Virus record (IMG/VR): IMGVR_UViG_3300017784_007369 | Location: 1-43,965 of that record | Length of the DNA: 43,965 nucleotides | Strand: one strand, 5' to 3' | Origin: a virus | Taxonomy: Duplodnaviria; Caudoviricetes | Part shown: positions 1 to 43,965 of the stretch, one piece after another | Layout: every line of letters begins with the position of its first letter | How positions within the stretch are numbered: position 1 is the stretch's first letter | Position numbers and translations under genes: made by a program | Notes under the pieces: generated by a model | The model's input: only the letters and a program-made list of their open reading frames with translations | What the model was told of the DNA's origin: nothing | The model's database searches: none

Positions 1-126
1 AGTTATGGAAGTGTTGATGAAATTGCACATACAACTGTGGGTGTCACAACTCATAATAATGGAGGTTTTAAAGTTGCAGAAGATGTAAAGCAAATTCTAA
101 AACTGATTGAATTGTCAAAATCCTAA
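1..126 (+). CDS. 3' end of hypothetical protein (truncated by window start)
   Basis: Frame 1 is open from base 1 (SYGSVDEIAHTTVGVTTHNNGGFKVAEDVKQILKLIELSKS) to TAA at 124-126. Confidence 0.6.
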   Translation, partial: SYGSVDEIAHTTVGVTTHNNGGFKVAEDVKQILKLIELSKS

Positions 127-137
127 TTGTATATTAA
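107..137 (+). promoter_or_regulatory. Putative Bacteroidota-type (host sigma) promoter TTG-N20-TATATTAA
   Basis: TTG 107-109 and TATATTAA 130-137 upstream of ORF 169; same spacing recurs at 588, 2339, 22207 and 34852. Confidence 0.5.
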
Positions 138-168
138 CGTACTAGATAATTAAAACAAACAAAAGGTT

Positions 169-384
169 ATGAACAAAGCAGCAGAGTTAAGAGAGGTAGT
201 AGGTAAGACAGTATCATGTAACTGGTCTCCTACCCTAAGAGCTAAACTAATAAAGATAAACAGGAAAGATTGTGTACTACAGGTAGAGCCTACTCAATTC
301 CCTATTATGTCTAATGTAGATGAGCATATAGGTAAAACCTTCAAAGTACCATTAGATTATGCCTGGAATGCATACTTCTACTAA
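169..384 (+). CDS. Hypothetical phage protein
   Basis: 71-aa ORF with A-rich leader (aaacaaaaggttATG), followed by a terminator. Confidence 0.7.
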   Translation: MNKAAELREVVGKTVSCNWSPTLRAKLIKINRKDCVLQVEPTQFPIMSNVDEHIGKTFKVPLDYAWNAYFY

Positions 385-391
385 AACACAT

Positions 392-418
392 AGAGACTCT
401 AAGGAGTCTTTTTTTTTG
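392..418 (+). terminator. Rho-independent terminator
   Basis: AGACTC-taag-GAGTCT stem-loop (394-409) followed by a T run, directly after ORF 169-384. Confidence 0.8.
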
Positions 419-587
419 TAAAAAAGTTCCGAGGTCGGCCGAGTAAGGACTGCCGGCAGTGTGACACCGGTATTCCACCAACGTAGTATCATCCCATAGG
501 CAGGTCGATAGAGATCGAGGCTCCTTAATCGCTGCTTGACTCGAATCAAAAATTCTCAACCTACCTGCATATATATTCATATATTAG

Positions 588-618
588 TTGCTTTACTGCT
601 ATATTAATCGTATATTTA
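588..618 (+). promoter_or_regulatory. Putative Bacteroidota-type promoter TTG-N20-TATATTTA
   Basis: TTG 588-590 and TATATTTA 611-618; resembles the Bacteroidetes -33 TTG / -7 TAnnTTTG consensus. Confidence 0.55.
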
Positions 619-639
619 AGTATTAAACAAATAAAGGCT

Positions 640-927
640 ATGAGTTATTACAAGAAAAAACAAGAAGAAGCTATAAATCTTCGCAAGTTTACTAAAGAGT
701 TCACTCACTCAGACGGAACTAAATCTATATGGAAATATAATCTAGACAAGTACCCTAATGGCCCTTACGAGGTTGAGCAGATTTATCCTAAAGATTATCA
801 GACTGTTGAGCAGAAAATCAAAAAAGAAAACAAAAAGGTATCGAAATACGATCAAAAGTTTATCAATCCAGCTAACGGAAGACTAATTTCGTATTATAGA
901 GCTAAAACATTAGGTTTAACTAAATAA
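640..927 (+). CDS. Hypothetical phage protein (basic)
   Basis: 95-aa ORF downstream of a promoter-like site. Confidence 0.7.
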   Translation: MSYYKKKQEEAINLRKFTKEFTHSDGTKSIWKYNLDKYPNGPYEVEQIYPKDYQTVEQKIKKENKKVSKYDQKFINPANGRLISYYRAKTLGLTK

Positions 928-936
928 ATTTCAATC

Positions 937-1314
937 ATGTTAATATACGCAGCAATATATTGGTCGATAATCCTTCTTATAGGAATTTTTTACTTCGTAA
1001 AATCGCTTAAAGGAATATATGAATATATATTAAAGTTATGTAGAAAATACATAATTACGCGAATCCTTATCGCTCTCCCGTTAAGATTGATAGTCAGTCT
1101 TATAGGATCTTTCGGAGTAGGTATAATAATTTTTATCCACGGAATATTTTTTGCATGTATTTTTGCATTTATATATTCTATTATGGGAGGTCATTCAAAA
1201 ATTGTTATCGAATGGGTCGGATATATGTGTATAAGCTTACTTTTTATCCCGGTAATATTTATGCTTGTTAGGACTATCCTAGATGAATTACTTAATTTCA
1301 AACAGACTAATTGA
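937..1314 (+). CDS. Hypothetical membrane protein
   Basis: 125 aa with 3-4 hydrophobic stretches. Confidence 0.6.
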   Translation: MLIYAAIYWSIILLIGIFYFVKSLKGIYEYILKLCRKYIITRILIALPLRLIVSLIGSFGVGIIIFIHGIFFACIFAFIYSIMGGHSKIVIEWVGYMCISLLFIPVIFMLVRTILDELLNFKQTN

Positions 1315-1388
1315 AGTAAAAACCAAGATTCCTAGATTTCCCGAGAGGGAGGTTCTATCCATAAAATCAAAATATATATTTATATCAG

Positions 1389-1874
1389 ATGAAAAGAATT
1401 ACAATTCAGCAATCCCAGTTTTATATACCCTTACAAACGCATAATATAAAACCATGGACTAAGGTTTGTGCATTTACTCTTATACCAATAGAGGATGGAT
1501 GGGAAAGAGTTCATTATTACGGAGAATCCGTACTAGATGAAAAAGGCAATATCCGTCCTACTGAATGGATATATATACTGGTAAATAAACTAATGCCTGG
1601 AGTATTAAAGATAGGCCGTACCTCTACCTCTGTTTCTCAAAGAGTAAAGGAGATTAATTCTGCTACCGGTGTGATAGAGAAATGGCAATGTGTATATAGA
1701 TTTAAATGTGTAAACTCTCATTACCTAGAGCAGGAAATTCATAGCTATCTCCAAGAAAGAAGTCTTAGGATTAATCCTCACAGAGAAGGATTCGAACTTG
1801 ACGTACAGCAGGCTATAGATATTATAATCGATCTAGGTGAAAAGTATCAAATCCCTTTCTCTCCCGAAGGGTAA
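1389..1874 (+). CDS. T5orf172 / GIY-YIG-superfamily domain protein
   Basis: WIYILVN..MPGVLKIGRT..SVSQRVKEINSATGV...LEQEIH..L...R...REGF pattern typical of T5orf172. Confidence 0.8.
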   Translation: MKRITIQQSQFYIPLQTHNIKPWTKVCAFTLIPIEDGWERVHYYGESVLDEKGNIRPTEWIYILVNKLMPGVLKIGRTSTSVSQRVKEINSATGVIEKWQCVYRFKCVNSHYLEQEIHSYLQERSLRINPHREGFELDVQQAIDIIIDLGEKYQIPFSPEG

Positions 1875-2053
1875 TTTCTATATAGCATACTGCATCGTAT
1901 GTAATATTATCTATTCATATCGCTATTGATTTTAAGTCTCTGAAAGGATTTCGCTATCGTACTCGAATATATTCTAGTAAAGAAGGTTTATAATTCCCTA
2001 GGGAAAGGTTGTTTTATCGATTCTTTATATTTATATTATATCAATATATATCT

Positions 2054-2320
2054 ATGAGTAGTCTGCTAAATTCTAAAATCACCTCCTCGGAGCTGCTTCA
2101 AGAACTATCTTATGAAGAGAGAATAATTTACGCTGGAGTTATTCATAGTCTATTAATAGAAAATTTTAAGGATTTAAATTACTTAAATCAAATGCCTTTA
2201 GAATATATTAAAGATATTAACGAAGGATTAGAGGAAATAATTGATATTTTTATTGAACTAGAACTAGTTGATTACCTAGAAGATATACTTGAGATAAGAG
2301 AAGGTATAAAAAAATATTAA
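2054..2320 (+). CDS. Hypothetical acidic protein (start moved to ATG 2054)
   Basis: The ORF track starts at TTG 2009, but 2009-2039 looks like a promoter (TTG-N20-TATATTAT); ATG 2054 gives MSSLLNSK... Confidence 0.6.
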   Translation: MSSLLNSKITSSELLQELSYEERIIYAGVIHSLLIENFKDLNYLNQMPLEYIKDINEGLEEIIDIFIELELVDYLEDILEIREGIKKY

Positions 2321-2415
2321 AAAAATAATAGGTACTAGTTGCCTTTCTGCTAAAAAAACATTAACTTTTTGTTCATTACATATCAAACATAGCAATTTTT
2401 TAAAAAAACATAGCA

Positions 2416-2709
2416 ATGATTACATTATTTTCTTTAAAAGAATGCAGTAGGTGTAATAAATTAATAGAGTTATTAAATAGTGATAATATAGAATTTAAAG
2501 TAATATATGATGATGAACATGAAAGTTTATTTGATAGTATAGAAGAGATAGTAGAATCTACGGAATACCCTATAGTAAAAATAGAATATACCGATAACCC
2601 GGTTAGATTTTTATATATAGTAAGTAAAGGTAGTGATTCAAAGGAATTATATATTATTAAGTATAGGGATATAGACCAAGCATTTAAACTAATAAAACAA
2701 AATACATGA
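2416..2709 (+). CDS. Glutaredoxin/thioredoxin-like protein
   Basis: ITLFSLKECSRC (CxxC) near the N-terminus and a later YP-I-V cis-Pro-type motif. Confidence 0.6.
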   Translation: MITLFSLKECSRCNKLIELLNSDNIEFKVIYDDEHESLFDSIEEIVESTEYPIVKIEYTDNPVRFLYIVSKGSDSKELYIIKYRDIDQAFKLIKQNT

Positions 2710-2888
2710 AGCACAAACAATTAATGCTCACTAAGCTAGAAAAAATAGATAGTGAATTAACTAATCTTTCCTCTTTATTAAATTATACTAAAAGTATTAG
2801 AGATGTTAAGGATAGGATATTCGAAATTAAAGAAAGAATATCTGATGCTAGAACCATCATTAATAATGAAAATGAATCTATGAATTAA
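2706..2888 (+). CDS. Hypothetical coiled-coil protein
   Basis: 60-aa ORF overlapping the upstream stop (ATGA). Confidence 0.6.
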   Translation: MKHKQLMLTKLEKIDSELTNLSSLLNYTKSIRDVKDRIFEIKERISDARTIINNENESMN

Positions 2889-2909
2889 TATTTTTTTAAA
2901 ATTAAGATT

Positions 2910-3695
2910 ATGAAACTATCAGCAGAACAAATTCAGGAGAATTATGAAGTATTCAAAAAGAATATTATCGATCATATTGCTTCACCTAGAAAAGAACAGT
3001 TATTAAAATATTATCAATCTATAGAAGATATACTACTATTAGCTCCTGCATCATCTAAAGAAGGATATCACAACGCCTTCCCGGGAGGATATGTTGATCA
3101 TGTAAATAGAGTAGTGGAGGCTAGTTTATATTGCTGGGAGACTTGGAATCATTTTAGAGAAGTAGATTCTTTTACTAAAGAAGAGTTAGTATTTTCTGCC
3201 ATTAATCACGATCTAGGTAAGCTAGGAGAAGGAAATACGCCGGGATATATACCTAATGAAAGTGAGTGGCATGTAAAAAATCAAGGAGCAATATATAAAA
3301 ATAATACTAAATTATCATTTATGCTAATCCCTGACAGATCTATCTTTAATTTAGTTAGAGTAGGAATGAATATATCTGAGAATGAGTTTCTAGCAATTAA
3401 ATTACACGACGGGTTATATGAAGATGCTAATAAGCCCTACTTAATATCATTCAATCCAGAATCTAGGCTAAGAACATCACTACCGCTTATACTACATCAG
3501 GCTGATATGATAGCATCTAGAGTAGAATGGGAAAATCACTGGATTCCTAAACTAAATAATCCTTCAGATAGTAATGCATCTCAGAAAAAAAATACATTTA
3601 AATCATATAACAATCAAAAAAATCCTTCAGCAGAGGCATATATGCAACTAGCAGGAAAGAATAATTCATTAATGGACGCCTTTAAAAATATATAA
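2910..3695 (+). CDS. HD-domain phosphohydrolase
   Basis: APAS...HNAFPGGYVDH...HDLGK...LHDG...LHQAD motifs. Confidence 0.85.
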   Translation: MKLSAEQIQENYEVFKKNIIDHIASPRKEQLLKYYQSIEDILLLAPASSKEGYHNAFPGGYVDHVNRVVEASLYCWETWNHFREVDSFTKEELVFSAINHDLGKLGEGNTPGYIPNESEWHVKNQGAIYKNNTKLSFMLIPDRSIFNLVRVGMNISENEFLAIKLHDGLYEDANKPYLISFNPESRLRTSLPLILHQADMIASRVEWENHWIPKLNNPSDSNASQKKNTFKSYNNQKNPSAEAYMQLAGKNNSLMDAFKNI

Positions 3696-3696
3696 T

Positions 3697-3978
3697 ATGG
3701 ATTCGATAATAATAAACATTATGTTATGGGTACTTACCATTATAGGATATGTAATATATAACCTATATAGTAAGAATATAAAATTAGAACGAATGGTTCT
3801 AGAACGTGAAGAAACATTACAGTTACTAAGCAATATTATAAATGAATCAGATAAGATATTGATAGATCTAGATACAATTGGTGCGTTTAAAAGTGATGAT
3901 GAAATAGGATATTTCTTTAAAACAGTAAAGGCTATTCAGTCTACTCTTAATGAATTTGCTGCAAAAGATAAATCATGA
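3697..3978 (+). CDS. Hypothetical protein with N-terminal TM helix and coiled coil
   Basis: Hydrophobic residues 4-23 followed by a heptad-like segment. Confidence 0.6.
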   Translation: MDSIIINIMLWVLTIIGYVIYNLYSKNIKLERMVLEREETLQLLSNIINESDKILIDLDTIGAFKSDDEIGYFFKTVKAIQSTLNEFAAKDKS

Positions 3979-4739
3979 TAGAGAATTTACAGGAAACTGA
4001 TATATTACTTACACAAAAAGGTACACTTAGAAAAAGAAAGCCAAAGCAGTCGATACAGTACTTCACTCAAGAAACAGAAGATGCTATAATAGAGTATCTA
4101 TTAACTGACAATAAATCAGAGAGAAATAAAATATTTAATGAAAAGATAAATTATGCTTTTCATAAATTAGCAGAAAATATAATACATACATTTAAGTTCT
4201 ACTATACAGAGGTAAATACTATAAATGAACTAAAACATGAAGTAGTATGTGTTTTATTAGAAAAACTATCTAAATATAAACAAGGAAAAGGTAAAGCTTA
4301 TTCTTATTTTGGAACAATCGCTAAAAGATATCTTATAGTATATAACACTAATAACTATAAGAAAATGAAAGGCAAAGCTACTTTATTAGAAGTAGATGAA
4401 GATAAAAATATTACTGAAGGACTTATTCGAGAACATAATATTAATATATATTCTGAAGAGCCTCAATTAATTAATTATTATATTAGATACATTGATGATA
4501 ATTTATTTAAATTGTTTCCTAAAAATAAAGAAGCTAAGGTAGCTGATGCTATAATGGAACTCTTTAGAAAAAGGGAGAATATAGATATTCTTTCTAAAAA
4601 AGCTATATACATTTATATAAGAGAAATCACAGACTCGCCTACTCCTGTTATCACTAAAGTAATAAAAACATTAAAAGATATATATATTAAAGCCAATAAC
4701 CAATATCAAGATCATGGATATATATCGGAAAATATATAA
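3975..4739 (+). CDS. Phage sigma factor, T4 gp55-like late transcription factor (putative)
   Basis: QYFT...KLAENII...KY...KGKAYSYFGTIAKRYLI resembles the sigma region-2 signature of gp55-like proteins. Confidence 0.6.
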   Translation: MIENLQETDILLTQKGTLRKRKPKQSIQYFTQETEDAIIEYLLTDNKSERNKIFNEKINYAFHKLAENIIHTFKFYYTEVNTINELKHEVVCVLLEKLSKYKQGKGKAYSYFGTIAKRYLIVYNTNNYKKMKGKATLLEVDEDKNITEGLIREHNINIYSEEPQLINYYIRYIDDNLFKLFPKNKEAKVADAIMELFRKRENIDILSKKAIYIYIREITDSPTPVITKVIKTLKDIYIKANNQYQDHGYISENI

Positions 4740-4745
4740 TGTATA

Positions 4746-4754
4746 ATATTTATT
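4746..4754 (+). promoter_or_regulatory. Putative late promoter ATATTTATW
   Basis: Motif recurs just upstream of many structural and head genes. Confidence 0.55.
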
Positions 4755-4763
4755 TTAAAAGAT

Positions 4764-5108
4764 ATGGATTTTAATAATGTAATATTCGGTAGTAAAACAT
4801 TTTCATCATTGCTAGAAGATATATACAAGAATAGTAGGAATAAAGAAAAACAGATACACGAAATGATCGTTCAATTAAAAGGAATGATTAATAATCCAGG
4901 TGAAGCAGTATTAATGGTTCCTTTATTACAAGGGTATATAGAATCAGGAATTAAAAATGATGAAGCTTTAATAAAAATGGCAGGTATAGTTCAAAAAGCC
5001 ATGAGCACTAACACTTCATCAGAAGGAGGAGATTTTCTTACTGATAAGGATAAAGAGCTGTTATTCGAGGAAATAAGAAAGATTGAACCTTTAAAACAGC
5101 TTAATTAG
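4764..5108 (+). CDS. Hypothetical protein (helical)
   Basis: 114-aa ORF after late-type motif, leading the baseplate operon. Confidence 0.6.
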   Translation: MDFNNVIFGSKTFSSLLEDIYKNSRNKEKQIHEMIVQLKGMINNPGEAVLMVPLLQGYIESGIKNDEALIKMAGIVQKAMSTNTSSEGGDFLTDKDKELLFEEIRKIEPLKQLN

Positions 5109-5112
5109 TATA

Positions 5113-6069
5113 ATGAGTTTTGATAGTTCATTATATGGATTAAGCAACGTTAAAGTTGAATCATCATCTTTAATTATAGCTAGAGTAAAGCAAATTATTC
5201 TAGACAGGATTGATATAAACGATCCTCTATATAGAGATTTTGCTGAATTAGGGGAATGGGGAGCAGTAGGATATATAACATTCAGTATATTATATTCAGA
5301 TAGAAGCTCTAATAATGCAAACTACTCTAATTTAATAGCTAAGCCCTTCTTTTCTAATCTAAAACAATATCCACTAGTAGGTGAGGTAGTTCAAATAATA
5401 TCAGGACCGTCGTATAAATTAAACGATTCAAAAAGCAGACAAGATTTTTATTATTACCCACCGTTTAATACCTGGAACTCGTCACATCACAATGCATTTC
5501 CTGATTTAAAAGAATATTCTGATTTTGTTATAGATAATAAAGTGGCATATAATAATGTCGGACAAGGAAATACTCAAGGAAATAATAGCGGATATGAAGA
5601 TTTTCCTTTAGGTAAAACATTTAAAGAAAGAAGTAATATTAAAGATTTATTACCTTTTGAAGGAGATATTATAATAGAAGGAAGATGGGGTCAATCTATT
5701 AGATTCGGAAGTACTGTTACCGGTAAAGGTAATGTTAATTCATGGAGCAAGAACGGAACAGATGGAGACCCTATAACTATAATAAGAAATAATCAAGGGA
5801 TACAGTCTATACAAGAAGGATATATACCAACAGTTGAAAATATAAACATAGATGGGTCATCTATATATCTAACATATAATCAAGTAATTAATATTCAAGA
5901 CATATCAAAATACCCTCTCGATACATTCGGTGTTAAATTACAATTAACTCCTGACGAAGTAATACCCCTGCAGACTAATCCATCAATATATAGCAGTACA
6001 TCACCCTTCAATCAAGACATATCAGAACTAGAACAGGCTCAGAATTCATCAAAAATAAATAAATCATAA
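5113..6069 (+). CDS. Putative baseplate hub/spike N-terminal protein (gp5/Vgr OB-fold-like)
   Basis: AKP...YPLVGEVV and EGDIIIEGRWGQSIRFGS motifs; position upstream of gp25/gp6-like genes. Confidence 0.5.
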   Translation: MSFDSSLYGLSNVKVESSSLIIARVKQIILDRIDINDPLYRDFAELGEWGAVGYITFSILYSDRSSNNANYSNLIAKPFFSNLKQYPLVGEVVQIISGPSYKLNDSKSRQDFYYYPPFNTWNSSHHNAFPDLKEYSDFVIDNKVAYNNVGQGNTQGNNSGYEDFPLGKTFKERSNIKDLLPFEGDIIIEGRWGQSIRFGSTVTGKGNVNSWSKNGTDGDPITIIRNNQGIQSIQEGYIPTVENINIDGSSIYLTYNQVINIQDISKYPLDTFGVKLQLTPDEVIPLQTNPSIYSSTSPFNQDISELEQAQNSSKINKS

Positions 6070-6512
6070 TGGCAATTAAAGAATATACTCCAGTATTTCC
6101 ATATAAAGGCAATCAAGCAATTATATCATCTGGAAGAATATTATTTCATGCTAAGGAAGATTCTGTATTAATATTCGGCAAAAAAGCAGTCGGTATATCA
6201 AGTATAGGTCCTGTTAATATAGATACATACCAAGGAGTATCTATAAGTTCTCCTAAGATAGAATTAGGACTAAAAGCTAAAGATGAAGGTGAAAATCTAA
6301 TGCTAGGCATAACTACCAATCAAATGCTAGTAGAATTACTTGATGAATTAGAAAGATTAGGGTATTCATTAAAATTACTATCAATGACAGGACTACCAGG
6401 AGCGAGTATTGCTATATCAGCAGCAGGAGTATCATTAATTAGCAAGTCTAATATAATTAAAGGCAATTTAAAAGATAGTTCAAATCTATCGAAAATATCA
6501 TATACTATATAA
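6069..6512 (+). CDS. Putative baseplate spike/gp5 C-terminal-like protein
   Basis: Beta-rich segment (ISSGRILFHAKEDSVLIFGKKAVGISS...SPKIELG); TAATG coupling to the upstream gene. Confidence 0.45.
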   Translation: MAIKEYTPVFPYKGNQAIISSGRILFHAKEDSVLIFGKKAVGISSIGPVNIDTYQGVSISSPKIELGLKAKDEGENLMLGITTNQMLVELLDELERLGYSLKLLSMTGLPGASIAISAAGVSLISKSNIIKGNLKDSSNLSKISYTI

Positions 6513-8668
6513 TGTCAATAAATCCTGTTAGAAATATTAGCTCACTAGAATCGAAATCTTTAACAAAGAAGATTCAATCAATACCTTCTACTCCTTTTAT
6601 TTTTAGGAGTGTAAAAGCTACCGGTTCTGAAGCAGGTATTATAAAACTATCTCAAGATATTAGTATAATTCAATCTAAAATAAATTTAATATATTACGGC
6701 GATAAAACTAATCCTAACAAAGGAATAAAATTTCCTTTTAAGAAAGAGAAAATAAACGGAATATTACCATTATTAAACGAGATCAATAAAATAGATTTTT
6801 GTAACCTAGTTGCATATGTACTAAATAATCTACAACTAGAGAACAATAAAGGGCCTTTAAATACAGTAGGAACAGTTAAACTCAAGGCCAAGGAATTACT
6901 ATCAACTATAGATGAAATAATACTAGGATCAGTAAATTATAATAGTAATGCAATATCAATTAATGATATTGTTATTATGACGCAAGATATTACATTTTCT
7001 AATAATGTTGATATTAAAGGAAATGTAATAACATTTAACGTTAATGATAAAATAACAATAGAGGATAATAACGTACTAAATATTTTAAGAAATAATCCTC
7101 AATCGTATACAAAAACTAATAATAAAATTAAACAGGTATTAATTAAGGTTAGAAATCAGGTACAACAATTATCTAGCTTAACTGAGGATCCTGATGTTAT
7201 TTCATTAGTACCTCAATTAACTCAAAGTAATAATTTTATAAAAGATTTTAATAGAAAACTAGATAAAAATATTTCTGCAGAATCTATACCTAATAGTGAA
7301 GTTAGGATTATCCTTAATCAAATTAAACAATTAAGAACGATACTATCATTAATATCAGGAATAAACAGCTACAGAGATGCACTAGGATTAGTTCAAACCG
7401 TAACAAATCTTAATATCGGAGAACAAGAACAAAGAATTCAAAAATATTTAAGTATTGATAAATTATTACCCATAATAAGGACACTACTGAATAGTGTTAA
7501 TACAATCAATCAAATGGGCTTAAAGATTCTTAAATTTGTAAAACTTATATTAATATACATAAAAATACAGACAGTAATATTAAAAGTATTAAAAAAAGTA
7601 GTAAAAATCTTTAATAAATTACCATTACCCTTAGCTTTCCTTATGTTCGGCGTAACCTCTACTATTCAAGGAGGTAAAGACGCTATCTTGAAACAGATAG
7701 ATGAAAGATTAAAAAGACTATCACAGTTAAATACAACAGTCGAATTAATATATCTTACAGTACAAAACATAACAGTCAAAATACAGTATATTAATAAACA
7801 GTTACAAATCCTTCAAAACAATATACAAATATGTAATCAAACAGACGCCTCACCAATAATCAACGAATTAGATAATACCAGAAAAAGACTAATTAATACA
7901 TTAGAAGATCTAGACAAATTTAGTTCAAAATATACTCAAGCAAGTCAACTAAATGAAAATATATTTGGAGGGTTTATATTACGTATACAAGAAGAAGAGT
8001 TAGTAGATGGAGGAATAAAATATAAAAGAAGAAGAGGGATTGCAATAGATTCTAACGGAATATTAGTAGAACAAACCGACCTTACCTTCGCTACAGATAG
8101 TTCTATAATAATTGAAGAGCTAAAATTAAAATTACAGAACAAAGGCCTAATTCAAGGAATAGGAGATACAGGGTCACAATATCCTGATCTAGATATCTTA
8201 GTTAATGAAATATTAATAGATTCAGACATTCCTGACTCAGATCAAGATAATTTATCTGATGAGGAATCAACATCAGAATATATTGCTATTCAATCTGAAT
8301 TAAACACTATGATCAATGGAATCAAAGGTGCATCTAAGCTTAAGAAAAGAGTTAAAAAAGATATAGAAAGCACTATATCAGATACAAAACTAAATATACA
8401 AAATCAAAACAATATACCAGCCGCAAACGGATCAATTAATAGTATTTTATCAAATAATATACAAATAATTAATACAGGTGTCGAATCAACAACTGCTAAT
8501 GCAGATATATTATCTGATCAAGAAAAGATTAAGCTTGAACAGGATTTGGTAAAGTTAAAGCAATTAATATTAACCGCAGGTCCTCTATCAATAGATAACA
8601 TTAATATTAAAATTAAGTTAATTCAAGATAAATTAGAAAAGGATAAAATAGCTAGGGGAAATATATAG
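6512..8668 (+). CDS. Large helical hypothetical protein in baseplate cluster
   Basis: 718 aa, coiled-coil rich, with a central hydrophobic segment (LPLPLAFLMFGV). Confidence 0.6.
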   Translation: MSINPVRNISSLESKSLTKKIQSIPSTPFIFRSVKATGSEAGIIKLSQDISIIQSKINLIYYGDKTNPNKGIKFPFKKEKINGILPLLNEINKIDFCNLVAYVLNNLQLENNKGPLNTVGTVKLKAKELLSTIDEIILGSVNYNSNAISINDIVIMTQDITFSNNVDIKGNVITFNVNDKITIEDNNVLNILRNNPQSYTKTNNKIKQVLIKVRNQVQQLSSLTEDPDVISLVPQLTQSNNFIKDFNRKLDKNISAESIPNSEVRIILNQIKQLRTILSLISGINSYRDALGLVQTVTNLNIGEQEQRIQKYLSIDKLLPIIRTLLNSVNTINQMGLKILKFVKLILIYIKIQTVILKVLKKVVKIFNKLPLPLAFLMFGVTSTIQGGKDAILKQIDERLKRLSQLNTTVELIYLTVQNITVKIQYINKQLQILQNNIQICNQTDASPIINELDNTRKRLINTLEDLDKFSSKYTQASQLNENIFGGFILRIQEEELVDGGIKYKRRRGIAIDSNGILVEQTDLTFATDSSIIIEELKLKLQNKGLIQGIGDTGSQYPDLDILVNEILIDSDIPDSDQDNLSDEESTSEYIAIQSELNTMINGIKGASKLKKRVKKDIESTISDTKLNIQNQNNIPAANGSINSILSNNIQIINTGVESTTANADILSDQEKIKLEQDLVKLKQLILTAGPLSIDNINIKIKLIQDKLEKDKIARGNI

Positions 8669-8700
8669 TATTATATTATTAACAAAATTTCATAATTAAA

Positions 8701-8709
8701 ATATTTATA
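8701..8709 (+). promoter_or_regulatory. Putative late promoter ATATTTATA
   Basis: Motif ends 4 nt upstream of ATG 8714. Confidence 0.55.
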
Positions 8710-8713
8710 ATAT

Positions 8714-9157
8714 ATGAGTAAATTAGAAGTTCTAAGAAAAATAATTAGAGAAGAAGTTCGAGGAGTTATCAGAGAGGAATTATCACATCTGTTAAAAGAA
8801 ACAGTAAGTAAACCTCCTGTAATTAAAAATAAAAATGCACCTATATCATTAAAAGAGCAATTATCTACAGGCATTAGTTCAAAAATAAATAAATTATCAG
8901 ATCCTATAATGGATTTATTGAATGAAACCAAAATGAACATGACCGGTGAAGATTATAGAACTATTATAAATGCAGATGCAAACATGGCACAAGGATTTGG
9001 ACAATATTCTATGAGTACTAATACTGCTGTAGTAGAGAGTGTAGATCAAATGCTTGCAAACTCAAGACCAGCATCAGATGTATCACATGTACAAATTGAT
9101 TCAGTTCCAGACTTTAGTGCATTAATGAAAACAATGAAAAATAAAGGACAAATATAA
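8714..9157 (+). CDS. Hypothetical virion-associated protein
   Basis: N-terminal LRKIIREEV..VIREE leader, similar to the leader of ORF 33395. Confidence 0.6.
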   Translation: MSKLEVLRKIIREEVRGVIREELSHLLKETVSKPPVIKNKNAPISLKEQLSTGISSKINKLSDPIMDLLNETKMNMTGEDYRTIINADANMAQGFGQYSMSTNTAVVESVDQMLANSRPASDVSHVQIDSVPDFSALMKTMKNKGQI

Positions 9158-9570
9158 TGGCTTATCAAGTTAGAAACATCAATCCATTAGACTTAAAAAA
9201 GAGTACTGGAATTGGTGTATCTATACCTTTTAGTTCTAAATCTGTTTTCACAACGGTATACACTACTCAAGAACAGTTAAAATATAATATTATTAATTAT
9301 TTATTAACAGGAAGAAGAGAGAGGGTATTTAATCCTAATTTCGGAGCAGGTTTAAGAGATCTATTATTTGAAAACATTACACCAGAGAATATACAAAATA
9401 TAGAATTAAGTATCAAGAGTGGGTTAGAGATAAATTTTTCAAACATTACAATTATAGAGCTTTTTATTAAACCAGAGCCCGATAATAATACAATCGTGGT
9501 TAAATTTAGTTATATTATTAATAATACAGGAATAGAAGATGAAATTAATATAAACTTCCAAAATGGATAA
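9157..9570 (+). CDS. Baseplate wedge subunit, gp25-like
   Basis: QLKYNIINYLLTGRRERVFNPNFGAGLRDLLFE is the GPW/gp25 signature. Confidence 0.85.
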   Translation: MAYQVRNINPLDLKKSTGIGVSIPFSSKSVFTTVYTTQEQLKYNIINYLLTGRRERVFNPNFGAGLRDLLFENITPENIQNIELSIKSGLEINFSNITIIELFIKPEPDNNTIVVKFSYIINNTGIEDEININFQNG

Positions 9571-11443
9571 TAATAAAGATATAAAATATATTAATAAGGA
9601 CTATACTGATTTTAGATCAACCTTAATAGAGTATGCTAAATCGTATTTCCCTACAGCATATAATGACTTTTCGTCTGCATCACCAGGAACGATGTTTATT
9701 GAAATGGCTGCTTATGTAGGGGATGTACTATCTTTTTATGTAGATAATCAATTACAGGAGACATTTTTACAATATGCAAAACAAAAAGAGAATCTATACT
9801 CTCTTGCCTATATGTTAGGATATAAACCTAAAGTAACATCAGCCGCATCAGTCGATTTAGATGTATATCAAATTATTCCTTCTAAAGGTTCTAGCGGTAA
9901 TAAAACTCCTGATTATAGCTATGCATTAATTGTAAATGAGAGCATGCAAGTAAACTCATCTATAATTAGAAACACTCCATTTATAGTACCAGAAAAGATT
10001 AACTTTGCTGTATCAAGCTCAGCAAATCCAACGGATATATCTGTATATTCATTCGATGGAGTAGGAGACCCGTTATTTTATTTACTTAAAAAAACTACAA
10101 AAGGTCTTTCTGGAGAAGTTAAAACAAAATCATTTACTTACGGATCTGCTCAAAAATTTAATACTTCCCTAATAGAAGATACAGATATTATAGAAATAAT
10201 TGATATAATAGATAGTGACGGAAATACATGGTATGAAGTTCCCTATCTAGCTCAGGATATAATACTAGATGATACTTTAAATATTAACTATAAAGATCCA
10301 AATTACAGCTCAGAAAACGGAAATGTACCCTATATATTAAAACTTAAAAAAATACCTAGAAGATTTGTAACTAGAGTTAAATCAAATAATTCCCTTGAAC
10401 TACAGTTTGGATCTGGTATGAATCAAAATGCAGATGAATTAATATTACCTAATAACAGCAACGTAGGATTAGGTATATTAGATAGCTTATCAAAAATAAA
10501 CACTGCATTTGACCCTACCAATTTTACCACCACTGAAACATACGGACTATCACCATCTAATACAACATTAACGGTTAGGTACTTAGTAGGCGGGGGAGCA
10601 CAGGCTAATATCCCTAGCAATCAACTTAATACTGTTTCAAGTTTTACATCAGGATTTTTCGGAGGTAATGTTGATCCGACAATAGGTAATCAAGTATTAC
10701 AGTCTATTCAAGTAAATAACCCTTCTCAAGCAATAGGTGGCGGTGACGGGGACTCGATAGAGCAGATTAGATTAAACGCATTAAGTCAATTCCCAACTCA
10801 GATGAGGGGAGTAACCCAGCAAGATTATCTATCACTATCATTAAGCATGCCTGGTAAATTCGGTCAAGTATCTAAAGCGTTCATTACCAATGATTTAATA
10901 ACATTTAATAATGAATTTATTGATAATCCTGAATTAAAAGATCCATTATCAACCAGTTTATATATATTAGGATATAATCAAAATAGACAATTAATATCAC
11001 CTCCGGATTCTTTAAAACAAAACTTAAAGACATACCTATCTCAATATAAAATGCTAACAGATAGTATTAATATAAAAAACGGATATATTATTAATATAAG
11101 CGTAGATTTTGATATAATACTAAGGCCAAACTACTCAGGTAGAGATGTTCTATTAAAATGCCTAGAAATATTAAAAGATTATTTTAATATAGATAGGTGG
11201 GAAATAAACCAGCCAATAATATTATCAGAGATATATACTGCATTAGATAACGTTTCAGGAGTACAAACTGTAAGCAACGTAATCATTAAAAATATATACG
11301 GAGAAGAAATAGCGTATTCAAAATATTCTTACGATATTAATTCAGCTACGCTCAATAATGTAATATATCCATCATTAGATCCTAGTATATTTGAAGTAAA
11401 AAATCCTGATACTGATATCCAAGGTAGAATAGTAACCTTTTAA
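9563..11443 (+). CDS. Baseplate wedge subunit, gp6/baseplate J-like
   Basis: KDYTDFRSTLIEY...DFSSASPGTMFIEMAAYVGDVLSFY...LAYMLGYKP...GGGD.DSIEQIR...RGVTQQDY. Confidence 0.85.
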   Translation: MDNNKDIKYINKDYTDFRSTLIEYAKSYFPTAYNDFSSASPGTMFIEMAAYVGDVLSFYVDNQLQETFLQYAKQKENLYSLAYMLGYKPKVTSAASVDLDVYQIIPSKGSSGNKTPDYSYALIVNESMQVNSSIIRNTPFIVPEKINFAVSSSANPTDISVYSFDGVGDPLFYLLKKTTKGLSGEVKTKSFTYGSAQKFNTSLIEDTDIIEIIDIIDSDGNTWYEVPYLAQDIILDDTLNINYKDPNYSSENGNVPYILKLKKIPRRFVTRVKSNNSLELQFGSGMNQNADELILPNNSNVGLGILDSLSKINTAFDPTNFTTTETYGLSPSNTTLTVRYLVGGGAQANIPSNQLNTVSSFTSGFFGGNVDPTIGNQVLQSIQVNNPSQAIGGGDGDSIEQIRLNALSQFPTQMRGVTQQDYLSLSLSMPGKFGQVSKAFITNDLITFNNEFIDNPELKDPLSTSLYILGYNQNRQLISPPDSLKQNLKTYLSQYKMLTDSINIKNGYIINISVDFDIILRPNYSGRDVLLKCLEILKDYFNIDRWEINQPIILSEIYTALDNVSGVQTVSNVIIKNIYGEEIAYSKYSYDINSATLNNVIYPSLDPSIFEVKNPDTDIQGRIVTF

Positions 11444-11453
11444 TTAAATAACA

Positions 11454-12566
11454 ATGGCAGTATATAAAATATTTCCTAATAAAGATTCTACAATATATTC
11501 TAGATATCCGATAACAAACGCGGGTAGGGATGAAATATTAGAAGTTGCCGTAAAAAATAATACCAGTATTACGGGTATATCCGATAATGTAGGATCAACT
11601 AACCTAGATGATATAAGAAGATCGCTTATTTCATTTGCGCAAGATGATTTAAATATAATAAAATCATTTAATAGTCAATCATTTCAGGCCAATATAAGAT
11701 TATTTTTAGCTAACGCAGAGAATCTATCTCAAAATTATAATATAGAATGCTATCCCGTATCTCAAGACTGGATTATGGGAACAGGTAAATTTCTAGATAA
11801 TCCTATAACAGACAATGGAGTATGCTGGACAAACACAGGTCCAGGGGATGCATCACCTACATGGAATCCTGCCGTAGGAACAATGCAGTATCTGTTTACA
11901 ACAGGAGGAGGAACATGGAATACTTCATATAAATCAACTCAAAGTTTCGACTATACTCTAGATAAGGACATAAACATAAATGTAACAAATGCCGTATTAC
12001 AGCTATTCACCGGATCAATAAGTAATTACGGATTTATAATAAAACACTCAGGCTCTATAGAACTAAATACAGGATCGTATATTGATCTTAAATTCTTTTC
12101 CGCAGACACACATACAATATATCCACCATGCCTTGAATACAAATGGAACGACTTTTCATTTAATACAGGAAGCAATACAAATGGATTTATCACTAGTGAT
12201 AATTTCGTTATTAATGTAGGTAATAATTTAGGAGAATTTAAAAGAGATACGAAATATAATTTTAATATTAAAGCTAGAGATAAATTTCCTACCAGACAAT
12301 TTACAACATCATCAGTATACCTAAACTGGAAATACTTACCTACATCATCATATTGGGCTATTCAGGATTATAAAACTACAGAAATGATAGTTGATTTTGA
12401 TGATACATATACTAAAATAAGTGCAAATAGCAACGGGAACTATTTTACAGTATATATGAATGGATTACAGCCGGAAAGAACATATAAATTACTAGTTAAG
12501 GCCGATATAAGCGGCAGTGAAGAAGTGGTTGTAGATAACGATATCCTATTTAAAGTAGTAAGATAA
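11454..12566 (+). CDS. Virion structural protein (DNRLRE-like beta domain)
   Basis: KDSTIYS.YP.TNAG.DEILEV...RSLISF...NYGFIIK...FFS.DT...P.LE pattern; baseplate context. Confidence 0.55.
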   Translation: MAVYKIFPNKDSTIYSRYPITNAGRDEILEVAVKNNTSITGISDNVGSTNLDDIRRSLISFAQDDLNIIKSFNSQSFQANIRLFLANAENLSQNYNIECYPVSQDWIMGTGKFLDNPITDNGVCWTNTGPGDASPTWNPAVGTMQYLFTTGGGTWNTSYKSTQSFDYTLDKDININVTNAVLQLFTGSISNYGFIIKHSGSIELNTGSYIDLKFFSADTHTIYPPCLEYKWNDFSFNTGSNTNGFITSDNFVINVGNNLGEFKRDTKYNFNIKARDKFPTRQFTTSSVYLNWKYLPTSSYWAIQDYKTTEMIVDFDDTYTKISANSNGNYFTVYMNGLQPERTYKLLVKADISGSEEVVVDNDILFKVVR

Positions 12567-12907
12567 TGTCGGAAGAGATAAATTTATATAAAGAAGTATA
12601 CGGTCAGAATACATATAAAAGAGTAGTTGACACACAGTTTACTCAGCTAGTACAACCTACTACTGATCAAGTAGAAGAAGAGGCTACTGTAGAAAGATTT
12701 TTTGAATTATACGAACAGTTATTCTTTCAAATACCGCTTACTGGAGAAATAAATTCACATGAATATTTAGTAAACAGAAGCTCAGAATACCTGGGAGGAT
12801 CAGTTATAACAGATAATGAAAAAGCTTTAATTCAAGAAATTAATAGTTTGAGGCAGCAGTTATTAGAAGCAAATACCAATTTAATAGAGATAAGTAAGCT
12901 AGGATAA
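12566..12907 (+). CDS. Hypothetical structural protein
   Basis: 113 aa, TAATG-coupled on both sides within the tail operon. Confidence 0.6.
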   Translation: MSEEINLYKEVYGQNTYKRVVDTQFTQLVQPTTDQVEEEATVERFFELYEQLFFQIPLTGEINSHEYLVNRSSEYLGGSVITDNEKALIQEINSLRQQLLEANTNLIEISKLG

Positions 12908-15900
12908 TGGAAATAGTAAATGTAAATTATTTAGGCTCTAACCCTGAATTTCAAGAATATAATAATAAAGACATTTCTTTAATTAATTATAATGTTATAT
13001 CAAGAAATTTTGGAAATGGAGATGATTATATAGAATATTTTATATATGACTTAAATAATAATTTACTTGCATCTAATTATAATGTAACAACATACTCGAT
13101 AAAGAACGCTGATGTAGTTCTTAACGAAAGTAATATTCTTGTTTTAAATCCAGATCAAGATGTTATTAATGAAGGATTTGATAGAGGGGCAGTAAATATA
13201 ACCTATAATTTCTTTAGAAAATTATTTAACAGCAGTGAGCTTAGTAAATTCTGGATAGGAGATATATCTAACGACAGAACAGAATTAAGAATATTTAGAC
13301 AAGATCTATCTAATGATGAACTAGAAGCACTATTTAACGAATACAACCTGTATTCATCTACTAAAACATATTATCCAGACTTCTATTTAAATTTCGGTGA
13401 TAATAAAACTATAATAGGAGTTAATATAGCATATGCATTAGTTGACAATCAGGCAAGTATATTAATTAAACTATACGAGCAGCTACCCGATATATTCACC
13501 GAAAAGGATACATTATGGCTAGTTGACAAACTAAGCGAACCTGCTACATATAATATCGATATACAAGTTCCTGCAGAGCAGATCATTAATACTAATGCTT
13601 TAAGAGGACCTAATTACGATATTGAAATCACTGAAAAAGTAGGTCAAACTATAGGATATACATCTTTAAATTCCCTATTTAGTAATTCACTATCATCATC
13701 ATATAGACAGTTAAAAAGTTTAGTAGACGAGAAAGGATACGATATCAACGTCGAATATACTGATTTTAGTAAATTTATACATTTCTCATCTGCAGTTGAA
13801 AGAATTACCAATTTTGCATATAAAATACAATTAATTGAAAGCTATAATTCAGATATATCATCCCTTAATACAGTAGTAGGGAATACCGGAACAATATCTA
13901 GCAGTGTTTCATTACTACAGAATAAAATAGATGATATCGTAGAAAAATTTGACGGATATGAATATTATCTTTATTTCAACTCAGGATCCGAAGTATGGCC
14001 TAAATCATCTAGTAATAAACCATATACACTCTATTCATATACAAGCAGTCAAGCTATTAATTGGATAGGAGGAGTAAATACAGTACCAACAGCAACTACT
14101 CATAGCATATTATATTCCGGATCAGTATACGATTCTAACAATAAAGACTGGCTATTAAATACTATACCATTATACCTAAAAGAAGATCCAAACAATCAAC
14201 CATATCAGATTTTCTTAAGCATGATAGGTCAGCACTTCGATAACATATGGATCTATATAAAAGATATAACTAATAGGTATCAAGCAGATAATAGCTTAGA
14301 TAAAGGGATCTCAAGGGATGAAGTAGGTGATGCTTTAAAGGATTTAGGTATTAAACTATACACTAATACTAACATATCCGATAATATATTTTATTCACTA
14401 ATAGGTACAGGTCCAACCAATAGTCTACTGCCTCCAACCGGCTCAGAATTGATAACAAGCTATGTTACTTCATCTGAAGAAACAATGCCTGCTGATGATA
14501 TTACTAGTGAATACTATAAAAGAATATACCATAATATTCCTTATTTACTTAAAACTAAAGGTACTAGAACAGGACTAAAATCCCTTATTAATTGTTTTGG
14601 TATACCAGATACTATTTTACGAATCAATGAATTTGGAGGATCTGATAAACTAGAATCTACCCCGGATCAAATACAAAATGATTTTATAACATCATATTGG
14701 AATAAAGGATCACAATACGTAAAAGTACCATGGGGCCCTTCTCAATTTGTATTCCTAAGCAGTAGTTATACTAATGTCGTACCCGACACTATTGAGTTTA
14801 ACTTTAGAAATATTTCAGGATACCCTACATCTAGTACTTATTATACTCAATCACTATATCAAGTAGGAACTGATCAGAATCTTCAATTCGGAGTTAATTT
14901 ACAGTACAATCCATCATCTAGTATTCCAGGAGATCCTGATGAATATTATGGTAATGTAAAATTATACCTCAGCGGTAGCTACGGATTCGCTGCATCTAGC
15001 CCTATATCTCTTCCATTCTTTGATCCAACTCAATGGTGGAATATTATTATAAAAAGAGAAATAGGAGGAATCGCAGGATTAAATACTAATATTAATAACA
15101 TTTATACAGTATCAGTAAAAAATGCATTATATAATCAAGACGGAAACGTTAATATAGGATTTACAGGATCTTCAAATATTATAGTATCAGGATCCACTTC
15201 ATCTAGCTATAATAATACCTGGCAATCATACTATACAGGTTCATTATTAATAAATGGGTATTTAGGAGGATACGACAGTAATAACGTATTAGCAGCAAAT
15301 AATACAAGATATCAAGGATTATTACATGAATTTAGATACTGGATAGAACCGTTATCTGAAAGTATTCAATCAATACATGCTCAAAACAATAACGCATACC
15401 CCGGTAACGATCCATCTTCATCACAATATTCATTAATATATAGACTACCTTTAGGTGACACCAAATATTACCCTACATCAGAACAAACGATTATAACTGA
15501 TTATAATTATAACGGAGGTATACTAAGAAAATACAATGTATCTGGAAGTACAATAAACTCAATTCATCCGGCAATTAGCGGTACCTTTTATATTTCATCA
15601 TCCAATATAGAAGTTAGCAATGTAGGATCATTTATAAGCGCCAGTACATCTATTAGTTACGGACTATTCCAACCTACCGGATCTAAAGAATTTATATCAG
15701 AGCAGCTATATAACCTAGTATCAACACCTTCTACAGGATTAAATCAAAAGGTAAATAATAAAATAAATGTTATGCAAGAACAGGAACTATCTGGAAGCCT
15801 GCTATCCAGAGATGTTACTCTTCAAATATATAACGATAACATATCAAGAAATTCATATGATATTGAAGTAGGTTTTTCACCTGCCGACCTAATATCAGAA

Positions 15901-17703
15901 GATATTGCAAATCAATTAGGATACTTTAACATTGATGAGTATATAGGGAAACCTTCAGATCAATACCAAGATGTATATCAAGATTTACAGGCCCTAAGAA
16001 AGGTATACTTTCAAAAATATATTAGCTCATTTAAACTATGGGATTTCGTAAGATTAATTAAATACTACGATAATTCTTTATTTAAAATGATGAAAGATTG
16101 GGTACCTGCAAGAGCAAATCTATCTACAGGTATTATAGTTAAATCTCACATATTAGAAAGACCAAAATATAAGAGAAATGAACCAATAGCTAGTTTCAAT
16201 GAATATACAGGATCAATAGACATGATATCTATATCAGGATCAAATCCTGAAGATGAATATATAAATTCTGATTATATTGCTAATATTACTACATCATTAG
16301 GATATATATCCCAGCCCAAGAATGATAAAAGAGAGCCATTTACCGGCGAATTTGGAGGATCTGAAATATACATAACGAATGGTGAATTTCTAGACTATGA
16401 AATATCTAATATTATAACATCACAGTCAGCTGGATTTGTGACATACTCACTTAATCCGCTATTGAATAATATTTCATCAAGTAGAAAATCAGACAGTATA
16501 TTAGATATAGACTATTCTTCAAACCCGAATATCCCGGTTAATAACGGTATAATAACCGGGGCTATAAATCAATACTACAATAGAGTACAAACACGTGATC
16601 CGGAGCTATTAAACAGCATATATTGGCCCTTTGCTGAGATACAGGATTCTGATTACAGTTCATTTAGATATACTAATATTAGATATAGCGGAAGTAAAAC
16701 TATAAGTAAACAATATAACGTTTATACTAGTGCATCTAGTAACTGGTCAGGAGATGATTCATACGGCAAAACCCCGGCAATCGATCACTATGTTAAAAAA
16801 TTAGGATTATTCACTCAGGTAGAATCTAGCTCTATATTACCGGGAAGAAATAACGTATCTTTAATATATCTAGTAAATCAAGACGGTAATTACGTTTCTC
16901 TAGATGAGAATAATAATAACTGGGAAGAAGTACAAAATACATTTAAGAAAGGGTATTCAACTGTAAATTTATTTGATACAGAAAAGTACTCTAATCAAAA
17001 AACAACTAACGGTCCTAAAAATATATTCGATAGCGGGTATTCTTATTATCCTATACTATATTTTACAGGATCAGCTAGCACTGCAAGTTTTGAAAACTCT
17101 GAAGGAAATTTAGCTTATTATGCTAAAGCTCAAAATTCCGGAAGCACTTATTTTATTAGCGGAAGTTCAGCATTAGATTTCCCGTTAATTACATCTGGAA
17201 GTACAGTACTAGTTTCTAAATTATTTAATCAAGTAATTGAAGGAGCAGAATACTTTAGATCAGGAGGTATAACAGCAGGATCTGAAGCAACATACTCTGT
17301 ACAAGAAACAGCGGCTCATCAAATAAATGCCTCTTTTGATTTTAATATATCAATATCAGATGCAGTTACTACTCCAATGACATGGAAATTAGAAGTACTT
17401 AACGGAAATGTAATAATAGGATCTGATACTGGATCATTTAACGTCGTACCGCCTACACCGTCACTACAAGTATTAGTAAGTAATACTAAAAATGATATAT
17501 GTACAACATATATCCCGCCTATAACCGTTTATTCTAGTACAGATTCTATAAGTATGGGATCTACAATATACACTAGTTCAGCGAAAACACCAGGAACAGA
17601 ATTAACAGGATCATTATTTATAATGTTCTATGGCGGTCTCCAAGATGTATTCGGTATAAATCAATATACAGGAATAATTCAATCTAACGAAGGTCCATGC
17701 TAA
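12907..17703 (+). CDS. Large baseplate/tail structural protein
   Basis: 1598 aa; MIGQHFDNIW and RIYHNIPYLLKTKGT..GL..LINCFGIP (baseplate/P2 gpI-like segment); rich in SGS/TGS. Confidence 0.65.
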   Translation: MEIVNVNYLGSNPEFQEYNNKDISLINYNVISRNFGNGDDYIEYFIYDLNNNLLASNYNVTTYSIKNADVVLNESNILVLNPDQDVINEGFDRGAVNITYNFFRKLFNSSELSKFWIGDISNDRTELRIFRQDLSNDELEALFNEYNLYSSTKTYYPDFYLNFGDNKTIIGVNIAYALVDNQASILIKLYEQLPDIFTEKDTLWLVDKLSEPATYNIDIQVPAEQIINTNALRGPNYDIEITEKVGQTIGYTSLNSLFSNSLSSSYRQLKSLVDEKGYDINVEYTDFSKFIHFSSAVERITNFAYKIQLIESYNSDISSLNTVVGNTGTISSSVSLLQNKIDDIVEKFDGYEYYLYFNSGSEVWPKSSSNKPYTLYSYTSSQAINWIGGVNTVPTATTHSILYSGSVYDSNNKDWLLNTIPLYLKEDPNNQPYQIFLSMIGQHFDNIWIYIKDITNRYQADNSLDKGISRDEVGDALKDLGIKLYTNTNISDNIFYSLIGTGPTNSLLPPTGSELITSYVTSSEETMPADDITSEYYKRIYHNIPYLLKTKGTRTGLKSLINCFGIPDTILRINEFGGSDKLESTPDQIQNDFITSYWNKGSQYVKVPWGPSQFVFLSSSYTNVVPDTIEFNFRNISGYPTSSTYYTQSLYQVGTDQNLQFGVNLQYNPSSSIPGDPDEYYGNVKLYLSGSYGFAASSPISLPFFDPTQWWNIIIKREIGGIAGLNTNINNIYTVSVKNALYNQDGNVNIGFTGSSNIIVSGSTSSSYNNTWQSYYTGSLLINGYLGGYDSNNVLAANNTRYQGLLHEFRYWIEPLSESIQSIHAQNNNAYPGNDPSSSQYSLIYRLPLGDTKYYPTSEQTIITDYNYNGGILRKYNVSGSTINSIHPAISGTFYISSSNIEVSNVGSFISASTSISYGLFQPTGSKEFISEQLYNLVSTPSTGLNQKVNNKINVMQEQELSGSLLSRDVTLQIYNDNISRNSYDIEVGFSPADLISEDIANQLGYFNIDEYIGKPSDQYQDVYQDLQALRKVYFQKYISSFKLWDFVRLIKYYDNSLFKMMKDWVPARANLSTGIIVKSHILERPKYKRNEPIASFNEYTGSIDMISISGSNPEDEYINSDYIANITTSLGYISQPKNDKREPFTGEFGGSEIYITNGEFLDYEISNIITSQSAGFVTYSLNPLLNNISSSRKSDSILDIDYSSNPNIPVNNGIITGAINQYYNRVQTRDPELLNSIYWPFAEIQDSDYSSFRYTNIRYSGSKTISKQYNVYTSASSNWSGDDSYGKTPAIDHYVKKLGLFTQVESSSILPGRNNVSLIYLVNQDGNYVSLDENNNNWEEVQNTFKKGYSTVNLFDTEKYSNQKTTNGPKNIFDSGYSYYPILYFTGSASTASFENSEGNLAYYAKAQNSGSTYFISGSSALDFPLITSGSTVLVSKLFNQVIEGAEYFRSGGITAGSEATYSVQETAAHQINASFDFNISISDAVTTPMTWKLEVLNGNVIIGSDTGSFNVVPPTPSLQVLVSNTKNDICTTYIPPITVYSSTDSISMGSTIYTSSAKTPGTELTGSLFIMFYGGLQDVFGINQYTGIIQSNEGPC

Positions 17704-17721
17704 TAATTAATATAATATAAG

Positions 17722-18468
17722 ATGCCAAATATATCATTTTCGAAAACATTTAATATAGACATACCATCAGTAAATCTTATTCAAGGTAATAATATTAAAT
17801 TTAGATTAGTACTAGATACACCAGCAATAAGTAACTTTACAGCGTCATTAAGTCAAGGGAGTGCTATAGTATCTTCACTAGCTCCTTCAACAGGATATTC
17901 ATCTATTTTTAGTCCCTTTATAGACGCTACAGCAACAGCCGCTACCGATTCAACCATAATATTCACACCGGAAATAACCGACTTTTACGGAAGTACTTAT
18001 CAATTCGAACCTAATCCTGCTGATAATAATATACCAAGTAGCAGCCTATATTCCACTTATGGAGATGTAGACTATCCATTCTTATTAAAACTATTCGATA
18101 TATTTATTGTATATCTCTCTGACGGAACATTTGTTGAGTATAGAATTGTTGATGCTATTATAGTTTCTGATAAATTAGAGGTAACATTAAATAAACCAAT
18201 ATCTAATATATTAAAGACCAATATAACTAATAATACATTTAAAAGAATGTTATTTTTAACAAGAGTAGAAGATGAAACAAATATAATTCTTGAATTTAAG
18301 AAAAAAAGCGGCAAAACATCATATGGATTCGTTATACCAGAAAACATAGACCCTGCAGTACTGAAAAATATAGATATAATATCTAAAGAAGTTCAATCTA
18401 AATTACTAAGCAACCAACCAATAGTTCAGGTAAACAGTATTGATACAATAAATGGCGGAGATTTTTAA
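17722..18468 (+). CDS. Putative tail/baseplate structural protein
   Basis: 248-aa beta-rich ORF inside the structural operon. Confidence 0.5.
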   Translation: MPNISFSKTFNIDIPSVNLIQGNNIKFRLVLDTPAISNFTASLSQGSAIVSSLAPSTGYSSIFSPFIDATATAATDSTIIFTPEITDFYGSTYQFEPNPADNNIPSSSLYSTYGDVDYPFLLKLFDIFIVYLSDGTFVEYRIVDAIIVSDKLEVTLNKPISNILKTNITNNTFKRMLFLTRVEDETNIILEFKKKSGKTSYGFVIPENIDPAVLKNIDIISKEVQSKLLSNQPIVQVNSIDTINGGDF

Positions 18469-18476
18469 AATTATTA

Positions 18477-18485
18477 ATATTTATT
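18477..18485 (+). promoter_or_regulatory. Putative late promoter ATATTTATT
   Basis: Recurrent motif upstream of ORF 18505. Confidence 0.55.
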
Positions 18486-18504
18486 ATAGACAAAACATAA
18501 AAAT

Positions 18505-19161
18505 ATGGGATATTTAGATAATACTAGTGTAGTAGTTGATGCTATACTAACAAAAAAAGGTAGAGAATTATTATCACGAAACGATGGCTCGTTCCGAATT
18601 ACACAATTTTCATTATCAGACGATGAAGTAGATTATACACTATATAATCCAAATCATCCTTCAGGTTCAGCATACTACGGTGAAGCTATAGAAGCTATGC
18701 CGGTATTAGAAGCTTTTCCTGATGATAACGAAATAATGAAATATAAGTTAATAACTTTACCAAGAGGTACTGCTAAAATACCTGTACTTGATATTGGTTA
18801 CACATCTATTAGTCTTAAGCAAGGCGCTTCATTAGCAATTACACCTCAAACATTAAACTATTTAGGTGCAACATCTACCTTCGAGCAATCAGGATATATT
18901 GCAACTATCGGAGACGTTAGGCTAATGTCATCATTTAACGGTACAGGAATTAATACAACTGAGGCTGTTTCTGCTAATTCTACTACAACTATTGGAACTA
19001 ATGTAAGTAAAACAGTAATAGGTGCAACAATCAACCTAACAGCTACTACAGTCAATACATTATTCGGAACACAAACACAACTTCAAACCAATTTAATAGT
19101 TATCGGTAGAGATTCTGGAGCTAGAATTACTATTCCTATTACAATCATTAAACAACAATAA
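18505..19161 (+). CDS. Virion structural protein (tail/baseplate)
   Basis: MGYLDNTSVVVDAILTKKGRELL...ITQFSLSDDEVDY N-terminus, resembling the LT..G..L opening of tail-collar/baseplate proteins. Confidence 0.6.
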   Translation: MGYLDNTSVVVDAILTKKGRELLSRNDGSFRITQFSLSDDEVDYTLYNPNHPSGSAYYGEAIEAMPVLEAFPDDNEIMKYKLITLPRGTAKIPVLDIGYTSISLKQGASLAITPQTLNYLGATSTFEQSGYIATIGDVRLMSSFNGTGINTTEAVSANSTTTIGTNVSKTVIGATINLTATTVNTLFGTQTQLQTNLIVIGRDSGARITIPITIIKQQ

Positions 19162-19173
19162 TAGATATAAAAC

Positions 19174-20217
19174 ATGAGCTTTGTAAATATAGATCCAACA
19201 GACTTCGTAGTAAGTGCAGATTCAGTTACTGCACCAGCTTGGGGTACTAACCTACCAATATTAACACAATTTTATACATCAAGTGTTACTTCAAGTTCGC
19301 CTACATTTTATGTAGATGCATACGCATCTGGAAGTACTGACACTACTCCTCAATTTTCTATCGCTTACGGTCATCTTTTAGGATCAGGCTCAGAGTATTA
19401 TAACGATTTAGTAATAGGGTATAGTCCTTCCAGAACCACATATGGTCAGTACAGAACCCTAGTATATGGGGATGAAAATACCAATTTTAATTTCGGTACA
19501 GGAAATGCTAATTCTAGTGATATATTAGTAATAAATGTCAATAGAAGTAAATATAAAGAAAAACTATTTCTATCAACATTTAATTTATACCTAAGCGGAT
19601 CATCAGGTAGTGTTCAATTAACCAATAATAGCGTAACATCTACAGTAGTTAACTTTTTAGATTGCGGTAGGGTATACGATATCGTAAGCGGAAGTAACGG
19701 GTCGCCAACAACATCTACACCCGTTTCATCATCTAGCGTTTTAGCGGGATATACTCCTTCTGGATCATACGGACTATACCTACCGGATGTAGGTCTAATC
19801 GTAGTAAATCCAAGAGCAATAGCACTACCATTCGTATCAGGAGGTATAGGATTAACCATGGGCACATCTGCTAACACCAATCAAGCAAACTATTTAAAAC
19901 TATATCAAGCTATTAAAGTAGGAGCTAATCCGGTTCTTAATACTGGATTCCAGCTCAATAGTGAAGAAACAATATCGTCAGATTTTATATTTGTCAGGGT
20001 AAGAAATAGTGATTATAATTACAGCACAAACCCGTCTATGATCAGCGGTAGCGGGGAATTAGTATATCCGACATTAATTAATAATCCCCAAACATATATT
20101 ACTACAGTAGGACTATACAATGATAATAACGATCTTTTAGCTGTAGCTAAACTATCTAAACCACTTGTAAAAGATTTTACAAAAGAAGCATTAGTTAGAG
20201 TTAAGTTAAATTGGTAA
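19174..20217 (+). CDS. Virion structural protein with tail-collar/fibre-like C-terminus
   Basis: C-terminal YITTVGLYNDNNDLLAVAKLSKPLVK. Confidence 0.6.
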   Translation: MSFVNIDPTDFVVSADSVTAPAWGTNLPILTQFYTSSVTSSSPTFYVDAYASGSTDTTPQFSIAYGHLLGSGSEYYNDLVIGYSPSRTTYGQYRTLVYGDENTNFNFGTGNANSSDILVINVNRSKYKEKLFLSTFNLYLSGSSGSVQLTNNSVTSTVVNFLDCGRVYDIVSGSNGSPTTSTPVSSSSVLAGYTPSGSYGLYLPDVGLIVVNPRAIALPFVSGGIGLTMGTSANTNQANYLKLYQAIKVGANPVLNTGFQLNSEETISSDFIFVRVRNSDYNYSTNPSMISGSGELVYPTLINNPQTYITTVGLYNDNNDLLAVAKLSKPLVKDFTKEALVRVKLNW

Positions 20218-20230
20218 ATCGTAATGAATA

Positions 20231-21439
20231 ATGAGTTCTGCTGTAAAATCAATAAGATCTTCAGATGTAAGTACCGTTCCCTATAGAGTAAATAAACAAT
20301 TTACTTTTGAAAGTAGTTCATTTTCACAAAATGGAATTATTGGTTATTTAGGATATCTTGAAACAGGATCTGCACTAGACCAATTAGATGAATATCAGCT
20401 GATATATTACTCTATAAGGCAGTTATACTATGGAGGAGAAATTACAAGCTCTATACTAATAGATAATACAAGCGGATCACACTATAATAACTACCAGCAA
20501 TCTACAGCTGCGTCAGGAACGTTTGAATACGAAATAAAAAACTTTCCAACAGAAAATAGATCTGAAATAAGAGCGTTATCAATCCCGCAATCATTATACG
20601 GTGAAAAATTAAAGCCAAGTACTTTTATATTACAGGACATTACAGGCAGCTATTATATAGTAGATGATAGTAATGGTAACTTATTCGATATTATAAGCTT
20701 ACCTAATCCATATGTTGTTAACGGTAAAATTCAATCAAATTATTTTGAAAATGTAAATATTAATGCGCTACCGAAAGTAGGAAATGTATTTTACGCACAC
20801 GGTATTGCTGTTATCACAAACCAAAATTATTTAAACATATTTCCAAAAGATTGTACTCTAACCGGAGGATCCGCCTGTGTTGTTATTATTCCAACTACAA
20901 CCACAACTACAACTGCAGCACCAACTACAACAACTACAACTGCAGCACCAACTACAACAACTACGTTGACTCCAACCGTTACACCTACGGCTACACCAAC
21001 AACTACGTTGACTCCAACAACTACGTTGACTCCAACCGTTACTCCAACAACTACGTTGACTCCAACCGTTACTCCAACAACTACGTTGACTCCAACCGTT
21101 ACTCCAACAGCTACACCTACGGTTACACCGACTACAACCACAACTACAACCTGTGCTTCAAATTGTGAATTATATGATATATTCATTTCATCAACCGACC
21201 TTAACGCATCATATAATAATACTGTTATTGTTGATTATAAAACCTGTTTCGGTGATGGTGGTTCAAGTGCTACAGGAAGTATTTTATATTATGTTTCTGG
21301 AACATATGTTAATGCTATATGTGTTCAAGCATTTGCTTTAGAACCTCTTGTAGATATATACTATTATTTCCCATCAGGATCTAAAGTTACTGCTGCAAAT
21401 TCATCCTTTAACAATACAGCAATAGATTGTTGTTATTAA
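20231..21439 (+). CDS. Structural protein with Thr/Pro mucin-like linker and Cys-rich C-terminal domain
   Basis: N-terminal part resembles ORF 19174 (VGNVFYAHGIAVIT vs YGLYLPDVGLIVVN), then a PT/TT repeat, then a Cys-containing tail. Confidence 0.65.
   Translation: MSSAVKSIRSSDVSTVPYRVNKQFTFESSSFSQNGIIGYLGYLETGSALDQLDEYQLIYYSIRQLYYGGEITSSILIDNTSGSHYNNYQQSTAASGTFEYEIKNFPTENRSEIRALSIPQSLYGEKLKPSTFILQDITGSYYIVDDSNGNLFDIISLPNPYVVNGKIQSNYFENVNINALPKVGNVFYAHGIAVITNQNYLNIFPKDCTLTGGSACVVIIPTTTTTTTAAPTTTTTTAAPTTTTTLTPTVTPTATPTTTLTPTTTLTPTVTPTTTLTPTVTPTTTLTPTVTPTATPTVTPTTTTTTTCASNCELYDIFISSTDLNASYNNTVIVDYKTCFGDGGSSATGSILYYVSGTYVNAICVQAFALEPLVDIYYYFPSGSKVTAANSSFNNTAIDCCY
20891..21151 (+). repeat. Coding tandem repeat (PTTTLTPTVT / PTTTTTTAA units)
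   Basis: 30-bp unit ccaacaactacgttgactccaaccgttact occurs about 3 times near-perfectly, plus 27-bp ccaactacaac(c/a)(a)..actgcagca units. Confidence 0.9.
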
Positions 21440-21470
21440 TTTAATAATACAAAAACACAATAAATAAAAT

Positions 21471-21755
21471 ATGTCATATACTCTATCATTTAAATCAGAA
21501 ACAACACTATACGAGGTTCAAGTAAGATGTCATATAAATGAAAACGAATTTAATTTAACACAAAACCCTTCAGCAGTTTCAGGCTCATCAGGATCATTAT
21601 ATAATTTTGTTACAGGCTCTGATTTTGATCCATACGTAACTTCAGTCGGGCTGTATAGCCCAGCCAATGAATTATTAGTAGTAGGAAAACTAGCTCAACC
21701 GTTCAGAATGCCTTCTAATACAGACGTTACATTTATAATAAGATACGATAGTTAA
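21471..21755 (+). CDS. Small structural protein, paralogous to the C-terminus of ORF 19174
   Basis: FNLTQNPS...YVTSVGLYSPANELLVVGKLAQP vs YNYSTNPS...YITTVGLYNDNNDLLAVAKLSKP. Confidence 0.7.
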   Translation: MSYTLSFKSETTLYEVQVRCHINENEFNLTQNPSAVSGSSGSLYNFVTGSDFDPYVTSVGLYSPANELLVVGKLAQPFRMPSNTDVTFIIRYDS

Positions 21756-22210
21756 TGAATAATTGGTTACATAAAAGCTCATTAGGTCACACCTTTGAAT
21801 ATAAAGAAATAGAAGATTTCCAGCAAGAATATATTGGATTTGTATATAAAATAACTAATATTATTACTAACAAAATATATATAGGAAAAAAATCATTATA
21901 TTCCAATATAAACAAAAAACTTACTAAAAAAGAACTAGGAGAGTACACAGGTCCAGGTAGAAAGCCAACTAAAAAGCTAGTAACATCCGAAAGTAATTGG
22001 AAAAAATATTACGGATCATCAAAAGAATTACTACAAGATATCAAAGATATAGGTGAAAATAAATTCACTAGAGAGGTATTACATCTATGTAAAAGTAAAA
22101 AGCAATTAACCTATTATGAGATACATTATCAAGTAATTCACAATGTATTAGAATTAGATTCATATAACGATAACATACTAGGAAAATTCTATAGAAAAGA
22201 TTTAGTTTGA
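21755..22210 (+). CDS. GIY-YIG nuclease-family protein (Seg-like)
   Basis: GFVYKITNIITNKIYIGKK...YYGSS...FTREVL...YNDNI. Confidence 0.8.
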   Translation: MNNWLHKSSLGHTFEYKEIEDFQQEYIGFVYKITNIITNKIYIGKKSLYSNINKKLTKKELGEYTGPGRKPTKKLVTSESNWKKYYGSSKELLQDIKDIGENKFTREVLHLCKSKKQLTYYEIHYQVIHNVLELDSYNDNILGKFYRKDLV

Positions 22211-22236
22211 TATCTGAAAAATAATAGCTATATTTA
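22206..22236 (+). promoter_or_regulatory. Putative Bacteroidota-type promoter TTTG-N19-TATATTTA
   Basis: Lies directly upstream of the primase ATG at 22241. Confidence 0.55.
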
Positions 22237-22240
22237 GTTT

Positions 22241-23191
22241 ATGAATAATACCATGGTTTTATTAGGACTAGTTGAAAGCGTACTAAATAAAGGAAAGCAT
22301 ACATCTAGGGGAAATTATGCATTTCATTGCCCATTCTGTCATCATCATAAACCTAAACTAGAAATAAATTTAGAACCTAACAGTAAAGGAGAAAATACAT
22401 GGCATTGCTGGACATGTGATAATAAAGGTAAAACAGTATTCTCTCTCTTTAAAAGACTGGATGTCTCTAAAGATAAACTAGATCAGTTAAAGTCACATGT
22501 AAAATATATTCCCGCCGGGAGAGAAGGGGATACAAAGGAAGAATTTAAGGTAGAATTACCCAAAGAATTTAAATCATTAGTAAATCCAGCAGGTAATTCC
22601 GTAACATTAAGACAAGCTTTAAAATATACTAGAAATAGAAATATTTCAAATAATGAAATTATAAAATATAATATAGGATATTGCAGCTCAGGTAAGTATA
22701 ATAATTCAATAATAATACCATCATACGATAAAAACGGTAATATAAATTACTTTATATCTAGATCTTTTGAATTAGATCCTGCACGTAAATATAATGCTCC
22801 TAGATGTAATAAAAATGAAATAATAGGTTTAGAGTATTTTATTAATTGGAATACTCCAATAATATTATGTGAAGGAATATTTGATGCAATAGCTATTAGG
22901 CGTAATGCAATACCACTATTCGGTAAAACAATATCTCAAGCATTAATGATGAAATTAGTAGAAAATAACGTTAAAACAATTTATATAGCATTAGATAATG
23001 ACGCTTTAAAAGATGCATTAAAGCACTGTGAGAAGTTAATAAATCTAGGCAAACAAGTATATCTGATACAATTAGACGATAAAGACCCATCAGATATAGG
23101 TTTTCAACAATTCACAAAATTATTACACACCTCAACTCAATTAACCTTTAGTGATTTATTCGCTAAAAAGGTAGAACTAACTTATGGATAA
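22241..23191 (+). CDS. DNA primase (Zn-binding domain plus TOPRIM)
   Basis: CPFC...WHCWTC zinc ribbon; LCEGIFDAIA and IALDNDA TOPRIM motifs; KDPS. Confidence 0.9.
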   Translation: MNNTMVLLGLVESVLNKGKHTSRGNYAFHCPFCHHHKPKLEINLEPNSKGENTWHCWTCDNKGKTVFSLFKRLDVSKDKLDQLKSHVKYIPAGREGDTKEEFKVELPKEFKSLVNPAGNSVTLRQALKYTRNRNISNNEIIKYNIGYCSSGKYNNSIIIPSYDKNGNINYFISRSFELDPARKYNAPRCNKNEIIGLEYFINWNTPIILCEGIFDAIAIRRNAIPLFGKTISQALMMKLVENNVKTIYIALDNDALKDALKHCEKLINLGKQVYLIQLDDKDPSDIGFQQFTKLLHTSTQLTFSDLFAKKVELTYG

Positions 23192-23987
23192 TGAAATTCA
23201 ATTAGCAAAAGATTCAAATATATTATTAGATCCAAAAATAAAAAGACTAGTAGAATATAGTGAAGACTCTAAGCAGATTAATATATTAGACACCAGATTT
23301 TATAAAAGGAACGATAAATACTATCCTTCCGTAACGTCAGTATTAAACTATTTTCCTAAAAATCAATATTTTTATGGATGGTTAAAAGACGTAGGGCATA
23401 ACGCAGAAATTATAGCTAATAAAGCTGCAAGCGAAGGTACGGCAGTACATAAGGCAGCTGAAAAACTATTAAAAGGTGAAACTATTAATTGGATAGATGA
23501 TAGAGGAAATGTTATATATAATCTACTAACATGGAAAATGATATTAAGATTTGCTGATTTCTGGAACATGTATAAGCCAGAATTAATAGCAATAGAATAC
23601 CATCTATTCTCTGATGAACACGAGTACGCAGGTACAGGAGATATTGTATGTAGATTTGAAGACAAAGTATGGCTACTTGATATTAAAACTTCTAATTATT
23701 TACATACCAGCTATGATTTACAGCTAGCAGCATACGCCAATGCTTGGAATGAAACTCATAATGAACCGATAACAGAAACAGGAATTATATGGTTAAAAGC
23801 ACATACTAGAGGGGTTGATGGTCAAGGAAAGAAAATGCAAGGTAAAGGTTGGCAAATAAAACATGTTAGTGATATCGAAAGAAATTTTGAAATGTTTAAA
23901 AAAATATATGAAATATATAAATTAGAGAATCCGAATATGAAACCTCATAGTGAGATATTACCCACTACGATTAAATTAACGCAATAA
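23184..23987 (+). CDS. PD-(D/E)XK exonuclease
   Basis: YPSVTSVL...GTAVH...YAGTGD...LLDIKTS...QLAAYA. Confidence 0.85.
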   Translation: MDNEIQLAKDSNILLDPKIKRLVEYSEDSKQINILDTRFYKRNDKYYPSVTSVLNYFPKNQYFYGWLKDVGHNAEIIANKAASEGTAVHKAAEKLLKGETINWIDDRGNVIYNLLTWKMILRFADFWNMYKPELIAIEYHLFSDEHEYAGTGDIVCRFEDKVWLLDIKTSNYLHTSYDLQLAAYANAWNETHNEPITETGIIWLKAHTRGVDGQGKKMQGKGWQIKHVSDIERNFEMFKKIYEIYKLENPNMKPHSEILPTTIKLTQ

Positions 23988-23991
23988 ATGT

Positions 23992-24000
23992 ATATTTATT
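23992..24000 (+). promoter_or_regulatory. Putative late promoter ATATTTATT
   Basis: Heads the nucleotidyltransferase operon. Confidence 0.55.
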
Positions 24001-24013
24001 ATAAAGTATTAAC

Positions 24014-24976
24014 ATGATCAAATTAAACAGCATACTTAAGCAAATGATCCTAGAAGGAGGAAATATTTTCGGTGATACTTCACCTATTAAAAAAGAAAAT
24101 ATTGATCCTACTTTAAATGTATTTGCAACTGAATTATCAAATATGTTTCCTAAAAAAGTTGCATCTTTTAGAAAATTTGAAACACTAGGATCAGTAGGCA
24201 AAAAACCAGTATCTGGAGATATAGATCTAGCATATGATATTGAAAACCTAATGCCAGGAGGGAAACCCGATCTAGTAGGATGGGGAATAGATCCATATGA
24301 GTTTAAACAATCAGTAGAAAAAATACAAAAAAGAGCTAGAACAGCTACCCTGGAACAATCCCAGCTAAGAGCTATGGTTGAATTTATAGGTAATAAAATT
24401 AATGAACAATCAGATATAATTCAAACAGATATAAAAAAATCTGGCGCTGGATCTTTATTTTGCAAAGTAATCCAATACGATATTGTAGGAGACGAAACCA
24501 ATAAAACAGTACAAGTTGACATAAATATAGGTGATCCTAAATGGCTAAGATTTAGCTACTATTCAGCTACGTACAAAGGTAACGTAAAAGGCCTTCATAG
24601 AACACAGTTACTTGTTGCACTATTTACTCATAAAGATAAAATGTTTAAACATGCACAAGGAGTATTCAATAAAGATACTAGAGAATTAGAGGCAAAAACA
24701 CCAGAAGAAACATTAGAATTACTTAATAAATTATATGGTATCAGATTAGATCAAAATACTTTAGACGATTATTTTAAATTAATGGATGTTCTTAAAAAGA
24801 ATCTAACAGACGAAGATCTACACGGTATATACGATATATATCTTAAAATCCTAGACTCTACCAGAGCAGATATACCAGAAGATCTACAGCAATACTGGAT
24901 TCAAAATAAAGAAAGATTAGGACTAAAAGGTAAATTTTTACCAGATGATTCAAAACTAAAACAATATATTCAATAA
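24014..24976 (+). CDS. Pol-beta superfamily nucleotidyltransferase with MIKL..IL..E leader
   Basis: LGSVGKKPVSGDIDL (GS...DxD) plus VQVD third carboxylate. Confidence 0.7.
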   Translation: MIKLNSILKQMILEGGNIFGDTSPIKKENIDPTLNVFATELSNMFPKKVASFRKFETLGSVGKKPVSGDIDLAYDIENLMPGGKPDLVGWGIDPYEFKQSVEKIQKRARTATLEQSQLRAMVEFIGNKINEQSDIIQTDIKKSGAGSLFCKVIQYDIVGDETNKTVQVDINIGDPKWLRFSYYSATYKGNVKGLHRTQLLVALFTHKDKMFKHAQGVFNKDTRELEAKTPEETLELLNKLYGIRLDQNTLDDYFKLMDVLKKNLTDEDLHGIYDIYLKILDSTRADIPEDLQQYWIQNKERLGLKGKFLPDDSKLKQYIQ

Positions 24977-27015
24977 TGTCAGGTTCAGCAGGAGGTAATA
25001 GAGTAACAAGGCAAGCAGTTGAAAAAACTGTTAACACCTATATTGAAAAAGTATTAAAGAAATTTAAAGCTTTTAAAGATGCAAAGATTTCCGGATCATA
25101 TAACACCGGAACTAAAGAAGATTTTGGCGATATAGATCTTATAGTAACTTTTGAAGGAGACGATAAGAAAGCGTTAAAGAAAGAATTAGTAGATTTTTTT
25201 AATACTATTCCTGATGATACGATAGTTCCTTTTAAAAGTGAAAAGTATAAAGGTAAAAAATCACTTTCTACTGGAGAAATCGTAACTGTTTTATATCCTA
25301 TAGAAGGAACAGAGGATCAATTCGTTCAAATAGATAATATGGTATCATTATCTGACGAAGAGTCTACTTTTAAAAAATCTTTCCTAGATTATCCTGCTGA
25401 AATTCAAGGATTATTATTAGGACTAGTAAAAATAGTTTTATTAGAAGAGAATCCACAAGAGATATTTAAAAGACTAGGTATTAAAAATTTACCTAAATTA
25501 GAGCAAGGTCAAGAATATGAATTTAACCTATCTAGTGCAGGTCTAACTTTACGCAAAGTAACACTTACTCCAGAGTTTAGAGAAACAGCTAGAGAAGATA
25601 TGTGGAAAAGTTCCAATTGGGAAGATGTTAAAAAACTACTAAAAAATTACAATATAGATAGTGACTTTGAAGAACTACTTAACATTATAGTTAAAAACAC
25701 TAAAAATCAACGTTCAAAAAACCGTATAAAAGGTATATTTAAGTCAATGATAACAGTAAAATCAGGAGAAGTAAATACACCTAAAGGAGATAAAAAGACC
25801 CAATCAATAAAGAAAGTAGAAGATTTACTAGAATTTATGAACGGGATAGGTACAATTATTGCAGAAGATATAGTATATCAACCAGGAATATGTTTTTATC
25901 CAGGAGGATTTAAACCACCTCACAAAGGCCACTTTGAAGCAGCTAAGGATCTAGCATCTAGGAACTATATAACTCAAGTAAACGTCATTATAAGTCCTAA
26001 AGAAAGAGACGGAATAACTGCAAAGGAAAGTTTACAAATATGGAAATACTATTTACAAGCAGAACCTAATCCTAAAATTGCAGTTAAAGTAGCTGAATCA
26101 GTATCACCTATTAAAGACATATATGATTTTATTGCACTTCACCCTGAATTAGACCCAGTATATGTAGCAGGAGGTAAAGATGAAGTAGATGATCTAGGAT
26201 ATTTTAAATCGCTTACAAAAGCATTTGGAGAAAGAGTAATACCAATACCTATTGAAGAGAAATTTGGTAGAATATCAGCCTCTTATACAAGAAATCAATT
26301 AAGAGCAGGTGATATTGAAGCATTTAAGCAAACCCTTCCAGATTCAGTTATACAGAAAGGTTTTTTTGATGATATATTTAAGCTATTATCACCTATTATT
26401 AAAGAAAACTTTGAAATTAACTTATCAACTAATGAAAATAGTACTATAAAGAAGTATTTAGAAGAATTTGCAGAATACTGCTATGATGTTCTAGATATTA
26501 ATAATAGACCATTAATAAAAGTTATAACAGACGATTCATATACAGCACAATATAATAGCTTTGGAGGGTATTCCCCTTCAGAAAATCTAATATACATCTC
26601 AGTAAATAAAAGAAATCTAGCAGATATATTAAGAAGCCTATGTCATGAAATAGTTCATTCAAGGCAAAACGAAATTAATATATTAACTCAAGAAGACGGT
26701 GATACTGGCTCCGATATTGAAAATCAAGCTAACTCAATATCAGGTGTTATAATGAGACATTACGGTCAACTAAAACCAGAGATATTTAAACTAAGTCAGG
26801 TTTTAAGTGAAGGAATGACAAAAGTTAAAACAGTACAAAGTATTGTTAAAAAGCACCATATTAAAAATGAAAATTCATTAATGGATGAGTTAAAGAAAGG
26901 TATAGAAGTAGAAAAGGAACATACAACAAATAAAAAAGAGGCAGTTAAGATAGCTTTAGATCACCTATATGAAGATCCTAAATACTACACTAAGCTATCA
27001 TCACTAAATTTATAA
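24976..27015 (+). CDS. Multidomain protein: Pol-beta NTase + HIGH-type (cytidylyltransferase-like) NTase + HEXXH zincin-like domain + C-terminal DPxYY module
   Basis: SGSYNTGTKEDFGDIDL/VQID; YPGGFKPPHKGH...ISASYTR; CHEIVHSRQ...ENQAN; KGIEVEKEH...IALDHLYEDPKYYTKL. Confidence 0.7.
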   Translation: MSGSAGGNRVTRQAVEKTVNTYIEKVLKKFKAFKDAKISGSYNTGTKEDFGDIDLIVTFEGDDKKALKKELVDFFNTIPDDTIVPFKSEKYKGKKSLSTGEIVTVLYPIEGTEDQFVQIDNMVSLSDEESTFKKSFLDYPAEIQGLLLGLVKIVLLEENPQEIFKRLGIKNLPKLEQGQEYEFNLSSAGLTLRKVTLTPEFRETAREDMWKSSNWEDVKKLLKNYNIDSDFEELLNIIVKNTKNQRSKNRIKGIFKSMITVKSGEVNTPKGDKKTQSIKKVEDLLEFMNGIGTIIAEDIVYQPGICFYPGGFKPPHKGHFEAAKDLASRNYITQVNVIISPKERDGITAKESLQIWKYYLQAEPNPKIAVKVAESVSPIKDIYDFIALHPELDPVYVAGGKDEVDDLGYFKSLTKAFGERVIPIPIEEKFGRISASYTRNQLRAGDIEAFKQTLPDSVIQKGFFDDIFKLLSPIIKENFEINLSTNENSTIKKYLEEFAEYCYDVLDINNRPLIKVITDDSYTAQYNSFGGYSPSENLIYISVNKRNLADILRSLCHEIVHSRQNEINILTQEDGDTGSDIENQANSISGVIMRHYGQLKPEIFKLSQVLSEGMTKVKTVQSIVKKHHIKNENSLMDELKKGIEVEKEHTTNKKEAVKIALDHLYEDPKYYTKLSSLNL

Positions 27016-27017
27016 AC

Positions 27018-27593
27018 ATGAGTAATTCAGGTGAGCTAAAAAAAGAATTTGCACAAAAAGATGTGCAAAGAATGAGAAATATAATAACAGGTAGAACAGG
27101 AGAAAGAACATCTGTTCAATCTGGTTATGAAAAACAAAAGGCATATTATAAAGAAGGAGATGTTTGGGAAGAAAATAACAAGCAATGGACTGTAAAAGAC
27201 GGGATTAAGCAGTCTGTTACTAAATTTGATAAATTAAAAAAATTAGTCGTATTACCATACTCATGTCCTGAATGTAATAAGCACATGTCTGCAACAGAAT
27301 TAAACAAAAAAATGTATAGTATACATAATATGTGCTTTGATTGCGTGATAAACATGGAAACAAAATTAAAAATTGAAGGCAAATATATGGAATATCAAAA
27401 ATCCTTATTAAATGCCAATAAAAACGATATATTAATAGACCTTGAACAAGTATTAGATAACTGGATCAATGAATCAGATTCATTTATATCAGAAGACGGT
27501 GTAGTAGAATCATGGTCTAAAGGTAAAGGTAATGAAGAATTTTACAGAATTAGTAAGGAAAATATTAAAAAACTAAAAGAGAAAGAAATATAG
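27018..27593 (+). CDS. Hypothetical zinc-finger protein
   Basis: CPEC...CFDC. Confidence 0.6.
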   Translation: MSNSGELKKEFAQKDVQRMRNIITGRTGERTSVQSGYEKQKAYYKEGDVWEENNKQWTVKDGIKQSVTKFDKLKKLVVLPYSCPECNKHMSATELNKKMYSIHNMCFDCVINMETKLKIEGKYMEYQKSLLNANKNDILIDLEQVLDNWINESDSFISEDGVVESWSKGKGNEEFYRISKENIKKLKEKEI

Positions 27594-27602
27594 ATATTTA
27601 TT
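27594..27602 (+). promoter_or_regulatory. Putative late promoter ATATTTATT
   Basis: Heads the 27.6-34.8 kb operon. Confidence 0.55.
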
Positions 27603-27621
27603 AATAAAAAATACTTTTATT

Positions 27622-28269
27622 ATGCCTGCAAAAAGTAAAGCACAACAAAAATTCATGGGTATGGTTCATGCATCACAAAAAGGTGAAATGAAACCTAAAG
27701 GTGCAGTATCAAAAGCTGCTAAATCTATGACTAAAAAATCAGCAACTGATTTTGCCTCAACTAAACATAAAGGACTACCTGAAAAATTAAAAGAAGGTGT
27801 AGGAAAAGGAGAACCAATTTTCTTTTATTACGTTTTAGAACCAGAAGATCATACATCTAAAATATCAGACCTAGTACATGGATTACATGTAATTCAGTTC
27901 GGAAAACAAATGGGTGAAGGTAAATTTGAAAATGACAAAGGAATAGTCGGTAAAATTTATGGTTATTACATGGATGAAGAAGAAGCTAAAGAGTCTGCTA
28001 AGGAATTAGTTAAAGGTCTTCATGAAGCTGCATCTACATTAGAGATAAAAAAACATGAAGTATCTACAGCTCTACAAAAAAAGATCGATGAGTTACAGAA
28101 AAAAGCAGAAGAACATCTAAGATTAGCTAAAAAAGAACCTGAAAATGGTGAAAGGCATCATGATGAAGCTCAAGCAGTTTTGGCTAGAATTAAAGTATTA
28201 AGAAAAAAGCATAAAATGGTAGAGGGATCTAAAAAAGAAATTATACCATTAGAAGAAACTGAAAAATAA
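27622..28269 (+). CDS. Hypothetical protein with basic N-terminal module MPAKSKAQQKF...KHKGLP (DUF3008-like)
   Basis: Basic N-terminal module ending at LKE, followed by an unrelated helical domain. Confidence 0.55.
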   Translation: MPAKSKAQQKFMGMVHASQKGEMKPKGAVSKAAKSMTKKSATDFASTKHKGLPEKLKEGVGKGEPIFFYYVLEPEDHTSKISDLVHGLHVIQFGKQMGEGKFENDKGIVGKIYGYYMDEEEAKESAKELVKGLHEAASTLEIKKHEVSTALQKKIDELQKKAEEHLRLAKKEPENGERHHDEAQAVLARIKVLRKKHKMVEGSKKEIIPLEETEK

Positions 28270-28631
28270 TGGAACCAATTAATCAATTAGTATCAACCTT
28301 ATTTGCCTCTAGAACGCAAGCACATATATTTCATTTACAAACTAGATCATTTGCTCAGCATAAGGCATTACAGAAATATTATGATAGTATTATCGATATC
28401 GTAGATGGGCTTATCGAATCATATCAAGGAAAATATGGTATTATTAGAGGATATACATCACCTGCAGTATTCAGAGAGGATGACGATACAGTAAAATACT
28501 TTGAAGGATTAGTTAAATTTGTAGAATTAAATAGAGAAAGATTACCTCAAGATAGTTATTTACAAAATCAAGTAGATGAAATAGTATCTTTGATTGAAGC
28601 TACATTATATAAATTAAAAAATCTTGCATAA
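28269..28631 (+). CDS. Ferritin/Dps-like four-helix protein
   Basis: HIFHLQT.SFAQHKAL..YYD......D.LIESYQG pattern of phage ferritin-like proteins. Confidence 0.65.
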   Translation: MEPINQLVSTLFASRTQAHIFHLQTRSFAQHKALQKYYDSIIDIVDGLIESYQGKYGIIRGYTSPAVFREDDDTVKYFEGLVKFVELNRERLPQDSYLQNQVDEIVSLIEATLYKLKNLA

Positions 28632-28634
28632 TAT

Positions 28635-29393
28635 ATGGAAAAGATTAATGAAGCAAAAAGCACTTGCTGCGGTAAATGCGGACATAAGCATGTAAAAGGT
28701 ACTTCATGTCCTAAACCGTTTTTAACTGGTAAACGTCATTGCAGAAATCGTAAAAATGAAGATATAATACAAGGATCATTAATTGAATTACTAGATGATG
28801 AATGCTGCTCAAGACAAACCCTGTCTGAAGGACCTAAACTAATTACTGAATTATTAATATCAGAAGGTCTTAAGTATCATATAGAAAATAACATTCCTTT
28901 AAGAGAAAATACATACAGACCATTATCTAATAATTATTTTCAATTATTTAATGAAGCAAGATCTTTATTTACCCAGGGTATACTGGAAGTAAACGAAGAA
29001 GATGCTGAATTATTAGAATCTAATATCGGAGAATTCGGAATATATAATGGAATAAAGGTCCCATTAGATTATGTTTTTGATATAGATGAATTAATCAATG
29101 AAATAAAGCATAGAGGTAAGAATGTACAATTAAATAAACCTAAAAGAGGCGGTATTAAAAAGTTTTATGTATATGTAAAAGACCCTAAATCTAAAAATAT
29201 TAAAAAAGTATCATTTGGAGGTACTACAGGGCTAAATGCAAAAATAAATAATCCTGAAGCAAGGCGAGCTTTTGCCGCCAGGCATAAATGTGCTCAAAAG
29301 AAAGATAAAACTAAACCAGGATATTGGGCATGTAGATTACCTCGCTATGCTAAATTATTAGGAATGAACACTACATTTGGAGGGTTCTGGTAA
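28635..29393 (+). CDS. Modular hypothetical protein (Cys/His N-terminus, acidic middle, basic C-terminal domain)
   Basis: CCGKCGHKH; C-terminal KFYVYVK..K..IKKVSFG...RRAFAARHKC...GYWAC; INE/LSE/ISE sites at module borders. Confidence 0.6.
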   Translation: MEKINEAKSTCCGKCGHKHVKGTSCPKPFLTGKRHCRNRKNEDIIQGSLIELLDDECCSRQTLSEGPKLITELLISEGLKYHIENNIPLRENTYRPLSNNYFQLFNEARSLFTQGILEVNEEDAELLESNIGEFGIYNGIKVPLDYVFDIDELINEIKHRGKNVQLNKPKRGGIKKFYVYVKDPKSKNIKKVSFGGTTGLNAKINNPEARRAFAARHKCAQKKDKTKPGYWACRLPRYAKLLGMNTTFGGFW

Positions 29394-30154
29394 TGATAAG
29401 ATTAGGTGATATATTAAACGAAATTCTTTCTGAAAAAGAAGATAGATGCAAACGTATCGCTGATAGAAAATACGATAAGCCCTCTGCCTATAAATCAGGA
29501 GCGATAGTAAGATGCCGTCAGGGTAAGATCTGGAAAGATTTAAAAGAAGAAATTAAAGCAGAGGAAGCGCATAGAGATCAAGATGCTATACAGACCGTTA
29601 TAGATGGAAAGAGGGATTTAGGGTTTATAACTTTAAAATCTTCAACAATGCCTGAAGAAACTTTCTGGAATATTGTTGAAAAAAATAAATTAAAGACTCT
29701 AAAAGTACCATCTAATCCGTATAGAGCTTATATCTATTATACAGAAGGTGCAGAAGGTAAAGCTAGCGCATTAAAGGATATTGCTGAAAAGTATAACGGA
29801 TTTCTAGCATACGACGCTACAGAGGAAGATAGTATACAAATAGGACGTTTGTTAAGCTATAGAGAAGAAGACATAAAAGCTTATATCGAACATAATAAGA
29901 AACTGAGAGGGGAAGATATTTCAGAAGAAAAAGAATCATTACATAAATGGTTTTCAAGACAAGGCGGGGAAGGAAAATCTAGTGGATGGGTTGATTGCAA
30001 TACATGCAAAGAAGACCCTAAAACCGGTAGAAAGAAATGCAAGCCTTGCGGAAGACAAAAAGGAGAAGATAGAGCTAAATACCCTGCCTGCCGCCCAACT
30101 CCTTCTCAATGTTCAAGAAAAGGTAAGGGTAAGACTTGGGGAAAAACTAAATGA
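29393..30154 (+). CDS. Modular hypothetical protein with MIRLGDILNE leader
   Basis: Leader, then RC...PSAYKSGAIVRCR module, middle domain, and Cys-rich basic ESLHKWF...GWVDC module. Confidence 0.6.
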   Translation: MIRLGDILNEILSEKEDRCKRIADRKYDKPSAYKSGAIVRCRQGKIWKDLKEEIKAEEAHRDQDAIQTVIDGKRDLGFITLKSSTMPEETFWNIVEKNKLKTLKVPSNPYRAYIYYTEGAEGKASALKDIAEKYNGFLAYDATEEDSIQIGRLLSYREEDIKAYIEHNKKLRGEDISEEKESLHKWFSRQGGEGKSSGWVDCNTCKEDPKTGRKKCKPCGRQKGEDRAKYPACRPTPSQCSRKGKGKTWGKTK

Positions 30155-30204
30155 TAAAACTAGGAGATTTAATTAACGAAGAGTTAATAAAAGATAAAAA
30201 ATAA
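30151..30204 (+). CDS. Orphan leader mini-ORF MIKLGDLINEELIKDKK (17 aa)
   Basis: ATGA overlap with the upstream stop; matches the leader consensus; TAA at 30202-30204. Confidence 0.55.
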   Translation: MIKLGDLINEELIKDKK

Positions 30205-30205
30205 A

Positions 30206-30559
30206 ATGAAAAAACAAATATTAAGCGAAGAATTTAGCAGAATGCAAAAACTAGCCGGTATTATTAGTGAAAATAATTATGATTTTAATTTGAAAGCTGC
30301 AAAAGATCCTAATGCTGTTTTTGGTCTATATAGATATAGTGATGATGAAAAAGCATATTTTCAAGATGTAATAAATTTATTAACCGATCGATCTGACTTT
30401 AATACAAAATTACCAAATTATAATTTAACCGACTTAGTTGAAAAACTAAACGATAGCATTAAGCCAGACGAATTATGGCAAGCATTATCTAGAGCTTATA
30501 AAAGAAATATAATACCTATTAAAGCTGCTAATATTTTATTTAATAATATAAAAAAATGA
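30206..30559 (+). CDS. Hypothetical protein with MKKQILSEEFSRMQKLAGI leader
   Basis: Leader shared with ORF 32981. Confidence 0.65.
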   Translation: MKKQILSEEFSRMQKLAGIISENNYDFNLKAAKDPNAVFGLYRYSDDEKAYFQDVINLLTDRSDFNTKLPNYNLTDLVEKLNDSIKPDELWQALSRAYKRNIIPIKAANILFNNIKK

Positions 30560-30873
30560 TAAAATTAACAGATATATTAAAAGAAGTAAAAGAAACGTTT
30601 GAAAATTTCGCTAGTACTAGATTAAAAGGTGCTGAAAAAATTGCTGATACTACTCAAGAGGCTGGTGGATTATCTTTATTAACTTATAAACATTACAAAG
30701 TTAAATTACCATACTATAAAAAAGCAGCTGCAGGTAAATTCGACCCGGAAGAAGCTAAAAAAGAATTTCAAGAAACTTTAAAAAGTATATCATTAGATAT
30801 GACTCAAACCGGATTTCAAATAGAAGTTGGACGTTTAGAAGTATTAGGTGAACTACTTATAGAAAACAAATAA
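30556..30873 (+). CDS. Hypothetical protein with MIKLTDILKE leader
   Basis: Leader consensus; ATGA and TAATG coupling. Confidence 0.65.
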   Translation: MIKLTDILKEVKETFENFASTRLKGAEKIADTTQEAGGLSLLTYKHYKVKLPYYKKAAAGKFDPEEAKKEFQETLKSISLDMTQTGFQIEVGRLEVLGELLIENK

Positions 30874-31643
30874 TGATAAAATTAGCCGACCTAATATCGG
30901 AGATTATGTTAGCGGAACAGATGGTTCAATCTGACGCATGGAAAGCTATACAAAAAACACTCGATATTCTTAATAAAAAAAATAAAGTATTATTACTAGC
31001 CTGTTCTAATAGATATAATTGGGATAAAAATAATATAGATGTTCCAAAATCTACAATTATAGCAATGTATCTTAAAGAACAATTAGGAGATAAAGCAGTT
31101 CTAATAGATATACCGGAGTTAAATATAGTTCCTTGTGAAGGAAACGTTTCAAGAAAAGATGGAAATACTTGCGGGGTACTAAAATCAATGCTTAAAGATA
31201 AAAGTAAAAATCCATCCGGAAATCATAGATGCTGGGCAAGCTTTAATAACCCGGATGATGAATTATGGAAAGTATCTAAAGAATTATTTGAATCAGATTC
31301 AGTTATATTCTTTAGTTCAGTAAGATGGGGACAAACTAATATGTACTATCAAAATCTAATCGAAAGATTAACTTGGATAGAAAATAGACATACAAATCTA
31401 GGTGAATCTAATTTAGTTAAAAATATTGAAACAGGATTTATCTGCGTTGGTCAGAATTGGAACGGTGAAGAGGTTAGTGAAACACAGAAGAAAGTACACG
31501 AGTTTTACGGATTTAAACCTAATGACGATTTATATTGGAATTGGCAGTATACAAAAGATGTATATGACGAGTCTAAGGAATCATATAAAAAGGCCTATTC
31601 TAAATTTATAAAAGATACCAAAATACCTGTTAATAATGATTAA
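30873..31643 (+). CDS. Flavodoxin-like / NADPH-dependent FMN reductase (iron-sulfur flavoprotein-like) with leader
   Basis: KVLLLACSNR...KST...LNIVPCEG...C...C...DDELW....LFESDSVIFFSSVRWG......LIERL. Confidence 0.7.
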   Translation: MIKLADLISEIMLAEQMVQSDAWKAIQKTLDILNKKNKVLLLACSNRYNWDKNNIDVPKSTIIAMYLKEQLGDKAVLIDIPELNIVPCEGNVSRKDGNTCGVLKSMLKDKSKNPSGNHRCWASFNNPDDELWKVSKELFESDSVIFFSSVRWGQTNMYYQNLIERLTWIENRHTNLGESNLVKNIETGFICVGQNWNGEEVSETQKKVHEFYGFKPNDDLYWNWQYTKDVYDESKESYKKAYSKFIKDTKIPVNND

Positions 31644-32718
31644 ATTAATTGATATATTAAAAGAAGTATCTGGCGGATTAATCGGTCCTTTCTTTCATGA
31701 AACCAGTAAAGAAAACGTGAAAGGCATTGTATATAATGGTTTAGAGCCAAGAGGAGGTAGTAATTCATACGATGCCGTATCTATATCACCAGCAAGTCCT
31801 TCACAAATGTATGGAGATACAGTTGTAGAAGTTTATCTTACCACCCATCAATTTATTAGAGCTATAAAAGATACTTATAATACAATGTCTGCTGATTTAC
31901 ATATGTTAGATAAAAAAGATGTAAAGTTAATGGAGAAATTAATTGATAACTCTATTACTAATGATGAATATCAAGAATTATTACATAGAGCATTACATAA
32001 TGAAGGCTTTGCTTCAGGAGAGATATTAGTAAGAGAATATATTCCACCATCACAAATTAAAGCACCAGATCTTAACGAAGAATCAAAAGGTCTTTGGTAT
32101 TATATTAATCGCAAGAAGAAATTAGGAATAAAATCTACACCTAAAAATTCCAAAGAGTATAAAGCTGCTGTAAAAGCAGGTAAAGGACTATCTAATGAAG
32201 GAATAGATAAAATTAAATATACAGAGCCTAACTTCGAATATGAATGGAAAGAAGCACTTAGATATCCAGAATTCGAAGAAATGGGTAAAGAGGAATGGAT
32301 AAAAACAGCAGAAAAAGGAAATATAATAAATTATTCTCAAATAAAAGATAATTTAGGAAATGTTAATTTAGATTTTAAAAAATTAGAAGAACCTAAAAAG
32401 AAGCGTTTTATATCTGCTTTTAATAAAGGAATAATCGAAATGCCAATAGCAGTTAAATTTTCAGATAATGATTATGATCTAGTTGCAGGAAATACAAGAA
32501 TATCGGGATTAGTTAAAAACGGAATCGATCCAAAAATATGGATAGTAGATATTAGTAATATTCAAGAAGGAATCGATGATCCTGTAGAACCAGGTATCTT
32601 AAAAAAAAGATTAGGTAAGCTATCTTGTACTAGAGTTAAGGCTGAAAAGGCAAAATTAAAAGATAAAGGTACTCACTACGCAAAAGCACTACAAAGATAT
32701 ATAAACTATCACTGTTAA
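31636..32718 (+). CDS. Multidomain protein: leader + ADP-ribosyltransferase-like domain + basic module + ParB/Srx-like domain + basic module
   Basis: FHETSKENVKGIVYNGLEP...SISP...YGDTVVEV...EILV...IPPSQI; MPIAVK....YDLVAGNTR; LNE/SNE/IQE at junctions. Confidence 0.55.
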   Translation: MIKLIDILKEVSGGLIGPFFHETSKENVKGIVYNGLEPRGGSNSYDAVSISPASPSQMYGDTVVEVYLTTHQFIRAIKDTYNTMSADLHMLDKKDVKLMEKLIDNSITNDEYQELLHRALHNEGFASGEILVREYIPPSQIKAPDLNEESKGLWYYINRKKKLGIKSTPKNSKEYKAAVKAGKGLSNEGIDKIKYTEPNFEYEWKEALRYPEFEEMGKEEWIKTAEKGNIINYSQIKDNLGNVNLDFKKLEEPKKKRFISAFNKGIIEMPIAVKFSDNDYDLVAGNTRISGLVKNGIDPKIWIVDISNIQEGIDDPVEPGILKKRLGKLSCTRVKAEKAKLKDKGTHYAKALQRYINYHC

Positions 32719-32723
32719 TAATA

Positions 32724-32984
32724 ATGAATCCATATAAAGATTTAGAAGTTACAGATTTTTACATAATAAGAGAATTTTCTCAAGATATAGATCCAATAGA
32801 ATTAAAGTGGCACAGGGATAATGAAGATCGAATATTGGAAATTCAAGGCAATACTGACTGGAAGATCCAGCTAGAGAATAATCTACCATTATCTATCAAT
32901 CAACCGATATTTATACCTAGAGGATCATACCATAGAGTTATAAAAGGTACTAATAACTTGAAATTAAAAATATATAAAAAATGA
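32724..32984 (+). CDS. Small cupin-fold protein
   Basis: WHRDNEDR...IFIPRGSYHRVIKG. Confidence 0.65.
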   Translation: MNPYKDLEVTDFYIIREFSQDIDPIELKWHRDNEDRILEIQGNTDWKIQLENNLPLSINQPIFIPRGSYHRVIKGTNNLKLKIYKK

Positions 32985-33391
32985 AAAAACAATTAATTAA
33001 CGAAGCATTTAGACTTCAGCAGCTAGCAGGTATTATGCCTATTAATTCTTTAAATGAAAAATTAGATGCTGTTGGACATGAAGATTCTGATGTCAATAAC
33101 GATGGATATAAAGATGAAAGTGATAAATATATACTTAATCATCGTAAAGTTATTAGTAAAAATATAAGTGAAGGTGAAGATCATGAAGTAGCAATGGCTC
33201 AAGCAAGTCTAAAAGCTATTATTAGTTCAGCTTCTCAATTAATGAATAAAATAGGTCAGGAAGAAATTAACATACCCGCCTGGATCCAGGATCACATTAC
33301 CAATTCTGAAAACTATATCGAACAAGCCAATCAAGGATATCATCAATTATGTGATAAAGGAGAAGAAGGTGTTGAAGTATCTATAATGTAA
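32981..33391 (+). CDS. Hypothetical protein with MKKQLINEAFRLQQLAGI leader and EF-hand-like module
   Basis: LNE then KLDAVGHEDSDVNNDG..DESDKY; ISE then GEDHEVAMA...PAWIQDHIT. Confidence 0.6.
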   Translation: MKKQLINEAFRLQQLAGIMPINSLNEKLDAVGHEDSDVNNDGYKDESDKYILNHRKVISKNISEGEDHEVAMAQASLKAIISSASQLMNKIGQEEINIPAWIQDHITNSENYIEQANQGYHQLCDKGEEGVEVSIM

Positions 33392-33394
33392 AGA

Positions 33395-33880
33395 ATGAAA
33401 AATAAAGAAGTATTAAGGTATATTATTAAAGAAGAAGTAAATAGGTTCCTAAAAGAACAAGACGAGCAGGTACGTATTACTTTTGAAACTAATCCCTTAG
33501 AGTATATACTAATAAAATATCCAACACTTCAAAAAACATTAGTAAGCCTAATGTCAGATGCATTTAAAGACTATCTGACAGGAGTATATATAATGGCTCC
33601 TAAGCCGACTACATTTAAAATATTATTACATAACGGTCAATATTTTTACCTAACATATCTAGGTAAAGCATATGAATGCGAAGTATCCGGTAGAAAGTAT
33701 TATTTAATGGGTATTGGAGAAAAACAACGAGCAATATTAGCTATAGCTAATTTATTAAAACTAGGAAGACCATCCTCAAGTGAAGGACCTTCAAGTGAAA
33801 TATCGGCTGGAGAAGAAGCTACATCTCCTGCAGCAGAAACTCCACCTTCTCAAGCTGAAGAAGAGAAAACTGAATCATAA
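33395..33880 (+). CDS. Hypothetical protein with LRYIIKEEV..FLKE leader
   Basis: 161-aa ORF with an acidic, disordered C-terminus. Confidence 0.6.
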   Translation: MKNKEVLRYIIKEEVNRFLKEQDEQVRITFETNPLEYILIKYPTLQKTLVSLMSDAFKDYLTGVYIMAPKPTTFKILLHNGQYFYLTYLGKAYECEVSGRKYYLMGIGEKQRAILAIANLLKLGRPSSSEGPSSEISAGEEATSPAAETPPSQAEEEKTES

Positions 33881-33921
33881 GTTGATTAATTGAGATATTA
33901 TAGTTATTATTAGCTACTGAA

Positions 33922-34848
33922 ATGATAAAATTGAGTAATATATTAAAAGAAGTTATGGAGAAAGAAGAGCAGTATAATGATAATACTGAATCTACTTATG
34001 ATAAAGTTATAAAAGATGCTTTAAAAGTCGATCAAATACCATTAGTACAAGGAAAGTATAAATTAGGAGATAATAAAAGCCCGCAAGGTCCTGATTTAGA
34101 AACATTCATTAAATTATATAAAGTATCTCCACCTATATCAGGAAAAGAAGTAGGATCAGCAGGTACAAAAGGTTCAGGGAACGGAGAAATAGCTCTTTAT
34201 TGGTTATTTAAATATCAAACCCCAAGCATCCCAGCTAGAGATTCACGAGGATCAGATAATCCGGATCTAATAATAGATGGACATGGAGTTGAAGTTAAAT
34301 CAATGGAAAGCAATGATCTAGCTTTAGGTAGATTCGGTCATGAAGAATATAAAGAAAATATATTATTACTAAATGATATATTTAGTTTATACGCCTTATC
34401 ATCAGTAATAGCTCACAAAAAACCTAGAATTCCTACAGTTAGTAATTTTAATCAAAACGAATTAAAAGAAGCTTTAAAAAGCGTTATAGAATTATATAAT
34501 GATGAAAAATTAAAAGAGCTTAAAGATTCATTTCCTATTATCGGAAATATATATAAAAAGACTGAAATTATTTTTAATAAACTATCATTAGAAGGTAATT
34601 TTGATGAAGTAGAAGCAGGCGGGGCAGTACTTAAAAGGCTTTTAACTACTAAACTAACACGTAAATTAAATCTTAATTCTAAAGCACCAGGGTATATTGT
34701 TAACATCAGCTCTTCAGGAGATATAAAATATTATAGAGTTACTATAGAAATGTTAGAAAATCTGGATAATAAAAAAATTATGGACGGTAATAATGTAACC
34801 GCTCAGCAATCATTCTTATATATTAAACCACAAAATCTTTTTAAATAA
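33922..34848 (+). CDS. Putative PD-(D/E)XK nuclease with MIKLSNILKE leader
   Basis: GNGEIAL...DNPDLIIDGHGVEVKS (E...PD...EVK). Confidence 0.5.
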   Translation: MIKLSNILKEVMEKEEQYNDNTESTYDKVIKDALKVDQIPLVQGKYKLGDNKSPQGPDLETFIKLYKVSPPISGKEVGSAGTKGSGNGEIALYWLFKYQTPSIPARDSRGSDNPDLIIDGHGVEVKSMESNDLALGRFGHEEYKENILLLNDIFSLYALSSVIAHKKPRIPTVSNFNQNELKEALKSVIELYNDEKLKELKDSFPIIGNIYKKTEIIFNKLSLEGNFDEVEAGGAVLKRLLTTKLTRKLNLNSKAPGYIVNISSSGDIKYYRVTIEMLENLDNKKIMDGNNVTAQQSFLYIKPQNLFK

Positions 34849-34851
34849 TAG

Positions 34852-34882
34852 TTGTAACTTCCATTTATATTACCTATATTTA
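34852..34882 (+). promoter_or_regulatory. Putative Bacteroidota-type promoter TTG-N20-TATATTTA
   Basis: TTG 34852-34854 and TATATTTA 34875-34882. Confidence 0.55.
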
Positions 34883-34902
34883 GGTTTAAATAAAATATAA
34901 TT

Positions 34903-35154
34903 ATGGCTAAAGCAAATTCTAATCGATACAGAACGTTCAATACTCCAGAAGGAAAACAAATAAGTATCTTTACTCCGACAAACAGTCAACCTCAGTTTCA
35001 CTCACTAGACGGACCTGCAATTAAATATCCTAGATCAATAAAAAAACCAGATGAGTATTTTATATACGGTATACGGTATACAAAAGAAAAATGGTTAGAG
35101 TTAAAAAATGACGTTAAGGTAACGACTAATCCATTTCCTACAGATAACGTTTAA
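34903..35154 (+). CDS. Hypothetical protein with HxxDGPA motif
   Basis: FHSLDGPAI...EYFIYG..YTKEKW. Confidence 0.6.
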   Translation: MAKANSNRYRTFNTPEGKQISIFTPTNSQPQFHSLDGPAIKYPRSIKKPDEYFIYGIRYTKEKWLELKNDVKVTTNPFPTDNV

Positions 35155-35167
35155 TTACATTTTTATG

Positions 35168-35190
35168 ATATTTATTATAAAATATTTATT
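35168..35190 (+). promoter_or_regulatory. Tandem late-promoter-like motifs (2x ATATTTATT)
   Basis: Copies at 35168-35176 and 35182-35190. Confidence 0.5.
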
Positions 35191-35970
35191 ATGGAATTTA
35201 ACTACAAGCAATTCTTAACCGAAAACAAACTTACCCCTCAATCCAGAGTTAAATCATTATTTGAAAGAGATCAGTCAGATGAACATGAATCAAACAGTGG
35301 AAAAATAAACGAAAAACAATCTGTTATAGTAAACGGTAAACCAGTTGATGTTAATTCAATTGAAATAGATGGTGTAGAAATGTACGACTATCCAGACTTC
35401 TCTGACGCCTATGTAATTAATGCTACATTTGAAGTTAGAGTAGGAGACCAGTATGGAATCGATTTGACAGATACTGAATTAGAAGAACTGCAGGAAGAAT
35501 ATCCAGACTTAGTTCATGAATTAGCACATGAATCGATTCAAGAAGGAAAAGAAGAAGATGATGATGAATTTCAAGATGAGCCTACATCAAAAGATATTAA
35601 ACCTAGTAAAAGCACCGATAATTTAGCTGAAAAACAATATCGATTAGCTTCATTATTAAAGCGTAAAGATGAATTAGTATCTAAATTTAAGTATAATGAA
35701 ATTAATTTCGATCAATATAAACAAATGATTGGTAATATTCCTCAGCAAATAATAACTCTTAAAGCAGATATTGAGAAATTAGAAGCTGGAGAATTAAATG
35801 AAGCAGATAATTATGAAAACTTAACTTTAAAAATGAGTAAGTTTGCAGAAGCTCTTGATAAATACGAAGAACATCAACTAAAAACTATGTTAGTAGAGTT
35901 AGCGTGGAAAGAAACAACAATTGAAAAACTAATAGATTCAGTACTTGAATTCGAAAATATAAATAATTAA
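35191..35970 (+). CDS. Modular acidic hypothetical protein
   Basis: FLTE/INE/IQE/LNE sites bounding modules, including IEIDGV..YDYPDFSDAYV. Confidence 0.6.
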   Translation: MEFNYKQFLTENKLTPQSRVKSLFERDQSDEHESNSGKINEKQSVIVNGKPVDVNSIEIDGVEMYDYPDFSDAYVINATFEVRVGDQYGIDLTDTELEELQEEYPDLVHELAHESIQEGKEEDDDEFQDEPTSKDIKPSKSTDNLAEKQYRLASLLKRKDELVSKFKYNEINFDQYKQMIGNIPQQIITLKADIEKLEAGELNEADNYENLTLKMSKFAEALDKYEEHQLKTMLVELAWKETTIEKLIDSVLEFENINN

Positions 35971-35975
35971 AATTA

Positions 35976-35993
35976 TGAGTTAATATTAACTCA
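35976..35993. promoter_or_regulatory. Perfect 18-bp palindrome TGAGTTAATATTAACTCA
   Basis: Self-reverse-complementary; ends 10 nt upstream of the terminase ATG. Confidence 0.6.
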
Positions 35994-36003
35994 AATAAAA
36001 GTT

Positions 36004-37611
36004 ATGGAGCAGGATAATAAATCCAATCCGAATAATATAAAACAAGCAATTAAGCAGGAATTCATCAAGTGTGCGACGGATCCTGCTTATTTTATGCGCA
36101 AATATTACATGATCCAGCACCCCAAAAGGGGAAGGATACAGTTCGCATTATACCCATTCCAAGAAAAAGTATTAAAATTATTACAGAATAATGAATATAC
36201 TATAACTAACAAATCAAGACAGTTAGGTATATCAACATTAGTTTCTGCATATTCACTATGGTTAATGCTTTTCCATAGAGATAAAAACGTATTAGCAATT
36301 GCTACTAAGCAAGAAACAGCTAAAAATATTGTAACTAAGATTAGATTTGCATACCAATCATTACCAACCTGGCTAAAAATAAAAACAGTTGAAGATAATA
36401 GATTAAGTTTAAGGCTAGCTAATGGGTCACAAGTAAAAGCTGTCGCAGCATCACCAGATGCAGGCCGATCTGAAGCTGTATCATTATTAATACTAGATGA
36501 AGCAGCTTTTATTGAAAATATTGATGTAATATTTACAGCCGCTCAGCAAACATTAGCAACAGGAGGTCAATGTATTGCTGTTTCTACACCAAACGGTACA
36601 GGAAACTGGTTCCATAAAACTTTCTCAGCAGCACAGCTAGGAGATAATAAATTTATTCCAATATCACTACCATGGACTGTTCACCCGGAAAGAAATCAAA
36701 CATGGAGAGATGAACAAAATACAATATTAGGAGTAAGAGCAGCCGCTCAGGAGTGTGATTGCAATTTTTCTACATCTGGAGAAACAGTAATAGAGCCAGA
36801 TATATTAAATTGGATAGAGAGTACTACAATAGAAGACCCTGTTGAAAAAAGAGGAATGGATGGAAACTTATGGGTATGGGAATCTGTTGATTATAATAAA
36901 AATTATGCAGTAATAGCTGATGTTGCAAGAGGAGACGGAAAAGATTATTCTGCATTTCATATTATAGATATTGAGTCAAATACACAAGTATGTGAGTATA
37001 AAGGTCAAATAGGTACAAGAGATTACGGTAACTTATTAGTAGGAATTTCAACAGAATATAATGACGCTTTATTAGTTATAGAGAATAATAACATCGGATG
37101 GGATGTTGTCCAAACAGCAATTGAAAGAGGGTATAGAAACCTGTATTACTCACCATCATCAGATATAGCATTAACAAATGTGGAGATGTATCTCAATAAA
37201 TTTAATTCCGGAAACGGTATGATTCCTGGCTTTTGTACAAATTTAAAAACAAGACCTCTTGTTATTTCGAAATTAATTTCTTATCTTAATGAAAGGTCTT
37301 TAACAATAAAGTCTAAAAGAACATTATCAGAACTAAGAACCTTTATTTGGAAAAACGGCAGGGCTCAGGCTATGGATTCGTATAATGATGATCTAGTCAT
37401 ACCTCTATCAATAGCAATGTTCTTAAGAGATACGGCTTTAAAATTTATGCAGACAGGTGAAGATTTAGCACGAGCTTCACTAAATGGAATGGGTAAAACA
37501 GGTAATAATGGTGGGTTTCAAATTTATAGTCCTAGTGATTATGGAGGTCAGAATCCATGGAATCAAACTAATATTTACGGCCAACAAGAAGATATTAGTT
37601 GGTTAATATAA
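36004..37611 (+). CDS. terL: Terminase large subunit (T4 gp17-like)
   Basis: YPFQ, KSRQLGIST (Walker A), LLILDEAAF (Walker B), STPNG, ADVARGDGKDYS, NDDLV. Confidence 0.95.
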   Translation: MEQDNKSNPNNIKQAIKQEFIKCATDPAYFMRKYYMIQHPKRGRIQFALYPFQEKVLKLLQNNEYTITNKSRQLGISTLVSAYSLWLMLFHRDKNVLAIATKQETAKNIVTKIRFAYQSLPTWLKIKTVEDNRLSLRLANGSQVKAVAASPDAGRSEAVSLLILDEAAFIENIDVIFTAAQQTLATGGQCIAVSTPNGTGNWFHKTFSAAQLGDNKFIPISLPWTVHPERNQTWRDEQNTILGVRAAAQECDCNFSTSGETVIEPDILNWIESTTIEDPVEKRGMDGNLWVWESVDYNKNYAVIADVARGDGKDYSAFHIIDIESNTQVCEYKGQIGTRDYGNLLVGISTEYNDALLVIENNNIGWDVVQTAIERGYRNLYYSPSSDIALTNVEMYLNKFNSGNGMIPGFCTNLKTRPLVISKLISYLNERSLTIKSKRTLSELRTFIWKNGRAQAMDSYNDDLVIPLSIAMFLRDTALKFMQTGEDLARASLNGMGKTGNNGGFQIYSPSDYGGQNPWNQTNIYGQQEDISWLI

Positions 37612-37612
37612 T

Positions 37613-37627
37613 ATATTTATATTTATA
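37613..37627 (+). promoter_or_regulatory. Overlapping late-promoter-like motifs ATATTTATA
   Basis: Upstream of the portal gene. Confidence 0.55.
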
Positions 37628-37631
37628 ACAA

Positions 37632-39566
37632 ATGGCAGAATCAAACGTATTTAGTAGATTAAAAAGATTATTCTCTACAGATGTAGTAATAAGAAATATT
37701 GGTGGTAACCAACTTAAAGTAATAGATACCGATCGAATTCAAACAAACGGCGTATTACAAACCAATGCCCTGGTCGACAGGTTCAATAGAGTATATACTA
37801 CGTCAAACTCATATGCATACAACTTAAACACTAGTCAGAACTATCAGACTATGCGTGTCCAGCTTTACTCTGATTACGAGGCTATGGATACAGACGCTAT
37901 TATTGCATCAGCATTAGATATTGTATCTGACGAATGTACACTAAAAAATGAACAAGGAGATGTGCTTCAGATCAGATCCTCCGATGAAAATATTCAAAAA
38001 ATACTATATAATTTATTTTACGATGTATTAAATATAGAATTTAATTTATGGTCATGGATTAGAAATATGACTAAATATGGAGATTTTTATCTTAAATTAG
38101 AGATTGCAGAAAAAATAGGAGTATATAATGTAATACCATTCTCAGCATATACAATCGTAAGATTAGAAGGTATCGATATTAGCAATCCTTCTTATGTACA
38201 ATTTAAATTTGATCCAACTGCAGTATCAGGAGGCACTTCTGGATATATGGCAACATATTCTGGAATGATAGAAGGTAAGGATGGAATAACATTTGAAAAC
38301 TATGAAATGGCACATTTCCGCTTATTAGGAGATGTAAATTATTTGCCATACGGCAGGTCTTATCTAGAGCCCGGAAGAAAAATATTTAAGCAAATGGTGT
38401 TAATGGAAGATGCGATGTTAATTCATCGTATTGTAAGAGCACCAGATAAAAGAGCATATTACGTTAATGTTGGAGCTATTCCTCCTAATGAAGTAGAGAC
38501 ATATATGCAAAGAATGATCTCTAAAATGAAGAAAATTCCTTTTGTAGATCCAAATACAGGTCAATATAATCTTAAGTATAATATGCAAAATTTACTTGAA
38601 GATTACTTTATACCAGTTAGAGGTAACGATACATCAACTAGAATAGAGACTGTACCCGGATTACAGTATAACGGAATAGAGGATGTTGCTTATTTAAGAG
38701 ATAAATTATTTGCCGCATTAAAGATCCCTAAAGCGTTTATGGGATATGAAAAAGACCTAACAGGTAAAGCAACCTTAGCTGCAGAAGATATAAGATTTGC
38801 AAGAACAATTGAAAGAATTCAAAGAATTGTACTATCAGAACTAACCAAAATTGCATTAGTACATTTATACACTCAAGGATATACAGCAGAATCATTAACA
38901 AATTTCGAACTATCTCTTACTACTCCATCTATAATATACGATCAAGAAAGAGTAGCATTAATGAAAGAAAAAGTAGATCTAGCAGCTCAAATGACTGAAA
39001 ACAATCTATTTCCTAGTGATTGGATATACGATAATTTATTCCACTTAAGTGAAAATGAATACGATGAAATTAGAGATCTAATATTAGAAGACAAAAAGAG
39101 ACAATTTAGGTATACTCAAATCGAAACCGAAGGAAACGATCCATCAGAGTCAAATCAAGCGTACGGCACCCCGCACCAAATCGCAAGTCTATACGGCGGA
39201 AACTCAGTAAGAACTGCCGCATCAAAAGTACCTTTAGGGTACAACGAAAAAGACCCAAGTGAACCTATTAAGGTACCAGGAAGGCCTCAATCTAAGGCTT
39301 CATTTATAAATACTGCAGACGATCCATTGGGTAGAGATAGAATGGGCTCATACGATATGAAGGCAAAACCATCATCAGGAGAGGATGCTACAGGTAGAAC
39401 AAAATATATAGGAGGTTCACCTTTATCGTTAGAAAGTAAACAAGCGCAAATAGTTTATTATACTAATAAATCAATGTTTGATAAAATTAATGTAAATCAC
39501 AAAGTTAATTTATTTGAGCAAAGTAATTTACTAGACGAACATAATATTATTAGTGATATTGAATAA
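37632..39566 (+). CDS. Portal protein (T4 gp20-like)
   Basis: LMEDAMLIHRIVRAPDKRAYYVNVGAIPP...EDYFIPVRG...IEDVAYLRDKLFAALKIP. Confidence 0.95.
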   Translation: MAESNVFSRLKRLFSTDVVIRNIGGNQLKVIDTDRIQTNGVLQTNALVDRFNRVYTTSNSYAYNLNTSQNYQTMRVQLYSDYEAMDTDAIIASALDIVSDECTLKNEQGDVLQIRSSDENIQKILYNLFYDVLNIEFNLWSWIRNMTKYGDFYLKLEIAEKIGVYNVIPFSAYTIVRLEGIDISNPSYVQFKFDPTAVSGGTSGYMATYSGMIEGKDGITFENYEMAHFRLLGDVNYLPYGRSYLEPGRKIFKQMVLMEDAMLIHRIVRAPDKRAYYVNVGAIPPNEVETYMQRMISKMKKIPFVDPNTGQYNLKYNMQNLLEDYFIPVRGNDTSTRIETVPGLQYNGIEDVAYLRDKLFAALKIPKAFMGYEKDLTGKATLAAEDIRFARTIERIQRIVLSELTKIALVHLYTQGYTAESLTNFELSLTTPSIIYDQERVALMKEKVDLAAQMTENNLFPSDWIYDNLFHLSENEYDEIRDLILEDKKRQFRYTQIETEGNDPSESNQAYGTPHQIASLYGGNSVRTAASKVPLGYNEKDPSEPIKVPGRPQSKASFINTADDPLGRDRMGSYDMKAKPSSGEDATGRTKYIGGSPLSLESKQAQIVYYTNKSMFDKINVNHKVNLFEQSNLLDEHNIISDIE

Positions 39567-39571
39567 CGTAC

Positions 39572-39580
39572 ATATTTATT
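39572..39580 (+). promoter_or_regulatory. Putative late promoter ATATTTATT
   Basis: Upstream of ORF 39600. Confidence 0.55.
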
Positions 39581-39599
39581 ATTAGTATATACTATTTAC

Positions 39600-40463
39600 A
39601 TGAGTACTATTAAAAAGCATTCTAAATACAAAAACACCGGAATCCTGTTTGAACTTTTAGTAAGACAGGTGACCTCCGATATGATGTCCAATCAAGACTC
39701 CAAGTCAGTGTCCATTATAAAAAAATTCTTTAAAGGTACAGAAATGTCTAAAGAATATGGATTATACAATACTATTATTAATGCACCTAAACTTAGCGAA
39801 GGAAAAGCTGAATCATTAATTAACGTTGTATTAGAGCAGAGTAAAAAATTACAAAAAGAGAAATTAAATAAAGAAAAGTATAATCTTATTCGAGAGATTA
39901 AAAAACATTACGATGTAGAAAACTTTTTTAAAGCTAAAATAGATAACTATAAACTCTCTGCTGCAATATATACTTTAATAGAATCTACTAATGATAGGAG
40001 CTATACAGATACTAAAACCATTGTAGTAAATAAATTAACTATTCTAGAGCATGTAACTAAAGAGTTAATGACCGAGAGTAAAATAGAAAAAAAAGCTGTA
40101 GAAGAATTTATGAAAGAAGATAAGGATATTAGAATCCTTGCTTACAAAATTCTAGTTGAGAAATTTAATACACAATACAATATCCTGTCTGACGATCAAA
40201 AACAAATACTAAAAGAGTACATAAATAATATATCAGATACTAAGCAGTTAAAAGTATTCTTAAATAATAAAATTGAACAGGTTAAATCTGAAATAGAAAA
40301 ATTAGTACCTAAGATAGATGATAAAATTACTACTATTAAAATAAATGAAGTATTAAATCTTATTCAACCGATATCTGAAAGAAAATCAATAAAAGAAGAT
40401 AATTTAGTTTCGTTAATGCAGTATTATGAATTAGTTAAAGAAATTAAACTATCATTAAAATGA
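39600..40463 (+). CDS. Putative head assembly / prohead core-associated protein
   Basis: 287-aa helical protein between portal and protease. Confidence 0.5.
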   Translation: MSTIKKHSKYKNTGILFELLVRQVTSDMMSNQDSKSVSIIKKFFKGTEMSKEYGLYNTIINAPKLSEGKAESLINVVLEQSKKLQKEKLNKEKYNLIREIKKHYDVENFFKAKIDNYKLSAAIYTLIESTNDRSYTDTKTIVVNKLTILEHVTKELMTESKIEKKAVEEFMKEDKDIRILAYKILVEKFNTQYNILSDDQKQILKEYINNISDTKQLKVFLNNKIEQVKSEIEKLVPKIDDKITTIKINEVLNLIQPISERKSIKEDNLVSLMQYYELVKEIKLSLK

Positions 40464-41074
40464 ATAACGATAAGGTAAAAGATTTTATTAAGAAGCAGGT
40501 ATTAGAGTATATAAAGGTTGAAGAAGAGTCCTCAACTGGAGGTGAAGGTTATTTAGGTAAGACTGCATATAATCCAAATAAGAAAGCACAAGGAACAGCA
40601 CATAATTATTTAAAAAGTAAGATGGGCTGGAAAGAAGCACCATCTATCCCTAATCGGCCCTCTGAAATGATTGACTATCAGCAACTGTTTGAAGACGATA
40701 ATGAACTAGAAACTATTCAAGATGAAGAAACAGGAGATCCTATAATAAGACATAAAATAACTGATAAAGATAAAGAAACCATAAAGAAAGCTCAAGCATT
40801 AATAGCGAAAGAGAAAGAGTTACAAAAAGAAAATTACTCTAGATTTAAAAATGAAACTAAAACTAGATCTAAATCAGAGCATTATCATAAAGCAATTTTA
40901 GAAGTTAAAAAAAGAACTAACGAGCTTAATAAATTATTAGAATACGCTATTAGACTAAAACAAGAATTAAACCAGGTTGATGAAATTAAGTCATCTAGAC
41001 ATACTTTAAATGCATTAGATAAGGTTACCGAAAACATTAAAGAGGTATATATCAAAGCTAAAAAATTAAAGTAA
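40460..41074 (+). CDS. Hypothetical head-region protein
   Basis: 204 aa with a coiled-coil C-terminus; VLE/LFE sites. Confidence 0.55.
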   Translation: MNNDKVKDFIKKQVLEYIKVEEESSTGGEGYLGKTAYNPNKKAQGTAHNYLKSKMGWKEAPSIPNRPSEMIDYQQLFEDDNELETIQDEETGDPIIRHKITDKDKETIKKAQALIAKEKELQKENYSRFKNETKTRSKSEHYHKAILEVKKRTNELNKLLEYAIRLKQELNQVDEIKSSRHTLNALDKVTENIKEVYIKAKKLK

Positions 41075-41075
41075 A

Positions 41076-41213
41076 ATGGCAAAAGTAAAAGGAGGAAGAG
41101 CAGCTTCTTCTGGAATTAAAGTAACGTTTGGTAAGAGAAGAATAGGTAAATTTAAAAAAAGACAAAACAAACACAGTAGTGTAGGTAAAAAATATAGAGG
41201 ACAAGGTAGATAA
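41076..41213 (+). CDS. Small basic protein (45 aa) ending in KKYRGQGR, not in the ORF track
   Basis: ATG 41076 to TAA 41213 fills the gap between two genes; very K/R/G-rich. Confidence 0.75.
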   Translation: MAKVKGGRAASSGIKVTFGKRRIGKFKKRQNKHSSVGKKYRGQGR

Positions 41214-41220
41214 TTAAAAT

Positions 41221-42870
41221 ATGAAACCAATACAAAATCAATATCAGGACCTTTTAGAAGGCAAAATGTCTAAGCATAATTTTTTAAATAATGTAAAAAA
41301 TACATTATCAGAATATGTTTCTAAAGGAAATTCCTACGAAGACGCCATTAGTATTTTAAAGAGTAAAAGAATTATATCTGAAAATAATGTCACCTCTCAA
41401 CAAATTCAAGACAAATATAATGAAATGTTTGGAAAAAATTCACAAACTACATTTACAGATGTTGCTAAGGCACTAGGTATTTCTGAACCAGAAATAGCAG
41501 CTGCTTTATTTATATCTCCTTTTAAAGAAAATAAGGTAGATACTCAATATCAAGACTCAAAGACTTTAGCTAAAGCTGTAGCTGGTAAATACCCGGAATT
41601 ACAAAAATTAGCATCACAAGATAGAAAAATGTTCGAAAGAGCTGCTTTTAAATATGCTGTTGAATTAATGAAATCAGCCGGTCTTTCAAGTACAGTTCGA
41701 ACGAATCTAATTAATGGATATGCTGATGAAGACTGGCCGTCAGATTTTATATCTGCACTAGGTAATATTTTAAAAAGCAGTGAAGACGATCAAGAAATAA
41801 TTAATAGATACGATCGTGAACAAGAAAAGCATGCACTTCCTGGAGGTCATACATTAGAAAATAAAAATTCATTTGATAAAGTATTAAATAGATTAAGCGA
41901 AGGAACAGCAACATTAAATAAATTTACCAACGAAATAGATACAGTTAATCCTATTGAATATAGAAACGGTGTTAGCTATGAAGTAGATCTAGTAGGAGAT
42001 TTCTCAGGAGAAGGATTACAAAATGCAGTTAAAAAAGTTCTTAAGAATCTAAAAAAAGATCCAATATATTATACTAATTTAAAAGCAGAAGCTACTAAGA
42101 AAATTAATAATAAAAAAGTAGTATCTTCTGAATATACTGAATTAAAAAAAGATAATCAAATAGATAAATTAAATCAATTAAAATCTATTGTTAAAAAAGA
42201 AATTGCTAATACTAAAACCTCTTTAAGTAAACAAGAAAAAGCATCTAAAGCAATGCCTAAAGGTGTTAAGTTAATGAAAGAGGATAAGGAAAATAATACA
42301 GAGCTATCAGCAGCTAATGTTGAAAAAATAATTAAAAAAGACGGCGGTGCTCGTGCCGATGTATTTAACATCGAAGATATAAAAGAAACAGGCGATGTAT
42401 ATGTTAGAAGCAAAGTATCAGGTATATATAGGCTAGTAGGAGATGCTCTTAGAACCTTAGAAAGTCATTTTGATGTAGAAGAAAGGTATGAAGATCATGG
42501 TGATAGGGATGAATATGTATACTTTATATCACCAAAAACATCTAAACCGGAACCAGAAAATAAACCAGTACGTAAACCATTACCGAATGATAATATACCG
42601 ATAGAAGATATATTTGAAAACGACGATAAAGCTAGGCAAGAAAAAGATTTTAGTAATTTTTCTAAAAAAATGATAGGTAAAAAATCATCTGCTCAAAATA
42701 CTATTAAATCTAAAATTAAGGAGTATGTTGTTAAACATTTAAAAAAAGAAGCTGTTGAATTTACTATAGGTGCTAGCGGTAACAAAGTATACAAGTCAGA
42801 AACAGGGGTAAGAGCATATGAAGACGAATTAAAAGCAGCAGGTGTAAAATTTACTAAAAGAAAAGCATAA
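41221..42870 (+). CDS. Modular head-region protein containing a DPxYY module
   Basis: AVKKVLKNLKKDPIYYTNL matches the C-terminus of ORF 24976; ISE/LSE/IFE/IKE sites. Confidence 0.6.
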   Translation: MKPIQNQYQDLLEGKMSKHNFLNNVKNTLSEYVSKGNSYEDAISILKSKRIISENNVTSQQIQDKYNEMFGKNSQTTFTDVAKALGISEPEIAAALFISPFKENKVDTQYQDSKTLAKAVAGKYPELQKLASQDRKMFERAAFKYAVELMKSAGLSSTVRTNLINGYADEDWPSDFISALGNILKSSEDDQEIINRYDREQEKHALPGGHTLENKNSFDKVLNRLSEGTATLNKFTNEIDTVNPIEYRNGVSYEVDLVGDFSGEGLQNAVKKVLKNLKKDPIYYTNLKAEATKKINNKKVVSSEYTELKKDNQIDKLNQLKSIVKKEIANTKTSLSKQEKASKAMPKGVKLMKEDKENNTELSAANVEKIIKKDGGARADVFNIEDIKETGDVYVRSKVSGIYRLVGDALRTLESHFDVEERYEDHGDRDEYVYFISPKTSKPEPENKPVRKPLPNDNIPIEDIFENDDKARQEKDFSNFSKKMIGKKSSAQNTIKSKIKEYVVKHLKKEAVEFTIGASGNKVYKSETGVRAYEDELKAAGVKFTKRKA

Positions 42871-42872
42871 CA

Positions 42873-43505
42873 ATGTCTAAGCAAGTATTAATAGAATATA
42901 ATACATTCAAGCCCCAACCCCAGCAACTAAATGAGGTTAGGCTAAATCCTAGTAAGAATTTAATTGTTAGCGGTAAAATGCAAGAAGCTAACAAAGCGAA
43001 TGCTAATAGAAGAATATATTCTAAAGAAATATTAGCAAGAGAAGTTGATAAATACCTTAAAGGACCTATTGCAGAAAAAAGAGCATTAGGAGAACTAGAC
43101 CATCCGGAATCATCAGTAATTAACCTTAAAAATGTATCACATAACATTTCTAGGGTATGGTGGGATGGAGATGATCTATACGGTGAATTCGAAATATTAC
43201 CAACACCGTCTGGTAATATATTAAAAGAATTATTCCTTAATAATATAAATGTAGGAGTATCATCTAGGGCTTTAGGATCTGTTTCACCTCTAGGCGAAGG
43301 CTTAGTTCAAGTAGAAGAAGATCTAGAATTAATATGCTGGGATTTCGTATCCACCCCATCTACTTACGGTGCATATGTAAAACCAATAGGTCTTAATGAA
43401 GGATATTCAGCAGAAGATATAATTCAAAGCAATAAATTTACAAAAGTAAATGATATAATATCGCAGATTATATGTGAGCAGGCAGGTGAATGCTGTATTA
43501 GATAA
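42873..43505 (+). CDS. Prohead core protein protease (T4 gp21-like)
   Basis: N.NRRIY, ALGELDHP, VGVSSRALGS, WDFVSTPS. Confidence 0.92.
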   Translation: MSKQVLIEYNTFKPQPQQLNEVRLNPSKNLIVSGKMQEANKANANRRIYSKEILAREVDKYLKGPIAEKRALGELDHPESSVINLKNVSHNISRVWWDGDDLYGEFEILPTPSGNILKELFLNNINVGVSSRALGSVSPLGEGLVQVEEDLELICWDFVSTPSTYGAYVKPIGLNEGYSAEDIIQSNKFTKVNDIISQIICEQAGECCIR

Positions 43506-43528
43506 TAACATTTAATATAAAATATAAT

Positions 43529-43563
43529 AAAAGTTCATAATTTTTATGAGCTTTTTCTTTTTT
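43529..43563 (+). terminator. Rho-independent terminator
   Basis: AAAAGTTCATAA-ttt-TTATGAGCTTTT stem followed by a T-rich tract, after the protease gene. Confidence 0.7.
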
Positions 43564-43576
43564 CGCATATCCCTCC

Positions 43577-43585
43577 ATATTTATT
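43577..43585 (+). promoter_or_regulatory. Putative late promoter ATATTTATT
   Basis: Between the terminator and the scaffold-like gene. Confidence 0.55.
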
Positions 43586-43681
43586 ACTGTATATGCCGTC
43601 CCAATACAGCATTGTTTTAGTAAAAAACCTTATATTGCTTGAATATCTCAAATAAGCAATTACAAACAACAAGATTTATAG

Positions 43682-43965
43682 ATGAAAAATCAAGAATTGT
43701 ACAAACAAGCAATTGCTGATGCTAAGAGTTTAAAAGAAATTTCTATGGCACAAGCAAAGCAAGCAATCGCCGAAGCTTTCAATCCTAAAATTCAAGAAAT
43801 GTTCCGCCTTAAATTATCTGAACTAGAAGAAGATGAATTAAAAGAGGACGTTGATAACATGGAAGAAGGACATGAATATGGCGAAGATGGTAAAATGGAA
43901 GAATCTGAAGAAGTTAATGAAATGACTTTAGAGGAAATCTTAGCTGAATTAGAAGAAGGTGATGA
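43682..43965 (+). CDS. Prohead scaffold/core protein (5' part, truncated by window end)
   Basis: MKNQELYKQAIADAKSLKE...AIAEAFNPKIQEMF...; very Glu-rich; follows the protease; frame stays open to the window end. Confidence 0.7.
   Translation, partial: MKNQELYKQAIADAKSLKEISMAQAKQAIAEAFNPKIQEMFRLKLSELEEDELKEDVDNMEEGHEYGEDGKMEESEEVNEMTLEEILAELEEGD

Follow-up and report, generated by a model that had tools for sequence, protein, structure and literature searches.

Two adjoining genes of a T4-like myophage, here called A and B, encode a pair of predicted minimal PolX-like transferases that are very probably carried and processed as head cargo. We infer, with a probability of roughly 0.4, that both enzymes are loaded into the prohead, cut free by the prohead protease at L/I-x-E sites and injected with the genome, where they would add nucleotides to broken 3' ends. 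DNA would be a more likely substrate than RNA, template reading would probably be weak, and the enzymes would protect or mend the incoming genome against host nucleases. The pair appears to be a real and conserved variant of a known enzyme family, which would be delivered by a known route. The window, that is the whole stretch of 43,965 nucleotides analyzed here, contains the following features.

23993 to 23999, plus strand: TATTTAT motif, 21 bases upstream of the start of A.
24014 to 24976, plus strand: open reading frame A, 320 amino acids.
24014 to 24055, plus strand: leader of A (MIKL..IL...ILE), capsid-targeting-like, ending in a predicted L/I-x-E prohead-protease site.
24056 to 24976, plus strand: mature A, a predicted minimal PolX-like transferase with palm, thumb, helical insert and helical tail.
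24976 to 27015, plus strand: open reading frame B, 679 amino acids.
24976 to 25833, plus strand: B domain 1, a predicted second minimal PolX-like transferase (D52/D54/D120), ending at LLE286.
25834 to 25866, plus strand: linker between B domain 1 and the HIGH domain, with a second predicted cut site at IAE297.
25867 to 26406, plus strand: predicted HIGH-superfamily nucleotidyltransferase, NMNAT/PPAT-like (HKGH at residues 316-319, ISAS..R439), ending at IKE477.
26407 to 26811, plus strand: zincin-like metallopeptidase domain (HEIVH at residues 557-561, and E582), ending at LSE612.
26839 to 27003, plus strand: DUF5661 domain, residues 622-676 (Pfam E 1.4e-13), an optional last module.
42873 to 43505, plus strand: T4-type prohead protease (Pfam Peptidase_S77, E 3e-26), the predicted processing enzyme.

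The window represents 44 kb of a larger genome, of which it covers 27%, and carries genes for baseplate, primase, exonuclease, terminase, a T4-type portal and the prohead protease. The host is likely a Bacteroidota bacterium, based on a terminase sharing 57% identity with its counterpart in Flavobacterium phage immuto and on the gene order primase-exonuclease-A-B...terminase-portal, which is common to the window and immuto. The late-type motif that had been noted before A corresponds to the heptamer TATTTAT. It is repeated upstream of many structural and cargo genes, and of the 18 copies in the window, 11 are found at most 80 bases from a start codon (a count without shuffle control); we infer that it is likely a late promoter element.

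The original prediction of two Pol-beta-superfamily transferases was borne out. Gene A contains the motifs G59-S60-x7-G68-D69-I-D71 and V-Q167-V-D169, and gene B contains G40-S41-x9-G51-D52-I-D54 and V-Q118-I-D120. Thus the proposed spacing of seven or eight residues holds for A, whereas B has nine; both VQ(V/I)D motifs are present, as is the TAATG junction, in which the two reading frames share one base. The triad D69/D71/D169 of A is unchanged in 81 of 81 dereplicated homologues and the triad D52/D54/D120 of B in 86 of 86, so chance does not account for these motifs. Mature A has an invariant KGLHRTQ-type motif, and B domain 1 a family-specific, basic, C-terminal helical part with invariant R250, E265, K270 and K274. 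Within the length limits searched, 1,720 homologues of A and 1,132 of the B domain were found. BLAST detected no match between A and B, and a comparison of their profiles linked the two weakly over the palm (E 7e-4, probability 27%). Neither gene has a PHROGs family. Solved structures, searched by sequence and by profile, returned no significant match for A, full-length B, the B domain or the zincin, and ESM Atlas matches were confined to unnamed viral clusters. For the B domain, locus scans based on P0312 and P0276 were without result.

The predicted structures place both proteins almost certainly among enzymes with a PolX-like fold of palm and thumb. The top eight VIA rows were PolX enzymes for the A and B models alike, with 158-183 residues aligned and the thumb included, and a search of BFVD with the A model returned a viral PolX. 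In both models the palm is assembled, which was a proposed check on the active site, and a PolX thumb follows it. Because the models align from their first residues to residues 142-145 of Pol beta, there is no room for the 8-kDa lyase and finger domains or the PHP domain of bacterial PolX, and none of these was found. The helical tails (after residue 254 or so in A, after 231 in B) appear barely probed by the fold lists. The position expected for the template arginine of Pol beta, which we take to be R283, is hydrophobic in A and B in the motif register, but in B it is followed after one turn by the invariant K152. The dNTP pocket of Pol beta (271-YFTGSDIFN-279; PMC9226535) corresponds, in a register set by motif and not by superposition, to F136-L-D-Y-P-A-x-x-Q144 in B and to an insertion and R196 in A.

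The closest known enzymes are DNA polymerase X of African swine fever virus (ASFV; PDB 5hr9), in which the 8-kDa lyase and finger domains are likewise missing, and Pol beta, Pol lambda and TdT as regards their core of palm and thumb. A and B differ from these enzymes in being two paralogues that always occur together, in their extra helical tails, in a predicted invariant free GG/SG N-terminus and in an altered nucleotide-pocket helix. The predicted likeness to PolX over palm and thumb sets both apart from CD-NTases and CCA-adding enzymes and, less clearly, from MNT-like enzymes, with all of which a comparison had originally been proposed. It also bears on the suggestion that A and B synthesize a cyclic or linear oligonucleotide as a signal or decoy against CBASS-like defence. 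CD-NTase matches span only some 100 residues of the palm. The counterpart of the second lobe is the PolX thumb instead, and the helical second lobe of CD-NTase and cGAS-like enzymes was not aligned with either model. Such signal synthesis thus fits the fold less well and is most unlikely. Active nucleotidyl transfer by A and B to the 3' ends of nucleic acids is rather probable.

The co-occurrence expected of the two genes was found in nearly all loci compared. Of the 471 A loci, the best 80 comprised 75 in which B adjoined or was fused to A, three that ended with the contig and two without B; these two carry HIGH and zincin domains, A being followed by a HIGH+zincin gene (L055, L060). Of the 313 B loci, the 80 best had A adjacent in 69 cases, fused in seven and nearby in three (79 of 80), and the contig of the remaining one begins within B. 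When 256 divergent B loci were ranked, all of the best 80 had A, and a HIGH domain was detected in 38 of them; the three sets overlap and contain close kin. On this comparison of loci A and B are judged to be an obligate pair, divergent phages included. The family looks phage-restricted, since one weak match of 37 residues was all that a pattern-based scan of limited reach gave in 185,579 cellular genomes.

The remainder of the B chain is variable, and A and B are therefore regarded as the unit, with HIGH and zincin domains as swappable, separate passengers of a polyprotein. GGFKPPHKGH (25903-25932), ISAS (26272-26283) and HEIVH (26644-26658) were confirmed where they had been seen before, whereas the unusual four-domain combination as one machine was not: only A and B are obligate, and HIGH and HExxH are present in some relatives and missing from others. 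A single four-domain machine was rejected, as HIGH was seen in fewer than half of the divergent loci mentioned above and its location varies (before A, after B, or apart). The B chain ranges from 598 to over 1,500 residues in relatives. Extra modules include GNAT, ART-like, DUF6934, further Pol-beta and sigma-4 domains, and DUF5661 is missing from most relatives. In a Pfam scan of 54 B proteins, picked for diverse extra segments, the matches listed included no ArdC-N, MuF or LPD domain. The predicted ligands of the zincin appear intact, as H-E-x-x-H and the later Glu (Glu582 here) are invariant in 31 of 31 homologues, 18 of which match DUF6782 of Pfam below the cut-off. Zincin autoprocessing as the main route was rejected, since the cut sites fit the prohead protease and not every chain has a zincin. 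Three further observations concern B chains and their surroundings: one B polyprotein (P0294) has sigma-70 region 4 as its last domain (Pfam E 1e-15), an HAD nucleotidase follows B in immuto (23633-24232), and HAD-like modules lie inside some B polyproteins (P0173, P0175).

The HIGH domain is predicted to be a generic NMN- or phosphopantetheine-type adenylyltransferase. It contains both the HIGH motif and a second, ISAT-type motif, and its profile matches are NMNAT and PPAT. In both motifs it resembles the T4-like cyanophage 'cytidyltransferase' and NadM-PPAT HIGH family, from which it differs in that no Nudix or kinase fusion and no NadV was found. It was originally suggested that this domain restores NAD+, and on its own it might act as an NMN adenylyltransferase early in infection. 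The best solved-structure matches are indeed NMNATs (1f9a, E 8e-7), gp088 of immuto is annotated as NMN adenylyltransferase, and phage NadM/NadR is described in the covered text of PMC9503650. However, PPAT scores equally well, and all NCBIfam cut-offs are missed (20.9 bits versus 112 for TIGR00482, 18.1 versus 103 for TIGR01510). The Gly of HxGH also varies among homologues. According to the same portion of PMC9503650 every NadM phage has NadV, whereas NAPRTase/NadV/Nampt was found in 0 of 5 relatives, with 8 of 14 controls positive. NAD+ restoration by the HIGH domain, and with it NAD salvage of the NARP2 type, is thus rather doubtful.

The original prediction had included neither the C-terminal DUF5661 nor a head-cargo leader and cut sites. 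The leader and cut sites strongly argue for processing in the head. In T4, gp21 cleaves after L/I-X-E and so removes short capsid-targeting leaders (PMC9026906, text covered). Both features of such cargo are present here, as leaders and linkers end in L/I-X-E and the window encodes a prohead protease of the T4 type. The N-terminus of the window protease itself reads ...LIE8, and T4 gp21 carries LIE-9 (covered text of PMC9026906). The leader of A comprises 14 residues and ends in ILE|GG; akin leaders occur on five further genes up to 34848 and nowhere else among the 48 open reading frames of the window. Of 64 distinct A N-termini, 59 read E|GG and five Met|GG. In divergent loci the rule of E|GG or Met|GG holds for 53 of 56 A starts; of the other three, two are without the motif and one coincides with a contig edge. 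In 11 of 11 A-B fusions, L-x-E takes the place of the start Met of B, directly before SG. The B starts of 150 representatives include 103 with Met, 17 of 18 non-Met starts follow Glu, and 22 fell outside the search pattern. Cleavage after Glu and removal of Met would therefore lead to the same free N-terminus, GG in A and SG in B, which suggests that this end matters for function.

Within the B chain, cleavage is predicted at E286, E297, E477 and E612. Across relatives the [LI]xE pattern occurs 5.8 times per 100 residues before the HIGH domain (176 of 180 sequence windows) and 3.7 times before the zincin (120 of 152). Inside domains its density is 0.7-0.8 (0.83 in HIGH), so the pattern is about 7-fold (HIGH) and 5-fold (zincin) denser ahead of a domain than within it. 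A and B might still be ordinary late-expressed repair polymerases that act in the cell during replication and packaging and are not injected. Their genes come after those for primase and exonuclease, and B and some versions of A begin with Met and have no leader. This is improbable, however, as every fusion border retains L/I-x-E, five neighbouring genes carry leaders of the same kind, phage-coded repair partners were not found in close relatives and a homologue of A belongs to a virion proteome.

This homologue is AUZ94877 of phage Atu_ph07 (25% identity, HMM E 9e-19, Foldseek E 2e-12), identified as gp65 from the computed masses of 13 neighbouring genes against the covered part of the supplement of PMC6102473. 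On our interpretation of the table columns in that part, gp65 was recovered from virions with 10 peptides and 36.8% coverage, compared with 10 peptides and 40.6% for the major capsid protein; the stock was PEG-purified. Atu_ph07 gp65 is without a leader. A second, more distant case concerns CsCl-purified virions of cyanophage S-CREM2, in which a cytidylyltransferase was represented by three peptides, for which the authors allow contamination (PMC10665884, text covered). The link to the B chain is through the HIGH domain of one B-fused relative only, which matches the T4-like cyanophage 'cytidyltransferase' family with E about 1e-15. Atu_ph07 also harbors ten tandem paralogues (gp54-63; 11579-20327) with M[RK]WxQLxE-type leaders and, by eye, ART-like motifs; gp57-63 are among the virion-table rows covered.

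The fellow cargo of A and B also bears on the possibility that they are protein nucleotidyltransferases injected to modify host proteins, comparable to ADP-ribosylation by T4 Alt. GNAT- and ART-like domains among this cargo and the Pol-beta NTases of polyvalent proteins, which have been proposed to modify proteins (PMC5512222, text covered), would agree with such a role. The fold of A and B fits it less well, and this role is quite unlikely.

DNA is tentatively favoured as the substrate because A and B have the PolX thumb. RNA would be favoured by the ligase-like partner of A in jumbo phages, and the earlier suggestion of RNA or tRNA end repair is kept as a live rival, although a CCA-like fold was not seen. 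In this rival, the injected cargo would repair RNA ends, for example of tRNA cut by host anticodon nucleases, like RlaP with RNA ligase. TUTases and CutA align with the models mostly over the palm, whereas PolX enzymes align over palm and thumb. In the Immutovirus-type set of four genomes (94-100% complete or cultured), 0 of 4 had RNA ligase (PF09414, PF09511), ATP- or NAD-dependent DNA ligase or AP endonuclease IV; controls were positive for the partner families, PF09511 in two phages only. The ligase-like gp66 of Atu_ph07 is also not among the virion-table rows covered of PMC6102473. RNA repair is accordingly considered unlikely. The same searches separate A and B from ASFV PolX, as no AP endonuclease or ligase partner was found in close relatives of the window phage. 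UDG was found in 0 of 10 genomes, with controls positive, and DUF6267 in 0 of 10 in a search without positive control.

In Atu_ph07 and a second, related jumbo phage (G010), A lies behind an overlapping KxDG ligase-like gene and B is missing. That the ligase-like gene takes the place of B in these two phages is a lead. Of 10 genomes tested, B occurred in eight and the ligase-like partner only in the other two, in a comparison of chosen genomes, two of them related, with a single-protein query of limited reach. The ligase-like gene was found in 0 of 227 loci by a two-seed profile, a weak search. Larger genomes with A and B carry ATP-dependent DNA ligase (3 of 5) or RNA ligase (1 of 5), thus B does not exclude ligases in general. 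Based on the 10-genome distribution, A and B could be a virion-delivered two-step end-mending machine with B in place of a ligase. A would extend the 3' end with little template reading, B would join or cap it, and the HIGH domain would possibly first adenylate the 5' phosphate; this arrangement is very unlikely.

The reading of A and B as injected cargo that extends broken 3' ends has partial parallels in known systems. T4 IPI-III and Alt carry a capsid-targeting propeptide, are cleaved by gp21 and are ejected (PMC9026906, text covered). What they have in common with the present case is a short leader ending in L/I-x-E, a T4-type prohead protease encoded by the same genome, and enzymes as cargo. 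Here, however, one polyprotein chains several enzymes and has cut sites between them, PolX-like proteins make up the cargo, and the leader differs from that of T4 in sequence, to which it is unrelated. Polyvalent proteins likewise join disparate enzyme domains and a zincin in one variable chain. Their Pol-beta NTase is of the minimal firmicute type, as far as covered in PMC5512222, and processing here is best explained by prohead-protease sites and not by the zincin. The pair is also found, with an identical gene order, in Flavobacterium phage immuto_2-6A (gp089/gp088; 52% and 49% identity), where it is annotated only as hypothetical or NMN adenylyltransferase. The literature search returned no paper on the A/B family or on injected PolX-type early counter-defence. 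The family is absent from the covered text of PMC7824862, PMC9503650 and PMC5512222, which treat RlaP, CCA enzymes, phage NAD salvage and polyvalent proteins and whose supplements could list it.

If the reading is true, ready-made PolX-type enzymes are injected along with the DNA by a widespread group of T4-like phages that are large and aquatic; the B profile alone finds 214 clusters at 50% identity. With about 300 residues and an altered nucleotide pocket, A and B would be candidate small terminal transferases. The cultured phage immuto_2-6A offers an available system for packaging, cleavage and activity.

Some neighbouring genes deserve mention. Two small proteins of the cargo region (30206-30559 and 32981-33391) have a QxLAGI motif near their start, and the protein just before the major capsid gene of immuto (39403-40644), likely the scaffold, has it at its end; QxLAGI is a candidate second head-targeting motif. 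Among the leader-bearing genes, that at 31636-32718 appears by eye to have ADP-ribosyltransferase-like and ParB-like parts with xE sites between them, and it has no Pfam or PHROG match. By eye, a PD-(D/E)xK nuclease-like motif is present at 33922-34848 and the look of a flavodoxin-like FMN reductase at 30873-31643, both with no family match. The GIY-YIG (SegE) protein at 21755-22210 matches phrog_447, labelled 'NAD synthetase', as is immuto gp100 at the matching position; this label is likely a propagated misannotation. A structural-region protein at 20231-21439 has a long Thr/Pro-rich repeat. The cargo cluster also contains a DUF5856 / phrog_858 protein (28269-28631), which we take to be ferritin/Dps-like.
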